Of a stretch of DNA of 64,000 nucleotides, positions 1 through 64,000 are shown piece after piece. Positions within the stretch are counted from its first letter, which is position 1. Every line of letters begins with the position of its first letter. The translations under genes and the position numbers were made by a program. Below the pieces are notes generated by a model. It saw only the letters and a list, made by a program, of their open reading frames with translations, was not told where the DNA came from and searched no databases. Source of the DNA: an uncultured Planctomycetia bacterium (lineage in GTDB: Bacteria; Omnitrophota; Gorgyraeia; Tantalellales; Tantalellaceae); assembly GCA_964565425.1 (NCBI GenBank), contig CAZMEZ010000004.1, positions 24,907 to 88,906 of the forward strand, given 5' to 3'.

Positions 1-1
1 G

Positions 2-709
2 GCGGCTTCGTCCGGGAACGTGCAGACCATACACGATAACGCTCAGGCGGCCGATCCCGCGCTGAAAGAACACCTCAGTTATGACCGGTACGGGAGGTAC
101 GGCCTTATTGACCATTTCCTCGGACGCGGGACGGACATCAGGTCTTTTTCCGGGTGTTCTTACCGGGAAGCCGGCGATTTCGTGAACGCGAAATACGGGT
201 TCGAGATCAATAAAAAGAATAAAGGCGTATCCGTTAACATGAAGAGAGAAGGCAGGGTCGATTCGTCCCGCATCTATATCGAGAAAGAGATCACCCTGCC
301 CAAAAAAGGTTCTTATTTCAGCGTCGATTATCTTATCGCCAACAGGGAGAGCGGTTCCGTTGAACTCCTTTTCGCTCCGGAATTCAACGTTACTATGCCG
401 GACTGCGATTCCGACCAGTACACCCTTGTCGCGGGGGAGAAGACCGTTCTCGGCCACCTGAGTGACCTGGTCGAAGAAAAGAGGACAGGCGGGATTCGGA
501 TAAAGGACGGTAAGGGGTTCTTTTCCTGGCAGATGAGCTTCAGCGATGATTGCATCCTCTGGCATTTTCCGGTCAAGACCGTATCCCAGTCCGAAAAGGC
601 CTATGAGCTGAATTATCAAAGCTCGGCCATAGTACCCGTGTTCTGTTTCAGGCTGGGGCCGGGGGAGGAGAAGAAGATCGGTCTCCGTTTTGATCTTGAT
701 CTGGGCTAG
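2..709 (+). CDS. C-terminal fragment of a GH57-associated alpha-amylase/4-alpha-glucanotransferase-type protein (DUF1926-like); 5' end lies outside the window
   Basis: Frame 2 is open from the window edge. The tail (LKEHLSYDRYGRYGLIDHFLG...) resembles the C-terminal domain found on GH57 enzymes. It sits in a GH57/glgC cluster. Confidence 0.45.
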   Translation, partial: AASSGNVQTIHDNAQAADPALKEHLSYDRYGRYGLIDHFLGRGTDIRSFSGCSYREAGDFVNAKYGFEINKKNKGVSVNMKREGRVDSSRIYIEKEITLPKKGSYFSVDYLIANRESGSVELLFAPEFNVTMPDCDSDQYTLVAGEKTVLGHLSDLVEEKRTGGIRIKDGKGFFSWQMSFSDDCILWHFPVKTVSQSEKAYELNYQSSAIVPVFCFRLGPGEEKKIGLRFDLDLG

Positions 710-808
710 ACCGTTACGAGGTACCCTGCGGGGCCGGCTTTGTAATAGAGACTAAAAAGAAAGCCTGGGCGGGGAGGCCGATAACTGGTTTATATAAAAA
801 GATTTCAG

Positions 809-838
809 TTGACATAAGCGAATGCGCGGCGTTAAAAT
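809..838 (+). promoter_or_regulatory. candidate sigma-70 promoter (TTGACA-18 nt-TAAAAT)
   Basis: TTGACA at 809-814 and TAAAAT at 833-838, about 70 nt upstream of the DUF4912 gene. Confidence 0.3.
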
Positions 839-903
839 TCTATTTGCGGGTAAACGATAATAACCCATAAGATATACACGAGTAAAAGTTATCATAACCG
901 GGA

Positions 904-1563
904 GTGGGGATGGAAAACTCTTTTTCGCAAGCGGGTTCTTCGCCGCATGGACGGGACGCGGGGCCGGCTTCAAGCAAGACTTTTTTGGTGAAGGACGCGA
1001 CATTTTCGATACCTCAGGGATACGGCGACAGTAAGGCGGTCCTCATGGTAAGGGATCCCTGGACCATCTTCGCTTACTGGGAGATCAAAAAAGAGGCCGA
1101 AGACAGGGTAAGGGAAGAGATAAAAAGCAGGGGGCTTACGGTTTCAAAAAGTCTGCTGCGAGTTTATGACGTTACCGGTATCGACCATGACAGCTGTTCG
1201 AATATAGCGCACGACTTCGAGCTCATGGATTTCGCCGACAGCTGGTACGTTCACGGTAAACCCGCGAGGGAGTGGGTCGCCGACATCGGCATATTGTGCA
1301 CTAATGGGGAGTTTTTCCGTCTTGTCAGGACGAACGTTGTCAGGACGCCTTCCAACCGCATATCCGACATCATCGACGAAGAATGGATGTGCCCCGAAGA
1401 CCTTTATCACAAGATGTTCCAGGTCTCTAAAGGCGTAGGCAAGAGTTCGCTCGGCATAAAAGAGCTCATAGAACGTTACCTGCGTAAATGGTTGTTCTCC
1501 GGCGGCGTAAGCTCCGGGCAGTTTGGCAGCGCTAGCTTTTTTATGGGCAGGAAGAAGAAGTAG
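904..1563 (+). CDS. DUF4912 domain protein (glycogen-cluster associated)
   Basis: Motif VRDPWTIFAYWEI is typical of DUF4912. The gene lies immediately upstream of the GH57 branching enzyme. The start is GTG 904 or ATG 910. Confidence 0.55.
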   Translation: MGMENSFSQAGSSPHGRDAGPASSKTFLVKDATFSIPQGYGDSKAVLMVRDPWTIFAYWEIKKEAEDRVREEIKSRGLTVSKSLLRVYDVTGIDHDSCSNIAHDFELMDFADSWYVHGKPAREWVADIGILCTNGEFFRLVRTNVVRTPSNRISDIIDEEWMCPEDLYHKMFQVSKGVGKSSLGIKELIERYLRKWLFSGGVSSGQFGSASFFMGRKKK

Positions 1564-1565
1564 TT

Positions 1566-3149
1566 ATGGCAAAAGGCTATTTAGCGCTGGTACTGCACGC
1601 ACACCTGCCTTTCATCAGGCATCCCGAACACGAGACCTTTCTCGAGGAAAACTGGCTGTTCGAGGCCATCACCGACACTTACATCCCGCTCATCAACGCC
1701 TTCGATAGGCTGGTCAATGACGGCGTAGATTTCCGCATAACCGTATCGCTCAGCCCCACTCTGATATGCATGATGAAGGACGAGCTTCTCGTGCAGAGGT
1801 ATCTCAATCATCTGGAAAAGATGATCAAGCTGGCCGATATGGAGGTCGAGAGAACGCGAGGCGATGAAAGGCTCCACCGGTTGGCCGTCATGTACAGCCA
1901 GCGGTTCAGGGACGCAAGGCAGGTCTTTACGGAAAAATACGGGTATGATCTTGTTTCCGCGTTCAAGAAGTTCCAGGACCTCGGAAAGGTAGAAGTAATA
2001 ACGTGCTGCGCTACCCATGGATATCTCCCGTTCATGGACCTCTACAAACCCGCGATACGGGCCCAGGTCAAGACCGCCGTAGATGTTTATAAGGAAACGT
2101 TCGGTACCGTGCCGAAGGGGATATGGCTTCCCGAATGCGCGTATCATCCGGGACATGACGATATCCTGGCCGAGTTCGGCATAAGGTATTTCTTCGTCGA
2201 GACCCACGGGGTCCTCTTCGCGACCCCCAGGCCCAAATACGGCGTCCACAGCCCCTGCCTTTGCAAGTCGGGTGTAGCCGTTTTCGGAAGGGATATGGAA
2301 AGTTCCAAGGCGGTATGGAGTTCGAAAGAAGGATACCCGGGGGATTATAATTACCGCGAATATTACCGTGATATAGGGTTCGATCTTGAATATGATTACG
2401 TAAAGCCCTTCATAAACGGCTGCGGGACGCGGGTGAACGTCGGGATAAAGTATCACAGGATAACCGGCGATACCGATCACAAGGATGTTTACGACAGGGA
2501 CGCCGCTCTCAGGACGGCTGCCGACCATGCCGGCAATTTCATGTTCAACAGGGAAAAGCAGGTCGAGCATCTCGGGGGAATAATGGACAGGTTGCCCATA
2601 ATAGTTTCGCCTTATGACGCCGAGCTTTTCGGGCACTGGTGGTTCGAAGGTCCCGAATGGCTTGAATACCTTTTCAGGAAGATGCATTATGACCAGGACA
2701 CCGTCAAGACCATAACCCCGGGCGAATACCTGAAGATATACGACAGGTACCAGGTCGTAACGCCCGCGATGTCAAGCTGGGGCTACAAAGGTTACGGCGA
2801 GGTATGGCTGGACGGGTGTAACGACTGGATATACAAGCATCTTCATAAGATAGCGGAACTCATGACAGCCGCTGTCAGGGATTATAACGCGCCCACGGAA
2901 CTAGAGGACAAGGTGCTGAAACAGATGGCAAGAGAACTGCTTCTGGCGCAATCGAGTGACTGGGCGTTCATAATGAAGACGGGCACGTTCACCGAGTACG
3001 CCGTCAAGAGGACGGTGAACCACGTAGGAAGGTTCCTTGCCCTGCACGAACAGCTCAGGAACGGTAAGATAGACATGGGACTGCTTACCGATGCGGAGAG
3101 CAAGGACAGTGTTTTCAGGAACATCGATTACAGCGTGTACGCTGGGTAA
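1566..3149 (+). CDS. GH57-family 1,4-alpha-glucan branching enzyme
   Basis: The N-terminus MAKGYLALVLHAHLPFIRHPEHETFLEENWLFEAITDTYIPL matches the conserved GH57 branching-enzyme start (xLVLHAHLPyvR...). Length is 527 aa. Confidence 0.85.
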   Translation: MAKGYLALVLHAHLPFIRHPEHETFLEENWLFEAITDTYIPLINAFDRLVNDGVDFRITVSLSPTLICMMKDELLVQRYLNHLEKMIKLADMEVERTRGDERLHRLAVMYSQRFRDARQVFTEKYGYDLVSAFKKFQDLGKVEVITCCATHGYLPFMDLYKPAIRAQVKTAVDVYKETFGTVPKGIWLPECAYHPGHDDILAEFGIRYFFVETHGVLFATPRPKYGVHSPCLCKSGVAVFGRDMESSKAVWSSKEGYPGDYNYREYYRDIGFDLEYDYVKPFINGCGTRVNVGIKYHRITGDTDHKDVYDRDAALRTAADHAGNFMFNREKQVEHLGGIMDRLPIIVSPYDAELFGHWWFEGPEWLEYLFRKMHYDQDTVKTITPGEYLKIYDRYQVVTPAMSSWGYKGYGEVWLDGCNDWIYKHLHKIAELMTAAVRDYNAPTELEDKVLKQMARELLLAQSSDWAFIMKTGTFTEYAVKRTVNHVGRFLALHEQLRNGKIDMGLLTDAESKDSVFRNIDYSVYAG

Positions 3150-3176
3150 AAAAACAGATATGAAAGGAAGGGGAAA

Positions 3177-3449
3177 ATGATAAAGAAGATAGCGAAAAGA
3201 CTTGCGAACAGGTCTTCCGCCGGTTCCAGCAAGGGCACCTGCAAGAAAGCCGCCACGAGCATGACAAAATCTTCCTCCAAGGCCAAGAAATCGACCTCGA
3301 GGAGAAAGAAGGTCAGCTGGGAGGAGTGGAACACCCTGATAGCCCAGAAGGCTTACGAGATATTCGAAAAAAGGGGCTATTCTCACGGTAACGATCAGAC
3401 GGACTGGTACGAAGCCGAAAAGATGGTCAGCAAGACCTACAAAGTCTGA
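3177..3449 (+). CDS. DUF2934 domain small protein with Lys/Ser-rich N-terminus
   Basis: C-terminal AYEIFEKRGYSHGNDQTDWYEAE is the DUF2934 signature. A GGAAGGGG RBS lies upstream. Confidence 0.5.
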   Translation: MIKKIAKRLANRSSAGSSKGTCKKAATSMTKSSSKAKKSTSRRKKVSWEEWNTLIAQKAYEIFEKRGYSHGNDQTDWYEAEKMVSKTYKV

Positions 3450-3483
3450 CAAGATCCCGTAAAGTAGCTGTTTGAAGAGACTC

Positions 3484-3522
3484 GGGCAGAGGCCCCGCGG
3501 GCTTCTGCCCTGTCTGTTTTTT
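3484..3522 (+). terminator. rho-independent terminator candidate
   Basis: A 12-bp GC-rich stem (gggcagaggccc / gggcttctgccc) with a 3-nt loop, followed by the U-rich tgtctgtttttt. Confidence 0.6.
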
Positions 3523-3542
3523 AACCGGAAAGGACGCATGTT

Positions 3543-4808
3543 ATGGCAATGCCGTCCAAAGAAGTGTTGTGCGTTATCCTCGGGGGAGGAAGAGGCTCCA
3601 GACTCTACCCCCTGACGAAGGAGAGATGCAAGCCCGCGGCGCCTCTCTTCGGGAAATACCGCCTTATAGACATACCCGTAAGTAATTGCCTTAATTCCGG
3701 GTTCAACCGGATATATATTCTCACCCAATTTCTGTCTGAATCCCTGAACAAGCATGTGAACAGGACCTACAAGATGGATCCCTTTTCGAGGGGGTTCATC
3801 GAAATAATCGCCGCAGAACAGTCGATGGAGGACACGGAATGGTTCCAGGGGACCGCCGACGCCGTGAGAAGGTGTCTTAAACACTTCAACGATCCGGCCA
3901 TAAAATACATCCTGGTTCTCTCGGGGGACCAGTTGTACAAAATGGACCTGAGGGAGATGTTCTATTATCATATTCAGAAAGAAGCCGAGGTCACGGTGGC
4001 CTGCAATCCCGTTTCAGCCGATGATGTCTCCCACTTCGGGATAATGGGGATAGGAGAGAACAATCGTATAAACAGGTTCATGGAAAAGCCCAAAGATCTG
4101 GAGCCCATAAAGGACCTGGAGATCAGAAAGGACGGAAAAAACTATTATCTCGGTTCCATGGGCATATATCTTTTCAACAAGACCACGCTTGTGGAGCTTC
4201 TCGAGAAAGACAAGAAGGTCGATTTCGGAAAAGAGATAATCCCGGAAGCGATAAAGACCAAATCGACGTCCGCGTTCCTTTTTGAGGGATACTGGCGCGA
4301 CATAGGCACGATCAAGTCTTTCTACGAAGAGAACCTCTCGCTCACGAAGGCCATACCCCCGCTCGACATGTTCGACGAGAGGTGGCTTATATTCACCAGG
4401 CCGAGATACCTTTGTCCCGCGAAATTCGAGGATAGCTGCATAGAGAGGAGTATAGTGGCGGAGGGCGCCATTATACTTTCAGCGAAGATATTACATTCCA
4501 TAATAGGCTTGAGGTTCCGAGTGAACAGCAGTTCCACCATAGAGGATACCATAGCGATGGGATCTGATTATTACGAGACGGTAGAGGAGATAGACGAAAG
4601 GGCGTCCAAAGGATTGCCCCCGCTCGGAGCGGGGAAAGACTGCCTCATAAGAAAGGCCATACTGGACAAGAACGTCAGGATAGGCGATAACGTCAGGATA
4701 ATAAACACCGAGAACAGGGAAAACTACGACGGACCGAACTATTTCATAAGGGATGGTATCGTAATAATCCCCAAGGGAGAGGTTATCCCTTCGGGGACGG
4801 TGATATAG
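3543..4808 (+). CDS. glgC: glucose-1-phosphate adenylyltransferase
   Basis: ILGGGRGSRLYPLTKERCKPAAPLFGKYRLIDIPVSNCLNSG N-terminal NTase motif plus a left-handed beta-helix C-terminus. Length is 421 aa. Confidence 0.85.
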   Translation: MAMPSKEVLCVILGGGRGSRLYPLTKERCKPAAPLFGKYRLIDIPVSNCLNSGFNRIYILTQFLSESLNKHVNRTYKMDPFSRGFIEIIAAEQSMEDTEWFQGTADAVRRCLKHFNDPAIKYILVLSGDQLYKMDLREMFYYHIQKEAEVTVACNPVSADDVSHFGIMGIGENNRINRFMEKPKDLEPIKDLEIRKDGKNYYLGSMGIYLFNKTTLVELLEKDKKVDFGKEIIPEAIKTKSTSAFLFEGYWRDIGTIKSFYEENLSLTKAIPPLDMFDERWLIFTRPRYLCPAKFEDSCIERSIVAEGAIILSAKILHSIIGLRFRVNSSSTIEDTIAMGSDYYETVEEIDERASKGLPPLGAGKDCLIRKAILDKNVRIGDNVRIINTENRENYDGPNYFIRDGIVIIPKGEVIPSGTVI

Positions 4809-4830
4809 CGCGATGTTGTGTGACGCTTTT

Positions 4831-4920
4831 GTCGTCCGTCGTCCGTCGTTCGAATTTCGGTACAGTTGGCACTTATCGCAGAGTGTAACACGGCATTCGG
4901 ATCCCGAACGACGAACGACG
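4831..4920. repeat. hairpin-forming spacer element E1 with arms built from GTCGTYC / CGAACGA heptamers
   Basis: cgtcgtccgtcgttcg (4837-4852) is the reverse complement of cgaacgacgaacgacg (4905-4920) with 1 mismatch. It is related to the element at 8347-8422. Confidence 0.8.
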
Positions 4921-4936
4921 TAAATTAGAATAACTC

Positions 4937-5512
4937 ATGAAAATACTGGGAATTTGCGGAAGTCCGAGAAAGAACGGTAATACGGAGACGCTTCTGGACA
5001 AGGCTCTTGAAGGAGCGGCCGCGTCCGGCGCCGAGACCGAAAAGGTTACAATAAGCGATCTTGATATATCGCCCATACGCGACCGGGAGTATGAGGAAGT
5101 TAACAGTGAAGGGCTTTCCGTGGTGGAAGACGATCTGAATCTCCTGATCAAAAAGATCCAGGGAGCCGATGCCGTGATAATGGCTTCACCGGTGTTCTTC
5201 GGGAGTCTTTCAACGCAAGCCAAAATGATGATCGACCGTTTTCAGTGCGTCTGGCTCGCGAAGAACATCCTGAAAAAAGACATATTCCCGGCAAGAAAGA
5301 AGGGCGCCTTCATATGCGTGGAAGCGACGGACCGGGATGATTTTTTCCAGAACGCGAAGGCCATAATCCGGCATTTTTTCGCTACCGTGAACATCGAATA
5401 CGGAGAAGAACTTTTCTGCCCCGGGTGCGATAAAAAAGGGTCGGTGCTTAAGCGCGCCGAGTGTCTCGAAAAGGCTTCAGAGCTCGGGAAAACCCTGGCG
5501 CCCGCCGCGTAA
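4937..5512 (+). CDS. flavodoxin-like NADPH-dependent FMN reductase / iron-sulfur flavoprotein family
   Basis: MKILGICGSPRKNGNTETLL start and SPVFFGSLS motif. Confidence 0.7.
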   Translation: MKILGICGSPRKNGNTETLLDKALEGAAASGAETEKVTISDLDISPIRDREYEEVNSEGLSVVEDDLNLLIKKIQGADAVIMASPVFFGSLSTQAKMMIDRFQCVWLAKNILKKDIFPARKKGAFICVEATDRDDFFQNAKAIIRHFFATVNIEYGEELFCPGCDKKGSVLKRAECLEKASELGKTLAPAA

Positions 5513-5551
5513 CGACAAAAACGCTTATTTTTTAAAAACCCGAAAAGGAGC

Positions 5552-6610
5552 ATGGACCTAATAACGGGTATCATAAAAGAAGCGTATTTCCTCCTGAACA
5601 AGATGTCCCCGTACCTCTTGTTCGGTTATCTTTTTGCCGGGATACTTCACGCTTTTATAAACACGGAAACCGTCGGCCGGCATCTCGGCAGCCGTTCCTT
5701 TTTGTCCGTGATCAAAGCTTCCCTTTTCGGTATCCCGCTGCCGCTCTGTTCCTGCGGCGTATTGCCGGCAGCCGTATCCCTCAGGAAACAGGGGGCGAGC
5801 AAGGGGGCCATCCTTTCATTCCTCATATCCACGCCAACGACCGGAGTGGATTCGATATTCGCGACGTATTCACTGCTGGGCGGTTTTTTTACGGTGTACA
5901 GGGTCATTGCTTCATTTGTCGCCGGTGTCTTTTCGGGAATACTGGCCAACCTGTTCCTGGACGAGGATCCCGCCGAGGGGCGGGAGGAAGAGAAAAAATG
6001 CAAATTTTGCGGTGAATCGGCGCCGCACCATCATACCGCCGCCCACAGGATAAAAGGCATGTTCGGTTACGCTTTCGGCGAACTCCTCGAGGATTCGGGA
6101 AGCTGGATCATCATGGGCGTGTTGATAGGGGGGCTGATATCCTATTTTCTCCCGGAAGAGTTCATACATACTTATCTCGGGACGGGATGGAAGGCCATGG
6201 TCGTGATGCTCATAGTCGGCATCCCGATGTACGTGTGCGCCAGCGGATCCATACCGATCGCGGTGGCGCTCATGCTGAAAGGCATGAACCCCGGAGCGGC
6301 GTTCGTTTTTCTCCTCGCGGGCCCCGCGACTAACGCCGTGGGGATGACGGTCGTTTCAAAGCAGATGGGGAAGAGGGCCCTAGCGCTGTATCTTTCATCG
6401 ATAGTGATCTCGAGCCTGGTGCTGGGCGGCCTGCTTGACATGACCTGGAATATCTTCAATAAGGAAGGGTTGAAGCATATCATGGAACACCAGGAGTTCA
6501 TGCCGGACTGGATCGGCATAGCTTCTTCCGTTGTCCTGGCCTCGTTGATACTTTACAACATGTTCAAGGTAAGGCTGACGCGACGGAAGCGCGCGCATAT
6601 GCACAATTGA
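5552..6610 (+). CDS. DUF318-type permease (ArsP / SO_0444-like transporter)
   Basis: Polytopic membrane protein with the CSCGVLPAAVSLRKQGASKGA motif and a His/Cys-rich loop (CKFCGESAPHHHTAAH). Confidence 0.6.
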   Translation: MDLITGIIKEAYFLLNKMSPYLLFGYLFAGILHAFINTETVGRHLGSRSFLSVIKASLFGIPLPLCSCGVLPAAVSLRKQGASKGAILSFLISTPTTGVDSIFATYSLLGGFFTVYRVIASFVAGVFSGILANLFLDEDPAEGREEEKKCKFCGESAPHHHTAAHRIKGMFGYAFGELLEDSGSWIIMGVLIGGLISYFLPEEFIHTYLGTGWKAMVVMLIVGIPMYVCASGSIPIAVALMLKGMNPGAAFVFLLAGPATNAVGMTVVSKQMGKRALALYLSSIVISSLVLGGLLDMTWNIFNKEGLKHIMEHQEFMPDWIGIASSVVLASLILYNMFKVRLTRRKRAHMHN

Positions 6611-6617
6611 ATGGGGG

Positions 6618-7139
6618 ATGGCGATGAAGGCGCTTATCGTGATGGACATGCTCAATGATTTTATCGATGAGAAGGGACCGTTGTATTGCGGCGAAGAGAG
6701 CAGGGAGATGGTCCCTTTTATCGGCAAAAAGATAGAAGAATACCGGCGTTCCGGAGATAAGGTCATCTATGTGTGCGACGCGCACGCCCCGGACGATAAG
6801 GAATTCCGTATGTTCGCCGGCCACGCCGTGAAAGGGACGAAAGGGGCGCAGGTCATTGAGGCCCTGAAGCCGGGGGCATCGGATGTGGTCATCGAGAAGA
6901 CCACGGTAAAACCTTTTTACGGGACCGGGCTGGAAAGTGCCCTTGAAGAAATAAAGCCCGAAGAGGTCGGCGTAGTGGGCGTATGCACGTCGATCTGCAT
7001 CATGGAAGTGGTGAGCGAGTTGAGGGTAAGGGGATATAAGACGGTCGTGTATCGCGAAGGCGTAGCCGATTTTGACAAAAAAGCCCATGAGTTCGCTCTC
7101 GCGCGCATGGAGAAGGTGTACGGGGCGATTGTTGAGTGA
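6618..7139 (+). CDS. pncA: nicotinamidase / isochorismatase-family cysteine hydrolase
   Basis: Asp (MDMLNDF), Lys and Cys (GVCTSICI) triad context. The gene is adjacent to nicotinate phosphoribosyltransferase. Confidence 0.7.
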   Translation: MAMKALIVMDMLNDFIDEKGPLYCGEESREMVPFIGKKIEEYRRSGDKVIYVCDAHAPDDKEFRMFAGHAVKGTKGAQVIEALKPGASDVVIEKTTVKPFYGTGLESALEEIKPEEVGVVGVCTSICIMEVVSELRVRGYKTVVYREGVADFDKKAHEFALARMEKVYGAIVE

Positions 7140-7259
7140 TGGGTGATGAGTGATGGGCAAGGCGCTGGGCGCGAGGCGCTAGTGATAAGTGATATGTAAT
7201 ACGTGATACGTACTGGGGACTGGCAACTGGGGACTGGGGACTTTTCTTGTGACTTGCAA
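7134..7259. repeat. phased heptanucleotide array (18 consecutive related 7-mers)
   Basis: gagtgat gggtgat gagtgat gggcaag gcgctgg gcgcgag gcgctag tgataag tgatatg taatacg tgatacg tactggg gactggc aactggg gactggg gactttt cttgtga cttgcaa. The array starts on the pncA stop codon. Confidence 0.9.
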
Positions 7260-7272
7260 CTAAAGGAACCGC

Positions 7273-8334
7273 ATGACAAAATGGCAATACGGGAAGAGAC
7301 TGAAGCCCTCGGTCTTTGATATACCCGTCAGGAAGATAAAGAGCGGGTGGTACAGCGACAAATATTTCGTCCGGACAAAAAAGATACTGGAAAAGGATAA
7401 TAATCACGCCCGGGCACTCATGCAGGTTTTCTGCAGGAAGGATGCCGTGGTATGCGGCCTTGACGAGGCCATAGCCGTACTTAAGCTTTGCGCCGGCAGG
7501 CCGAAAGAGCTCGTCATAAAGGCGCTGTACGACGGCGACAAGGTAAAGGCCGGCGATACGGTCATGACGATAGAGGGCGACTACGGCACTTTCGCGCATC
7601 TCGAAACGGTTTACCTGGGAGTAATAGCCAGACCGACCGCGGTCGCGACCGCTGTCAGAAAAGTGGTTAAGGCGGCAAAAGGGAAAAAAGTCCTGTTCTT
7701 CCCCGCCAGGTTCGATCACTACAGGGTGCAGACGACTGACGGGTATGCCGCTTTCATATCGGGCGCCCTGGGGGTGTCCACGGACGCGCAGGGCCTCTGG
7801 TGGGGGGAAAAGGGGCTGGGGACCGTGCCTCACGGGCTCATCGCGGCTTACGGCGGCGACACGGTAAAGGCCGCGGTCGCTTTCGACAAGTATATGCCGA
7901 AGGACATACAGAGGATAGTGCTCGTGGATTTCGAGAACGATTGCGTGGGGACATCGCTGGAGGTCGCCGAAGCTCTCGGCGACAGGTTGTGGGCGGTCCG
8001 GTTCGACACGGCCGAAGACGTCCGGGACGTGTCGGTCAAAGGCAAAGGAAAAGATTCGTACGGCGTGTGTCCCGAACTGGTTTTCCGGGCCAGAAAGGCC
8101 CTTGATGAACACGGTTATAAGAAAGTGAAGATAATAATCTCCAGCGGTTTTAACGAAGAAAAGATAAAAAGGTTCATAAGACTCAAGGTTCCCTTTGACG
8201 CGGTGGGCGTGGGGTCGGCCCTCATGCGCGAAAAGATAGATTTCACCGCCGACGTGGTCAAGGTCCACGGGAAGCCGCTCGCGAAGATAGGGAGGAAGTA
8301 TAATCCGAATCCGAGATTGAAGGTAGTGAGGTGA
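7273..8334 (+). CDS. pncB: nicotinate phosphoribosyltransferase (short, archaeal-like type)
   Basis: 353 aa, with the YSDKYF start region and GVGS near the C-terminus. It is paired with pncA. Confidence 0.7.
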   Translation: MTKWQYGKRLKPSVFDIPVRKIKSGWYSDKYFVRTKKILEKDNNHARALMQVFCRKDAVVCGLDEAIAVLKLCAGRPKELVIKALYDGDKVKAGDTVMTIEGDYGTFAHLETVYLGVIARPTAVATAVRKVVKAAKGKKVLFFPARFDHYRVQTTDGYAAFISGALGVSTDAQGLWWGEKGLGTVPHGLIAAYGGDTVKAAVAFDKYMPKDIQRIVLVDFENDCVGTSLEVAEALGDRLWAVRFDTAEDVRDVSVKGKGKDSYGVCPELVFRARKALDEHGYKKVKIIISSGFNEEKIKRFIRLKVPFDAVGVGSALMREKIDFTADVVKVHGKPLAKIGRKYNPNPRLKVVR

Positions 8335-8346
8335 CGCGTGACGGTT

Positions 8347-8422
8347 CCGTCGTTCGTCGTTCGAAATTCGGACACTAATTACAAAGCGTAATGCGATATT
8401 CGAACCCCGAACGACGGACGAC
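8347..8422. repeat. hairpin-forming spacer element E2 (same family as E1)
   Basis: cgtcgttcgtcgttcg (8348-8363) pairs with cgaacgacggacgac (8408-8422). The segment gcgatattcgaaccccgaacgacg recurs at 62021-62047. Confidence 0.8.
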
Positions 8423-8460
8423 TAGCTTGAACCGTGAACGAAAAAAACACGGAGCGCAAC

Positions 8461-9807
8461 ATGGAAAAAGAAAAAATAGTGCTACTGGTCGACGATGACG
8501 AGACGGTTTGCGGTCTTCTCGAGAAGATCGTGTCCCCGATGGTCGAAGAGAAGGTGGTCTGCGCTTTCACCGGCGCGGAAGCGAATAATATCATAAAGAA
8601 GAAGGAGCTCGCCCTCGCTATACTCGATTATAAGCTGCCCGATACGGACGGCATAGAACTGATGAAGAAGATAAAAGCCGTCGATAACGAAGTTCCCGTC
8701 GTAATAGTGACGGGCTTCGGCTCCATAGAGACGGGCGTCGAGGCGATCAAGCACGGCGCGTACGACTATCTTTTAAAACCTTTCCAGCCCGAGAAGATAC
8801 ACGCCCTTGTCAGGGGGCTCGTAAATTACAAGAAGCTCCGGGAGGAGAACCTTGCGCTCAGGGAAGAGCTTGGTTTGAGATACAGCATGGGGCGCCTGAT
8901 AGGTAAAAGCGAGAAGATACGCAAGATCTACGACCAGATCCCGAACCTCGTGAATACCGATTCGACGGTCCTCATACAGGGAGAAAGCGGAACGGGAAAA
9001 GAACTGCTCGCGAGGGCCATTCACTCTAATTCGCCGCGCAAGGACAAGCCTTTTGTCGTAGCCGACTGCACGGCGCTTGCCGAGAGTCTGCTGGAAAGCG
9101 AGCTCTTCGGGCACGAGAAAGGGTCGTTCACGGGGGCCATACGCCAGAAGATCGGGAGGTTCGAACAGGCGGATGGCGGGACGATATTCCTGGACGAGAT
9201 AGGCGATATCTCCGCGGCGGCGCAACTTAAGCTGCTCAGGGTACTCCAGGAGATGACCTTTGAAAGGGTCGGGGGCGAAGAGACCATAAAGGTCGACGTA
9301 CGCGTAATAGCCGCGACGAACAAAGACCTGGACAGGCTCATGCAGGAAGGCAAGTTCCGGGAAGACCTGTTCTACCGTCTCAGCGTTATACCCGTATACA
9401 TGCCGCCGCTTCGTGAACGAAAGGTGGATATACCGTCGCTTGCCAGGTGTTTCGTTGACCAGTTCGCGGTAAAGAACGCGAAAAAGATAGAGAACATTTC
9501 CGACGACGCGTTCAGGCTGCTTATGGATCATGACTGGCCGGGCAACATACGCGAGCTCGAGAACGCCATGGAGAGGGCGGTTGTCGTAGCCCGTGGGAAC
9601 ATTATCCAGGAAGAGGACCTTCCGCCGAAAATATACAAGCAGCCGACAGGTGCCCCGGCGAGCAGTAATTCCCTTAAGGAGAACGAGAAATTCCTGATAA
9701 GCAGGGTGCTTGCTGAATGCGGTAACAACATGCTCAAGGCCGCCAAAGAACTCGGCATTTCCCGATCCACGCTTTACGGTAAGATGAAGAAGCTGGGGAT
9801 AAGATAG
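8461..9807 (+). CDS. sigma-54-dependent response regulator (receiver + AAA+ + Fis-type HTH; NtrC family)
   Basis: Receiver domain (LLVDDD, ILDYKLPDTDG), Walker A GESGTGKE, the ESELFGHEKGSFTGA (GAFTGA-type) loop, and a C-terminal HTH. ATG 8461 has GGAG 6 nt upstream. GTG 8434 is the longest possible start. Confidence 0.85.
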   Translation: MEKEKIVLLVDDDETVCGLLEKIVSPMVEEKVVCAFTGAEANNIIKKKELALAILDYKLPDTDGIELMKKIKAVDNEVPVVIVTGFGSIETGVEAIKHGAYDYLLKPFQPEKIHALVRGLVNYKKLREENLALREELGLRYSMGRLIGKSEKIRKIYDQIPNLVNTDSTVLIQGESGTGKELLARAIHSNSPRKDKPFVVADCTALAESLLESELFGHEKGSFTGAIRQKIGRFEQADGGTIFLDEIGDISAAAQLKLLRVLQEMTFERVGGEETIKVDVRVIAATNKDLDRLMQEGKFREDLFYRLSVIPVYMPPLRERKVDIPSLARCFVDQFAVKNAKKIENISDDAFRLLMDHDWPGNIRELENAMERAVVVARGNIIQEEDLPPKIYKQPTGAPASSNSLKENEKFLISRVLAECGNNMLKAAKELGISRSTLYGKMKKLGIR

Positions 9808-9908
9808 GCGTGAGTCGTAGGTCTTGAGTGTATTCGTATTGCGTCGTGCGTATTGCGTGATGCGTATTGCGAACGTAATTATTGATTAATAGTTATTGGT
9901 TATGACAG
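9804..9908. repeat. phased heptanucleotide array (15 units)
   Basis: ataggcg tgagtcg taggtct tgagtgt attcgta ttgcgtc gtgcgta ttgcgtg atgcgta ttgcgaa cgtaatt attgatt aatagtt attggtt atgacag. The array begins on the stop codon. Confidence 0.85.
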
Positions 9909-10161
9909 ATTGCCGCGTCGCTTCGCTCCTCGCAATGACAGAAGAGGGCGACCCCAACTATTTACCATTCACGCCCTCCCTGCTCAGGCCATCCAATCCT
10001 CCCAAAACTGTACGAAAATCATACAATACCCGCCATATAGCTGTATTTCGTAATATGTTTTAAATAAAGCACTTACGAATGCATAGTGATTCATTGTGTC
10101 CGAAATGCGCACATAGCACTTTATCAGACATTTTTCGTCGAATTTACCTTCAAAAGATCTC

Positions 10162-10174
10162 TTCCGTTACGGAA
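10162..10174. promoter_or_regulatory. perfect 13-nt palindrome, candidate enhancer (UAS) site
   Basis: TTCCGTtACGGAA lies about 80 nt upstream of the sigma-54 -24 element, in an AT-rich spacer. Confidence 0.2.
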
Positions 10175-10251
10175 TTCACGATTTAATCCATTTAGTTTAA
10201 ACCATTTATAACAATTAATAATGCGTGAGTTTTAGGCCGGTATCTTCACTT

Positions 10252-10267
10252 TGGCACGGTTGTTGCA
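10252..10267 (+). promoter_or_regulatory. sigma-54 (-24/-12) promoter
   Basis: TGGCACggttgTTGCA matches the consensus TGGCACG-N4-TTGCW exactly. It lies 55 nt upstream of ATG 10322. Confidence 0.75.
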
Positions 10268-10321
10268 ACTTTATATAAGTTGAAGCAATGGAACGGTCTT
10301 TAAAAGGAAAGAGGTGACAAG

Positions 10322-10822
10322 ATGAAGATAACGGTTTACAAAATATTAATATTCACGGTGATCGCGATGGTCATGTTGAACGTAACGGCCGACGATATCC
10401 ACTCACAGGGCATCGGTTCCGCGCCTTATGCAGTCACAACGCCGAATGAACTCGCCGAATGGATGGAAAAAGATTTCAGGTATTGCCTGACTTTTCCCGA
10501 CAGGTGGCAAACCCCTGAAGAGACCATGGAGGCAGGATCAGGCGACTGCGAGGATTTTGCCACTCTCGCTTCATATGTTCTTGACCATATCGGCGTGTCC
10601 AACGAAATACTGATCGTAAAGTTCAAGGGAACGGACGCGGGGCACGTGATATGCATATGGAGAGAAACAGACGGAAGTTTCAGCTATATTTCGAACCGGA
10701 AATTGTACCGCACCGGTGAAACGGATATTAAAAAAGCGATAGAAAGGTATTACCCGGAATGGGAAAGCGCTATCCTGACGGACGGGGAAGGGATAAAACT
10801 GGGAATGATGGCCCGAGAATAA
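10322..10822 (+). CDS. small secreted protein with transglutaminase-like Cys-His core
   Basis: N-terminal signal/TM segment, then GSGDCEDFATLASYVL...GHVICIW, resembling a transglutaminase-like cysteine-peptidase core. An AAGAGGTG RBS is present. Confidence 0.4.
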   Translation: MKITVYKILIFTVIAMVMLNVTADDIHSQGIGSAPYAVTTPNELAEWMEKDFRYCLTFPDRWQTPEETMEAGSGDCEDFATLASYVLDHIGVSNEILIVKFKGTDAGHVICIWRETDGSFSYISNRKLYRTGETDIKKAIERYYPEWESAILTDGEGIKLGMMARE

Positions 10823-10852
10823 AAGAACACGGAAAGTCCATCGGCAGTAAAA

Positions 10853-10882
10853 AAGCCGGGCATGGCAGTGTCCGGCTTTTTT
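10853..10882 (+). terminator. rho-independent terminator
   Basis: aagccgg-12 nt loop-ccggctt followed by a T5 run. Confidence 0.65.
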
Positions 10883-10971
10883 GTATTGACGGCCCGAAAC
10901 GGATTTTGACATAATGATTCCAGGACGGGAGAAATTTCCGGTCCGGAACCTTTGCAAAAGGAGCCGATCTT

Positions 10972-12336
10972 ATGCCGGCGGATTACGGTATGGAAAGAAG
11001 CATGAGGCAGGTCCAGTATCTGTCCCAGCAGGCCCGGATAACGGTGCATATACTTCAGCTGCCCCTTCTTGAGCTGAGAGAGTACCTCGCGCGGGAACTG
11101 ACGGAAAATCCCATGCTCGAAGGAGACGAAGGGGAGCGGGACAGGGAGAACGTGGAGGATATCGAAAGCGCCAAAGAATACGACTTCATAACGAGAAGGT
11201 CGGGTGTTTACGACGAAGAAAGAGAAGAGAAGCGCAGGTACAGGGAAGCGCAGATAACCAAAGAAGAGACCCTCGAAGATCACCTCTTGTGGCAGCTGGA
11301 CATGTCCACCGAAGAAATAGATCACGGGATAGGGGAAGAGATTATAGGGGATCTTGACCGTAACGGATATCTCAGGTCCGATACCCGACGGATCGCCGAG
11401 AAGTTCTATGTTCCGCTCGAAAAGGTGGAGGAAATTTTGTTCCTGATCCAGGGGCTCCACCCGGCAGGGGTAGGGGCCAGGGACCTTAGGGAATGCCTTC
11501 TCGCGCAGCTGAGATCACAGGGCAAGGAAGATACCCTCGGTTACCGGATAGTGGAAACATGCCTTAAGGACCTTGAAAAAGGGGACGATGCGAGTCTCGC
11601 AAAAAAGCTTCGCGTAAAACAGGAAGATGTCGTGAAGGCCAGACAACTGATAAATTCGCTGGAACCCAAACCGGGAAGGATGTTCGCGCCCGGAGAAAGC
11701 GTTTGGGCCGTTCCGGATATAATTATCGAAAGGAAAGACGACAGGTTCAGCGTCAGCCTGAACGAACGGTTCCTGCCGAAACTGCGCCTGAGCTCTTATT
11801 ACTTAAAACTTCTGAAGGGCAAGAACGCGGATGATGATGTAAAGGGTTTTCTGGAAGAGAGGAAGACCAGGGCCCAGTGGGTGATAGAGGCGATCCTGCA
11901 AAGACGGGATACGATAAAGAAGGTCGCGGAATACATAGTGAATGTGCAGAAGGATTTTCTTGATGATCCGTGGGGCAGCGTCAAACCGCTTAAAATGGAA
12001 GAGATCGCCGAGGACCTGGGTGTAAGCAAATCGACAGTGAGCAGGGCGGTCGCGAAAAAATATGTCCAAACGGAATACGGGCTCCTGCCGCTCAAGCGTT
12101 TTTTCAGCACGGCATTGGCCGGGGAGAAGGGAGAAGATCTTTCGGCCGATCTTGTGAAGAAGAAGATCGGCGAAATGATCGCCGATGAAGACAAGCGAAC
12201 GCCGTTAAGCGATGCGGATATAGCCGGGCGGTTGGAAAAGGACGGGATAAACATAGCCCGCAGGACCGTGGCTAAATACCGCGAAGGATTGGGGATAGCC
12301 GCTCGTGGCCGAAGACGGAAAAAGCGGAAGGGCTGA
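10972..12336 (+). CDS. rpoN: RNA polymerase sigma-54 factor
   Basis: Gln/Leu-rich region I, an acidic region II, and a C-terminal RpoN box ARRTVAKYRE. An AAGGAG RBS lies 8 nt upstream. Confidence 0.9.
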   Translation: MPADYGMERSMRQVQYLSQQARITVHILQLPLLELREYLARELTENPMLEGDEGERDRENVEDIESAKEYDFITRRSGVYDEEREEKRRYREAQITKEETLEDHLLWQLDMSTEEIDHGIGEEIIGDLDRNGYLRSDTRRIAEKFYVPLEKVEEILFLIQGLHPAGVGARDLRECLLAQLRSQGKEDTLGYRIVETCLKDLEKGDDASLAKKLRVKQEDVVKARQLINSLEPKPGRMFAPGESVWAVPDIIIERKDDRFSVSLNERFLPKLRLSSYYLKLLKGKNADDDVKGFLEERKTRAQWVIEAILQRRDTIKKVAEYIVNVQKDFLDDPWGSVKPLKMEEIAEDLGVSKSTVSRAVAKKYVQTEYGLLPLKRFFSTALAGEKGEDLSADLVKKKIGEMIADEDKRTPLSDADIAGRLEKDGINIARRTVAKYREGLGIAARGRRRKKRKG

Positions 12337-12423
12337 TACGGCCGTTGTATCTCTTTCGCTCTTGTGTTAAAATAATCACCTGCCATTCGGCCATTTCACG
12401 AAGAACATACACGGAGGCATAAT

Positions 12424-13926
12424 ATGAGCGGTATTTTCGGCGTCGTTTCCAGGGGTGATTGTTCCGAAGCTCTTCTCTACGGGACGGACTACCATTCGCA
12501 TCTGGGGACCGAGTACGGCGGCATCGCCGTGCTTGGCGATGGTTTCCAGAGACAGATACACAATATAAACAACAGCCAGTTCAAATCCAAGTTTTATGAA
12601 GACTCAAAGCGCATGAAAGGCAACAAGGGCATAGGCGTCATCAGCGACAGCAATGAACAGCCGATGTACCTTAGTTCGAAGTTCGGGCCGTTCTGCATAG
12701 TAACGAGCGGTCTCATAGAGAATTCCGAAGAGCTCATGCGGAACCTCCTCAAAAAAGGCCTTTCCTTCAGCGAGATAGCCGGCGGCAGGGTGAACGTGAC
12801 GGAGCTCATAGCCAAACTTATCAGCCAGGGTGACGACCTGATAGACGGGATAGAAAGGATGTTCGATTGTATAGACGGGTCCTGTTCGCTTCTTATCCTT
12901 AACGAGGACGGGGTATATGCCGTGAGGGACCGGTGGGGCTATACCCCGCTTATTATCGGCAGGCGCGATGACGCGTGCCCTGTTAGAGGCGATGGATCTG
13001 GCGGGGATAGCGCCTCTAACTGGGCGTGGGCCGTTACATCCGAAACCAGCGCTTTTCCCAATAACCGTTTTGAGGCCGTCAAGGAACTGGAGCCCGGGGA
13101 AATAGCCCTTTTGCGCGAAAAAGGGATCGAGACCCTGAGGCCCGGGAACGGGAAAAAGCAGATATGCACTTTCCTGTGGATATACACGGGTTTCCCGGCG
13201 TCGAGCTATGAAGGCATCAATACCGAGACCGTGAGGGAAAGATGCGGCAGAGCGTTGGCCCGCAAAGATAAGGATATCGAAGTGGACCTTGTTTCCGGGA
13301 TACCGGATTCGGGTGTCGCGCACGCGCTGGGATACTCCATGGAGTCCGGCAAACCCCTCCGCCGGCCGCTCGTGAAGTACACTCCGGGATACGGCCGCAG
13401 CTATACACCGCCTTCCCAGGAGACCAGGGACCTTATCGCGACAATGAAGCTCATACCGATAAAGGATATCATCGAAGGGAACAGGATAGTCGTATGCGAA
13501 GACTCGATCGTCAGGGGCACCCAGCTCAAGAACTATACGGTGAAAAAACTCTGGGACTGCGGCGCTAAAGAGGTGCACGCAAGACCGGCATGCCCGCCTT
13601 TGATGTACCCCTGCAAGTTCTGCCTTTCCACCCGCAGCATCCACGAGCTTGCCGCGCGCAAGGCGATAAAGAGCATCGAAGGCCATGATGTCGACGATGT
13701 CCCGGAATATATCGACCATACCACGGATAAGTACCGGGAAATGGTCGAATGGATAAGGAAGGACCTTGATGTTACGACCCTGAGGTACCAGACCCTGGAC
13801 GACATGATCGACGCGGTCGGCCTGCCGAGGGAGAAGCTGTGCACCTATTGCTGGACGGGGGAATGTCCTTTGACGAAAACGCCGGAAGAGCCGCAGAAAA
13901 GACATACGGCCAAAGCCGTCGGCTAA
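12424..13926 (+). CDS. amidophosphoribosyltransferase (PurF)-like protein with Ser instead of the N-terminal Cys nucleophile
   Basis: MSGIFGV start (the canonical start is MCGI), PRTase motif VVCEDSIVRGTQLK, and C-terminal Cys clusters. A strong GGAGG RBS lies 6 nt upstream. Confidence 0.7.
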   Translation: MSGIFGVVSRGDCSEALLYGTDYHSHLGTEYGGIAVLGDGFQRQIHNINNSQFKSKFYEDSKRMKGNKGIGVISDSNEQPMYLSSKFGPFCIVTSGLIENSEELMRNLLKKGLSFSEIAGGRVNVTELIAKLISQGDDLIDGIERMFDCIDGSCSLLILNEDGVYAVRDRWGYTPLIIGRRDDACPVRGDGSGGDSASNWAWAVTSETSAFPNNRFEAVKELEPGEIALLREKGIETLRPGNGKKQICTFLWIYTGFPASSYEGINTETVRERCGRALARKDKDIEVDLVSGIPDSGVAHALGYSMESGKPLRRPLVKYTPGYGRSYTPPSQETRDLIATMKLIPIKDIIEGNRIVVCEDSIVRGTQLKNYTVKKLWDCGAKEVHARPACPPLMYPCKFCLSTRSIHELAARKAIKSIEGHDVDDVPEYIDHTTDKYREMVEWIRKDLDVTTLRYQTLDDMIDAVGLPREKLCTYCWTGECPLTKTPEEPQKRHTAKAVG

Positions 13927-13961
13927 GGATATAGGCCGTTTTGGCGGTCATGAAGCATTAA

Positions 13962-13996
13962 AGAGGGGCACACGGTATTTCAGGCGCCCCTCTTTT
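13962..13996 (+). terminator. rho-independent terminator candidate
   Basis: agaggggc-16 nt loop-gcccctct followed by tttt. Confidence 0.5.
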
Positions 13997-14032
13997 GACA
14001 TTTGACGTTGAATAACAGGATCCGGAGAACGC

Positions 14033-14956
14033 ATGGCGAGAAAGAAGCTTTTATCGGGCATTGTCCTCACGGCGTGCATTCTGGGTTTGATCCTTATGAA
14101 TGAGGCGTTCACCATGTCATCCCGCGCGAAATTCATCAATAGTGATTCCCTGATAAAGAGCAGGGACAACTCCGTTTACGACATCGATATCGGCCCCGAT
14201 GGCAGGATATACGTGCCTGATTTCCGTAACGATAATGTGCTGGTCCTTGACAGGAACCTCAACGAGATCAGGCGCATAAAGGTCCCGACGCCGCATGCTC
14301 TGGCGGTGGCGGCGGACGGGTCCCTTTACGTGGCGACGTATAAGAGCGGAAGGGTCCACAAATTCGACCCGTCGCTTAAGGAACTCAAGGGCTGGGACAG
14401 GTCGCTGGTAAGAGGTAAAAAGATAGGGCTGCCTCTTGGGGTCGATACTGATAAGGAAGGGAACCTGCTGATAGCCGATTACGCGCTGAAAACCATTATA
14501 AAAGCCGACGGCGAAGGCCGGTATATCGGGGAATTCGATACCGGGAAAATGGCCGGAGGATCGGATTTTCTGCCCCATTCCGTAATGACGGACGGGGAGA
14601 AGTTCGTTTACGCGGCGGACAGGGGAAAACAAAAGGATATTCGGGTATTCAGGATCGATGGAGGGTATGTAGGGGCATGGGGTTGCCCCGCGGTAAAATT
14701 CGACCCCCTTACCGTGCGTTTTTTGGACCATGGACTCTTATTGGTCCCGAACTACAAAGACAGCAAGTTACACCTTTTTGACCTTTCCGGAAAGTGGCTT
14801 ACCGATATCGGTTCATACGGCGATAAGCCGGGTGAATTCCTGCGTGTTACTAATCTTGTTTCCGATGGGAACGGGCATATTTACGTGGTCGAAGAGGGTG
14901 GGAACCGTATCCAGGAGATAGACATGAGCGGGCTTATCGAAACCTACCGGGATTAA
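14033..14956 (+). CDS. secreted NHL-repeat beta-propeller protein
   Basis: Signal peptide followed by repeated DGxIYVxD/ADxxN blades (GPDGRIYVPDFRNDNV, AADGSLYVATY, DKEGNLLIADY, DGNGHIYVVEEGGNRI). Confidence 0.6.
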   Translation: MARKKLLSGIVLTACILGLILMNEAFTMSSRAKFINSDSLIKSRDNSVYDIDIGPDGRIYVPDFRNDNVLVLDRNLNEIRRIKVPTPHALAVAADGSLYVATYKSGRVHKFDPSLKELKGWDRSLVRGKKIGLPLGVDTDKEGNLLIADYALKTIIKADGEGRYIGEFDTGKMAGGSDFLPHSVMTDGEKFVYAADRGKQKDIRVFRIDGGYVGAWGCPAVKFDPLTVRFLDHGLLLVPNYKDSKLHLFDLSGKWLTDIGSYGDKPGEFLRVTNLVSDGNGHIYVVEEGGNRIQEIDMSGLIETYRD

Positions 14957-15075
14957 AAGACCCCCATCCTGATTGGCCATGACCCTACCCTAATGTATCC
15001 TTACTGGGCGACCAATATTCCTCCTTTTGATTATTTAACAAAAAGCGCTTCCAAAAACCCTATCCAAAAAACAAA

Positions 15076-15104
15076 TTGACAGTATCTTATGTATTTACTA
15101 TAAT
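15076..15104 (+). promoter_or_regulatory. consensus sigma-70 promoter (TTGACA-17 nt-TATAAT)
   Basis: Perfect -35 (15076-15081) and -10 (15099-15104) hexamers with a 17-nt spacer. The -10 ends 8 nt before ATG 15113 and no SD is present. Confidence 0.65.
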
Positions 15105-15112
15105 ACTGTTCA

Positions 15113-15478
15113 ATGAATGAACACCCCTTAAAAGAGGATATATTTAAGATCCTTCGCCTGTTATCCAACCAGGAGGACATGTCCCAGCGGGACCTGTCCG
15201 GTCATCTCGACATGTCACTGGGCAAGACCAATTATCTTTTGAAATCGATGGTCCAGCGCGGTCTCATAATGGTGAAGAACTTCACTGTCAGGGACCAGAA
15301 GATGAAAAAGGTCAAATACATACTGACTACGAACGGCCTGGACGAGAAGGTCCGGTTGGCATATTACTATCTCAAAAAGAAGGAAGCGGAGTATCTGGAG
15401 CTCAAGAACGAGCTGGAGAACGGTTCGGCGGCCGTAGAGGCGGACGTGAAGCCTTTGCCCGAAAAATCAGAGGTATGA
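15113..15478 (+). CDS. MarR-family EPS-associated transcriptional regulator
   Basis: Winged helix (MSQRDLSGHLDMSLGKTNYLLKSMVQRGLIMVKNF) followed by a coiled C-terminus. It is the first gene of the glycan locus. Confidence 0.7.
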   Translation: MNEHPLKEDIFKILRLLSNQEDMSQRDLSGHLDMSLGKTNYLLKSMVQRGLIMVKNFTVRDQKMKKVKYILTTNGLDEKVRLAYYYLKKKEAEYLELKNELENGSAAVEADVKPLPEKSEV

Positions 15479-16380
15479 ACATGAAGGTATTTATTTCAAC
15501 GACGACTTTCGCGGAATACAGCAAAGAACCGCTTGAGCTCCTGCGTAAAAAGGGCATGGATTTCCGCATGAACCCGCACGGGAGAAAGCTCAACGAAGCG
15601 GAAATAGGCGATATCCTCGCCCGGCATGGATATGACGGCCTGATCGCCGGCACGGAGCCTTTGACCCGGAAAGTATTGGAAGGGGCCGGATCGCTTAAGG
15701 TCATATCCCGGGTCGGGGTGGGAACGGATAATGTGGATCTGGAAACGGCCGGGGAACTCGGGATAAAGGTCCTCAATACCCCTTCCGTCCTGGTCGATTC
15801 CGTGGCTGAACTCACCATAGGCATGATCATGTGCTGTCTGCGCAGGATCGTATCGGCGGACAGGAACGTGCGGAATAAAGCATGGAAGAAGGAGATGGGC
15901 GTGCTTTTCCGCGGCAAGACACTGGGGATCATAGGTCTGGGGAAGATAGGGAAAAGGGTCGCCCAGCTCGCGAAGGCGTTCGGGGCGAATGTTATCTTCT
16001 ATGACATCAAAAAGCTAAAAACAAGCCGGTACCGGCAGGTCAGCATGGAAAGGCTTCTGGCGGAGTCCGATATCATATCGGTCAACTCGTCCTCAAAGGA
16101 CGTCCTGATAACGGAAAAGGAAATATCAAGGATGAAAGACGGCGTGATCATCACGAACACTTCAAGGGGGTCGGCCGTTGACGAGGAAGGCCTCTATGAG
16201 GCCTTAAAAACAGGTAAGATATCGATGGCCGCGCTGGATGTTTTCAATGACGAGCCGTATCACGGCAAACTCGCCGAACTGGATAACGTGGTCATGACGC
16301 CGCACGTGGGTTCGTACGCCAGGGAGGCGCGGGTCATGATGGAGCTCGAAGCCGTGGAGAACCTGATAAGGGAATTATGA
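15475..16380 (+). CDS. D-isomer-specific 2-hydroxyacid dehydrogenase (phosphoglycerate/glycerate dehydrogenase-like)
   Basis: NAD fold GIIGLGKIGKRVA and a C-terminal TPHVGS motif. Confidence 0.8.
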   Translation: MNMKVFISTTTFAEYSKEPLELLRKKGMDFRMNPHGRKLNEAEIGDILARHGYDGLIAGTEPLTRKVLEGAGSLKVISRVGVGTDNVDLETAGELGIKVLNTPSVLVDSVAELTIGMIMCCLRRIVSADRNVRNKAWKKEMGVLFRGKTLGIIGLGKIGKRVAQLAKAFGANVIFYDIKKLKTSRYRQVSMERLLAESDIISVNSSSKDVLITEKEISRMKDGVIITNTSRGSAVDEEGLYEALKTGKISMAALDVFNDEPYHGKLAELDNVVMTPHVGSYAREARVMMELEAVENLIREL

Positions 16381-17054
16381 AGAAGGACGACGGGATGAAA
16401 ACGAATAGCGGAAAGGTCTGTTTCCTTTCTCACGTGATGAGCGAGGGCACATCGCTTTACGGAGGCGATAGATCTATCAGCCTGAGGCGGGAAAGGTCCA
16501 TCCCGCGGGGGGACCATTGCAATACGATGCGCTGGTCTTTCCCCAACCATTCCGGGACCCACGTTGACGCGCCGCTGCATTTCATGGAAACGGGGGCTGC
16601 CGTTCCCGATTTCGGGCCCGGGGACTGGGTGTTCGTCAAAGTTTTCCTGGCCGAGGTATCCGACGCGGAACCCGGCCGGATGATCGGGCGGGAAGACCTC
16701 AAAGCGCTTGCGGATTGCGAGATACTGCTCATAAGGACGGGATTTGAAAAATACCGTTCAGGGAATATTTACTGGCAGGAATCTCCGGGGCTGCGTCCGG
16801 ATCTGGCCGGGCATCTCAAACGGAGCTGTCCGTCTATAAGGGCCGTGGGAATGGATTTTATATCCGTATCAAGCCTTAAGGACCGGGAGACGGGAAGACG
16901 CGCCCACAGGTCTTTCCTGGAGAACGGCATACTGCTTATAGAGGACATGAAGCTTTCGCCGCTTGTCAAAGCGCCGAAAAAGATAGTGGTAGCGCCTCTT
17001 CTGGTCGAAGGCGCGGACGGATCTCCCTGCACGGTGTTCGCTATGGAGGAGTGA
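16377..17054 (+). CDS. putative cyclase / arylformamidase-family hydrolase
   Basis: HSGTHVDAPLHF metal-binding motif. Confidence 0.6.
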   Translation: MKKDDGMKTNSGKVCFLSHVMSEGTSLYGGDRSISLRRERSIPRGDHCNTMRWSFPNHSGTHVDAPLHFMETGAAVPDFGPGDWVFVKVFLAEVSDAEPGRMIGREDLKALADCEILLIRTGFEKYRSGNIYWQESPGLRPDLAGHLKRSCPSIRAVGMDFISVSSLKDRETGRRAHRSFLENGILLIEDMKLSPLVKAPKKIVVAPLLVEGADGSPCTVFAMEE

Positions 17055-17060
17055 AGGGGA

Positions 17061-17714
17061 ATGATGCCAAACACGGATAAATATCGTTATTTCTTTTTCG
17101 ACTTCGACGGGGTCATCGTGGACAGCCTCGGCATAAAAGCGGAGGCGTTCGGCAGCCTTTTCGAGGAGTACGGGCGGGAGGTGGTCGATAAGGTGATCGA
17201 TTACCACCTGACGAACGGCGGCGTATCGCGATACGAAAAGTTCAAATATTATTATACAAACCTGATACACGAGGAGATAACCCCTGAAATAATGGGTGAA
17301 CTGGACAGGCTCTATTCCTCGAAGGTAGTGGAAAAGGTCGTCGCGGCCGCCGAGATAGACGGTGTTGTGGATTTCATACGGCGGCGGAACGACGAAGGGA
17401 AACTGTGTTTCGTGGTTTCAGCCACGCCCCAGGAAGAGATAAGGAGGATAACCCGGCTAAAGGGCATAGACCGGATCTTCAAGGAGGTCGTCGGATCGCC
17501 GAGGAAGAAAAGCGAGAATCTGGGATATATATTGGAGAAGTATTCGATAGAGCGGGGCGAAGCCGTTTTTTTCGGCGACGCGAAGAGTGACTATGAAGCG
17601 GCGCTTGAGAACGGCGTGGATTTTATCGGTGTAGTTGACGAAAAGAACAGGGAATTGGCGCTGATCGACGGAATAACCAGGATAAGGGATTTCCGGCACT
17701 TCGGGGCGCAATAG
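17061..17714 (+). CDS. HAD-superfamily hydrolase/phosphatase
   Basis: Motif I FFFDFDGVIVDS and C-terminal FFGDAKSD. Confidence 0.7.
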   Translation: MMPNTDKYRYFFFDFDGVIVDSLGIKAEAFGSLFEEYGREVVDKVIDYHLTNGGVSRYEKFKYYYTNLIHEEITPEIMGELDRLYSSKVVEKVVAAAEIDGVVDFIRRRNDEGKLCFVVSATPQEEIRRITRLKGIDRIFKEVVGSPRKKSENLGYILEKYSIERGEAVFFGDAKSDYEAALENGVDFIGVVDEKNRELALIDGITRIRDFRHFGAQ

Positions 17715-17742
17715 GGATAAAGCATTTAAGGAGGAACACGAG

Positions 17743-18723
17743 ATGCTAAACGGCAGCACAGTACTTGTCACGGGAGGAACGGGTTCTTTCGGCAGGAAAT
17801 TCACGGAGATGGTCTTCGAAAGATACAAGCCGAAAAAACTCATCATATTCAGCAGGGACGAGTTCAAGCAGCACGAGATGTCCAAGACGTTCCCTCCCCA
17901 CGAATACCCCGTACGGTATTTTCTGGGGGATATCCGCGATAAGACCAGGCTTTACAGGGCTTTCGAAGGGGTAGATTACGTAATTCACGCCGCGGCGCTG
18001 AAACAGGTGCCGGCGCTCGAATATAACCCTATCGAAGCGGTAAGGACGAACGTCGCCGGCGCGGACAATATAGTGGACGCGGCCATCGATGTCGGCGTCA
18101 AAAAGGTCGTGGCGCTTTCCACCGATAAGGCCGTGAGCCCCATAAACCTGTACGGGGCGACAAAGCTCGTGGCGGAGAAGATATTCGTCGCGGCCAACGC
18201 TTACGGAGGGGAAAAAACCAAGTTTTCCGTAGTCAGGTACGGGAACGTGGTAGGTTCAAGAGGAAGCGTGATACCTTTTTATCTCGATCTCAAAAAGAAA
18301 GGCATAAATGAATTTCCGGTCACCGATAAAAAGATGACCCGTTTCTGGATAACGCTGGAGGAAGGCGTCGATCTGGTGCTAAAGGCGCTTGAAGAATCCG
18401 TCGGGGGCGAGGTCTTTATCCCGAAGATACCTTCGATGAAGATCGTTGACCTCGCCAGGGCGATAGACCCGGAGTGCGGGATAAAGGTAATAGGCATAAG
18501 ACCCGGGGAAAAGATGCACGAAACGCTTGTATCCGAGGACGAAGCCAGGAACGTCAGGGTATTCGACGGGTTATACGTAATGCTCCCGCAGTTCTTCGAA
18601 AAGGCGGAAGCCCATGAAAAGTACGATTCTTGTCCGCTGGTGCCGGAAGGATTTGTTTACAGGAGCGATAAGAACGACCGGTGGCTTCACGTGGACCAGC
18701 TCCATGAAATGATAAGGATGTGA
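17743..18723 (+). CDS. pseB: UDP-N-acetylglucosamine 4,6-dehydratase (inverting)
   Basis: VLVTGGTGSFGRKF, the YGATK catalytic motif, about 326 aa, adjacent to pseC. Confidence 0.85.
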   Translation: MLNGSTVLVTGGTGSFGRKFTEMVFERYKPKKLIIFSRDEFKQHEMSKTFPPHEYPVRYFLGDIRDKTRLYRAFEGVDYVIHAAALKQVPALEYNPIEAVRTNVAGADNIVDAAIDVGVKKVVALSTDKAVSPINLYGATKLVAEKIFVAANAYGGEKTKFSVVRYGNVVGSRGSVIPFYLDLKKKGINEFPVTDKKMTRFWITLEEGVDLVLKALEESVGGEVFIPKIPSMKIVDLARAIDPECGIKVIGIRPGEKMHETLVSEDEARNVRVFDGLYVMLPQFFEKAEAHEKYDSCPLVPEGFVYRSDKNDRWLHVDQLHEMIRM

Positions 18724-18727
18724 CGTT

Positions 18728-19873
18728 ATGAGGCTTATACCGTACGGCCGGCAGCATATCGACGCGAGCGACATAAAAGAAGTGGCAAGCGCGCTCGGAT
18801 CGGACTGGATAACCCAGGGACCGAGGATAAAAGAGTTCGAGGACGCGCTTTGCGGGTATACCGGGGCCCTGTACGCGGTAGCGGTATCCAACGGGACCGC
18901 GGCGCTGCATATAGCGTGCCTTGCTGCGGGCATAACAAAGGACGACGAGGCAATAACCTCTCCCATGACCTTTGTCGCTTCGGCGAACTGCGTTCTTTAT
19001 TGCGGAGGAAAACCGGTATTTGCCGACGTAAAGGAAAACACGGCGAATATCGATCCGGACCAGATAAAGAAAAAGATCACCGGTAGAACAAAAGCGATCA
19101 TACCGGTGCATTTTGCCGGACATCCCTGTGACATTGAGGAGATAAAAGGGATCGCCGACAAGCACGGTCTCATGATAATAGAGGACGCGGCGCACGCGTT
19201 AGGCGCGGAATACGGTGGCGGCAAAGTGGGATCATGCGAGCATTCCGACATGGCGATATTCAGTTTCCATCCGGTTAAGTCGATAACCACGGGCGAAGGA
19301 GGGGCGGTCCTTACCAACCGGAAGGACCTTTATGAAAAGCTTTTGATGCTGAGAGCCCACGGGATAACAAAGGATAACGGGCGGATGTCCTCCGGCGAGG
19401 GGGCCTGGTATTACGAGCAGCAGCAGCTGGGGTTCAACTACCGTATAACGGATTTCCAGTGCGTGCTCGGCCTGAACCAGCTTAAGAAACTCGAAGAGTT
19501 CGTATCCCGCAGAAGGGAGATAGCCGGCATCTATGCCCGCGGGCTGTCACGGGAAAGCGCTCTCATGCTGCCCGGCGAGGAAGGGCCCGTAAGATCGGCG
19601 TGGCATATTTACTGCGTACGCGTTAAGGACGCCGCAAAAAGAAAGCCCTTGTTCGATCATTTGAGGAAAGCGGGCATAATTCCCCAGGTCCATTATATCC
19701 CGGTGTATTTTCATCCATATTACAAAGGGCTCGGTTACGAAAAAGGCATCTGTCCTAGGGCCGAGGATTTTTACGCGCGGGAAATAAGCATACCCCTTTA
19801 CCCGGCGATGACGGATGAAGACGCGGCATATGTAATAAAGATGATCTCCAAATTCTGCGGGGAGGGAAGATGA
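18728..19873 (+). CDS. pseC: UDP-4-amino-4,6-dideoxy-N-acetyl-beta-L-altrosamine transaminase (DegT family)
   Basis: IPYGRQHIDASDIKEVASALGSDWITQGPRIKEFE start and PLP lysine context FSFHPVKSITTGEGG. Confidence 0.8.
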   Translation: MRLIPYGRQHIDASDIKEVASALGSDWITQGPRIKEFEDALCGYTGALYAVAVSNGTAALHIACLAAGITKDDEAITSPMTFVASANCVLYCGGKPVFADVKENTANIDPDQIKKKITGRTKAIIPVHFAGHPCDIEEIKGIADKHGLMIIEDAAHALGAEYGGGKVGSCEHSDMAIFSFHPVKSITTGEGGAVLTNRKDLYEKLLMLRAHGITKDNGRMSSGEGAWYYEQQQLGFNYRITDFQCVLGLNQLKKLEEFVSRRREIAGIYARGLSRESALMLPGEEGPVRSAWHIYCVRVKDAAKRKPLFDHLRKAGIIPQVHYIPVYFHPYYKGLGYEKGICPRAEDFYAREISIPLYPAMTDEDAAYVIKMISKFCGEGR

Positions 19874-20613
19874 AGGTCGGGGCGATAATACAGGCGAGAA
19901 CGACTTCGACCAGGCTTCCTCGAAAGGTGCTGAAGGAGTTGCCGCGCGGCAGCGGTATCACGGTCCTGGAACAGGTGATAAGAAGGCTAAAGAGGGCAAA
20001 GAAGCTGGATGCGATAGTAGTCGCCACCACTACGGACCGGGAAGACGACCCCATCGTCGCGATCGCGGAAAAAGAAAAAGTGGACGTTTTCCGCGGCAGC
20101 AGGGACGACGTCCTGTCCCGGTATTATCTGGCGGCGAAGGAGAACGGCCTGGACGCGGTGGTGAGAGTGACGAGCGATTGTCCGTGCATCGATCCGGCCG
20201 TATTGGATATCGTGACCGAAGCGCACGTCAGGCACGGGGTGGATTACACCTCGAACACCTTGACGAGGACATATCCGCGCGGTCTTGACGTGGAAGCGAT
20301 AAGTTTCAGCGCTCTTGAGACGGCGCACGAGAAGGCGGAGCTGAAATCGGACAGGGAACACGTTACCTCTTACATATACAGGACGCGTCCGGATTTTTTC
20401 AGCAAGAGACAGATAACGGCGCCGGAAGGGGATGACGCCTCCGCTATCAGGGCGACTTTGGACACGGAGGAAGATTACGGGCTCCTCTCCGCCGTGTTCG
20501 ATCACCTGTATCCCGAAAATGAATTTTTCGGAGTCAATGAGCTCGTGCGCTTTTTCGATAACAATCCGTGGGCAAAAAAGATAAACGAAAAAATAAACCA
20601 AAAGAAGATATGA
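19870..20613 (+). CDS. SpsF/FlmC-like cytidylyltransferase-family protein
   Basis: MKVGAIIQARTTSTRLPRKVL N-terminus. The ATGA overlaps the pseC stop. Confidence 0.6.
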   Translation: MKVGAIIQARTTSTRLPRKVLKELPRGSGITVLEQVIRRLKRAKKLDAIVVATTTDREDDPIVAIAEKEKVDVFRGSRDDVLSRYYLAAKENGLDAVVRVTSDCPCIDPAVLDIVTEAHVRHGVDYTSNTLTRTYPRGLDVEAISFSALETAHEKAELKSDREHVTSYIYRTRPDFFSKRQITAPEGDDASAIRATLDTEEDYGLLSAVFDHLYPENEFFGVNELVRFFDNNPWAKKINEKINQKKI

Positions 20614-20629
20614 CGGGCAAGGGCGTATC

Positions 20630-21253
20630 GTGAATAAGAGGGTCTCTATAATAGATTACGGGATGGGAAACCTGAAGTCCATAGCGAACGCGCTTACCGC
20701 CGTCGGGGCGGACGTAAAGGTGGCGGTATCCCCGAATGATCTTGGAGCGGCAGCCCGCATCGTGCTTCCGGGAGTTGGGGCTTTCGGCGACGGGATGAGC
20801 AGCCTTAAAGAACGCGGTTGGATGGAGGCACTGAACGAAGAGGTCATGATAAAGAAAAAAACTTTTCTCGGCGTTTGTCTCGGGATGCAGCTCCTGGCGT
20901 CGGCAAGTACGGAGCACGGGGAGCATGAAGGATTCGGGTGGATATCCGGCAGGGTGGACAAGATAAGTTCGGCCGGCGTACGAGTTCCCCATATAGGGTG
21001 GAATGACGTCAGGCTGGTCAAGAGAGAAGGGCTTTACTCGGGGATAGACGATCCACAGGCATTCTATTTCGTTCATAGTTATGTGTTCCGTCCGGATGAT
21101 CCCTCCGTTGTCAGCGGGGTATGTTCCTACGGAACGGATTTTGCGGCCAGCATAGAAAAAGAGAACATATATGCCACGCAGTTTCACCCGGAAAAAAGCC
21201 ATAAGAAGGGGCTGGCGGTATTGAAGAACTTCCTGGAGGCGCGGGGATGCTGA
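20630..21253 (+). CDS. hisH: glutamine amidotransferase, HisH paralogue (WbuY-type, glycan amidation)
   Basis: IIDYGMGNLKSIANAL, nucleophile elbow GVCLGMQLL, and C-terminal FHPEKS. Confidence 0.85.
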   Translation: MNKRVSIIDYGMGNLKSIANALTAVGADVKVAVSPNDLGAAARIVLPGVGAFGDGMSSLKERGWMEALNEEVMIKKKTFLGVCLGMQLLASASTEHGEHEGFGWISGRVDKISSAGVRVPHIGWNDVRLVKREGLYSGIDDPQAFYFVHSYVFRPDDPSVVSGVCSYGTDFAASIEKENIYATQFHPEKSHKKGLAVLKNFLEARGC

Positions 21254-22035
21254 AGAAAAGACTTATACCGGTATTGCTCCTGCAGAACGGCCTGTTGGTA
21301 AGGAGCGAGCTTTTCAAGATACACCAGATAATCGGGAACCCGATACACGAGGTGCAGAGGTTCAACGAATGGAACGTGGATGAACTGGTATATCTGGATA
21401 TCACTAAAGACGACAACTATGATCTAAGGAGAAGCGACGGCAAGGTGAAAGGCCTGGGCGACCCTTTAAGCATTCTCGACGCGGTGAGCGATACCTGTTT
21501 TATGCCGCTCACGTGGGGAGGGCGCATCCGCAGGGTCGAGGACATGAGAACGTTCATCAGCCACGGCGCGGATAAAGTGACGATCAATACGGCGGCCGTG
21601 AAGACCCCCGGTCTTATCACGCGGGGAGCCAGGACTTTCGGCAGCCAGGCGATAGTCGTCAGTATAGATGTCCTGCGTCATGCTGGCGGCAAAACGGAGG
21701 TATTCATAGAAGGCGGACGGACTCCAACGGGCAAGAGACCCGAGGGATGGGCCAAGGAAGCGGAAGACCGTGGCGCGGGAGAGATACTCCTGCAGTCGAT
21801 CGACCGTGACGGCACGGGAGAAGGTTATGATCTCGAGCTTATCGAGGCGGTATCTTCGGCCGTTACCATACCCGTGATCGCGTGTAGCGGGGTCGGGGTT
21901 TACGAACATTACCCGCAGGCCGTCAAGGCGGGAGCGTCAGCCGTAGCGGCCGCGAACATATGGCATTTTAAGGAATTGTCCGATAAGGGGGGCAAACGCG
22001 CCCTGGCGCGCGCCCAGGTCGAAATACGCACTTAA
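21247..22035 (+). CDS. hisF: cyclase-subunit HisF paralogue (WbuZ-type)
   Basis: KRLIPVLLLQNGLLVRS start and a (beta/alpha)8 HisF-like sequence. It overlaps the hisH paralogue. Confidence 0.85.
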   Translation: MLKKRLIPVLLLQNGLLVRSELFKIHQIIGNPIHEVQRFNEWNVDELVYLDITKDDNYDLRRSDGKVKGLGDPLSILDAVSDTCFMPLTWGGRIRRVEDMRTFISHGADKVTINTAAVKTPGLITRGARTFGSQAIVVSIDVLRHAGGKTEVFIEGGRTPTGKRPEGWAKEAEDRGAGEILLQSIDRDGTGEGYDLELIEAVSSAVTIPVIACSGVGVYEHYPQAVKAGASAVAAANIWHFKELSDKGGKRALARAQVEIRT

Positions 22036-22049
22036 CATAGGAGAAGTAT

Positions 22050-23249
22050 ATGTCGGTCCGGTATTGCAGCAAATGTGTCTATCCGGCTATAGCGGCTACG
22101 CCGCTCACTTTCGACGACGACGGCGTGTGTTCCGGATGCCGGGTTTCCGGTCAAAAGGACACCATCGACTGGGAAAAAAGAGGCAGGATGCTGAAGGATC
22201 TGGCGGACGGGTACAAGACGGGAAGTAACTATGATATCGTCATACCCGTCAGCGGCGGCAAGGACAGTTATTTCCAGGCCCATTATGCGGTGAAAGAACT
22301 GGGCCTTAAACCTCTTCTCGTGACCTATCACGGGAACAATTATCTCCCGGAAGGAGAGTACAACCTTTTCAGGATGAGGGAGGTCTTTGACTGTGACCAC
22401 ATAATTGTGAGGCCGAGTGTTGAAACGCTGGTCAAGATGAACCGCATAGGGTTCAAGCTCCAGGGCGACATGAACTGGCACGCGCATTGTGGCATATTCA
22501 CCGTGCCTATACAGATCGCCGTTAGATACAAAGTGCCGCTGATGATGTGGGGGGAGCACGGGTTCATGGACCTGGGGGGGATGTATTCGCACAATGATTT
22601 CGTGGAGTTCACGGCGAAATTCCGGCTTGAACACGCGCTGAGAGGATACGACTGGTACGATTTTACGGACGAAGGCCTTGAAAAACTGGGCAGGCCCGAG
22701 ATCAAGGAGGGGCTGACCGCGCGGGACCTTTTGTGGGCGCGGTACCCGGGCGACGACGAGATAGACGAGGTAGGGGTGCGCGGTATATACCTCGGTAACT
22801 ACGCGCATTGGGACGCGAACCGCCATTCCCGCATGGTAATGGAAAAATACGGTTGGAAACCGGCACAGAGAGAGTTCGAACGCACCTACAGGAAGATATC
22901 CAACCTTGACGACATGCACGAGAACGGTATCCACGATTATCTCAAATTCGTGAAATTCGGGTATGGCCGGGGCACCGACCATTCGTGCAAGGATATCCGC
23001 GCGGGCATAATGACGCGCGGGCAGGCCGTAGAAATGGTCAGGAAATACGATCACGTCAAGCCCAGGTTCGATCTGGACAGGTGGCTGAAATATGTGGACA
23101 TGACCGAAGAGGAATTCGACCATATCTGCGACACTTTCAGGGACGGACGTGTGTGGCGACAGGAAAAGGGACAATGGGTAAAAGATAACGTCTGGGGGGA
23201 ACCGTCCGCGTACGGACCGGTACACGCGACGGGTTCTTTGGTGAAATGA
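22050..23249 (+). CDS. N-acetyl sugar amidotransferase (PP-loop; WbuX/PseA-like)
   Basis: N-terminal Zn ribbon CSKC...CSGC and the PP-loop IPVSGGKDS. Confidence 0.85.
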   Translation: MSVRYCSKCVYPAIAATPLTFDDDGVCSGCRVSGQKDTIDWEKRGRMLKDLADGYKTGSNYDIVIPVSGGKDSYFQAHYAVKELGLKPLLVTYHGNNYLPEGEYNLFRMREVFDCDHIIVRPSVETLVKMNRIGFKLQGDMNWHAHCGIFTVPIQIAVRYKVPLMMWGEHGFMDLGGMYSHNDFVEFTAKFRLEHALRGYDWYDFTDEGLEKLGRPEIKEGLTARDLLWARYPGDDEIDEVGVRGIYLGNYAHWDANRHSRMVMEKYGWKPAQREFERTYRKISNLDDMHENGIHDYLKFVKFGYGRGTDHSCKDIRAGIMTRGQAVEMVRKYDHVKPRFDLDRWLKYVDMTEEEFDHICDTFRDGRVWRQEKGQWVKDNVWGEPSAYGPVHATGSLVK

Positions 23250-23273
23250 CCATATTAATAAAGGCCGAAAAGT

Positions 23274-24431
23274 ATGGATAAAACACGCAAGTTGTACGAG
23301 AAGGCCAGGAAATTGATGCCGGAGAGAAACAGGTTCCTTTCCGAAGAACCGGAGCTGCGTTTCCCGGACATCTGGCCCGTTTATTACAAAGGGGCCAGGG
23401 GGTGCGAGATAAGGGATCTCGACGACAGGCGATATGTCGATATGAGCTGCATGAACACGGGTTCATGTATCCTGGGGTACTCGGACGAGGATGTCGACGG
23501 CGCCGTGAAGGCCGTTATAGAAAAGGGATCGATGTCGACGCTTAATTGCCCCGAAGAAGTGGAGCTTGCCGAGCTTTTGTGTGGAATACATCCATGGGCC
23601 GACAGGGTCGTTTTCACCGGCGTCGAGAAAGAAGCCGCGCGCATGGCGGCCGACGCGGCAAGGGTAAAGACTGGCAGGGACACCGTCCTTTTCTGCGGTC
23701 GCCGGGACAAAGGTCCCTCCTTCGCGTATAACGATATCGAAGGTTTTCTTGAGGCGGCCGACAAGAACAAAGACAGGATAGCCGCGGTGGTGATGGAACC
23801 CGCGCGGGACCGCATGCCCGTAAAGAATTTCCTCGAGATCATAAGGGAAAGAACGCAGAAAGAGGGTACGGTCCTTATTTTCGACGAGACAGTGTCCGGG
23901 TGGCGTCTTAACCTGGGCGGGGCCCACATGGGGTTCGGCGTAAAACCCGACATGGCGATATTCTCAAAAAGCACGGGTAACGGTTATTCTGTTTCGGCGG
24001 TAATAGGAACCACGGAAGCGATGGACGGTTTTGGGGGAGCCGCTTGTCCGCCGGAAAGGATAGGGGCCGCGGCCGCGATAACGGCCATAAGAAAGATGCG
24101 AAAACATAACGTCGCGGCGCACCTGGTGGAAGCCGGAAAAACGGTCAGGGAGGGATGGAGGAAGGCGGCGGAGAGACAGGGGCTGAAAATAGAGGTAAGG
24201 GGTATTCCGCCTTTAAGCTGGTTTTCATTCTGCTATGACGGCCCCCTTGCGCCGGAATCTCTTTTTGCCCAGTTCATGCTTAAAGAGGGGTTTCTGGCCG
24301 TTAACATGTTCTGCGCTTCGTACGCGCACAAGAAAGAGGACGTGGAAAAGTATTTAAAGGCTTCGGAAGGGTCTTTCGGGGCCATAGCGAGGGCAATAGA
24401 GGAAGGGAACCCGGCTAAATACATGAAGTAG
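23274..24431 (+). CDS. class-III aminotransferase (glutamate-1-semialdehyde aminomutase-like)
   Basis: 385 aa with a class-III fold pattern. FDETVSGWR and IFSKSTGNGY form the PLP-Lys context. Confidence 0.65.
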   Translation: MDKTRKLYEKARKLMPERNRFLSEEPELRFPDIWPVYYKGARGCEIRDLDDRRYVDMSCMNTGSCILGYSDEDVDGAVKAVIEKGSMSTLNCPEEVELAELLCGIHPWADRVVFTGVEKEAARMAADAARVKTGRDTVLFCGRRDKGPSFAYNDIEGFLEAADKNKDRIAAVVMEPARDRMPVKNFLEIIRERTQKEGTVLIFDETVSGWRLNLGGAHMGFGVKPDMAIFSKSTGNGYSVSAVIGTTEAMDGFGGAACPPERIGAAAAITAIRKMRKHNVAAHLVEAGKTVREGWRKAAERQGLKIEVRGIPPLSWFSFCYDGPLAPESLFAQFMLKEGFLAVNMFCASYAHKKEDVEKYLKASEGSFGAIARAIEEGNPAKYMK

Positions 24432-24484
24432 GCGGGGTCCACTGCAGGACAAGGGAGCCGCTGAAGCCGCGGGAAAGAGGCGAT

Positions 24485-25243
24485 ATGCGCGCAGTGAAAA
24501 TAATTTTTCTTGGGACCAACGGATGGTACACGACTGAGACGGGGAATACCACGTGTGTTTTCATGGAAACGAAGGATAACTATATAGTCCTCGACGCGGG
24601 GAACGGCATTTACCGGCTTGACGAGTATGTGAAGAGCGTCGATAAACCGATCTACGTTTTCCTGAGCCATTTCCACCTGGACCATATAAGCGGGCTTCAC
24701 ATCCTGGCCAAGTTCAGATTTCCCCAGGGCATGACCATATGCGGGCACAGGGGAACAAGGGAGATCCTTGATGGTATCATGCGGCAACCGTTCACGGTCC
24801 CGCTCGAAGATATTCCTTTCAAGATCGAGGTAAAGGAAATCGAAGAAGGGGTCGCCTCGGCCTTTCCGTTCCACGTTGAGGCGCGAGAGGTCCCGCATTC
24901 CTCGATGTGCCTGGCCTACAGGTTCGAAGTAGAGGGCAGGATAGTGACGTATTGCACCGACGCGGGGTATTGCCGGGCGGCGGTAGAGTTGGCCCGGGAC
25001 TCGAACGTGCTCATAGCCGAGTGCACGTTGAAGCCCGGCGAGAAGAACGAGAAATGGCCGCATCTTAATCCCGCGGACTCCGCGAGGATCGCGCAAGAAG
25101 CGGGAGCGGAGAAACTCGTGCTCATGCATTTTGACGCCGACAATTACCGGAGCATTTATGACAGGGAAAAAGCCCAGGCCGTGGCGGAGAAGGTTTTTAA
25201 GAACACAACGGCTGCCAGGGACGGAATGGTGGTGGAGCTGTAG
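24485..25243 (+). CDS. MBL-fold metallo-hydrolase
   Basis: SHFHLDH motif and a downstream His/Asp pattern. Confidence 0.75.
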   Translation: MRAVKIIFLGTNGWYTTETGNTTCVFMETKDNYIVLDAGNGIYRLDEYVKSVDKPIYVFLSHFHLDHISGLHILAKFRFPQGMTICGHRGTREILDGIMRQPFTVPLEDIPFKIEVKEIEEGVASAFPFHVEAREVPHSSMCLAYRFEVEGRIVTYCTDAGYCRAAVELARDSNVLIAECTLKPGEKNEKWPHLNPADSARIAQEAGAEKLVLMHFDADNYRSIYDREKAQAVAEKVFKNTTAARDGMVVEL

Positions 25244-25586
25244 AGAGATCGCATAGCGCAAAGCGCATAGCGGTTCGCGATGTGCGGTTAGCGGGTCGAG
25301 AAAGTAAATAATAAGTGATACGTGATACGCAGGCTAGAGGCACGAGGCTAGAGGCACGAGGCTAGAGGCAAGAGGCAAGAGGCAAGAGGCGAAAGAAAGG
25401 CGTTGATTACGAAGATTAAGACGCAGACGATGATCTTAGATTACGAAGATCTGATCCCCGTAATCTATTTAAATCTTCGTAATCAAATTATATAGTACGC
25501 GTTATCTGTGATCATCTGTTTTAAATCTGTGCTCATCCGTGTTTTAAGGAAAAACGAACGACGAACGGCGAACAACGGACGACGAT
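25241..25586 (+). repeat. mosaic spacer A: heptamer arrays, a core element of about 100 bp, and a CGAACGA array
   Basis: The order is cgcatag words, gtgatac words, then a 14-mer/7-mer tandem at 25332-25389 (GAGG every 7 nt, 8 times). The core follows at 25389-25487, including a perfect 12-bp hairpin (gattacgaagat 25439-25450 / atcttcgtaatc 25473-25484). The spacer ends with gaacgac gaacggc gaacaac ggacgac. Confidence 0.9.
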
Positions 25587-27050
25587 ATGAAAAATAACAT
25601 GCGGGTTTATATAGTTACCGAAGGGGGCGAGGGTATCGGTTACGGACACGTAACGAGGTGCCTCTCGCTTTGCCAGGCTTTTGAAGGGGAGGGCATCTCT
25701 CCGATATTCATAATAAACGGGGATAAAAGCATTAAGAATATCATCGGCGGAAGGGACTGCGTGACGTTCAACTGGCTTAAAGAGGGGGAAAAGCTGCTGA
25801 AGATCATCGATGGTTCGGATATAACGATAATAGATTCCTATAAAGCGAGCCGCGCCATCTACGCGAAAATATCGGAACTGGCGCTTTTACCGGTCTTTCT
25901 GGACGATTACAAGAGAATAGACTATCCGGAAGGGGTCGTGCTGAACGGAGGCATCCACGCCGAAAGCCTTGCGTACCCCAGGAAAAGGGGGAAGACATAT
26001 CTTCTCGGCGCGAAATACGCTCTTTTGAGAAAAGACTACTGGAAGACCTCCGGCAAGAAGATCAGGAAGAGCGTTGAAAAGATACTCGTTACGTTCGGGG
26101 GGAGCGATACGGATAACTTTACCGCCGAGGTTCTTAAAGCGCTGGACGAGGCGTATCCGGAGATATCAAGAACGGCGGTTATAGGAAAGGCGTCCGGTAC
26201 GTCGCCCGTGGCAGGAAGGGCCGCGGGAGGCGGTACGCGGTTCGTTTTTGACGCGGATGCCGCGGAGATGAAGAAGGTCATGATGGAGGCCGATATCGCT
26301 GTCGCCGCCGCCGGACAAACCACATATGAACTTGCGGCGGTAGGTGTGCCCACGGTCGCGGTCTGCGTTGCCCCGAACCAGAAAATGAACCTTGTGAACT
26401 GGATGGAAAAAGGGTTTCGCGGCTGCGCGCTTGCCGGTCGCAGGATCCCGAAGGAGAAGGTCCTCGAAGGCGTGGAGTATTTTCTGCCTTACAAGAATAG
26501 AAGCGAATTTTATAAGAGCACCAGAGATCTTGTTTCCGCCGACGGGGCGCGCAACGCCGTAAAAGAACTGCTTGGCGCGTACGGTTCCGTTAAATTGAGA
26601 GGGGTCAAAAGGGACGATTGCCGTGATCTCTGGATATGGCGAAACCATCCCAGGGCGAGAAAATGGAGTTTTTGCCATGACGCGATAAGTTATCCCGACC
26701 ACGAAAAGTGGTTCGCCAAAAAGCTCGGGGATAGAAGGGCGCGGATATATATCGCTGAAGACATCCGCGGCCGAAAGATCGGGCAGGCGCGTTTTGAGGT
26801 GTTTCCCTCGAGCGCGATGATCAGCGTGAACCTGAACCCCATGTTCTACGGCAGGGGGTTCGGTTCAAAGGTAATAGAGGGCGCGACCCGGACCTTTCTC
26901 GAAGAAAGGCCGCAGGTAAAAGAGATAACGGCCGAGGTAAACGCGGCGAACATAGCGTCGATCAAGGCCTTTAAAAGAGCCGGATACGAGTTCTCGTCAA
27001 AGGAGCGGAAAGCCGGCGAGAACGCCGATATCTTCAAGTACAGGACCTAA
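25587..27050 (+). CDS. pseG: PseG-PseH fusion: UDP-2,4-diacetamido-2,4,6-trideoxy-beta-L-altropyranose hydrolase fused to a GNAT N-acetyltransferase
   Basis: N-terminal MRVYIVTEGGEGIGYGHVTRCLSLCQAF (PseG type) and a GT-B-like core. From about aa 335 (nt about 26589) a GNAT domain begins (RGRKIGQ...GRGFGSKVIE). Confidence 0.7.
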   Translation: MKNNMRVYIVTEGGEGIGYGHVTRCLSLCQAFEGEGISPIFIINGDKSIKNIIGGRDCVTFNWLKEGEKLLKIIDGSDITIIDSYKASRAIYAKISELALLPVFLDDYKRIDYPEGVVLNGGIHAESLAYPRKRGKTYLLGAKYALLRKDYWKTSGKKIRKSVEKILVTFGGSDTDNFTAEVLKALDEAYPEISRTAVIGKASGTSPVAGRAAGGGTRFVFDADAAEMKKVMMEADIAVAAAGQTTYELAAVGVPTVAVCVAPNQKMNLVNWMEKGFRGCALAGRRIPKEKVLEGVEYFLPYKNRSEFYKSTRDLVSADGARNAVKELLGAYGSVKLRGVKRDDCRDLWIWRNHPRARKWSFCHDAISYPDHEKWFAKKLGDRRARIYIAEDIRGRKIGQARFEVFPSSAMISVNLNPMFYGRGFGSKVIEGATRTFLEERPQVKEITAEVNAANIASIKAFKRAGYEFSSKERKAGENADIFKYRT

Positions 27051-27051
27051 A

Positions 27052-28077
27052 ATGGCGAAGAAGAAAAGATCCAACAGGTGTTTGATGGTAGCGGAGGTGT
27101 CAGCCAACCACGGCCGGAACTTAAGGCAGGCTGTGGCCATGATAAGGAAGGCGAAGGAATGCGGCGCCGACGCGGTAAAGTTCCAGACGTACACTCCGGA
27201 TACGCTTACGATCGATTCGGACAGGAGTTTCTTCAGGGTCAAACACCCCAAATGGAAGGGGCAGACGCTTTACCAGCTTTACGGGAAGGCATATACGCCC
27301 TGGGAATGGTTCGCGAAACTCAAAAAAACGGCGGATTCCGAAGGTATCATGTTCTTCTCGACCGCTTTTGACAGGACGTCGGTCGATCTTCTCGAGAAGC
27401 TCAATGTGCCCGTTCATAAAATAGCTTCGTTCGAGCTTGTCGACCTGCCGCTCATCGAGTACGCGGCAAAGACCGGTAAACCCCTGATCATGTCCACGGG
27501 CATGGCGACGAAGGCGGAGATAAAAGAAGCCGTGGATGTCGCGAGAAAGGCCGGGGCTAAGGATATAACGCTTTTAAAATGCGTGTCGAGTTATCCGGCG
27601 GAACCGCGCGAAATGAATCTCCTGACCCTGCGGGATATGAAGGAGAGTTTCGGCTGCCCGGTCGGCCTTTCGGACCACAGCATGGGGATAGGCGCATCGA
27701 TAGCCGCGGTTGCCCTGGGGGCGACCGTGATAGAGAAGCATTTTACCTTATCAAGGAAGATAAGGACGCCGGACAGCTTCTTCTCGATCGAGCCGGATGA
27801 GCTGGAAAGGCTCATCGTGAACGCGAGAATAGCGGAGAAGGCCGTGGGGAAGGTCCGTTACGGCCTTACCGGGGACGAAAAGAAGAGCAAGGCGTTCAGG
27901 CGGTCGCTTTTCGCGGTCAAGGATATAAAGAAAGGAGAAGTTCTCAACGCCGAGAACGTGAGGTCCGTGAGGCCCGCGAACGGCCTGAGCCCCAAATACG
28001 CGGACGCGGTTTACGGCAAAAAGGCGAAAAAAGGCATCAAAAAAGGCACCCCGCTGGGGTGGGAGCATATATCGTGA
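27052..28077 (+). CDS. pseI: pseudaminic acid synthase (NeuB family)
   Basis: MVAEVSANHGRNLRQAVAMIRKAKECGADAVKFQTY, GLSDHS, and a C-terminal SAF domain. Confidence 0.85.
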   Translation: MAKKKRSNRCLMVAEVSANHGRNLRQAVAMIRKAKECGADAVKFQTYTPDTLTIDSDRSFFRVKHPKWKGQTLYQLYGKAYTPWEWFAKLKKTADSEGIMFFSTAFDRTSVDLLEKLNVPVHKIASFELVDLPLIEYAAKTGKPLIMSTGMATKAEIKEAVDVARKAGAKDITLLKCVSSYPAEPREMNLLTLRDMKESFGCPVGLSDHSMGIGASIAAVALGATVIEKHFTLSRKIRTPDSFFSIEPDELERLIVNARIAEKAVGKVRYGLTGDEKKSKAFRRSLFAVKDIKKGEVLNAENVRSVRPANGLSPKYADAVYGKKAKKGIKKGTPLGWEHIS

Positions 28078-28817
28078 AGGAACTCATCAGAAATTGCCAG
28101 CATTACGGGTCCCATCATACCTTTCTTTTGAGGGGGCGGGACGGTAACGTGGTCGGGGTCGAGAAAAAGACCTTCAGCGAGACCGGGATCCGGGACCTGG
28201 ACCGTGAGGCGGAAGGACTGGAATGGTACTGCCGCCTGATCGGCAGGGACGCGTCCGAGATGATCGGTTCTTTCGAAAAGGCCGCCGGGTACGGACGGCT
28301 GGAAATAAAATACCACGACGGCGCGGTTATAACGACGCCCGCCAGTCCCGATCTTGTCAAAGGAAAGCTGAGGGCGGCGGTCGAGCATTATCTCGAGGTA
28401 TTCGGCAGGGACTCTTTCAGGTTCTCGCACGGTGATTATTTTCTCGGGAACATAGTCTACACGGGCGACAGGGTCGCCTGGGTGATAGATTGGGAACACT
28501 TCAACGACAAGCTTCCCGCGGGATATGACGCGCTGAATTGCGTAACCCAGGTATTTCTTTCCGCGCACGGGAAGAAAAGGCGGTATTCGAGGGAAAGCGT
28601 TGAATCGGCCCGCGCTCTTATCGCGAAAATATCCGAAAGAGCGGCTTTGCCGGAAGAGGCGATCTCCTCCCCGGCGCTCTGGTGCAGGAACACGGCTGCC
28701 GAACGCAGTGATGTCTGGGGAGGCCAGCACGGCAAACTTCCTCATCTTGATTATCCGCGCGAGACCTGCGCGGAGGTGGACAGGATAATAGGGGTCATGA
28801 ACGGAGGCGGGATATGA
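28074..28817 (+). CDS. APH/choline-kinase-fold phosphotransferase
   Basis: Brenner-type motif FSHGDYFLGNIVY followed by VIDWEHF. The GTGA overlaps the pseI stop. The track ORF starts at 28059. Confidence 0.5.
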   Translation: MKELIRNCQHYGSHHTFLLRGRDGNVVGVEKKTFSETGIRDLDREAEGLEWYCRLIGRDASEMIGSFEKAAGYGRLEIKYHDGAVITTPASPDLVKGKLRAAVEHYLEVFGRDSFRFSHGDYFLGNIVYTGDRVAWVIDWEHFNDKLPAGYDALNCVTQVFLSAHGKKRRYSRESVESARALIAKISERAALPEEAISSPALWCRNTAAERSDVWGGQHGKLPHLDYPRETCAEVDRIIGVMNGGGI

Positions 28818-29500
28818 AAAAAGAGATAGTAGCGCTCATACCGGTCAAGGGTTCGTCGGAACGGGTGAAAGCCAAGAACACGAGACCCTTCCACGACACC
28901 AGCCTGTATGAACTGAAGCTCAGGCATATGAAGGAAGTCGGGGGATTCGCGAACGTCATAGTGTCTTCCGAGAGCAAGGATATACTCAGGGCGGCGAAAA
29001 AGACGGGATTTGACACCCACCTCCGTGATCCTAAATATTCCACGAGCACGGTCCCCATGAGCGACGTCTATTCATATATCGCCTCCGAGATAAAGGGGGA
29101 GCATATCGCGTGGGTCAACGTTACTAACCCGCTGGCGGGGCCGGAAGTATATGAAAAAGCCATAGAAAAATATAATTCCATGGGCCCCGGGCATGACTGT
29201 CTTTTGAGCGTTTCGGAGATGAAAGAATACCTTTTCCATGACGGCAGGCCTGTCAATTTCCGTCCCAACCCGTGGCCGAGATCCCAGGACCTCCAGGACG
29301 TGTATGCCATGTCCTTCATAATAAACATCCTCAGGAGAGAGGACATGGTCAGGTGGGGTTCGTGCGTCGGCGAGAAGCCGTATTTCTTCTGCCTGGACAG
29401 GGTTACCTCGAAGGACGTGGATTTTCAGGAGGATTTCGATTTTTGCGAGACGATCTATAAGAAGCGCTGTGAAGCCGTGAAACAGGAGAGTTGCAGGTGA
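28814..29500 (+). CDS. pseF: acylneuraminate/pseudaminate cytidylyltransferase
   Basis: IVALIPVKGSSERVKAKNTRPF N-terminal CMP-NeuAc-synthetase motif. The ATGA overlaps the upstream gene. Confidence 0.75.
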   Translation: MKKEIVALIPVKGSSERVKAKNTRPFHDTSLYELKLRHMKEVGGFANVIVSSESKDILRAAKKTGFDTHLRDPKYSTSTVPMSDVYSYIASEIKGEHIAWVNVTNPLAGPEVYEKAIEKYNSMGPGHDCLLSVSEMKEYLFHDGRPVNFRPNPWPRSQDLQDVYAMSFIINILRREDMVRWGSCVGEKPYFFCLDRVTSKDVDFQEDFDFCETIYKKRCEAVKQESCR

Positions 29501-30996
29501 CGGAAATTTTGAATTTCTCACATGACCGTAACGCGCCCTTCGAGCGGTCCGCTGCCGAGCTGAGGGACACTATAGACGCCTTCGCCGTCCGTCCGGAGTT
29601 GAACGGGTTGTATGACCATTTCGAACGTGATTATTCGTTGCCGCGCGACGTGGTGAGGCAGCAGATAAGGAAATATCTTGAAAAGGCGTATGATTATAAG
29701 ACATGCCGGTTTTCGGAGGATCTCTCCACGCGAAAGATCGCCTATATGGCGCTTAGACACATAGCATATCTACTGTACGTGGTTTTCACGTCGAGAAAAT
29801 ATGGAAAGCCCCCCAAGCGGTACGAACTGATATGCGAATGGGTCCTCGAGGGCGAAGAGATCGACCGGCTTTCCAGGCTCATCGGCCTTTTCGGGCGGGA
29901 GAATGTTTTGATCACTACCCCGTGCCCGGTGAATAAGCCGGGCTATAATATCGAATATCGTCCCTCCCCCTCCGCGACCCAAACCCAAAAGCAAAGTTTT
30001 TATGTCCCCAGGCTTTATGACCGGGAAGAGACGCTCAGGGCCTTTTCCCGGGAGATGCGCGAACTTAAGGTTTACGCGGACCTCTCGCGCAGGACAGGAG
30101 TGAACCTTCTGCCGGTCGCGGGCCATATAGTTAACCAGTACCTGTATTATACCTCTATATTCAAGCATAACCGGGCTAAATACTGTATACAGGAACGCCA
30201 TTACCAGACAAGCGCCATAAAGAACTTCCTGTTCCGTAAATACGGGGGCAAGTGTTCCGCGGCCACGCAGAAGAATATCCACCAGATCTCCAACTGCGGG
30301 TTTTATTATGACGCCGATGCTTTTTTCTCCCTGGGCAACAGGACCGCGGAAAGGGCTCTTGATTACGGCGCCAGGATCGGGCAGGTCGTGCCCGTAGGTT
30401 CGCTCTTCATGGAGCACGCCTGGTTCAATGGCGCGAAAGACAAGGGCCGTCCGGATAAGAGATACGATATCGTCTACCTGGGGATAAATTTCGCGAGGGC
30501 CAAAGACAACCTGGACAGCTATGCCTCTTTCGTCGACGACTATTACGAGACCTTCAGGTGGCTGGCCAGACTTTCCAGGGAAAACCCGGCCCTCAAGATA
30601 GGTATCAAGCATCACGGGAGCAACCATATCGACGAAAAAGAGACGGATATCATAAAGGGCAGCAATATCGAAACAATAGACCAGAAATTGAATTCTTACG
30701 ATATTGGTTTCAGCTCAAGATGCGCCGTGACCTATTGTTCGACGATGGGATATGAGCTTATTGCCCACGGTCTGCCGGTCCTTTTCCTGGACCCGGACAG
30801 GAGGAACGTCACGTGGTTCTCCGAGAAAAGCCTGGTGGACAATTGCCGTGTCACCACTTATAGCCAGTTTGACAGGGCGATAAAGGACCTGCTCGGGGGC
30901 AAGAACGCGCGCATGGAGACCGATGATATCTGCCTTAACAGCGCGGACGTTTCGGGAAGGATATACGAATATTTCAGGAAAGAGGTGAAGATATAA
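29491..30996 (+). CDS. hypothetical protein; C-terminal half resembles GT-B CMP/CDP-dependent transferases
   Basis: No family recognised. IKHHGSNH ... VTYCSTMGYELIAHGLPVLFLD resembles the HP / S-T motifs of TagF, KpsS and sialyltransferase-like enzymes. The start could be GTG 29497. Confidence 0.3.
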   Translation: MQVTEILNFSHDRNAPFERSAAELRDTIDAFAVRPELNGLYDHFERDYSLPRDVVRQQIRKYLEKAYDYKTCRFSEDLSTRKIAYMALRHIAYLLYVVFTSRKYGKPPKRYELICEWVLEGEEIDRLSRLIGLFGRENVLITTPCPVNKPGYNIEYRPSPSATQTQKQSFYVPRLYDREETLRAFSREMRELKVYADLSRRTGVNLLPVAGHIVNQYLYYTSIFKHNRAKYCIQERHYQTSAIKNFLFRKYGGKCSAATQKNIHQISNCGFYYDADAFFSLGNRTAERALDYGARIGQVVPVGSLFMEHAWFNGAKDKGRPDKRYDIVYLGINFARAKDNLDSYASFVDDYYETFRWLARLSRENPALKIGIKHHGSNHIDEKETDIIKGSNIETIDQKLNSYDIGFSSRCAVTYCSTMGYELIAHGLPVLFLDPDRRNVTWFSEKSLVDNCRVTTYSQFDRAIKDLLGGKNARMETDDICLNSADVSGRIYEYFRKEVKI

Positions 30997-31943
30997 TGGC
31001 GATCGAAAAGATAACAAGCGGCAATATCTCCGAACTGAACGAACGCTTCGAGCGCTCGCTGGACTGTTATTTCGCGAACGGCGAATTGAAGCCCGAATTC
31101 ATAGAGCATGTCAAATGCCCGAACTGCGGTAAGGGGGAAGGGAGATCCTTCAGGCAGAAAAGGTTCAATTATGTCCGGTGCGATAGCTGCGGAATGGTCT
31201 ATGCCTCTCCGAGGTTCACGGAAAAGATAAACGAGGAGATCCATTCTCAGGACAAGTACGTCGAACACTTCAAGTGCAAGGTCATACCGTCCATCGATTA
31301 CAGGAGAAACGTTCTCGCCGGGAACAAATACCGGCAGCTCGCGGAGTTCTTTGACGGCCCCGGCAAGGTCCTGGATATAGGGTGCGGCCTGGGCGACGTG
31401 CTGAGCGTTTTCAAGGAACACGGGTGGGATTGCACGGGCATAGATTTCAACGATTTTGCCGTAAAATACGCCGACGAGCATTTCGGGGTAAAGATAATCA
31501 AGGAGAATATCTTCAATATCAGCACGGAAGAGCGGTATGACCTCATCATGCTGTGGGGCGTGCTCGAGCACGTCTACGCGCCGCATGAACTTTTGAAGAA
31601 GGCCAATTCGTTGCTGAAAAAAGGGGGGCTTCTTCTGGTCGAGGTCCCGTCGGCGGATTCCCTGCTGGTCAGGTACTGTGAGCAAACGGGAGCGGAGGCC
31701 CACAGGACGTTCGAGTCGGCGAGGCATATAATGCTTTTTTCGCGTAAGGCGCTCCTGGACATGTGCGGAAAAAACGGGTTTACATGCGAGAAATTGGTAA
31801 GTAACGGCCTGGATATAGCGACGCTCTCCAGGATGGACGGCCTTGGGATCCCCGAGGAGGAGACGGGGAAATTGCAGAAACTGCTCGACGACTCGCTGCA
31901 GGGTGATCTGCTCCGGGGGTTTTTCAGGAAAAAGCGCAAATAA
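30996..31943 (+). CDS. class I SAM-dependent methyltransferase with N-terminal Zn ribbon
   Basis: CPNCG...CDSCG followed by VLDIGCGLGDVL (motif I). Confidence 0.75.
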   Translation: MAIEKITSGNISELNERFERSLDCYFANGELKPEFIEHVKCPNCGKGEGRSFRQKRFNYVRCDSCGMVYASPRFTEKINEEIHSQDKYVEHFKCKVIPSIDYRRNVLAGNKYRQLAEFFDGPGKVLDIGCGLGDVLSVFKEHGWDCTGIDFNDFAVKYADEHFGVKIIKENIFNISTEERYDLIMLWGVLEHVYAPHELLKKANSLLKKGGLLLVEVPSADSLLVRYCEQTGAEAHRTFESARHIMLFSRKALLDMCGKNGFTCEKLVSNGLDIATLSRMDGLGIPEEETGKLQKLLDDSLQGDLLRGFFRKKRK

Positions 31944-31960
31944 AGGGGTATATCCGGGAC

Positions 31961-33394
31961 ATGGCGAAAATATTGCTTATACATCCGCCTTTCGGCACCG
32001 GGGACGATAAACGTCCGCCGGACATCTTTGATCCGCATTTCCCCTGGGGCCTTGGCTATATAAGCGGGACGCTTAAGAAAGAAGGATACGATATCAAGGT
32101 CTTTGACATATACGTCCACCAGTGGGACAAGGCCGAGACCCTCGAAAAACTGAAGCTCGAGGAATACGACCTCGCGCTGATAACGGCCATGGCGACGCAA
32201 TATTTATACGTGAAATGGCTGGCCGGGGAGCTCAAAAAGAACCAAAAAGTGTGTAAGGTGATCCTCGGCGGCCAGCTTGCCACGTTCAGCCATGAAGTCG
32301 TCCTCAGGAATACGGCGGTCGATATCTGCGTCATAGGGGAAGGCGACGTAACGATAGTGGATCTTGTAAAGAACATCGATACTCCTCGCAGTGTTAAAGG
32401 GATAGCGCTCGGGGATGGAGATAAAGTGCTTAAGACCGGCCCCAGGGAGCTCATCAAGGACATCGACAGCATCCCGAACCCCGCGTACGAGCTTTTCAGG
32501 ATGGATATTTACAGGACGAACAAGCTTTATATACACCATAAATCGGCGGTCCTGTACAGCGAGCGGAAAAGGCCGCACGTGATGGCGATGATCACCGGGA
32601 GGGGGTGTCCCTTCGGTTGTAATTTTTGCAGCAGGACCTTCAGGAATATAAGGATAAGGTCCGTCGAATCGATCGTGAGGGAGATAGATTTTTTCATCAA
32701 GGAATACGGCGTAGGCGGCATAAACTTCGTGGACGAACTGCTGTTCCTAAAACAGGACACGATAGACCGCCTGGCGGAAGAACTCGGGAAGAGGGGGATC
32801 CTGTGGAACGGGCAGGCGAGGGTGGATACCATAAATCTTGAACGCCTGGAATTTTACAAGAAGAACGGCCTGGTCTCCATAGGGTTCGGAGTGGAATCGG
32901 GAAGCGACCTCATGCTCGAGAAGATGAATAAGGGCATCACCAGAGAGAAGATAGAAAGGGCGATACGGAAGACGCTGGAAGCGGGCCTGCATCTCAAGAT
33001 GACGCTGATCTTCGGGTATCCGGGAGAAACCCGCGAGACCCTGGAAGAGACGGTCGACATGTTCAGGCGCCTCAGGCATCCCGGCAGGAGGTTCTGTATT
33101 TTAACTCCTTTGCCCGGGTCGAAAGTCTATGAGTCGGCGAAGGAAGAGGGATTGATCTCCGATGAGGACGAATACCTTTCCAGCATATGCGAAGGGTATT
33201 GGAGAAGGGCCGTGAACATGACGGGGTTCGGGGATGACGAATTCGAGAAGGTCCGCTCGGAGACCGAAAGGAAGATGAGGGAGAATTATAAAGAATATCT
33301 TTCATCGCTGCCTCAGGACGAGGCGCGAGAACAATATTTACTGTGTGAAGAGGATTTCGAAAAGGATTTTATCAACAGACCGAAAGTGCAGTAG
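31961..33394 (+). CDS. B12-binding-domain radical SAM protein (paralogue 1)
   Basis: N-terminal Rossmann-like B12 domain (MAKILLIHPPF...) and the CxxxCxxC motif GRGCPFGCNFCS. Confidence 0.85.
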   Translation: MAKILLIHPPFGTGDDKRPPDIFDPHFPWGLGYISGTLKKEGYDIKVFDIYVHQWDKAETLEKLKLEEYDLALITAMATQYLYVKWLAGELKKNQKVCKVILGGQLATFSHEVVLRNTAVDICVIGEGDVTIVDLVKNIDTPRSVKGIALGDGDKVLKTGPRELIKDIDSIPNPAYELFRMDIYRTNKLYIHHKSAVLYSERKRPHVMAMITGRGCPFGCNFCSRTFRNIRIRSVESIVREIDFFIKEYGVGGINFVDELLFLKQDTIDRLAEELGKRGILWNGQARVDTINLERLEFYKKNGLVSIGFGVESGSDLMLEKMNKGITREKIERAIRKTLEAGLHLKMTLIFGYPGETRETLEETVDMFRRLRHPGRRFCILTPLPGSKVYESAKEEGLISDEDEYLSSICEGYWRRAVNMTGFGDDEFEKVRSETERKMRENYKEYLSSLPQDEAREQYLLCEEDFEKDFINRPKVQ

Positions 33395-33412
33395 GGCCGG
33401 ATATCAAGGAGG

Positions 33413-34351
33413 ATGGATATGAATAACGGGAAAAACGCAAAAAAGGGCCTGAATATAATGGTGACGGGCGGGTCGGGCTTCCTCGGAAGCCATATAGCGG
33501 ACGCCTTGACGGGCGCCGGGCACAAGGTGACCATATTCGACATCAAGGAGTCGCCGCATCTCAGGGCCGGGCAGCAAATGGCCCGGGGGGATATTCTTGA
33601 CGCGGAAGAACTTGTCCGCCGGATGAAGGGCATGGACGTCGTGTTCCACCTCGCGGCGCTGGCCGACCTCGACGCGGCCTACGACAAACCCCACGAGACG
33701 ATGAAGATCAACGTCCTGGGGACGGCCAACGTGCTGGAGGCCGCCCGTATCAACAACGTGGGCCGGGTGGTGTTCGCCAGCACCATATACGTGAACAGCC
33801 GCACGGGATCGTTCTACCGGGTGAGCAAGCATTCCTGCGAGCTGCTGTTCGAGGGGTACCACGAGAGGTACGGCCTGGATTACACGATCCTCCGGTTCGG
33901 AACGCTCTACGGCCCTCGCGCCAGCGACAATAACAGCGTTTTCAGGTACCTGAAAGAGGCGCTGGATACCGGGAAAATAAAGTACAAGGGGACGGGCGAA
34001 GAGGTAAGGGAATATATTCACGTCCGCGACGCGGCCAGGATATGCGCGAAGATCCTGGACGGCGATTTCAGGGGCAAGACGCTGATCCTGACCGGCCACC
34101 ACCGCATGAGGTTGGAAGAACTCCTGAACATGGTGAAGGAAATACTCGACAGCAGGGACAGGAAGATAGAGATAACCTGCAACCCGAAGGAATCGGAATC
34201 GCATTACGTCCAGACCCCGTATTCCTACATACCCCGCGTAGGCGAAAAGATAATAACCAATACCTACTGCGATCTCGGGCAGAGCCTTGTCGAGATACTG
34301 GACGAGATCGGGTCGAAAAGGTCCCATAAAGAGATAGAGATAAAGATCTGA
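33413..34351 (+). CDS. NAD-dependent sugar epimerase/dehydratase (SDR)
   Basis: VTGGSGFLGSH and YRVSK. Confidence 0.8.
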   Translation: MDMNNGKNAKKGLNIMVTGGSGFLGSHIADALTGAGHKVTIFDIKESPHLRAGQQMARGDILDAEELVRRMKGMDVVFHLAALADLDAAYDKPHETMKINVLGTANVLEAARINNVGRVVFASTIYVNSRTGSFYRVSKHSCELLFEGYHERYGLDYTILRFGTLYGPRASDNNSVFRYLKEALDTGKIKYKGTGEEVREYIHVRDAARICAKILDGDFRGKTLILTGHHRMRLEELLNMVKEILDSRDRKIEITCNPKESESHYVQTPYSYIPRVGEKIITNTYCDLGQSLVEILDEIGSKRSHKEIEIKI

Positions 34352-34361
34352 AGGCAAAAAG

Positions 34362-36185
34362 ATGAAGAATAATAAGTTCGAGACGATTAAGAACCTGGGA
34401 TATCTGATAAAACGGAGGCCGGGAGCGCTTGCCTGGTTCACCGGTGTAATAACCCTCGCCGGTGTCCTGGAGGCCTTCGGCATAGGTCTGTTGTATCCCA
34501 TCATGAGCGTGCTGGAGGACCACGCGAAAAGAGCGGGATACGTGACGCGGGTCAATGACCTGCTGGGGACCAGCCTGACGGAAAGCGTATTCATAACCGC
34601 GCTTCTCTCGACGGCTCTTTTGCTTTTCATCCTTCGTGGCCTGTCCATAATAGGTTCGTATTACGGGCAATACCGGCTGACCGAGGGGCTGCGAATAGAT
34701 TTCCAGTCGACCATATTCACGAATGATCTGGACCAGGAATACGAATATTTCGTGAAACACAGGACAGGGGACCTGGTGCAGAAACAAATGATACACACCG
34801 AAATGGCCGGGGACGCGGTCCTGTACTCCTGCCAGATAGCCCGCAACCTTTTTACCGCCGCGTGTCTTTACGTGACGCTTTGTATCGTTTCGCTGAAAGG
34901 GGCGCTAATGCTCACGGGGATAATGGCCGTGCTGACAGTGGTAGCGCTTATAGTTTCCAAAGTGAAGATATACGCGGCTTCACAGGAACATGCCGACCTG
35001 CAGAAGAGGGCGTATTCCATCGCGGTCGAGACGATGACGGGCATAAGGCAGGTAAAGGCTTTCCTGGCCGAGCAATTCTTCTCGAAAAAATTCGGAGAAA
35101 CGATTACAAGGAAAGCCGCTATCTACAGGAAGAACGCCACCATAGGCCAGATGCCCACGCCTGTCATGCAGACGAGCGTCCTGGTGGGGGTCGTAGCGGT
35201 GCTTTTTCTCGCGTTCAGGTATAAAGGCAGCGTGAGCGGACTCCTTCCCCTGGTGGTCGTTTTCGGGGGAGGCGCTTACAGGATAATCTCTTCCGTGGCG
35301 GGACTCAACAGCAGCTTCATGCAGATAGCGCACCTCTTGCCTTCGGTGAACATAGTCGCGGACCTCTTGAAGTGGAAGCCCGTTCATGAAAACCTTGCCG
35401 GGGCGGGCCGTTTTGAAAAGGATATAGTCTTCGAGGAAGTGGAATTCTCGTACCCGAGGGAAGGGTTCAAGCTTTCCGGCATCGACCTCGAGTTCGAGAA
35501 AGGGAAATTTTACGGTATCGTGGGGTCTTCCGGCAGCGGGAAATCCACTCTGGTGGACCTTATCATAAAGTTCTATCACCCCGGGAGGGGCAGGATACTG
35601 GTCGACGGGAAGGACCTTAAGGGGATGGACGCGCGCTCCTGGCGCAAGCAGATCGGCCTCATAAGCCAGGAGACGTTCATATTTAACGGGACAATAGAGG
35701 AGAACATATCTTTCGCGGTGGACGAGGCGGAAAAGGATACAGGCAGGATAGAGGCAGCCGCGAGGACCGCCGACCTGCACGACTTTATTAAAAGCCTGCC
35801 GGAAGGTTACGGGACGATTGTGGGAGAAAGAGGCCTCACGCTCTCCGGGGGGCAGAGGCAGCGGCTCGCGATCGCGAGGGCCGTTTACAGGGATCCCGAG
35901 ATATACATATTCGACGAGGCGACGAGTTCCCTGGACACGCATTCGGAGAAAAGGATACAAGGGGCCATAGAAGAACTGAGCCGGTCAAAGACCGTCATAG
36001 CGGTGGCCCACAGGTTGTCCACGGTGGTCCATGCCGACGAGATCATCGCGATGAAGGACGGCAGGATAATGGAAAAAGGCCCTCATTCGGATCTGATGGA
36101 AAGGGAAGGTTTCTACGCCGGGCTATACACGCACCAATACTCCGCGGAACGGAGACAGAAGGAAGGGGACGCGGTAAGCTCTTAA
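34362..36185 (+). CDS. ABC transporter, fused permease/ATPase (MsbA/PglK-like exporter)
   Basis: Six-TM N-terminal half, Walker A GSSGSGKST, signature LSGGQRQR, Walker B IYIFDEATS. Confidence 0.85.
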   Translation: MKNNKFETIKNLGYLIKRRPGALAWFTGVITLAGVLEAFGIGLLYPIMSVLEDHAKRAGYVTRVNDLLGTSLTESVFITALLSTALLLFILRGLSIIGSYYGQYRLTEGLRIDFQSTIFTNDLDQEYEYFVKHRTGDLVQKQMIHTEMAGDAVLYSCQIARNLFTAACLYVTLCIVSLKGALMLTGIMAVLTVVALIVSKVKIYAASQEHADLQKRAYSIAVETMTGIRQVKAFLAEQFFSKKFGETITRKAAIYRKNATIGQMPTPVMQTSVLVGVVAVLFLAFRYKGSVSGLLPLVVVFGGGAYRIISSVAGLNSSFMQIAHLLPSVNIVADLLKWKPVHENLAGAGRFEKDIVFEEVEFSYPREGFKLSGIDLEFEKGKFYGIVGSSGSGKSTLVDLIIKFYHPGRGRILVDGKDLKGMDARSWRKQIGLISQETFIFNGTIEENISFAVDEAEKDTGRIEAAARTADLHDFIKSLPEGYGTIVGERGLTLSGGQRQRLAIARAVYRDPEIYIFDEATSSLDTHSEKRIQGAIEELSRSKTVIAVAHRLSTVVHADEIIAMKDGRIMEKGPHSDLMEREGFYAGLYTHQYSAERRQKEGDAVSS

Positions 36186-36199
36186 GGCGGGTAAAGATC

Positions 36200-37942
36200 A
36201 TGGAACGATCGGGTAAAGAACTGATAATACTTGTGGATAAGGCCGGGCTGGCGGCCGCAGGCCGTTCGCTCCTGGAAAGGTGCGATCGTGTTGCCATGAC
36301 CCCGGACGCGATACTCGCCTTAGAGGAAGAAGGTCTGTCCTTTTCCACGTTCGACGATATTTACGGGTACAGGCAGTTTCGCGAGGACAACCTAAGGATG
36401 ATGGATGAGACGGAAGACCTGTTCAGGGATCTGGACAGGAAATACAGCGCGTCTTTGGAGTATCCCCGCGCTTTTACGGGCAATATACTGTGGTTCCTGG
36501 TGTTCTTTGCCAACGCCCTTTATCTTTCGAAAGTGTGCCGGTGGGCTAAGAACAACTATACTAAGGTCCATTTGGCCGGTAGCGCTAAGTACGACAGGCC
36601 GCTCAGGATAGACCTGGATTTCTCCGAAAGGGGGCTCGCGTTCTGCGATTTTAACCGGGAACTGGCCAGCAAGGTCAGCATGCTGAGGGATGTTTTATCC
36701 CCGGATTGTTACTGGAGCGCCAATGCCCCCCAAAGGGGCGCCGGACGGCCCGTCGGTAGACAACAGCTGTTATTTTCCGCGAGGCAGACGGTCAAAAAGC
36801 CTTTAGTCAGAGCGAGAGCGTTTTTTGAAGAACATTCAGGTAAAGATAAGGATGTCATATTCGTAGTGCGGGACAGCAATGAAGTGAATTTCGTAAAAAG
36901 ACACATGGGGGATGTTGCTCTCAAGAAACCGCTCAAGAGAATGCTCGAGGACGCGTTCGAAGGGCGTTTGGAGAAGCAGGATATCGAATGCTCTTTCGAA
37001 ACAGAGATCCGGAGTTTCGCGTTGAAATGGTTCCCGGAATTCGAAAAGCGCGTCCTGGAAGCGTTCGAGGCCTATTTTGAAAAAGCGGTTCGCTGTCTCC
37101 GGGCATTTATGGACAAAGTAGAGGAAGCGTTCAAAGCGGACTCCCCGAAGGCGGTGTTCTATTCGTTTTCCCCCAACAGGGTATACGAGGACGTGCTCGC
37201 TTACGCGGCGAACGAGAGGAACATACCCGTGTTCGCTTTCTGGCATGTCGGTTCTCATGAAAAAGACAAGGATATTTACGCGAAGTACCTGGAGAGCAAT
37301 GAAAACGTGAAAATGGATGTCCTGGAGGTAAGCAAATTCTACAACCTGCATCTGGACCGGAAGAGCGGCAGGGGCAAAGGTATTTTATACTTCCCCGGGA
37401 TCTTTAATTCATACAACTACAAGGATCTCATGGTCAACGTTCCCGATAGAGCGCTTTTTGAGGTTACCAGGGACATAGTGGAGGTTGTCGGCGAGTTCGG
37501 CGCGGAGATGGATATAAAGATACACCCTAATGACGAAGAATACAATTATACGTATTTCAGCAACCTGCTGAAGGCAAAGGGGGCCGGGAACATCGGCATA
37601 CTCAGGGGATTCCCGGCGGAAAAGATAATGAAGCATTACAGTCTCTTTATATTCGATTACGCCGGGACCAGCTTGATACCGGCTGCCGGGGTTTTCGACA
37701 CGCCGGCTATATTGTATATAACCGACGATAGTGTTTTGAGGGAGAAAGCGATCCCGGACCTGGAGAGAAAGTTCCATATGGCTCGGCACAGATCCGATCT
37801 TGTGAAGCACATTAGCCTTTATGTGCAGGGAAAACTGGAAACAAAAATAACGGGTGAGCACGCTTTCCCGGCAGGGGAAGAAGCCCCTTGCGTTAAGATG
37901 GCAGGGTATGTGAAGAGCGTGATCGATACCGTAAAAACCTGA
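36200..37942 (+). CDS. hypothetical protein; possible GT-B-like transferase distantly related to 29491-30996
   Basis: No family recognised. DIKIHPND ... IFDYAGTSLIPAAGVFDTPAILYITDD has the same motif order as the other orphan. Confidence 0.25.
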   Translation: MERSGKELIILVDKAGLAAAGRSLLERCDRVAMTPDAILALEEEGLSFSTFDDIYGYRQFREDNLRMMDETEDLFRDLDRKYSASLEYPRAFTGNILWFLVFFANALYLSKVCRWAKNNYTKVHLAGSAKYDRPLRIDLDFSERGLAFCDFNRELASKVSMLRDVLSPDCYWSANAPQRGAGRPVGRQQLLFSARQTVKKPLVRARAFFEEHSGKDKDVIFVVRDSNEVNFVKRHMGDVALKKPLKRMLEDAFEGRLEKQDIECSFETEIRSFALKWFPEFEKRVLEAFEAYFEKAVRCLRAFMDKVEEAFKADSPKAVFYSFSPNRVYEDVLAYAANERNIPVFAFWHVGSHEKDKDIYAKYLESNENVKMDVLEVSKFYNLHLDRKSGRGKGILYFPGIFNSYNYKDLMVNVPDRALFEVTRDIVEVVGEFGAEMDIKIHPNDEEYNYTYFSNLLKAKGAGNIGILRGFPAEKIMKHYSLFIFDYAGTSLIPAAGVFDTPAILYITDDSVLREKAIPDLERKFHMARHRSDLVKHISLYVQGKLETKITGEHAFPAGEEAPCVKMAGYVKSVIDTVKT

Positions 37943-39649
37943 ATGGAGCGGCCTAAAATGGAAAAAATAAGAGATATACGCGAAGCTTTTGAAAGACCGG
38001 GATTGGCCCGGATAGTCGGGGCGCACGACGGGCTTACGGCGAAGCTTGTGGAGAAGAACGATTTTGACGGGGTGTGGGCGAGCGGCCTCGAGATATCCGC
38101 TTCCTACGCTATCCCCGACGCCAGCATTCTCACGATGTCGCAATACCTGGAAAGGGCCTGTGAAATGAAAGACGCGGTATCGATCCCCGTCGTCGCGGAC
38201 TGCGATACCGGATACGGCAATTCAAACAACGTGATACACATGATCAAGAAGTATGAAGCGGCGGGGATCTCCGGAGTATGCATAGAGGATAAGAGGTTCC
38301 CCAAAGTGAACAGCCTTCTCGCGGAAGGAAGGCAGGAGCTCGCTCCGATAGCCGAATTCGTGGGCAAGATAATGGCCGCGAAGAACGCCCAATGCTCGGA
38401 AAGGTTCATGGTAATAGCGAGGGTGGAAGCCCTTATAGCCGGGTGGGGGGAGCAGGAAGCCCTTCTCAGGGCCGAAAAATACGCCGAGGCCGGGGCGGAT
38501 GCCATCCTGATACATTCCAAGGCGAATACCGCCGATGAAGTCATAAGTTTCGCCCGAAAGTGGGACAGGAGGCTGCCTTTGGTCATAGTGCCTACCAATT
38601 ATCCGTCGGTCATGATGGATCTTGGTGAGAAGGAGCTGCTTGATCTGGGCATAAAAATGGTGATCTTCGCGAATCAGGGATTAAGAAGCGCTATCAGGGC
38701 CATAAACGACACTTTCGCCGAGATAAAACAGGCGGGAGGCATACATACGGTGGATGGGAAGATCGTCAGTCTTGATGAAGTTTTCCACCTGCAGGGCATG
38801 ACCGATTTCAAGAAGCAGGAGAAGGAATACCTGAAGTCGGAGAATGAAGATGTTGCCGTTATCATGCCCGCTGCCGGGAAACCGGCCCACCAGGATTCCA
38901 TCGTGCCGCTGCTCACGGACAGGCCGCTTTGCATGATAGATATCAACGGGAAGACCCTGCTTGAAAGGAATCTGAACACCCTGAAGGAATTGCGTATCAA
39001 GAACGTGAATATGGTTGTCGGCTACAAGAAAGAGAGCATCCTCAAGGGGCTCGACCTGGACGGCATAAATCTCATCACGAACGACGATTACAGGACCAAA
39101 CACCTGCTCCATTCCATCATGCTTGCCGAGCGGGAGATGAAAGACAGGACGCTTATAGTCTACGCCGACATACTGTTCGATAAGAATCTCGTCAGCAGGA
39201 TCCTGGGTCTCAAGGAGGACATAGTCCTGGTGGGGGATAACACCTACAAGAAGTATGGGAAACGCAACAAGAAACTCGAGCTGATCAAAACATCCGAACC
39301 CATGACCACCGGCAAACGGGAGATCGCCAACGACGAACTTTTTAGCGTGGAGAGGATCGGCAGGGAAGTGGACGAGGCACCCTCGAATTTTGAATTCGCG
39401 GGCATAGCTTATTTGTCAAGGAAAGGGACGCAGTCGCTGAAAAGACTTTATTGCGAAAGGAAAAAAGAATTGGAAGGCGGGGACGAAAGGTTCCATGAAG
39501 CCGGGGGTTTCGACCAGGCGTCATTTACGGATATAATACAGGAAGCGATCGACAGCGGGATTTCGGTAAAGGTGTTGCCCGTGAATTCCGGTTGGATGGA
39601 GATACATGAATTCGAGGATTACAGGTTCGCCTGTGAAAAGATAAAGTAA
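37943..39649 (+). CDS. pepM: phosphoenolpyruvate mutase fused to a C-terminal nucleotidyl(cytidylyl)transferase domain
   Basis: IVGAHDGLTAKL, ADCDTGYGN and the diagnostic EDK-x5-NS motif (EDKRFPKVNS, nt 38285-38314). From about aa 303 (nt about 38849) an NTase fold begins (VAVIMPAAGKPAH...). Confidence 0.85.
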   Translation: MERPKMEKIRDIREAFERPGLARIVGAHDGLTAKLVEKNDFDGVWASGLEISASYAIPDASILTMSQYLERACEMKDAVSIPVVADCDTGYGNSNNVIHMIKKYEAAGISGVCIEDKRFPKVNSLLAEGRQELAPIAEFVGKIMAAKNAQCSERFMVIARVEALIAGWGEQEALLRAEKYAEAGADAILIHSKANTADEVISFARKWDRRLPLVIVPTNYPSVMMDLGEKELLDLGIKMVIFANQGLRSAIRAINDTFAEIKQAGGIHTVDGKIVSLDEVFHLQGMTDFKKQEKEYLKSENEDVAVIMPAAGKPAHQDSIVPLLTDRPLCMIDINGKTLLERNLNTLKELRIKNVNMVVGYKKESILKGLDLDGINLITNDDYRTKHLLHSIMLAEREMKDRTLIVYADILFDKNLVSRILGLKEDIVLVGDNTYKKYGKRNKKLELIKTSEPMTTGKREIANDELFSVERIGREVDEAPSNFEFAGIAYLSRKGTQSLKRLYCERKKELEGGDERFHEAGGFDQASFTDIIQEAIDSGISVKVLPVNSGWMEIHEFEDYRFACEKIK

Positions 39650-39662
39650 GGGGAAAAAGGAT

Positions 39663-41213
39663 ATGGCCAGGAAAGGAAAGATTTTGATCATGTCCCCGAA
39701 CCTCAAAGGGGTGAAAGGCGGCGTCAACCGTATCCAGCCGAGCCTCGGCGTGGGGTATCTGGCGGCGGTCCTCGAGAGAGAGGGGCATGAGGTCCACATA
39801 CGCGACACGGCGCTCGAAGGGCACGGCAATGAAGTGCTTCTGGAGGACGGGAAGACGATCATGAGGGGGGAATCGGACGCCGAGATCGCGAAATACGTCT
39901 CATCCCTCGGTCCGGATATCGTGGGGATCTCGGTCCTTTTTTCCAATCTCGCGGAACATGCCCATAAGATCGCGAAGATCGTAAAGGAAACGGATCCGGA
40001 TATCAAAGTCGTCATGGGCGGCAATCACATAACCAATTCCGCCCGGGACTATATCTATGCCCTTACGCCGGGAAACGAAGATTCGAATCTCGGCAGGATC
40101 TTTTCCGATATGGAAGACCGTAATATCGATTACGCCATGGCCGGCGAATGTGATTTCCAGTTCGCGGAACTGGTGGACGCTTTATTGAACAAAAAGGACC
40201 CGAAAAACATCGCCGGACTTGTTTACAGGAAGCCCGGGTGCGGGACGCCGGACGCGAACGTTACGGTCAATCCCAATTTCTCGGACAGGCCGGATATAAG
40301 GAGATTGCCGCATCCCGCGCGGCATCTCATGAACATGGAAGGATATTTCAAAATAGATCTTTTTCATTCGACCAAATCGCATTCGGAAAGGGTCCTCAAC
40401 GTCATGGCGGCGCGGGGTTGCCCGGAAAAGTGCGCTTTTTGCACCACTCCTTCTACGTGGGGCAACAGGATCAGGTGGAGGGATCCCCTGGATATTTACG
40501 AGGAGATCGTCTCATGCGTCGAAAGATACGGCATCGGAGAGATCCAGTTTGAGGACGATACGTTAACAAGCAGCAAAGCGCACATAATGGACCTGTGCGA
40601 ACTCATGGAACCCCTGGGCATCCCGTGGTGTACCCCGAACGGGACGAAGGTCAATTATTACATGGAACACCAGCTCGAGATGTTCAGGAGAATGGCGAAG
40701 GCCGGATGCTACCAGGTAACGTTCGGGTGTGAAAGCGGAGTGCAACGGGTACTTGACCGGATAGTCCGCAAGAATCTGCGTATCGAACAGATACCGCGCG
40801 CCATAGATAACGCTAAAAAAGCCGGCCTTTTGGTGCATACCTTCTGGATCGTCGGGTTCCCGGGCGAGACCAGGCGGGAGATGGAAGAGACCGTGGAATT
40901 CGCCGCACGGGCCGGAGCTGACAGTTATTCTATATCCACTTTCTCGCCTTTGCCCGGCACGCCCATTTACAGGCAGGTCGTAAAGGAGAATCTCTGGTGG
41001 GACCCTGAAGTCAGGACGAAAGACATGCTTTTCAGGAATTCCCTTATCAGGGTCGACGAGTTCAGCGGTCCGGAGGAATTCCAGGCGTGGGTGGACGAGA
41101 AGAACGCCCATCTTAACGGTCTACTTGAAGAAAAGGACCCGGAGCGGGCGAAATGGGTGCGCGAGAGCAATGCGAGACGCCTCAGGCACGAGGCGAAGTT
41201 CAAATATACCTGA
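39663..41213 (+). CDS. B12-binding-domain radical SAM protein (paralogue 2; Fom3/PhpK-like by context)
   Basis: B12-domain N-terminus and ARGCPEKCAFCTT. It is wedged between pepM and ppd. Confidence 0.8.
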   Translation: MARKGKILIMSPNLKGVKGGVNRIQPSLGVGYLAAVLEREGHEVHIRDTALEGHGNEVLLEDGKTIMRGESDAEIAKYVSSLGPDIVGISVLFSNLAEHAHKIAKIVKETDPDIKVVMGGNHITNSARDYIYALTPGNEDSNLGRIFSDMEDRNIDYAMAGECDFQFAELVDALLNKKDPKNIAGLVYRKPGCGTPDANVTVNPNFSDRPDIRRLPHPARHLMNMEGYFKIDLFHSTKSHSERVLNVMAARGCPEKCAFCTTPSTWGNRIRWRDPLDIYEEIVSCVERYGIGEIQFEDDTLTSSKAHIMDLCELMEPLGIPWCTPNGTKVNYYMEHQLEMFRRMAKAGCYQVTFGCESGVQRVLDRIVRKNLRIEQIPRAIDNAKKAGLLVHTFWIVGFPGETRREMEETVEFAARAGADSYSISTFSPLPGTPIYRQVVKENLWWDPEVRTKDMLFRNSLIRVDEFSGPEEFQAWVDEKNAHLNGLLEEKDPERAKWVRESNARRLRHEAKFKYT

Positions 41214-41234
41214 TCTTACAAAGGATGATCGAAG

Positions 41235-42392
41235 ATGATAGATTGTTCGGATTTTTTTGAAGCGCTTAAAAACAGGAACCTGGCCTTTTTCACGGGCGTT
41301 CCGGATTCTTTGCTCAAGGATATCTGCGCCTGTATTTCCGATAATACGGGACCGGGAAACAACATCATCGCGGCGAATGAAGGGAACGCCGTCGCTTTGG
41401 CTGCCGGTTATCACCTGGCTACAGGAGAGATAGGCACCGTATACATGCAGAATTCAGGGCAAGGGAACGCGGTCAACCCCTTGACCTCCCTGGCGGACCC
41501 CGACGTTTACGGGATACCCATGCTGATGATCATCGCCTGGAGGGGTGAACCCGGAGGGAAGGACGAACCGCAGCATCTTAAACAGGGAAAGATCACATTG
41601 GAGATGCTCGACACCCTTAATATTCCTTATTCTGTTTTGCCGGAGGACACGATGGGATCCGGGAAGGTCCTGGATAGAGCTGTTGGATATATGGGGGACA
41701 AAAAGGCTCCGTACGCGTTGATCGTCAGGAAGGGCATTTTTGGGCCATATGTTACGCGGGACGTTGATATGCCGACCGGCGGACTTATGAAAGAAGAAGC
41801 GCTTAAACTCGTGGTCGGGAGTGTAGGGGAGCGGGACGTGATCGTCTCCACGACGGGAACGACCTCGAGAGAACTCTTCGAGCACAGGAAAGAGATCAAA
41901 GAAGGCCAGGGGAGGGATTTCTTGACAGTCGGTTCCATGGGGCATGCTTCCTCCATTGCTTTGGGGATAGCGCTCAGGAAGAAGGAACGGGATATTTATT
42001 GTCTGGACGGCGACGGGGCGGCCATCATGCACATGGGAGCGCTCGCCGTTATAGGCGACCAGTGCCCCCAGAACTTCAGACACATCATTTTTAATAACGG
42101 GGCCCATGATTCCGTGGGAGGGCAACCGACTGCCGGGTTCAGGATCGATTTTCCGGCTATCGCCATGGCTTGCGGGTACAAGGCGGCATTCAAGGCGGAA
42201 AACGCGGAGGAGATAGTGGAAAAGATGTCTTTATTGCGGGAGATTGACGGCCCGGCCCTGTTGGAAATAAGGGTAAGGAAAGGCTCGAGAAAGGACCTGG
42301 GACGTCCTTCGGTATCGCCGGTAGAAGGGAAAAAAGCTTTTATGGATTTTTTGTTCGAAAAGGATAAAGATCGCCAATCTCCGGAGGGATAG
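41235..42392 (+). CDS. ppd: phosphonopyruvate decarboxylase
   Basis: MIDCSDFFEALKNRNLAFFTGVPDSLLK start typical of Ppd/AepY, and the ThDP motif GDGAAIMHMG...NNGAHDS. Confidence 0.8.
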   Translation: MIDCSDFFEALKNRNLAFFTGVPDSLLKDICACISDNTGPGNNIIAANEGNAVALAAGYHLATGEIGTVYMQNSGQGNAVNPLTSLADPDVYGIPMLMIIAWRGEPGGKDEPQHLKQGKITLEMLDTLNIPYSVLPEDTMGSGKVLDRAVGYMGDKKAPYALIVRKGIFGPYVTRDVDMPTGGLMKEEALKLVVGSVGERDVIVSTTGTTSRELFEHRKEIKEGQGRDFLTVGSMGHASSIALGIALRKKERDIYCLDGDGAAIMHMGALAVIGDQCPQNFRHIIFNNGAHDSVGGQPTAGFRIDFPAIAMACGYKAAFKAENAEEIVEKMSLLREIDGPALLEIRVRKGSRKDLGRPSVSPVEGKKAFMDFLFEKDKDRQSPEG

Positions 42393-43513
42393 TGTTGAAT
42401 TATCGCATGCCGACGAACATAAATTTTGGTAAAGATTGCCTGGCCGGTCTGGCCGATGTTATCGCGCCTGGCCCGGCGGGGAAAGTCCTTGTTTTCACGG
42501 GAACAGGATCGGCTAAAATTTCAGGCGCTCTTGACCGTATAACCGGGATATTGTCCGGGTGCAACCCGGTCTTTTTTGAAGGTATAGAGCCCGATCCCGC
42601 CTTAGAGAGCCTGGAAAGAGGCATAGAAGTGTGCAGGCGGGAGGTCCCGGACCTCATCATAGCGGTCGGCGGAGGCAGCGTTATCGATTACGCGAAAGCG
42701 GTTTCCGTCCTGGCGGGGGAAGAAGGGGAAGTGTCGGATTTCTTCAGGGGCGGACGGAAACTAAAAGGCGGCAGGGCCGCGTTTATCGCGGTCCCGACCA
42801 CTTTCGGCACTTCGAGCGAGATAACCCCTTACGCGGTGATGACCGATACGGTAAACGGTATCAAGATCACCCTGGAAGACGCGAGCATATTCCCGGACCG
42901 GGCGTTCATTGACCCGAAATTTACCTTGACGATGCCGGAAGAGCTCGTGGCCGCCTCCTGCGCGGATCTCCTGTCCCACGCTGTCGAGGCGTACTGGAAC
43001 GTGAACGCCACGGAACTCACGGATATTTTCGCGTTGCAGGCCATAAGAACTTTCATGGGATCCTACAAGCGGACGTTCGAATCCCCCGCCGATACGGCAG
43101 CCAGGGGAAGGATAGTCCTGGCGGGCATATGCGCCGGATTGGCTTTTTCGAACACCAGGACAACGGCGTGCCACTCCATCTCATATCCGATGACCGCTGT
43201 CTTCGGCGTGCCTCACGGCATGGCATGCGTTTTAACGCTGGGCGAGATGCTGGAGTTCAATTCGACGGCTAGCGGGGAAAAGCTCCTGGCGTTGTGCGGC
43301 GCCATGGATTGCGGTGATGTGCGGGAAGCGAAACAGAAAATAGGATCTATCCTGAAAGATCTGCGCATTAAAACAAGATTAAGGGATTACGGCCTGAAAA
43401 AGGGCGATCTTGCCCTTATCCTGGACAAGGGGTTCACCCCGGAGAGGATGGCGAACAATCCCGGTAAGGTCACCAGGGACGACCTGGAAAAAATGCTGGA
43501 GAGGATATATTGA
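42392..43513 (+). CDS. iron-containing (group III) alcohol dehydrogenase; phosphonoacetaldehyde reductase by context
   Basis: GGGSVIDYAKA and the metal His cluster HSISYPMTAVFGVPHG. The start is uncertain (GTG 42392, TTG 42395 or ATG 42407). Confidence 0.7.
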   Translation: MLNYRMPTNINFGKDCLAGLADVIAPGPAGKVLVFTGTGSAKISGALDRITGILSGCNPVFFEGIEPDPALESLERGIEVCRREVPDLIIAVGGGSVIDYAKAVSVLAGEEGEVSDFFRGGRKLKGGRAAFIAVPTTFGTSSEITPYAVMTDTVNGIKITLEDASIFPDRAFIDPKFTLTMPEELVAASCADLLSHAVEAYWNVNATELTDIFALQAIRTFMGSYKRTFESPADTAARGRIVLAGICAGLAFSNTRTTACHSISYPMTAVFGVPHGMACVLTLGEMLEFNSTASGEKLLALCGAMDCGDVREAKQKIGSILKDLRIKTRLRDYGLKKGDLALILDKGFTPERMANNPGKVTRDDLEKMLERIY

Positions 43514-45000
43514 TGAAGAGACCCGAACAATTCAAGGTGCTGCTGGTCCTGGCTAACGGCTACATGGACTCACTGATACCGCCGAACATCTCGCTCTTGT
43601 CGGCCTACCTGAAGAGAGAAGCTTTCCAGGTAAGGCTTTTCGACACCGTTTTTTATAAAACAAAGGAAAAAACAGGCGACGATGTCCGGTATGAAACGCT
43701 GCAGGTCAAATCGGCTAACGTGGCCGAGTATGGCGTTACGCGCAAAGACGGTGACCTGATCGGGGATTTCAGAAAAGCCGTACTGGAATACGAACCTGAC
43801 CTCGTAGCGCTGTCGACGATAGAGGCTACGCATCCCCTGGGCATGTCGCTCCTGCGGAGCATAAGCGATATCGAGGTTGAAAAAATAGTAGGGGGGATAT
43901 ATACCACTATCAGCCCGGATGAAGTGATAAATGAAGATTGCGTCGATATCATCTGTATCGCTGAAGGGGACAACGCGCTGATCGAGCTGTGTCACAGGAT
44001 GAGGAAGGGAGAGGATTATTCCGATATCCGGAACCTGTGGGTAAAAAAGAACGGTTCGGTGTCCCGGAATGAACTGGCCACCCCCGTAGATATAAATAAA
44101 ATGCCCTTCCAGGACTGGTCGATATTCGACAAAAAACGTCTGTACAAGTCCATGGGGGGAAGGGTCAATATCACGGGATGCATCGAGCTGAACAGGGGAT
44201 GTCCTTATAACTGTACTTACTGCTGCAACGCGAAATTGCATGAACTGTACGAGAACAGGTTCTACCGGGAGCGGGATGTGAAGAACTTCGTGGCGGAAGT
44301 TGTGGAAAAAAAGGAAAAATACGACCTGGGTTATGTCTATGTAGCCGCCGAATCTTTCTTGACGACAAGAGAAGAAAGGTTCGAAGAATTCATCAAGCTG
44401 TACGGGGACGTGAAGATCCCGTTCTGGGTGCAGTCAAGGCCCGAGGCGATCCGGGAAGAAAGGATAGTCAAACTGGGATCCGTCGGCTGCGAGGGTTTGA
44501 GCGTAGGGGTCGAGAGCGGTAACGAGGAATACAGGAGGGACGTGTTGAACAGGAGGATGAGCAACGATGATATCGTCAGGGCGTTCAAGGTCCTGAGCAG
44601 GCATCCGGAGATCAGGAATTGCGCGAACAGCGTGATCGGGTTCCCCGACGAGACCAGGGGGCATATCTTTGAGACCATAGAATTGATCAAGAGGGTGCAG
44701 CCGAGGAACGTGATGGTCCACATATTCAACCCCTACAGGGGCACCAAACTGCACGATATATGCGTGGAAAAAAATTACCTGTCGAAGGACAGTCTGTGCG
44801 GGGACTACAGGATGGACGTGGCCATTGAGAATCCCAACCTGACCAAAGAAGAGATCAGGGGATTGCAGAGGACGTTCGCGTTATACGTGAGGTTCCCGGA
44901 GAACCGTTATAAGGAAATAGAACGCGCCGAGAAATTCGACAAAGAGGGTAATGAGTTGTTCGGGAAATTAAGCGTGGAATTCAAAAGCAAGTATTTATGA
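43513..45000 (+). CDS. B12-binding-domain radical SAM protein (paralogue 3)
   Basis: B12-domain N-terminus and NRGCPYNCTYCCN. ATG 43513 overlaps the ADH stop by 1 nt (the track gives TTG 43510). Confidence 0.85.
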   Translation: MKRPEQFKVLLVLANGYMDSLIPPNISLLSAYLKREAFQVRLFDTVFYKTKEKTGDDVRYETLQVKSANVAEYGVTRKDGDLIGDFRKAVLEYEPDLVALSTIEATHPLGMSLLRSISDIEVEKIVGGIYTTISPDEVINEDCVDIICIAEGDNALIELCHRMRKGEDYSDIRNLWVKKNGSVSRNELATPVDINKMPFQDWSIFDKKRLYKSMGGRVNITGCIELNRGCPYNCTYCCNAKLHELYENRFYRERDVKNFVAEVVEKKEKYDLGYVYVAAESFLTTREERFEEFIKLYGDVKIPFWVQSRPEAIREERIVKLGSVGCEGLSVGVESGNEEYRRDVLNRRMSNDDIVRAFKVLSRHPEIRNCANSVIGFPDETRGHIFETIELIKRVQPRNVMVHIFNPYRGTKLHDICVEKNYLSKDSLCGDYRMDVAIENPNLTKEEIRGLQRTFALYVRFPENRYKEIERAEKFDKEGNELFGKLSVEFKSKYL

Positions 45001-45019
45001 TACCGCGAAGGATCTATCG

Positions 45020-45739
45020 ATGAAAGCAGTTATAGTAGCGGCAGGAAGATCGAGCAGGTTGTATCCATTGACCCTGGACACGCCGAAACCTCTCCTGGAG
45101 GTCAACGGCAGGTCCATCATCGAGCGTTCCATTTCCAATCTTCGCCGGAACGGCATAGACGAGATCGGGGTAGTGGTCGGCTATCTGCGGGAACGGTTCC
45201 TTGAAGCGCTGAAGGACGGGGTGACGTTCATCGATAACCCGCGTTACGCGACCACGAACAACATGGCTTCCCTCTGGTATGCCAGGGATTTCGTGGGGGG
45301 TGACGAGTTCGTGTATCTGCACGGGGACGTAGTGTACCACCCGGACATACTTGAAGATTGCCTGAGGTGCGACGGTGATATCACCCTGATGGTCGACAAA
45401 AAGAAGTGCGACGAAGAGGACATGAAGGTAAGGGTTGCGGGTGACCGCTTCCTGGGATCCAGCAAGGACATACCGGTGAATGAGTCCTACGGGGAGTGGA
45501 TAGGGATCGCTAAATTTTCCGCCAAGGGCGGGAGCCTGGTATTCAGCGAAATAGACAAGGTGCTGGACGACGGGAAGAACAACGCTTATGACACCTATGC
45601 TTTTACGGGACTGGCCATGCGGGATCACCCGATAGATATCTGCCATACGCGGGGCTTGTCCTGGGTCGAAATAGATTTTCCGGAAGAACTGGAAAGAGCA
45701 AAGAAGATATGCCTGGCCATGGAGAAAGAGGGGGAATGA
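45020..45739 (+). CDS. LicC-like sugar/alcohol-phosphate nucleotidyltransferase
   Basis: MKAVIVAAGRSSRLYPLTLDTPKPLLEVNGRSIIE NTase signature. Confidence 0.8.
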   Translation: MKAVIVAAGRSSRLYPLTLDTPKPLLEVNGRSIIERSISNLRRNGIDEIGVVVGYLRERFLEALKDGVTFIDNPRYATTNNMASLWYARDFVGGDEFVYLHGDVVYHPDILEDCLRCDGDITLMVDKKKCDEEDMKVRVAGDRFLGSSKDIPVNESYGEWIGIAKFSAKGGSLVFSEIDKVLDDGKNNAYDTYAFTGLAMRDHPIDICHTRGLSWVEIDFPEELERAKKICLAMEKEGE

Positions 45740-46653
45740 TGAGGTCCTTGAAGGATATCAGGAAAATGCAGTACGAGTATCATTACGAACATGAGATGTG
45801 CCAGTTCTTCAGGGATTGGAAGAAGGCCCCGTACTCGTATTTCAGGGGTATCATGTGGATGGAGATGAGCTCGTTCGTCGTTTATATCCTGCAGAGAACG
45901 AAGGTCACGCCCAATGCCCTCTCGGTCGCTTATTGCCTGTCCGGATTGGCCGGCGGGGTCCTGCTGGCTATCCCGATGAAGGCGACCATCCTTGCCGCTG
46001 TCTTTGTGTTCTTTTTTAAGGCGATATTCGACTGGTGCGACGGCTTGCTCGCGCGCGTAACGCGCAAATTCTCTCTTGTAGGGGATATACTGGATTGCTA
46101 CGGTGCCATTTTGGGAGCCATGGGGCTTGAGATAGGACTGGGATTCTATGTAGCCCACAGATCCGGCATGGCCCTGTATTACTATCTTATACCTCTTATT
46201 CCCTTATTTTTCTTTGGTAAGCTGCACTCGTTCGTGTTTCACATATTTTACAAGAACTATATTACGACCCCGAGATTGAAGGAACTTTTCGGCAAACAGG
46301 CGCGGGATCACGCGGCACAGGCCGCCGGCAGCGGTCCGGAAAAGGTCCTTAGCGGGGGGTTCGAAAAAATAAGGAATTTCATCAACAATTTTCTGGATCA
46401 TCGTTCCAGGACCATAGATCTTATATGCCTGTTGCTTTTGGTGGAGCAGTTCACGCCCGTTTTCGTCACATGGATAGTGTTCCTGGGGTTTGTGATCAAG
46501 GAATTTCTGTTGTTCTCGGCTTCGTTCTATGTCGTAGCGAGGCGCGGGTGGGCGGAAAAAGAGATGGAAAAGAAACTTGCAGAGATATCGGGATCTTTCC
46601 CGCGGGGGGCGGAAAAGAGCGGCGCCGAAGTTCCGGTATCGCCGGAGGAGTGA
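45736..46653 (+). CDS. CDP-alcohol phosphatidyltransferase-family membrane protein (variant motif)
   Basis: Multi-TM protein. The motif FDWCDGLLAR-x8-G-x3-D-x3-A (nt 46030-46107) matches D-x2-DG-x2-AR-x8-G-x3-D-x3-D except that the last Asp is Ala. The ATGA overlaps the upstream gene (the track gives 45709). Confidence 0.6.
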   Translation: MMRSLKDIRKMQYEYHYEHEMCQFFRDWKKAPYSYFRGIMWMEMSSFVVYILQRTKVTPNALSVAYCLSGLAGGVLLAIPMKATILAAVFVFFFKAIFDWCDGLLARVTRKFSLVGDILDCYGAILGAMGLEIGLGFYVAHRSGMALYYYLIPLIPLFFFGKLHSFVFHIFYKNYITTPRLKELFGKQARDHAAQAAGSGPEKVLSGGFEKIRNFINNFLDHRSRTIDLICLLLLVEQFTPVFVTWIVFLGFVIKEFLLFSASFYVVARRGWAEKEMEKKLAEISGSFPRGAEKSGAEVPVSPEE

Positions 46654-46660
46654 TCAATCC

Positions 46661-47701
46661 ATGAACATAGAAAATCTGATAGACAGCCCGTTGAAAAAGG
46701 AAGGGGATATATGGTACGGCCCCGAGGGCGGGTACTGGTCCAACCTGGAGAGGTCCAAGAGTGAGATCTATCTGAAGGACCTGGAGGCCCTGGGTTCGAT
46801 GGAGACCATGAAAAAATATTTTCCGCAGCACGGGGACGTCATTTCCCTGAAAAGGATGGGCGGGGCCGCGACACTTGACCTTGCCCCGGGCGAAAAGGTG
46901 CTTGACGCGGGTTGCATGTGGGGAGCGCTCGCGGTGCCGCTTGCCAGGACACGGGCGGAGGTCATTGCGGTCGACCAGACCAGGGAAAGCATGCTGTTCC
47001 TGGCCAAAAGAAAGGAAGAAGAGGCCCTGGAGAACCTGCACCTGGTGTGCGGCGACCTGAAGGAAATAAAATTCAGGGAGAAGATTTTCGATAAAGTGAT
47101 CGTGAACGGCGTGCTGGAATGGGTCCCCGAAACGCAAACGGTCGAGGTGGGGAATTTTATCAGGCGGAAAAATCCTTTCCTCGAGAACCTGAAACTCCTC
47201 TTCTCGAAGCGGGAGAGAAAGGATTCCCCGAGGGAAAAACAGCGTCGTTTCCTGGGTAAGATACAAAGGGCGCTCAAGGATGACGGCACCCTTTACCTGG
47301 CGATAGAGAACAGGTACGATGTTTTTTATTTCTTCGGTATTCCCGAACCGCATTGCGGGATCAGGTTCATTTCGCTCTTGCCGCGGTGGGCGCAGGACAT
47401 CCTGTCGCTGCTCCTCAGGGGGAGGAGGTTCAGGTTGTGGACTTATTCGAAAAAGGAACTGGAGGACCTGTTGCGCGCGTCCGGGTTCTCGAAAATAAAG
47501 TTCCATTACGCTTTTCCGGATTATAAGGAACCGGAGCAGGTCTTGACGGATGAAGGGATGGAACTCTTCAGGTATTGCAAATCCGCGGGAGATAAGCCGT
47601 TCTATAAAAAGGCCGTCCTGCGGTTTATCGAGGAAGTCGTGTTCAAAAGGATGAAACTGACGTTCTTCGCGCCGAGCTTTATCGTGCACGCGGAGAAGTG
47701 A
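46661..47701 (+). CDS. class I SAM-dependent methyltransferase
   Basis: VLDAGCMWGALAVPLA motif I. The internal ATG 46661 avoids overlap with the upstream gene (the track gives 46577). Confidence 0.7.
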   Translation: MNIENLIDSPLKKEGDIWYGPEGGYWSNLERSKSEIYLKDLEALGSMETMKKYFPQHGDVISLKRMGGAATLDLAPGEKVLDAGCMWGALAVPLARTRAEVIAVDQTRESMLFLAKRKEEEALENLHLVCGDLKEIKFREKIFDKVIVNGVLEWVPETQTVEVGNFIRRKNPFLENLKLLFSKRERKDSPREKQRRFLGKIQRALKDDGTLYLAIENRYDVFYFFGIPEPHCGIRFISLLPRWAQDILSLLLRGRRFRLWTYSKKELEDLLRASGFSKIKFHYAFPDYKEPEQVLTDEGMELFRYCKSAGDKPFYKKAVLRFIEEVVFKRMKLTFFAPSFIVHAEK

Positions 47702-47865
47702 TAAGCAATAAGTGATAGGTGATAGGTAATACGTGGGCGAAAGGCTAGAGGCGAAATTGATTACGAAGATTTTGAAGTAGACGATAATCTTAGATTACGA
47801 AGATGTAATCTCCGCGATCTCATTTAAATCTCGTAATCAACGAAAAACGAATAACGCAATACGAA
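47698..47865 (+). repeat. mosaic spacer B: GTGATAR words, core element and NAACGAA words
   Basis: gtgataa gcaataa gtgatag gtgatag gtaatac, then the core at 47743-47841 (53 nt at 47743-47795 identical to 61580-61632), then caacgaa aaacgaa taacgca atacgaa. Confidence 0.9.
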
Positions 47866-47918
47866 TTTAGCCGGGATCTTAAAGTTTACGGCTTACAGCT
47901 GACAAAGAAAGGTATGAT

Positions 47919-48803
47919 ATGAATATATTCGTGACGGGAGCGGCGGGCATGCTGGCCGAGGATGTAGCGAAGGTCTTTCGGAAAGAAGGACACCGGCTTA
48001 TTTTGACGGACATCAACAAGAGGCTCCCCGATATTGAAGCGCTGGATGTCGCCAATGACGCGGAAGTGCTTCGCCGGATAGAAGAGGCCCGCCCGGATTA
48101 CGTGTTCCACCTGGCGGCGGAAACGAACGTTGACCTCTGCGAGGAAGACCCGGAGCACGCTTACAGGGTGAACGTCAAAGGCACCGGCAACATCGCGCGC
48201 GCTTGCGGCCAGACCGGCGCGGCCATGCTCTATATCTCCAGCGGCGCCATTTTCGACGGGAAAAAAGACGCGCCGTACACGGAGGACGACAAGCCCGCCC
48301 CCGTGAGCGTGTACGGCCGCACCAAGCTTGAGGGGGAATACGAGGTAAAGGGTCTTTTGGAAAAATATTTCATTGTCCGTGCCGGATGGATGATAGGCGG
48401 ATGGGAACTCGATAAGAAGTTCGTGTACAAGATCGTCCGGCAGCTTAAAGAAGGCAGAAAGGAACTCAGGGTCGTGTCCGATAAGTTCGGAAGCCCCACT
48501 TTTACATGGGATTTCGCCGCGAACCTGATGGACCTGGTGAAAAGCGGCAAATTCGGGCTCTATCACATGGCGAATAAAGGCACCTGTTCGCGTTACGATA
48601 TCGCCGTAAAGATCGTGGAATTCATGGGGCTTAAGGGTAAGGTAAAAGTGACCCCGATAAGTTCGGACGAGTTCCCTCTGCCGGCGCCGCGGGCGCGTTC
48701 AGAGATGATAGAGAACCGGAACCTTGAAAAGCTCGGGATAAATAATATGCCGCGCTGGGAGGGATCACTGGCAAGGTATATCAGGGAGAATAAAGACAAG
48801 TAA
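47919..48803 (+). CDS. RmlD-like NAD(P)-dependent sugar-nucleotide reductase (dTDP-4-dehydrorhamnose reductase family)
   Basis: IFVTGAAGMLAEDV, YGRTK, 294 aa. Confidence 0.75.
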   Translation: MNIFVTGAAGMLAEDVAKVFRKEGHRLILTDINKRLPDIEALDVANDAEVLRRIEEARPDYVFHLAAETNVDLCEEDPEHAYRVNVKGTGNIARACGQTGAAMLYISSGAIFDGKKDAPYTEDDKPAPVSVYGRTKLEGEYEVKGLLEKYFIVRAGWMIGGWELDKKFVYKIVRQLKEGRKELRVVSDKFGSPTFTWDFAANLMDLVKSGKFGLYHMANKGTCSRYDIAVKIVEFMGLKGKVKVTPISSDEFPLPAPRARSEMIENRNLEKLGINNMPRWEGSLARYIRENKDK

Positions 48804-48823
48804 GGAGACATTGTTACCGGAAC

Positions 48824-49759
48824 ATGAAGTTTTCGATCACCATACCTTTATTTAACGGCGCGAAATTCATAGCGAATACGCTTGATTCGGTCCTGGCGCA
48901 GACATACAAGGATTATGAAGTGATCCTGGTCAACGACGGTTCACCGGATAACATCGGTGAAGTGGTCCGCGAATACATGGGCGCGCACCCCGAAACGCGT
49001 TTTATTTACGTGGAGCAGGAGAACCGCGGGTTGGGAGGGGCGAGGAACACCGCCATAAAGCACGCTTCCGGCGATATCATAGCGATCCTGGACCAGGATG
49101 ACATCTGGTACCCGGAAAAGCTGGAGAGGGTGGCGTATATATACCGGCAGTCCCCCGAAGTCGACGTTGTATGCCACGGCCAGATAGTGCGCCGGGACGG
49201 GAAGGTGGTGCGCATTTTCGATCCCGGTCCGGACAACAATATTCACCGGAGGCTGCTCTTTGTCGATAACATGCTTTCCACCTCGGCTACGACCTTCAGG
49301 AAAGCCATTATAGATGAAATAGGGGGTTTTTCGGAGGACAGGGAGAACTTTCATTTCGCCGAGGACTATGACCTTTGGCTGAGGATGGCGGATAAAGGAT
49401 ACAAGTTCCGTTTCACCGGCGAGATCCTCGGCGAATACAGCGAACATGATTCTAATTTTTCACATAATCTGGAAGTGATGCTGGATAGCGAGATAAACGT
49501 TTTATTGAAACATTATAAGTCCTTTAAAAGCAAGAACTTAAAGGATATTTACCTGATGAGGAGGAACCTCGCGGTGGTATATTTCCGCATCTCGAGAAAA
49601 TATTTCCGGCAGAAACGCGCTCTTTACGGTCTCGGATACCTGACAAGGGCTTTCCTGCAGGACCCGTTTTTTATCGTGACATACACACCGCATTACATCG
49701 AGAAGTTAATGCGCAAAAGGGATCCGGAGATCTCGCTCGGAGAAGAATTCCGATCATGA
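48824..49759 (+). CDS. family 2 glycosyltransferase
   Basis: SITIPLFNGAKFI, VNDGSPD, and a DQDD (DxD) motif. Confidence 0.85.
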   Translation: MKFSITIPLFNGAKFIANTLDSVLAQTYKDYEVILVNDGSPDNIGEVVREYMGAHPETRFIYVEQENRGLGGARNTAIKHASGDIIAILDQDDIWYPEKLERVAYIYRQSPEVDVVCHGQIVRRDGKVVRIFDPGPDNNIHRRLLFVDNMLSTSATTFRKAIIDEIGGFSEDRENFHFAEDYDLWLRMADKGYKFRFTGEILGEYSEHDSNFSHNLEVMLDSEINVLLKHYKSFKSKNLKDIYLMRRNLAVVYFRISRKYFRQKRALYGLGYLTRAFLQDPFFIVTYTPHYIEKLMRKRDPEISLGEEFRS

Positions 49760-51228
49760 AAATATTGTTCGTTTATCCGGGATATATCGTTAGAGAAGTG
49801 CCGCTTAACGTGATGTACGTGAGCGCGGCTATTGAAAAAGCCGGGCACCAGAGTCGTCTCTTTCACTTCAGTCCTTACCGCAGGCTTACCTGGACCAAGG
49901 ATGTCGCGGAAAGGATCGAAGAAGGTTTTCTGGAGATGATGAACGATTTCAAGCCGGATCTCGTGGCCTTCTCGGTAATGGTCCAGGATTATAACATAAC
50001 GAAATGGCTCTCCTGGCTTGCGCGTGATCGTTACAAATTACCGGTGGTATGGGGAGGCATACAGCCTATCCTTGAGCCCGACCGGAGCATAAGCGAACCC
50101 GAAGTGGATTACATATGCACGGGCGAGGGAGAGAGGGTATTCCCGGAATTCCTTGACCGGCTCCAGAGGGGCAGAGGATCGATGGAAGTGCCGGGTATCT
50201 GGGGCAAAGACGCCTCGGGAACGGTTTACCGCAACGGCCGGCCGGACTTGATCGAGGACCTGGATGAATTGCCGTTCCCGAACAGGGATCTTTTTGAGCC
50301 CGGGTATTACCGCGCGGAATTGACCGGGGCTAATATCCTCACGGCGCGCGGATGTCCTTTTCCCTGCAGCTTCTGCCAGAACAAGGCGCTGATAGAGACT
50401 TACAGGGGTAAAGGGAAGTTCATACGCTACAGGAGTTTTGATAACGTGTTCCGTGAGATGGAAGAGGTCATTGAAAAATACCAGGCGCCGTCATTCTATT
50501 TTTCCGACGAAATGTTCACGCTTAATAAGCAACGGGCGCTGGATTTCTGCCGGGAATACAAAAACCGCATCAATAAACCTTTTATGGTGCAGACCCGCGC
50601 TGATTACGTGGACGAAGAACTGGCGCGCGCTTTGAGCGGAGCCGGATGCGCAATGGTTAACATGGCCATCGAAAGCGGAAACGAACATATACGGAACAAT
50701 GTCCTCAAAAAGAGCATACCGACGGAAAAGATAATGCGCGCTTATAAGCTTATGGACGATTACGGCATGATGTCCAGCAGTTTTAACATGATAGGCGTGC
50801 CGGGGGAGACTTTAGATACCATCTGGGATACCATCGAGATAAACAAAAAGCTTAAACCGGACCGTATATTGTGCTCCATATTCATGCCCCTGCCGGGCAC
50901 CGAACTCGGTGATTACTGCAAAAAGACCAGGCTGATAACGGAGGATGTGGCGGAGACTACGAATTATTATTCACAGGTCACTATCAGGAATCCCAACCTG
51001 TCGGCGCGGACGCTTATCGGTTACCAGGGGTTTTTCGACTGGTTCGTGCTTCTCCCGACCAAATTCCACGGGCTGGTGCATGTTCTGAGGATGATCTATC
51101 AGGGGCTTGTTACGCCGAAAATACCCAAAAACCCGATAAAAAGGAAACTGAGGGAAATGATCGTTGAGGCGGTGTACCAGATGAAAGCTTATCTGCCTCA
51201 AAAGAAATTTCACGCTAAAACGCGTTAG
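49756..51228 (+). CDS. B12-binding-domain radical SAM protein (paralogue 4)
   Basis: B12-domain N-terminus and ARGCPFPCSFCQN. The ATGA overlaps the GT2 gene. Confidence 0.85.
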   Translation: MKILFVYPGYIVREVPLNVMYVSAAIEKAGHQSRLFHFSPYRRLTWTKDVAERIEEGFLEMMNDFKPDLVAFSVMVQDYNITKWLSWLARDRYKLPVVWGGIQPILEPDRSISEPEVDYICTGEGERVFPEFLDRLQRGRGSMEVPGIWGKDASGTVYRNGRPDLIEDLDELPFPNRDLFEPGYYRAELTGANILTARGCPFPCSFCQNKALIETYRGKGKFIRYRSFDNVFREMEEVIEKYQAPSFYFSDEMFTLNKQRALDFCREYKNRINKPFMVQTRADYVDEELARALSGAGCAMVNMAIESGNEHIRNNVLKKSIPTEKIMRAYKLMDDYGMMSSSFNMIGVPGETLDTIWDTIEINKKLKPDRILCSIFMPLPGTELGDYCKKTRLITEDVAETTNYYSQVTIRNPNLSARTLIGYQGFFDWFVLLPTKFHGLVHVLRMIYQGLVTPKIPKNPIKRKLREMIVEAVYQMKAYLPQKKFHAKTR

Positions 51229-51244
51229 TGAGCAGGGATATCTT

Positions 51245-52591
51245 ATGGCAAAAGTACTTTTAATATCACCGCCGTTCTACAGGCTGATGAGGAGCCATTA
51301 TAACGGCCTGGACCTGGGGCTTTCTTACATAGCTTCTTTTCTCAGGCGCGGCGGCCATGAGGTCGTCATATATAACGCCGATTTTTACGACGACGACCAT
51401 TACCTGGACCAGAGGCGGCTTTTCGCCAATTTCGATCATTTCAAGATCGCCCTGGATAACCTGGAACATCCGATCTGGAGAGAAGTCCGGTTCGCGATAG
51501 GGGATATCGCTCCCGACTTCATCGGCATACAGGTCTATACCGGGACCTTCATCAGCGCCGGGAATGTAGCCGCTATAGCCAGGGAGGTGGACCCCGTCGT
51601 GAAGATAATAGCGGGCGGGACCCATCCGACGCTTGACCCCGCGGGCACCATCAAGTCAGGGGTATATGATTACGTGGTCAGGGGTGAAGGCGAGCAGGTC
51701 ATGCTGGATATAGCCAACAACGCGGATCCCCGCGGGATCAAAAGCCTGACGTTCATAGACAGTGACGGGAAGGTCGTGAACAACGATCACAACGGGTTCA
51801 TCGAAGACCTCGATTCGCTCCCATTCCCTATGAGGGACGGGTTTTATCCCGCGAAGGGTAAGGTGGACGTGGGCGCCGTCATCACGTCCCGTGGCTGTCC
51901 TTTTGAATGCACTTATTGCGCTTCACCGCGGATATGGGAGAGGAAAGTGCGGTACAGGAGCGTCGATAACGTGCTGGCGGAGCTGGAATACATGGTCAAG
52001 GCCCGCGGCGTTGAGCTGGTCAGGTTCCAGGATGACACCTTCACCCTCAATAAGGCAAGGACCATGGAAATACTGGACAAGATGATGACAAAAGGGCTTA
52101 ACGTCAAGTGGCTCTGCGATACCAGGATAGACGTTCTGGACGCAGAGATGCTCAGGATGATGAAACGGTCGGGGTGCGTCAGGCTTAAGACCGGCGTGGA
52201 ATCCGGAAGCGATAAGATACTTAAGAAGATAAAAAAAGGCATCTCGGTCGACCAGGTCAAAAAAACCGTAAAACTTATAAAGAACACGGGCATACCCCTG
52301 ACGGCATATTTCATGATAGGTTTTCCCGGAGAGACGGACGAAGACATTAGAAAGACGATAGGGCTCGCCGACGAGATCAACGCTGATTACAACAGCTTGA
52401 GCATCGTCGCGCCATATTTCGGCACGCAGGTTTACAAAGACCTCATTGATTCGGGGTTCGATTTTACGAAGCCGCACTGGGAATATTTTTACCACCAGAG
52501 CAAGGAGATGATACTCAACGCGAATATTTCCAAGCATCTTATAGACGAATTTTTCAGTCTTAACGAAAAAAGCAGGGAAGGAAGAATATGA
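51245..52591 (+). CDS. B12-binding-domain radical SAM protein (paralogue 5)
   Basis: MAKVLLISPPF start and SRGCPFECTYCAS. Confidence 0.85.
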   Translation: MAKVLLISPPFYRLMRSHYNGLDLGLSYIASFLRRGGHEVVIYNADFYDDDHYLDQRRLFANFDHFKIALDNLEHPIWREVRFAIGDIAPDFIGIQVYTGTFISAGNVAAIAREVDPVVKIIAGGTHPTLDPAGTIKSGVYDYVVRGEGEQVMLDIANNADPRGIKSLTFIDSDGKVVNNDHNGFIEDLDSLPFPMRDGFYPAKGKVDVGAVITSRGCPFECTYCASPRIWERKVRYRSVDNVLAELEYMVKARGVELVRFQDDTFTLNKARTMEILDKMMTKGLNVKWLCDTRIDVLDAEMLRMMKRSGCVRLKTGVESGSDKILKKIKKGISVDQVKKTVKLIKNTGIPLTAYFMIGFPGETDEDIRKTIGLADEINADYNSLSIVAPYFGTQVYKDLIDSGFDFTKPHWEYFYHQSKEMILNANISKHLIDEFFSLNEKSREGRI

Positions 52592-53748
52592 AGATGGAGA
52601 TACCGTTACTGAGACTTCAGTACGATGAAGACGACATAAGCTATATAAGGAAAGAGATCGAGAAGGTCCTGAAGAGCGGATACCTCACCATGGGTTCCAG
52701 GGTAAGGGAATTCGAGGAAAGGTTCGCCGATTTTTGCGGGGTAAAGTACGCTGTCGCCACCAATTCCGGGACCAGTTCCATCGAGATAATACTGCGGGCG
52801 ATAGGGGTAGAGGGCTCCACCGTCATAGTCCCGTCCAACACCTACATGGCCACGCCCATCGCGGTGGTGAAAGCGGGCGGGAGAGTGATCTTCGCCGAAT
52901 GCCGCAGGGACGATTTTCAGCTGGACCCGGACGATATCGAAGGGAAGATACAGTCCGATACGAAAGGGGTGATCATAGTGCACATAGGCGGCATCATTTC
53001 TCCGCATTTCGACAGGATAAAAGAGATATGCGAGAAAAGAGGCCTCTTTCTGATCGAGGACGCCGCGCACGCCCATGGAGCGACGATAGACGGCAGGATG
53101 GCGGGATCTTTGGCGTTTGCCGGATCCTTTTCGTTCTACCCCACGAAGGTCCTTACTACCGCTGAAGGCGGCATGATGACCACGGATAGCGGGGAACTTT
53201 ACAAAAAAGCGCTTATTCTCAGGGAGCACGGTAAGGCCGACCATGATTTTAACGTCCATACGGAGTTCGGGGACAACTGGAGGTTCAGCGAGATACACGC
53301 CGTTCTGGGGATAAGACAGATGGAAAAAGCCGGATGGATCCTTGACGAAAGACGGAAGATAGCGAGATTCTATGATGAGAGATTGGCGGGAGCTGAAGGG
53401 ATCAGGCTCCTCGGCATCCCTTCCAACATAGAACCCTCTTATTACAAGTATATCGTCTATCTGGATGACAGGCTTAAGAGGGACGAGTTGAAAACGCTCA
53501 TGAAGGAAAGATACGGAGTTTCGCTCACAGGGGAAGTGTATTCAGACCCGTGTCACAGTCAGCCGGTATTCAGGAAATACCCGGATAAAATAGCGAACCG
53601 GGAAGATGACAGATTCCCCGAAACGGAGTACGTGTGCAGGCAGCATATATGCCTGCCGTTGTATCCCGGCCTTTCGGAGAAGGAAGCGGAATATGTGGTA
53701 TCGTCCCTTAAGGAGGCAGTGAATGAATGTCTTGATAACAGGCGGTAG
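52588..53748 (+). CDS. DegT/DnrJ/EryC1/StrS-family sugar aminotransferase
   Basis: PLP-Lys context FSFYPTKVLTTAEGG. Confidence 0.85.
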   Translation: MKMEIPLLRLQYDEDDISYIRKEIEKVLKSGYLTMGSRVREFEERFADFCGVKYAVATNSGTSSIEIILRAIGVEGSTVIVPSNTYMATPIAVVKAGGRVIFAECRRDDFQLDPDDIEGKIQSDTKGVIIVHIGGIISPHFDRIKEICEKRGLFLIEDAAHAHGATIDGRMAGSLAFAGSFSFYPTKVLTTAEGGMMTTDSGELYKKALILREHGKADHDFNVHTEFGDNWRFSEIHAVLGIRQMEKAGWILDERRKIARFYDERLAGAEGIRLLGIPSNIEPSYYKYIVYLDDRLKRDELKTLMKERYGVSLTGEVYSDPCHSQPVFRKYPDKIANREDDRFPETEYVCRQHICLPLYPGLSEKEAEYVVSSLKEAVNECLDNRR

Positions 53749-54592
53749 CGGTTTTATAGGCAGCCATGTGGTGGATAAACTCATGGAAGCGGGGTATAAA
53801 GTGCGCGTGCTTGACGTCAAAGCGCCTTATCGCGATGACGTGGAGTTCATGAAGGGAGATGTCCTTTCGAGGCCGGTCCTGGCCAAAGCCCTGAACGGCA
53901 TGGAGGTCGTCTATCATTTAGCGGGTTTTTCCGATATAAACCTCGTGAAAGGCGATCCGGTCCGGACGATAGAATCCAATATTCTGGGCACGGCCTATCT
54001 TCTCGAAGAATGCCGTAAAGCGGGGGTGAAACGTTTTCTTTTCGCGAGCAGCGTTTACGCGCACAGCCGGAAAGGTCACCTCTATACGACCTCAAAACTT
54101 TCCTCGGAGATGCTTTGCGGGGATTACAACACCCTTTACTCCCTCCCGTATACCGTTCTGCGGTATGGCACCGCTTACGGGCCCCGGAGCCGCGAAGCCG
54201 ACGTCATATCGATCTTCGTTGAAAGGGCGCTCAAGGATCAGGATCTGGTCATCCATGGTTCCGGCGGCCAGAAAAGGAATTTTATATATGTCGAGGACAT
54301 GGCATCGGGAAGCGTAGCGGCATTAAAAAAGGGGGGCGAGAATAAAACGTATGTTTTCGCGGGCACCGAGACCGTTTCTATCCGGAGCCTGGCTGAGATC
54401 GTGAAGGGCGAAATAAATGACCGGGTGAAGATACTGTTGGATGTTTCCGGGGAAAGGGAGGACGATTACCAGGGCGAGCTCGATGGCCTGGAAAAGACCA
54501 TCGCCGAGTTGGACTGGACGCCGGCGACTTCCCTGCCGGAGGGTATACGGAAGTACGGCGAGTGGTACAGCAGCAAGTATTCGTTGAAATGA
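53723..54592 (+). CDS. NAD-dependent sugar epimerase/dehydratase (SDR)
   Basis: ITGGSGFIGSH and YTTSK. It overlaps the upstream gene by 26 nt. Confidence 0.8.
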   Translation: MNVLITGGSGFIGSHVVDKLMEAGYKVRVLDVKAPYRDDVEFMKGDVLSRPVLAKALNGMEVVYHLAGFSDINLVKGDPVRTIESNILGTAYLLEECRKAGVKRFLFASSVYAHSRKGHLYTTSKLSSEMLCGDYNTLYSLPYTVLRYGTAYGPRSREADVISIFVERALKDQDLVIHGSGGQKRNFIYVEDMASGSVAALKKGGENKTYVFAGTETVSIRSLAEIVKGEINDRVKILLDVSGEREDDYQGELDGLEKTIAELDWTPATSLPEGIRKYGEWYSSKYSLK

Positions 54593-54614
54593 AAAACGCA
54601 GAGGCTCCTGAAAA

Positions 54615-55760
54615 ATGAAGATATGTTACTTGTCGAGCGTTCTTACCGTGCATGACAGGAGATTCCTCGTCGGATTGTCAAAGAGGAACACGGAGGTATG
54701 TCTCGTCACTTATTATGAAAACGACCTGCCCGCGGGCATGACCGCTATACCGGGGGTGAGGATAATACATCGCAGACCCAGGTATTTCCGCGATTTTCAG
54801 AAATATCTGTTCGCCGCCAAGGCGAGCGATTTTCGCGGCGTCCTCAGGGAGGAAAGGCCCGATATTATCCATGGAGGATACGCGTGGAAAGACGGGCTTC
54901 TGGCGGCGCTTTCGGGTTTTCACCCTTATCTCCTGATGCCGTGGGGATCGGATATACTGCAGGAACCCGGGAAGTCAAGGATATGCCGCTGGATGGTGAG
55001 TTACGCGATCGGCAAGGCGGATGCTATTGCCTGCGACTGCCGGGCCGTCAAAGAAAGGATCATGGAATTGGCGGATTATCCCGGGGAAAAGATAAAGATC
55101 TTTCCCTGGGGTATCGATCTAAGCCTTTTCAAACCCGCCGCCGGCATATCCGGGGTCAGGAAGAAATTGGGATGGGAAGATAGCAAGGTCATCATCTCGA
55201 CCCGTTCGTTCTATCCGGGATACGCCGTTGATACTCTCATCGCGGCCTTGCCCGGAGTTCTTTCGGCGGAACCTTCCGCTAAGATGCTGCTGGTGGGCGC
55301 GGGGCCGGAAGAGGGCAGATTGCGTAAAATGGTAGAGGAAAAAGGACTGGACGACGCGGTCCACTTCGCGGGAAAGATCTCGAACCCGGATATGCCGGAC
55401 TATCTGAAAGCCGCTGATATTTATGTTTCAAGTTCCGCGACCGACGGCACTTCGATAAGCCTGCAGGAGGCTATTGCCTGCGGCCTGCCGGTCGTGGTTA
55501 ACGACGTGCCGGCCAACCTTGAATGGGTAGAGGACGGGGTGAACGGCCTTGTCGCCAGGATAGGAGACAGCGGGGAACTTGCCGACAGGATGATCCGGCT
55601 TCTGAAGGATCAGGTGATGCGGGGATCCATGAGCGAGAATAATCTTCGCCTCGCGAGGGAAAGGGCTGATTGGGAAAAAAACTTTGACGAATTGCAAAAG
55701 GTTTACGCGGGACTCGTCGAGTCTTTCGCGAAAAAGAAAGAGGCCGCCCGGGCGCGCTGA
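54615..55760 (+). CDS. GT-B (family 4/1) glycosyltransferase
   Basis: C-terminal nucleotide-binding pattern SSSATDGTSISLQEAIACGLPVV (E-x7-E type). Confidence 0.8.
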   Translation: MKICYLSSVLTVHDRRFLVGLSKRNTEVCLVTYYENDLPAGMTAIPGVRIIHRRPRYFRDFQKYLFAAKASDFRGVLREERPDIIHGGYAWKDGLLAALSGFHPYLLMPWGSDILQEPGKSRICRWMVSYAIGKADAIACDCRAVKERIMELADYPGEKIKIFPWGIDLSLFKPAAGISGVRKKLGWEDSKVIISTRSFYPGYAVDTLIAALPGVLSAEPSAKMLLVGAGPEEGRLRKMVEEKGLDDAVHFAGKISNPDMPDYLKAADIYVSSSATDGTSISLQEAIACGLPVVVNDVPANLEWVEDGVNGLVARIGDSGELADRMIRLLKDQVMRGSMSENNLRLARERADWEKNFDELQKVYAGLVESFAKKKEAARAR

Positions 55761-55811
55761 AATTTCGAAGCTGTTATATATTACGGGGGGAATTATTTTT
55801 GGCGGAGGGCC

Positions 55812-55839
55812 TTTAACTTTTTAAAATTAACGGTATAAT
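55812..55839 (+). promoter_or_regulatory. candidate internal sigma-70 promoter (TTTAAC-16 nt-TATAAT)
   Basis: It lies in the only spacer longer than 100 nt inside this block. AAAGGAGAG plus the GTG start follow. Confidence 0.35.
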
Positions 55840-55872
55840 AAAACATCAAAAAAAAAGAAAAAGGAGAGTGGC

Positions 55873-56859
55873 GTGACGAAGATAGGCGTAATAGGCGCCG
55901 GTTACTGGGGGAAGAACCTGGTGAGGAACTTTTATCAGCTCGGGGCGCTTTCCGCGGTGTGCGATACGCGTGAGGAAGCCCTGGAAAAGCTGAAGAAAGA
56001 TTATGCCGATGTCAGGCTGGCGCAATGCAAGGATGACCTGTTGGATGACGGGGATATAGACGGTGTCGTCATCGCGTCTCCCGCCGCGCTCCATTACGGG
56101 CTCGCGAAAGAGGCGCTCGAGAAGGGGAAACACGTGTTCGTGGAGAAACCGCTCGCCTTGAACATACAAGAGGGCGAGGAGTTGGTGCGGTTGTCCGGGA
56201 AAAAGAAAAAAACGCTTATGGTCGGGCACATACTCCAGTATCATAATGCCGTTATAAAGCTGAAAGAGCTGGTGGACGGCGGCGAACTGGGAAAGCTCCG
56301 TTATATTTATTCCAACAGGCTGAATATAGGAAAGATACGGACGGAAGAGAACATACTTTGGAGTTTCGCGCCGCATGACATATCGGTAATACTGATGCTG
56401 CTCGGGGAATCTCCCGAATCGCTGTTCACCACGGGCGGCACTTATCTGCAACACAACGTAGCGGACGTTACCATGACGAACATGAGTTTTTCCGACGGCG
56501 TCAGGGCGCACATATTCGTTTCATGGCTGCATCCTTTTAAAGAGCAGAAGCTGGTTGTGGTAGGGGACAGGAAAATGGCCGTCTTTGACGATATGACGGA
56601 GGAGAAACTTTTTTTGTATCCCCATAAAGTGGAATGGAAGAACAGCGTGCCGGTGGCCTCGAAGGCCGGGAAAGAAGCGGTTCCTTTCGATATGGTCGAG
56701 CCGCTCAGGGCCGAATGCCGGCATTTTATCGATTGCATGGAAAAAGGCGGGACGCCAAGAACGGACGGCAAGGAGGGCCTCAGGGTCCTCGGGGTCCTTC
56801 AGGCCTCGCAGGAATCGCTGGATAATTCAGGGAAGCTTATCCGTTTTTCAAGAGCCTGA
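55873..56859 (+). CDS. Gfo/Idh/MocA-family sugar-nucleotide oxidoreductase (WbpB-like)
   Basis: IGVIGAGYWGKN Rossmann start. GTG start with a strong RBS. Confidence 0.8.
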   Translation: MTKIGVIGAGYWGKNLVRNFYQLGALSAVCDTREEALEKLKKDYADVRLAQCKDDLLDDGDIDGVVIASPAALHYGLAKEALEKGKHVFVEKPLALNIQEGEELVRLSGKKKKTLMVGHILQYHNAVIKLKELVDGGELGKLRYIYSNRLNIGKIRTEENILWSFAPHDISVILMLLGESPESLFTTGGTYLQHNVADVTMTNMSFSDGVRAHIFVSWLHPFKEQKLVVVGDRKMAVFDDMTEEKLFLYPHKVEWKNSVPVASKAGKEAVPFDMVEPLRAECRHFIDCMEKGGTPRTDGKEGLRVLGVLQASQESLDNSGKLIRFSRA

Positions 56860-56871
56860 CAGGGGGATTAA

Positions 56872-57444
56872 ATGGATCATTTTGTTCACGGATCTTCTTA
56901 CGTTGACGAAGGCGTAGAAATAGGAAAAGGCACGAAGATATGGCATTTTTGCCACATCATAAAGGGGTCCAGGATAGGCAAGGACTGCAAGATAGGGCAG
57001 AACGTGGTAATAGGCCCCGACGCGACAGTGGGGAACAACTGTAAGATACAGAATAACGTTTCGGTCTACACGGGCGTTACGCTTGAAGACGACGTCTTTT
57101 GCGGGCCTTCCATGGTATTCACGAACGTTTATAACCCCAGGAGCGCGGTTCCCCGCATGCGCGAGTTGAAAGAAACTCTAGTGAAAAAAGGCGCGACCAT
57201 CGGAGCGAATTCCACGATAGTGTGCGGGAACACCATAGGCCGGCATGCCTTTATAGGCGCCGGGGCGGTAGTGATAAAAGACGTTGCCGATCACGCCCTC
57301 GTGGTCGGCAATCCGGCGCGACAGGTCGGATGGATGTGCGAATGCGGCGTAAAGCTCGAATTCGCCGGCGAGAAGAGCGCGTGTCCGGCATGCGGTGTGA
57401 AATACGAAAAGAAGGAAGGCGCCGTAAAAAAGGAAGGAAAATGA
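56872..57444 (+). CDS. left-handed beta-helix N-acetyltransferase (WbpD-like)
   Basis: Hexapeptide repeats ([27 protein letters not shown] ...). Confidence 0.8.
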
Positions 57445-58184
57445 GCGTAGACAGGATCACATTACTGGGGTGCCCTATCGATAACCTGTCTATCGGGGAG
57501 ATGACTTCCGTTGTCGACGGCTTCATTAAAAGCAGAAAGCCCCACCAGTACGTGGCCATAAACGCCGACAAGATCGTCAAGATGCGCAAGGATCCCGAAT
57601 TCAGGGATATTATAATGCAGAGCGACCTCAATATAGTCGATGGCCAGCCGCTGGTGTGGGTTTCGAAGTTGTTCGGCAGGCCGGTAAAACAAAGATACGG
57701 GGGGCTCGATATAATGGACGCCCTGATACCCAGGGGTTACGGGGTCTATTTCCTGGGCGCCGAAGAAGATGTTATAAAAGAAGTCGTCGATAAGTACCGG
57801 AACTTGTATCCGGATATGAAGCTTGCCGGCTGGCGGAACGGCTATTGGTCGGAAGACGAGGAGAAGGGCGTGGTGGAGGGGATAAAGAGGTCGTCCCCCG
57901 ATATCCTTTTTTTCGCCATGAGCTCGCCGAAAAAAGAAAAATTCCTGAAAAAATATTTGAAAGAAATGAAAGTGCCTTTTGTCGCCGGTGTAGGAGGGGC
58001 GTTCGACATAGTAGCCGGCAAGACGAAACGCGCTCCGAAATGGATGCAGGACACCGGGCTTGAATGGCTGTTCCGCGTCATGCAGGAACCGAGGCGCCTG
58101 TGGAAAAGATATCTGGTAGGGAATGCCGGGTTCATATGGATAGTCCTGAAGGATTTCATCGGAATAGAAAGGCCACGGGTATGA
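57441..58184 (+). CDS. WecB/TagA/CpsF-family glycosyltransferase
   Basis: [12 protein letters not shown] start and VDGQPLVW motif. ATG 57441 overlaps the upstream stop (ATGA). The Arg-rich track extension from 57222 is rejected. Confidence 0.8.
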
Positions 58185-59383
58185 CAGGAAACGCGCTCGT
58201 CGCGCTGAAGAAAAGAGTAATGCCCGAAGAGGCGCCTTACAGATATTTTATTATCTCCGGTATATTTTTTTTCGTGTTCCTTTGCGGGCTCCATTTCGCG
58301 TCGGGACGTTCCCTGTGGCTGGACGAAAGGTCCATACTTGAGAACATCACGATGCTCCAGCCGCATGAACTTCTGGGTCCATTGAGGCATTCCCAGGCAT
58401 TTCCGCATCTTTACCTCTTTGCCGTGCAGAGCGTCTCAAGAGTCTTTGATTACAGCGTTTACAGTCTTCGGGTGATACCCTTTATATTGATGTTATGCGC
58501 ATTCTATACCTGGCTGCGCCTTTTTAAAAAGGAAGAAGGCGCGGGCCTGAACTATACGCTTTTTATCCTTGCCTGGTGCGGTTCACACCTAATGTCGTAT
58601 TACGCGGCTGAACTGAAACAGTATTCAGGGGACGTCCTCATCGCGGCGCTTTTCTCCATTTTTATACTGGATCAAAGAGAACAGCTGAGAGATCAGGAGA
58701 TACGTCCTTTATCGGCGCTTAAATATCTCGCGATGCCCGCGCTGGTGCTTTTGTCCTACACGGCGAATTTTTTCGTCCTGATCCCTTTGTATAATCTCAT
58801 TTTAAGTATAAAGGGTAACCGGAAGAACGTCCTGTATGCCTGTATCTATTTCGTATCCACGGCCGCGTTCATGAGCGTGTCCTATTTTTATGACGCCAGG
58901 CACGCCCGGGTGGTGGAAGATTTCCCCGTTTACTGGAATGATTATTTTATATTAACCGGTTCCTTCCCCGAATTCATACAGTCTTTCAGCGAGGGGTTCA
59001 GGAACGTTTTCGTAAGGTGGTTCGTAGAGACAAGCCTGGTTCGGCGCGTAATGACGATATTCCTCCCTTTCGCGGTCTATTTTCTGGCGGTACCGGGGTA
59101 CAGGCGCTTCAGGGAGGATAAGTTCAGGTTGTTGTCATTAAGGACCATTATCCCCGCCGTTCTTATCGGCATGATGATCGCGGGAGTCCTCAAATATTAT
59201 CCCTTTACGGGGACAAGAGTTACGCTTTTCATAGCCCCGTTTATCTTCTATTCCATAATAAAGGGGATGGAGACCGTCAAGCCAAGATTCCCTCTGGCCT
59301 ATAAAGGGCTGGTATCCGTGTACGTTCTTACCCTGATCTCCACGTCGGTGTACGTGACGCTCAGGTATCTTGCGTTATATTAG
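58181..59383 (+). CDS. polytopic membrane protein, possible GT-C-fold glycosyltransferase
   Basis: About 11 hydrophobic segments, with a DE in the first loop (LWLDERS) as in ArnT/PMT-like enzymes. ATGA overlap start (the track gives 58064). Confidence 0.35.
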   Translation: MTGNALVALKKRVMPEEAPYRYFIISGIFFFVFLCGLHFASGRSLWLDERSILENITMLQPHELLGPLRHSQAFPHLYLFAVQSVSRVFDYSVYSLRVIPFILMLCAFYTWLRLFKKEEGAGLNYTLFILAWCGSHLMSYYAAELKQYSGDVLIAALFSIFILDQREQLRDQEIRPLSALKYLAMPALVLLSYTANFFVLIPLYNLILSIKGNRKNVLYACIYFVSTAAFMSVSYFYDARHARVVEDFPVYWNDYFILTGSFPEFIQSFSEGFRNVFVRWFVETSLVRRVMTIFLPFAVYFLAVPGYRRFREDKFRLLSLRTIIPAVLIGMMIAGVLKYYPFTGTRVTLFIAPFIFYSIIKGMETVKPRFPLAYKGLVSVYVLTLISTSVYVTLRYLALY

Positions 59384-59782
59384 TCCCTGGTTTCCAGTTG
59401 CCAGTCCCCGGTAAAATTCACAAGATACCAGATACTAGATACAAACTTCATTCCCGCTACTCATCACCTATCGCGTATTATGTATTACTTACTTTGTACG
59501 TCCCTTTAGCCCCTCGCCTTTAGCCTCGTTACTCGTCGTTCGTTTTTCGTCGTTCGTCGTTCGTTGTTCGTTAAAACACGGATGATCACTGATATTGCGT
59601 ATTACGTGAGTTGATCGCGGAGATTTAAATGGGATTACGGAGATTACATCTTCGTAATCTAAAAGAGGGTGTCAAACTGCAAATCTTCGTAATCAACGCC
59701 TTTCTTCCGCCTTTATCCTTTAACCTTTATCCTTTAACCTTTATCCTTTAACCTTTATCCTTTAACCTTCATCCTTGCCTCA
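59381..59782 (-). repeat. mosaic spacer C: same word families and core as A/B/D but in inverted orientation
   Basis: tagtccc tggtttc cagttgc cagtccc ... gtcgttc gtttttc gtcgttc gtcgttc gttgttc, then the core (reverse complement) at 59610-59711, then the 14-mer cctttatcctttaa repeated 4.6 times at 59710-59774. Confidence 0.9.
59502..59659. repeat. left arm of the long inverted repeat bracketing the priming transferase gene
   Basis: 59570-59659 is the reverse complement of 61418-61507 with 1 mismatch in 90 nt. The match extends to 59502 with two short indels. Confidence 0.9.
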
Positions 59783-59853
59783 TTGCCCTGCGCCAAGCCC
59801 CATGCTCCATACCTGTCCGCTGGACGCCGGACGCTGCCCGCTGAACTAAACCG

Positions 59854-59882
59854 TTGCATCAAATCCCCATTAGCGATAAACT
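59854..59882 (+). promoter_or_regulatory. candidate sigma-70 promoter (TTGCAT-17 nt-TAAACT)
   Basis: Located inside the IR-bracketed segment, about 50 nt upstream of ATG 59930. Confidence 0.25.
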
Positions 59883-59929
59883 ATTATAATATTGCTTATG
59901 GCACAAACATATGTAAACGGCAGGAAGAG

Positions 59930-61342
59930 ATGATAAAACCGACAAAAAAGATATATCCCGTATATTTCCTCGTGGATATCGCCATAATAAGCCTGTGCTT
60001 CATCGCATCTTACCTGGTGAGGTACAATTCTCCCGATGAGATATTCCGCGAGGCCTATTTTCCGAACCTCGAAGGCTATTCTTTTGTCTTTCTGCTTTGG
60101 ACAACGTTCATAGTCATTTCCTTCAAGAGGCGGAATCTTTACATGACGGACAGAAGCCTGAACATACCGCGGGAGATGTTCAGGGTGATAATAAGCGTTT
60201 TTTATACCGGGATCCTGATAGGCGCGGTGATATTCTTCGCCCAGTACAAGTTCTTTTCGCGCCAGGTATACCTGACGAGTTTTGTTTCATTGGCGGTTTT
60301 CCTGAGCCTCTGGCGTATCATAAAGAGGCTTATCCTTAGGAAACTTATAGCCGAGGGTTATCATAACGTCAACGTGCTTGTGGTCGGCATCGGCCGGGTA
60401 GGAAAGATAATCCTGGAAGAGATAAAAAAGACGCCCTGGGTCGGTCTCAGGGCAGCAGGTGTCCTGGACGATTTCGTAGAGGGCAAGATCGAAGGGGTGC
60501 CTGTCCTGGGCAGGCTTGATGATTTCCCCGTGGTGGCTAAAAAGTATTTTATCGACGAAGTCATAGTTACTATACCATCGGAGAAAATAGCGGTTTCCGG
60601 GATAATACGCCAGGCGAAACAGATGCGGCTCGGCGTGAAGGTCGTCCCCGAGAACTTCGAGGAACCGCTCCCGGTCTTAAACATAAATTATCTGGGGGTC
60701 ATACCGCTTCTGACCTACAAGGAGAGGCGACATCACCCGGCGGAATTCGCGATGAAACGCTTCGTCGATTTTATTTTATCTTTCCTGCTCCTGGCGGTAA
60801 CGGCTCCCGTGTTCGCGGTCATAGCCGTCCTGATAAAGATCGATTCCAAAGGCCCCGTGTTCTATGTCCAGAAGAGAGTGGGGTTCAAGGGGAAGAAATT
60901 CAGTTTCTACAAGTTCCGTTCGATGGCCGCGGGCGCCGACAAAATGAGGGTGGAGCTTTCGGAAAAGAACGAGGTCAAGGACGGCGTTATATTCAAGATC
61001 AGGGAAGATCCCCGCGTCACGCGCGTCGGTAAGGTTCTGAGAAGATACAGTCTGGACGAACTCCCGCAGCTCATCAATGTCCTGCGCGGCGATATGAGCC
61101 TCGTGGGGCCGAGACCGCCGCTCGCCGACGAGGTCGAAAAATACAGCCCCGCGCACATGCAGAGGCTTTCCATAAGGCCCGGCATGACCGGCCTCTCCCA
61201 GATAAGGGGAAGAAGCGAACTCACCTTCCAAAGATGGGTAAAATGGGACCTCTGGTACATAAACAACTGGTCCATAGGCCTGGACCTCCAGATAATCCTG
61301 AGGACGATACCGGCGGTGCTAAGGGGCGAGGGAGCGTATTGA
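59930..61342 (+). CDS. polyprenyl-phosphate glycosylphosphotransferase (WbaP/EPS priming sugar transferase)
   Basis: N-terminal TM bundle, a central NAD-like linker ([10 protein letters not shown]), and a C-terminal bacterial sugar transferase domain ([10 protein letters not shown] ... [22 protein letters not shown]). ATG 59930 has a GGAAGAG RBS (the track gives 59783). Confidence 0.85.
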
Positions 61343-61704
61343 GGGTATCGCATAGCGCTAAGCGCATAGCGGGTTAAGTGATGCGTGATACGCAGGCTAA
61401 AGGCAAGAGGCGAAATTGATTACGAAGATGTAATCTCCGTAATCCCATTTAAATCTCCGCGATCAACTCACGTAATACGCAATATCAGTGATCATCTGTG
61501 TTTTAACGAACAACGAACGACGAACGACGAACGACGAAAAACGAACGACGAGTAACGAGGCGAAAGGCTAAAGGCGAGGGGCTAGAGGCGAAATTGATTA
61601 CGAAGATTTTGAAGTAGACGATAATCTTAGATCGCGAAGATCCGATCTCCGTAATCCCATTTAAATCTCCGCGATCAACATAATGAACCCAAGACCCAAG
61701 ACTA
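61343..61704 (+). repeat. mosaic spacer D: two core copies (61395-61467 and 61580-61679) separated by CGAACGA and AGG-ending heptamers
   Basis: It reads as 51 successive related heptamers from 61344 to 61700 (catagcg ctaagcg catagcg ... aacgaac aacgaac gacgaac gacgaac gacgaaa aacgaac gacgagt aacgagg cgaaagg ctaaagg cgagggg ctagagg ... acccaag acccaag). Confidence 0.9.
61418..61588. repeat. right arm of the long inverted repeat
   Basis: Reverse complement of 59502-59659 (see the left-arm entry). Confidence 0.9.
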
Positions 61705-61962
61705 ATGAATAAATACTGCGTTTATATCGTGAAATGCAGGGACAACACATTCTATGCCGGGTGTACGAATAACCTGGAAAAGCGTATCAAGGCACATAAC
61801 GAAGGAAAGGGCGCGAAGTATACCAGGGGCAGGATCCCGGTAAAACTGGCATATGTTCTGGAATGCAGGGGCCATAAAGACGCGTTGCGCGCGGAGAGGG
61901 ACATCAAAAAGCTTACCCGGAAACAGAAAGAGAAGCTTGTAAGGGAGTTAAGTGATAGGTGA
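61705..61962 (+). CDS. stand-alone GIY-YIG nuclease-domain protein (UPF0213-like)
   Basis: YCVYIVKCRDNTFYAGCTNNLEKRIKAHNEGKGAKYTRGR is the GIY-YIG core. Length is 85 aa. Confidence 0.8.
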   Translation: MNKYCVYIVKCRDNTFYAGCTNNLEKRIKAHNEGKGAKYTRGRIPVKLAYVLECRGHKDALRAERDIKKLTRKQKEKLVRELSDR

Positions 61963-62094
61963 TGAGGCGAAGGTTAAAGGTTAAAGGTTAAAGGGCCCGA
62001 TAAACCGGGCAACTACGGTTTACGATATTCGAACCCCGAACGACGAACGATGGATTACGACTCACGATTCACGACTTACGATTCACGATCATAA
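61963..62094 (+). repeat. heptamer-built spacer (GGTTAAA x3, half E element, TYACGAY x5)
   Basis: ggttaaa x3 at 61972-61992, gatattcgaaccccgaacgacg at 62024-62045 (matching 8396-8417), and ttacgac tcacgat tcacgac ttacgat tcacgat at 62055-62089. Confidence 0.85.
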
Positions 62095-62835
62095 ATGAGC
62101 AAAATATCCCTCTTTATTCCCATCTTTAACGCCTCAAGACTCATCAGGGATGACCTTAGAAAATGTTATGACGCTTTGCTGCGGCTGGGCGACGATTTTG
62201 AGATCGTTCTCGTCGACGATAATTCGACTGATGAGTCGTACAGGTTCCGGCGCGTGATCGAGAGGGCAAGACAGGCGACGGGCAGGGAGATAAAGTATCT
62301 TTCGTATGATAAGGGGCCCTCGCGCAGGGAGAACCTTGCCAGGTCTTTCTATGCCGCCAGGTACGATATCATCGCTTTCATGGATGCCGACCTTTCCTGT
62401 GATGTCTCTTTTCTCATTAAAGCGATAGACCTCTTGAAAAAAGAGTCAGCCGACATCGTGACGGGCAGCCGCTACGTCAGGGGCGCCAGGGTCCGGCGCC
62501 GGCCCCTCAGGAGGATCTTCAGTTTTTTCTATAACTCCTCGCTCAGGATGCTTTTCAACTCGCGGATAAAGGACCACCAGTGCGGGCTTAAGATTTTCCG
62601 CAAAGATAAGGTAATGCCCCTCATCGATGAAATGGGGTATGATGAAAAATTCGTCAGAGGCTGGTTTTGGGATGCCGAACTTCTGATACGTTCACAGAAG
62701 GCGCGTCTCAAAGTGGTCGAGATGCCCGTTGAATGGCATTACGCGGATACGAGCACTTTTGATTTCAGAAGAGAAGTGAGGTGTCTCCGGTCCATAGTCA
62801 GGCTCAGAAAGGAACTCGGCCGTATTCGTCAGTAA
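62095..62835 (+). CDS. family 2 glycosyltransferase, polyprenyl-phosphate sugar synthase type (ArnC/GtrB/DPM1-like)
   Basis: ISLFIPIFNAS, VLVDDNSTDES, FMDADLS (DxD). Short soluble GT2 next to a GT-C gene. Confidence 0.75.
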   Translation: MSKISLFIPIFNASRLIRDDLRKCYDALLRLGDDFEIVLVDDNSTDESYRFRRVIERARQATGREIKYLSYDKGPSRRENLARSFYAARYDIIAFMDADLSCDVSFLIKAIDLLKKESADIVTGSRYVRGARVRRRPLRRIFSFFYNSSLRMLFNSRIKDHQCGLKIFRKDKVMPLIDEMGYDEKFVRGWFWDAELLIRSQKARLKVVEMPVEWHYADTSTFDFRREVRCLRSIVRLRKELGRIRQ

Positions 62836-62839
62836 TAAT

Positions 62840-64000
62840 ATGAATATCTTATCTGTGTTGAGGAGTTTTACCGGTAGAGACGGCAGATCGCTCGTTGTTC
62901 TGTTCTTTGTTCTTTATTTCTTTCTGGGGTTGGCGGTCTTTGACGACTACGGTGTCTCCTGGGACGAGGATTTTTCGAGATCCAACGGAGAAGTTTCCGT
63001 CAAATACGCCCTTTACGGGGATGAACGGCTCTTCGCGCACTGGGAGAAATATCACGGACCGGTTTTTGAGATGTTCCTGTATCTTATGGAAAAGGCCCCG
63101 GGGATAACCGAAAACCCCAGAGCAGCTTATCTCATGAGGCACCTGGCCACTTTCCTGCTCTTTTATGCCGGGATGTGGTTCTTTTATCTTTTGTGCAAGC
63201 GCAGGTTCAGGAGCCGGAAGGTCGCTCTTTTGGGGTGCGTGTTTCTCTTGATAAGCCCCCGTATTTTCGCTCATTCTTTCTATAATTCAAAGGACATAGC
63301 TTTTCTATCCCTTTTTATTATAAGCATTTACACGCTTTTGCGGTATCTGGACAAAAAGACATTTTTCAGGGCATCGATCCATGCGCTGGTCTCGGCCCTC
63401 TTGATCGATGTCCGGATAATGGGCCTTATCATTCCGGTCTTTACCCTGGTCTTTGCCGCTTCCGATCTATGCATGAAAGGAGTAACGCGGAAGAGACGAC
63501 AAGCCGGCAGCCTGTTCTTGTACGCGGTTTTCCTGCCGTCCTTAGTCGTGCTATTCTGGCCCACGTTGTGGTCCGATCCTCTGGGGAATTTCATACAAGC
63601 CATCAAACAGATGAAGAGTTTTCCCTGGGAGGCGCCCGTTTTATATTTGGGAGAATATGTGAGAGCCACTAACCTGCCGTGGCATTATATTCCCGTGTGG
63701 CTTGTCATAACGACACCGGTCCTGTACACGTTATTTTTCCTTGCGGGCTGTTCCGTCGAGATAAGGTCCATGCTGAAAGGGTGGGGCGGCTTCTACCGCG
63801 AGAGAAGGGAAGACCTTATATATCTCTTGTGGTTCTTCCTGCCCCTGGTTACCGTAATAGGCGCCGGCACGGTCCTTTACGATTCATGGAGGCACATGTT
63901 CTTTATCTATCCCGCGTTCTTGATATTATCTCTCGTGGGGATGGTATCGATGTACGATTACGTCAGGCGCGTGTTGAGCGGTCGGAATTTTCAATCGTTC
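62840..64000 (+). CDS. GT-C-fold membrane glycosyltransferase (ArnT/PMT family 39/83-like); 3' end lies outside the window
   Basis: This ORF is not in the supplied track because it has no stop. ATG 62840 is followed by 387 open codons to the window end. It is polytopic, with a first-loop VSWDEDF acidic motif. Confidence 0.6.
   Translation, partial: MNILSVLRSFTGRDGRSLVVLFFVLYFFLGLAVFDDYGVSWDEDFSRSNGEVSVKYALYGDERLFAHWEKYHGPVFEMFLYLMEKAPGITENPRAAYLMRHLATFLLFYAGMWFFYLLCKRRFRSRKVALLGCVFLLISPRIFAHSFYNSKDIAFLSLFIISIYTLLRYLDKKTFFRASIHALVSALLIDVRIMGLIIPVFTLVFAASDLCMKGVTRKRRQAGSLFLYAVFLPSLVVLFWPTLWSDPLGNFIQAIKQMKSFPWEAPVLYLGEYVRATNLPWHYIPVWLVITTPVLYTLFFLAGCSVEIRSMLKGWGGFYRERREDLIYLLWFFLPLVTVIGAGTVLYDSWRHMFFIYPAFLILSLVGMVSMYDYVRRVLSGRNFQSF

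What the first reader, a model, noticed from the sequence alone, without database searches (positions are those of the whole stretch)
37943..47701. Fom-like phosphonate module without an epoxidase: predicted CMP-activated hydroxyethyl/hydroxypropyl-phosphonate delivered to a surface glycoconjugate
Seen in sequence:
- 37943-39649 encodes a PEP mutase (diagnostic EDK-x5-NS = EDKRFPKVNS, nt 38285-38314) fused at about aa 303 to a C-terminal nucleotidyltransferase domain.
- The following genes come with gaps of 21 nt or less: a B12-binding radical SAM protein (CPEKCAFC), phosphonopyruvate decarboxylase (GDGAAIMHMG...NNGAHDS) and a group-III Fe alcohol dehydrogenase.
- Then come a second B12 radical SAM (CPYNCTYC), a LicC-like NTase, a CDP-alcohol-phosphatidyltransferase-like membrane protein and a class I methyltransferase.

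Established knowledge: in Streptomyces fosfomycin biosynthesis four enzymes produce CMP-2-hydroxypropylphosphonate. They are Fom1 (cytidylyltransferase + PEP mutase), Fom2 (decarboxylase), FomC (Fe-ADH) and Fom3 (a cobalamin radical SAM C-methylase acting on CMP-hydroxyethylphosphonate).

Inference: the same enzyme set is present here, with the fusion in the opposite domain order. There is no HppE-type epoxidase, no FomD-type hydrolase and no AEP transaminase in the block. The block instead ends in transferases and sits inside a glycan operon. The CMP-phosphonate is therefore probably transferred intact onto a glycan or lipid. I know of no described case of a C-methylated hydroxyalkylphosphonate head group on a cell-surface polymer.
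Basis: partly seen in the sequence, partly recalled or inferred. Interest (0 to 1): 0.85.

Follow-up and report, generated by a model that had tools for sequence, protein, structure and literature searches.

The report
Surface-glycan phosphonate module with Fom3-like methylase
This is a gene block that most likely makes a hydroxyethylphosphonate, activates it with CMP, alters it with two radical-SAM enzymes (one a distant relative of the fosfomycin methylase Fom3) and attaches it to a cell-surface glycan or lipid; the final chemistry has never been described, but the gene pattern turns out to be widespread in uncultured and marine microbes.

Summary

**What the block is.** It is a co-directional, tightly packed phosphonate module inside a large surface-glycan cluster that also makes a nonulosonic acid.

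**Radical SAM 1 (39663-41213).**
- It is 31% identical over its full length to authentic Fom3 (Q56184).
- It separates with the Fom3 superclade from the window's four other B12 radical SAM genes in 200 of 200 bootstraps.
- It is not a Fom3 orthologue. It belongs to a compact, unnamed sister family found in SAR11, Omnitrophota, Nitrospinota and DPANN archaea.
- 26 of 43 genome loci carrying this family have PEP mutase within 10 kb. The partner is either an Fe-ADH (HEP branch) or an AEP transaminase.

**Radical SAM 2 (43513-45000).** It is unrelated to Fom3 (18% identity), but its close orthologues are also phosphonate-linked. Two radical steps on the phosphonate are therefore likely, so the product may not be plain 2-hydroxypropylphosphonate.

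**The fused nucleotidyltransferase.** It is the common PntC/LicC type (PF12804), not a domain-swapped Fom1.

**Fosfomycin-specific genes.** No HppE, FomD, FomA, FomB or AEP transaminase homologue occurs anywhere in the 64 kb.

**Verdict.** This is a new variant of a known kind (cell-surface phosphonate tailoring), and the product is unproven.

The parts
37943..39649 (+). PEP mutase (aa 1-~300) fused to a PntC/LicC-type (PF12804) nucleotidyltransferase domain (aa ~306-560)
   Evidence: Pfam PF13714 E 2.9e-53 and PF12804 29.4 bits; TIGR02320 303 bits. EDKRFPKVNS at nt 38285-38314. NTase domain against LicC 1jyk: 36 bits. Same architecture at 46-85% identity in L006, L009, L011, L046 and L133.
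39663..41213 (+). B12-binding radical SAM 1: member of an unnamed sister family of Fom3; predicted C-methylase of the CMP-activated phosphonate
   Evidence: Pfam B12-binding plus Radical_SAM, CPEKCAFC. Against Fom3 Q56184: 31% identity, 249 bits, E 2e-80. Best NCBIfam is the Sden_1168 family at 236 bits, then HpnJ, the same order as for Fom3 itself. Tree. AF2 model pLDDT 80 with a class-B fold. PepM lies within 10 kb in 26 of 43 orthologue loci.
41235..42392 (+). Phosphonopyruvate decarboxylase
   Evidence: TIGR03297 476 bits, above the 312 cutoff. 50% identical to Fom2 of the fosfomycin cluster L129.
42392..43513 (+). Group III Fe alcohol dehydrogenase; predicted phosphonoacetaldehyde reductase giving 2-HEP
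   Evidence: Pfam Fe-ADH plus ADH_Fe_C. Best NCBIfam TIGR03405 Phn_Fe-ADH at 252 bits, below the cutoff. 28% identical to FomC.
43513..45000 (+). Radical SAM 2 (B12-like N-terminal domain, marginal score): second phosphonate-linked radical SAM family, reaction unknown
   Evidence: Pfam Radical_SAM 64 bits; B12-binding 31.7 bits against 32.1; CPYNCTYC. 18% identity to Fom3. Among the loci with orthologues of about 48% identity or more (~36, many of them short contigs), about half (17) carry PepM within reach and several more carry Ppd, an AEP-transaminase homologue or an NTase; only one of the ~47 loci at 47% or less carries PepM. The ADH-rSAM2-NTase trio is conserved in L046, L049 and L133.
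45020..45739 (+). Stand-alone LicC/PntC-like nucleotidyltransferase
   Evidence: Pfam NTP_transf_3 and NTP_transferase. PDB LicC 1jyk 66 bits; PntC Tde1415 6pd1 52 bits.
45709..46653 (+). CDP-alcohol phosphotransferase-family membrane protein (likely start 45736); candidate transferase of the phosphonyl group from CMP to an acceptor hydroxyl
   Evidence: PF01066 39.6 bits. At least four hydrophobic segments. The motif DWCDGLLAR...G...D is present but the fourth Asp is Ala, as in the L003, L046, L049 and L059 homologues.
46661..47701 (+). Class I SAM methyltransferase (the ORF opens at TTG 46577; likely start ATG 46661), target unknown
   Evidence: Pfam Methyltransf_11/25/31. Start inferred. 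Orthologues lie next to the CDP-OH gene in L003 and L046.
36200..37942 (+). Unknown 580-aa soluble protein, 0-nt gap to PepM; possible GT-B-type transferase (a lead only)
   Evidence: No Pfam hit except a faint PF07388 polysialyltransferase match, E 0.055. Syntenic in L003, L046 and L049. No significant match to TagF-like proteins. The AF2 single-sequence model is unusable.

Best explanation
The block is a phosphonate 'tailoring' module built into a surface-glycan gene cluster of an uncultured, probably anaerobic bacterium. Its nearest relatives are Omnitrophota MAGs.

**Proposed pathway**
1. PEP mutase makes phosphonopyruvate.
2. The decarboxylase gives phosphonoacetaldehyde.
3. The Fe-ADH reduces it to 2-hydroxyethylphosphonate (HEP).
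4. One of the two LicC/PntC-type nucleotidyltransferases (the fused domain or the stand-alone enzyme) converts HEP to CMP-HEP.
5. Radical SAM 1, from a sister family of Fom3, most likely uses methylcobalamin to C-methylate the CMP-bound phosphonate. The Fom3 precedent is CMP-HEP to CMP-2-hydroxypropylphosphonate.
6. Radical SAM 2, a second and unrelated phosphonate-linked family, performs a further radical modification. This may be another alkylation.
7. The modified phosphonyl group is then passed from CMP to a hydroxyl of a glycan or lipid. The likeliest catalyst is the CDP-alcohol-phosphotransferase-like membrane protein.
8. The conjugate leaves with the glycan made by the surrounding genes (nonulosonic acid genes, glycosyltransferases, ABC exporter).

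**Shown here:** gene identities, synteny, and the Fom3 relationship.
**Inferred:** every substrate, the position and number of methylations, which NTase acts on the phosphonate, the transferase, and the acceptor.
For: - **Domain assignments and motifs:**
- **Operon-like packing:**
- **Conserved synteny:** L046 and L049 at 69-88% identity; the Omnitrophota L133 core at 34-72%.
- **rSAM1 against authentic Fom3:** 31% identity, 249 bits, full length. Both proteins have the same NCBIfam neighbours. Bootstrap support is 100% for [Fom3 superclade + rSAM1 family]. Shared superclade-specific invariant residues include G53, F93, W266, E293, DD298-299, W322, P325, G327 and Y350. The Fom3 clade is among the ~30 nearest 50%-identity clusters in 1.84 billion.
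- **rSAM1 orthologues and phosphonate genes:** 26 of 43 species-representative loci have PepM within 10 kb, and 12 of the 18 loci with full flanks do. A cytidylyl/nucleotidyltransferase accompanies 25 of those 26.
- **rSAM2 orthologues:** also found in PepM clusters, sometimes paired with a Fom3-superfamily enzyme.
- **No fosfomycin-specific genes or AEP transaminase in 64 kb:**
- **Related clusters carry CDP-alcohol-type transferases beside the module:** TagF-like PF04464 in L006 and L024; CDP-OH_P_transf in L048, L059 and L132.
- **Glycan context:**
- **Fom1/Fom3 and PntC precedents from the literature:**
Against: - rSAM1 is only 31% identical to Fom3 and lies outside the Fom3 clade.
- Its family pairs about equally with an AEP transaminase (9 loci) and an ADH (11 loci), so its substrate is not defined by HEP.
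- Six of the 18 full-flank loci show no PepM nearby. One of these, L007 (the same contig as L047), is an orphan copy among transposases.
SD_1168, which defines the nearest named family model, methylates phosphorus in vitro.
- The B12 domain of rSAM2 is marginal and nothing indicates its reaction.
- The CDP-OH protein lacks the fourth signature Asp. In L003 its orthologue occurs without adjacent PepM genes.
- Characterised PntC enzymes prefer AEP.
- There are no chemical data.
Confidence: 0.6

Rival explanations
1. The module does make a surface phosphonate, but rSAM1 does not perform Fom3-type C2 methylation of CMP-HEP. It modifies another position (C1), acts after transfer to the glycan, or methylates phosphorus as SD_1168 and PhpK do in vitro. 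The head group is then not 2-hydroxypropylphosphonate.
For: - The best NCBIfam model for rSAM1 is the Sden_1168 'P-methyltransferase' family, with PhpK also scoring 119 bits.
- rSAM1 is 31% identical to Fom3 and outside its clade.
- Its orthologues serve AEP-type clusters as often as HEP-type ones.
- The review states that the physiological reaction of SD1168 (C- or P-methylation) is unknown.
Against: - Fom3 itself also scores best on the Sden_1168 model (300 bits), so that label says nothing about P- versus C-methylation.
- P-methylation needs an H-phosphinate substrate. Among the window ORFs that were scanned against Pfam, none resembles the enzymes that make one.
- Hydrogen abstraction alpha to OH or NH2 at C2 is chemically equivalent in HEP and AEP, so one family could serve both.
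Confidence: 0.25
2. The two radical SAM enzymes modify sugars of the glycan (for example C-methylation of a deoxy-sugar or a nonulosonic acid). They lie among the phosphonate genes only because the whole region is a glycan cluster rich in such enzymes. The phosphonate attached would then be plain HEP.
For: - The window has three further B12 radical SAM genes with no phosphonate link (31961, 49756, 51245).
- In L003 the rSAM1 orthologue sits after rSAM3/rSAM4 and before a DegT aminotransferase, with no PepM within the 13 kb seen.
- Some orthologue loci lack PepM.
- HEP-modified exopolysaccharide is a known product type.
Against: - PepM lies within 10 kb of rSAM1 orthologues in 26 of 43 loci across bacterial and archaeal phyla with otherwise different neighbours. 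PepM occurs in only ~5% of genomes.
- rSAM2 orthologues are translationally coupled to the ADH (-4 nt here) and keep the ADH-rSAM2-NTase order in L133.
- rSAM1 is far closer to Fom3 (249 bits) than Fom3 is to the window's other radical SAM enzymes. The Fom3 probe scored about 100-116 bits against rSAM0/3/4, and Q56184 scored 71 bits against rSAM2.
Confidence: 0.1
3. The CMP-phosphonate is delivered to a lipid (a phosphonolipid head group) rather than to a glycan. Alternatively, NT2 plus the CDP-OH protein handle an ordinary phospho-alcohol and a different protein (for example unk580) attaches the phosphonate.
For: - The CDP-alcohol phosphotransferase family classically makes lipid head groups.
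- NT2's best NCBIfam hit is the IPCT/DIPPS pair.
- In L003 the CDP-OH and methyltransferase genes occur with an APH-like kinase and no PepM genes between them.
- The window has its own faint APH-like gene at 28059-28817.
- Neorhizobium L132 pairs a Fom3 orthologue with a CDP-OH_P_transf gene outside any glycan context.
Against: - The block is flanked on both sides by glycan genes and an ABC exporter.
- Related rSAM1 clusters carry TagF-like polymer phosphotransferases.
- The CDP-OH gene overlaps NT2 and is conserved with the module in L046 and L049.
Confidence: 0.2
4. The block makes a diffusible fosfomycin-like antibiotic.
For: Homologues of Fom1 (PepM part), Fom2, FomC and Fom3 are all present.
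Against: - No HppE, FomD, FomA or FomB homologue occurs in 64 kb (E > 0.27). The genuine cluster L129 has all of them adjacent.
- The glycan context and the transferase genes also argue against it.
Confidence: 0.03

Closest known systems
Streptomyces fosfomycin early pathway (Fom1, Fom2, FomC, Fom3)
   Same: - PEP mutase, phosphonopyruvate decarboxylase (50% identity), Fe-ADH (28%), a cytidylyltransferase fused to PepM, and a class B radical SAM related to Fom3 (31% identity, full length) are all present.
- The logic of working on a CMP-activated phosphonate is shared.
   Different: - The NTase is C-terminal and of another fold family (PF12804, not PF01467).
- rSAM1 is a sister family, not an orthologue.
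- There is no HppE, FomD, FomA or FomB.
- A second radical SAM, a second NTase, a CDP-OH transferase and a methyltransferase are added.
- The block is embedded in a glycan cluster.
Phosphonyl tailoring (Pnt) clusters with PepM-PntC fusions (Rice et al. 2019, PMC6697681)
   Same: - PepM is fused to a PF12804 nucleotidyltransferase.
- A CMP-phosphonate is the presumed donor for cell-surface decoration.
   Different: - Characterised PntCs act on AEP. Here there is no AEP transaminase but an Fe-ADH (HEP branch).
- Two radical SAM enzymes are inserted.
HEP-type surface phosphonates: Stackebrandtia/Glycomyces HEP-exopolysaccharide and the Nitrosopumilus methylphosphonate cluster (as cited in Li & Horsman 2022, PMC8942020)
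   Same: - PepM-Ppd-ADH gives HEP.
- The HEP ends up esterified on an extracellular polymer.
   Different: Those pathways use HEP as such or cleave it with the O2-dependent MpnS. This one adds oxygen-independent radical SAM chemistry.
Closer Fom3 orthologues without an epoxidase: Omnitrophota L131 (64% identity) and Neorhizobium L132 (58% identity)
   Same: - PepM (NTase-fused), Ppd, Fe-ADH and a Fom3-type enzyme are present, and HppE is absent.
- L131 lies among glycan genes.
- L132 has a CDP-OH_P_transf gene.
   Different: - They carry true Fom3-clade enzymes. The window carries the sister family plus rSAM2.
- None of these clusters has a known product.
SAR11 and Campylobacter ppm-ppd neighbourhoods with 'radical SAM and adenylylsulfate kinase' (noted as unclassified by Li & Horsman 2022)
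   Same: - They hold the same rSAM1 family (51-53% identity in Pelagibacteraceae loci).
- They sit beside nonulosonic-acid genes.
   Different: - They use an AEP transaminase, a Fom1-type PF01467 fusion, an APS-kinase-like gene and a PhyH dioxygenase.
- They have no rSAM2.

Membership tests
Fom3 (cytidylyl-2-hydroxyethylphosphonate C-methyltransferase) orthologue group | Class B architecture: N-terminal cobalamin-binding Rossmann domain plus a CxxxCxxC radical SAM barrel | tested here: met
   Pfam PF02310 58 bits and PF04055 74 bits; CPEKCAFC. The AF2 model (pLDDT 80) best matches AprD4, TsrM, MgmA, CysS, OxsB and TokK.
Fom3 (cytidylyl-2-hydroxyethylphosphonate C-methyltransferase) orthologue group | Sequence falls inside the Fom3 clade (56% identity or more to Q56184; 99% bootstrap) | tested here: not met
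   31% identity to Q56184. The rSAM1 family is a separate clade with 100% support.
Fom3 (cytidylyl-2-hydroxyethylphosphonate C-methyltransferase) orthologue group | Belongs to the wider Fom3-containing superclade rather than to other class B enzymes | tested here: met
   The split of [Fom3 superclade + rSAM1 family] from the window's rSAM0/3/4 and the rSAM2 family appears in 200 of 200 bootstraps. NCBIfam neighbours are the same. A Fom3-clade representative ranks 27th in the whole-library profile search. Caveat: PhpK, SD_1168, HpnJ and MoeK5 are not in the tree.
Fom3 (cytidylyl-2-hydroxyethylphosphonate C-methyltransferase) orthologue group | Encoded with PepM, Ppd, Fe-ADH and a cytidylyltransferase | tested here: met
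   for the window; for orthologues.
Fom3 (cytidylyl-2-hydroxyethylphosphonate C-methyltransferase) orthologue group | Converts CMP-HEP to CMP-2-HPP | not testable with these tools
   Needs an enzyme assay.
Fosfomycin biosynthetic cluster | HppE epoxidase, FomD hydrolase and FomA/FomB kinases present | tested here: not met
   tblastn of these four proteins from the genuine cluster L129 against the whole window gave a best E of 0.27.
PepM-PntC phosphonyl tailoring clusters | PepM with the EDKx5NS motif fused to a PF12804 nucleotidyltransferase | tested here: met
   The architecture is described in PMC6697681.
PepM-PntC phosphonyl tailoring clusters | AEP branch (PF00266 AEP transaminase next to Ppd) | tested here: not met
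   No homologue of the SAR11 AEP transaminase in the window. The only aminotransferases are sugar-type DegT and one class III enzyme 14 kb upstream.
PepM-PntC phosphonyl tailoring clusters | Nucleotidyltransferase uses CTP and a phosphonate | not testable with these tools
   Only homology to LicC and PntC is available.
HEP-branch phosphonate pathways (PepM-Ppd-PhpC/FomC type reductase) | Phosphonopyruvate decarboxylase above the curated cutoff | tested here: met
   TIGR03297 476 bits against 312.
HEP-branch phosphonate pathways (PepM-Ppd-PhpC/FomC type reductase) | Fe-ADH of the phosphonate-associated type | tested here: inconclusive
   TIGR03405 is the best family, but at 252 bits against a cutoff of 423. 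28% identity to FomC.
PhpK / SD_1168 P-methyltransferases | Score above the curated family cutoffs | tested here: not met
   NF038361 236 bits against 575; TIGR04479 119 bits against 600.
PhpK / SD_1168 P-methyltransferases | Pathway that supplies an H-phosphinate substrate | tested here: not met
   No HEPD/PhpD-like or other phosphinate-pathway domains among the ORFs of the 64-kb window that were scanned. The rest of the genome was not seen.
CDP-alcohol phosphotransferases (PF01066) | Pfam score above the gathering cutoff, and a membrane protein | tested here: met
   39.6 bits against 22; hydrophobic segments.
CDP-alcohol phosphotransferases (PF01066) | Full signature DxxDGxxAR...GxxxDxxxD | tested here: not met
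   DWCDGLLARVTRKFSLVGDILDCYGA: the fourth Asp is Ala. The same holds in the L003, L046, L049 and L059 homologues.

The most novel reading that the evidence does not exclude
A compact, widespread sister family of Fom3 (SAR11, Omnitrophota, Nitrospinota, DPANN archaea, Methanosarcinales) would be the general C-methylase of CMP-activated HEP or AEP for cell-surface phosphonates. In this lineage it would be combined with a second phosphonate-specific radical SAM family. The envelope would then carry a doubly modified (for example branched or extended) hydroxyalkylphosphonate of a kind no chemist has yet isolated, made entirely without oxygen. If so, these enzymes would explain what phosphonates SAR11 and many uncultured anaerobes make. 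They could also be the unknown source of the C3 phosphonate esters that, from my memory of Repeta et al. 2016 (not verified here), release propylene from marine dissolved organic matter.
Probability: 0.3. Interest if true: 0.8.

Novelty: new variant of a known kind. Interest (0 to 1): 0.6.

Why it matters
- **Gap in known products.** Cell-surface phosphonates are common, but only AEP, hydroxy-AEP, HEP and methylphosphonate conjugates have been characterised. Li & Horsman note that only two of the ten HEP-type gene cluster families they identified have a known product.
- **What this block points to.** Together with the roughly 100 related loci gathered here, it indicates that radical-SAM alkylation of the CMP-activated phosphonate, so far known only from fosfomycin, is a recurrent and phylogenetically broad step in surface decoration. 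This includes SAR11, whose phosphonate products are unknown.
- **What it enables.** It gives concrete enzymes to test: two families, one of them with a solved precedent reaction. It also suggests oxygen-independent routes to new C-P compounds in anaerobes.
- **Limits.** The window's own cluster is one instance of this pattern, not a unique system, and nothing about the product is demonstrated.

Tried and rejected
- **Exact-sequence look-ups of the window's proteins.** PepM fusion, P0001 and P0224 were not on record, so the source organism could not be named. It is inferred to be Omnitrophota-like from the best hits.
- **Finding a Fom3 sequence.**
  - Fom3 has no solved structure.
  - Two papers on Fom3 and SD_1168 are not held.
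  - One supplement held no Fom3 sequence, and another was only listed, not read.
I used it only as a search probe. It recovered the 90% cluster containing UniProt Q56184 and S. fradiae D2SNF5, and the cluster was confirmed by its genuine fosfomycin neighbourhood. All comparisons use the database sequence P0372, not the probe.
- **First tree attempt.** It timed out and was redone with a faster distance method.
- **unk580.** Nothing usable came from any test:
  - Pfam gave only a faint hit, and the PDB sequence search gave nothing.
  - BLASTP and hhalign against TagF-like neighbours were not significant.
  - The single-sequence AF2 model had pLDDT 34 and is unusable.
- **Methyltransferase against PDB.** Only generic class I hits appeared, with no DhpI-like signal.
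- **Promoter and terminator scan of 31000-49500.** Counts equal the shuffled expectation, so no operon boundary can be called from it.
- **Rfam.** No family hit in the window.
- **Literature.** Searches for hydroxypropylphosphonate on polysaccharides, for PntC with radical SAM, and for propylene from marine phosphonates found no description of this chemistry and no confirmation of my recollection of Repeta 2016.
- **Rejected idea.** The reading that the fusion is a reversed Fom1 is wrong, because the NTase families differ.

Full report
**Observation.**
- The PEP mutase motif EDKRFPKVNS is at nt 38285-38314. The radical SAM motifs CPEKCAFC and CPYNCTYC, and the decarboxylase motifs, are present.
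- Intergenic distances run from -77 to +21 nt inside the block. There is 0 nt to the upstream gene and 217 nt after the last gene.
- Minor corrections: the methyltransferase probably starts at ATG 46661 and the CDP-OH gene at ATG 45736.
- The B12-binding domain of the second radical SAM scores just below Pfam's cutoff (31.7 against 32.1 bits).

**Context.** All genes of the window but one lie on the + strand. The block sits in a glycan cluster of more than 40 kb.
- Nonulosonic-acid genes: PseB-like 17743, DegT 18728, CMP-transferases 19870 and 28814, a HisH/HisF-like pair 20630/21247, and NeuB 27052.
- An ABC exporter (34362), RmlD, GT2 and GT4 glycosyltransferases, a Bac_transf initiating transferase (59783), and three further B12 radical SAM genes (31961, 49756, 51245).
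- No HppE, FomD, FomA or FomB homologue (tblastn E > 0.27) and no AEP transaminase or PhyH homologue (tblastn cutoff 1e-3) occurs anywhere in the 64 kb.
- Rfam finds nothing. The promoter/terminator scan is at chance level.

**Is radical SAM 1 Fom3-like?** Fom3 is not in the PDB, and I could not obtain its sequence from papers.
Its top 90% cluster contains UniProt Q56184, 'Cytidylyl-2-hydroxyethylphosphonate methyltransferase' of S. wedmorensis, and the S. fradiae protein.
- The cluster representative lies in a textbook fosfomycin cluster: Fom3-HppE-FomD-FomA-FomB-Fom1-Fom2-FomC.
- Against the database sequence, the window's rSAM1 is 31% identical over its full length (249 bits, E 2e-80). rSAM2 is 18% identical (71 bits).
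- Fom3 and rSAM1 have the same ranked NCBIfam neighbours, the Sden_1168 family and then HpnJ. This fits the published network in which Fom3, HpnJ, MoeK5 and SD1168 co-cluster.
- I built a 44-sequence NJ tree with 200 bootstraps. The rSAM1 family is monophyletic (100%). The Fom3 clade at 56% identity or more is distinct (99%). [Fom3 superclade + rSAM1 family] separates from the window's other radical SAMs and from the rSAM2 family in every replicate.
- A profile of the rSAM1 family, searched against 1.84 billion cluster representatives, finds only about a dozen representatives of the family itself. A Fom3-clade representative comes 27th.
- A set of residues is invariant in the superclade and absent from the other radical SAMs.
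- The AF2 model (pLDDT 80) has the class B fold.
- Conclusion: rSAM1 is a relative of Fom3, not an orthologue. PhpK, SD_1168, HpnJ and MoeK5 could not be included in the tree.

**What the family does elsewhere.** rSAM1 has more than 120 database clusters at 50% identity or more, from SAR11 single cells, TARA metagenomes, Omnitrophota, Nitrospinota, Magnetococcales, CPR bacteria, Nano- and Woesearchaeota and Methanosarcinales.
- In 43 species-representative genome loci, PepM lies within 10 kb in 26. Among the 18 loci with 8 kb or more on both sides, 12 have it. A cytidylyl/nucleotidyltransferase is present in 25 of those 26.
- The partner enzyme is an Fe-ADH alone in 11 loci, an AEP transaminase alone in 9, both in 2, and neither in 4. 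The family is therefore phosphonate-linked but not HEP-specific.
- Nine of the 43 loci also carry NeuB- or PseB-type genes.
- The SAR11 version has a Fom1-type CT-PepM, Ppd, transaminase, a small cytidylyltransferase, an APS-kinase-like gene, rSAM1 and PhyH. This matches the unclassified 'radical SAM and adenylylsulfate kinase' neighbourhood that Li & Horsman noted in Campylobacter.
- A few copies are orphans (L047).
- In Omnitrophota L003 the orthologue sits after the rSAM3/rSAM4 pair with no PepM in the 13 kb visible.

**Radical SAM 2.** Its family is also broad.
- The closer orthologues (about 48% identity or more) are mostly in PepM/Ppd clusters of both ADH and transaminase types. The more distant ones are not.
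- In the nearest named relative, Omnitrophota L133, the order is PepM-NTase, Ppd, ADH, rSAM2 (72%), NTase, without rSAM1.
- Several rSAM2 loci also carry a Fom3-superfamily enzyme (L073 45%, L088 40%, L072 36%, L048 35%, L115 34% identity to Fom3). Pairs of the two kinds therefore recur.
- The window, with L046 and L049 (69-88% identity, identical order), has both. Two radical steps on the phosphonate are the simplest reading.
- Nothing indicates what rSAM2 does.

**Activation and transfer.**
- The fused NTase is PF12804. That is the PntC/LicC type, which Rice et al. found on 33% of PepMs and showed to prefer AEP in two cases. The Fom1 domain is PF01467.
- NT2 is a more canonical LicC/PntC relative.
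- The CDP-OH protein is a membrane protein whose signature lacks the fourth Asp, as in its orthologues.
- Related clusters place other CDP-alcohol-type transferases beside the module: TagF-like PF04464 in Nitrospinota L006 and gammaproteobacterial L024, and CDP-OH_P_transf in L048, L059 and L132. This supports transfer of the phosphonyl group from CMP to a polymer or lipid.
- In L003 the CDP-OH and methyltransferase genes follow the unk580 orthologue directly, with an APH-like kinase downstream. NT2/CDP-OH could therefore instead serve an ordinary phospho-alcohol.
- unk580, abutting PepM, remains unassigned.

True Fom3 orthologues without an epoxidase exist.
- Omnitrophota L131 (64% identity) has a PepM-PF12804 fusion, Ppd, Fe-ADH, a GT2, a UDP-sugar dehydrogenase and a sulfotransferase.
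- Neorhizobium L132 (58% identity) has a Fom1-type PepM, Ppd, Fe-ADH, PhyH, an EPSP-synthase-family gene and a CDP-OH_P_transf gene.
- The concept 'Fom-like set without HppE feeding a transferase' is thus general. The window is not its purest example.

**Mechanism proposed.** The steps below summarise the best reading.

| Step | Reaction | Proposed enzyme |
|---|---|---|
| 1 | PEP to phosphonopyruvate | PEP mutase |
| 2 | to phosphonoacetaldehyde | Ppd |
| 3 | to HEP | Fe-ADH |
| 4 | to CMP-HEP | fused NTase or NT2 |
| 5 | C-methylation | rSAM1, by analogy with Fom3 |
| 6 | second radical modification | rSAM2 |
| 7 | transfer from CMP to a glycan or lipid hydroxyl | CDP-OH protein, possibly unk580 |
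| 8 | export with the glycan | surrounding glycan and ABC exporter genes |

- Gene identities, synteny and phylogenetic placement are shown. All substrates, the regiochemistry, the acceptor and the role of the methyltransferase are inferred.
- I put about 0.6 on this overall scheme, and less (about 0.3-0.4) on 2-HPP specifically being an intermediate or the product.

**Known or new.**
- I found no report of a C-methylated hydroxyalkylphosphonate on a surface polymer, nor of this radical SAM family's function, in the literature available to me.
- The building blocks are known: the Pnt logic, the HEP branch and Fom3 chemistry. Public genomes hold many instances of the pattern.
- It is therefore a new variant of a known kind. 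It is interesting chiefly because it generalises Fom3-type chemistry to surface decoration across many phyla, including SAR11, and because it offers testable enzymes.

Noticed in passing
window 31961-33394, 49756-51228, 51245-52591: Three further B12-binding radical SAM genes sit in the same glycan cluster, making five in 21 kb. The 49756/51245 pair is syntenic at 65-76% identity in Omnitrophota L003 and metagenome L046/L049. They are presumably sugar-modifying enzymes, and their function is unknown.
   Followed up: partly
window 45709-46653 (motif at aa 108-133): The CDP-alcohol phosphotransferase signature lacks its fourth Asp (DWCDGLLARVTRKFSLVGDILDCYGA, Ala in place of D4). The L003, L046, L049 and L059 homologues share this loss, whereas the CDP-OH protein of L048 keeps D4. 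This may mark a subfamily with a different acceptor or mechanism.
   Followed up: partly
window 36200-37942: A 580-aa soluble protein has a 0-nt gap to PepM and is conserved in L003, L046 and L049. It has no family assignment apart from a faint polysialyltransferase hit (E 0.055). Its C-terminal stretch FDYAGTSLIPAAGVFDTPAILY is reminiscent, from memory, of the DYSS...P-I-I-F-Y motif of TagF-like and GT-B transferases.
   Followed up: partly
window 17743-29500: A complete-looking nonulosonic-acid pathway is present: PseB-like dehydratase, DegT aminotransferase, two CMP-sugar-type cytidylyltransferases, a HisH/HisF-like amidotransferase-cyclase pair, a class III aminotransferase, a GNAT and NeuB. 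NeuB- or PseB-type genes accompany the rSAM1 orthologue in 9 of 43 genome loci, which may hint at the acceptor glycan.
   Followed up: partly
window 28059-28817; L003 4620-5354: Small APH/choline-kinase-like phosphotransferase genes are present (weak in the window, E 6.7e-5; clearer in L003, E 5.7e-7). Together with NT2 and the CDP-OH protein they would form a LicA/LicC-like route for an ordinary phospho-alcohol.
   Followed up: no
L001/L002, L006 10482-11060, L133 10026-10619: An APS-kinase-like gene recurs beside the phosphonate/radical SAM module in SAR11, Nitrospinota and Omnitrophota clusters. The window lacks one. Its role in phosphonate tailoring is unexplained.
   Followed up: no
L132 (Neorhizobium) 5694-14050: A Fom3 orthologue (58% identity) sits with a Fom1-type PepM, Ppd, Fe-ADH, a PhyH dioxygenase, an EPSP-synthase-family (MurA-like?) gene and a CDP-OH_P_transf gene, but no HppE. 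This could be a phosphonolipid pathway or a fosfomycin-like pathway with a different oxygenase.
   Followed up: no
L048 5394-16614: This PepM-NTase cluster has no Ppd. It carries two aminotransferases, an rSAM2 orthologue, a Fom3-superfamily radical SAM, a cytidylyltransferase-citrate-synthase fusion, an HD protein and another NTase. It looks like an unusual phosphonate pathway, possibly proceeding via phosphonomethylmalate or phosphonoalanine.
   Followed up: no
window 1-13926: The upstream part of the window is unrelated housekeeping. It holds GH57-type glycogen genes and GlgC (20-4808), an ArsP-like permease, a sigma-54 activator (8434) and RpoN (10972).
   Followed up: no
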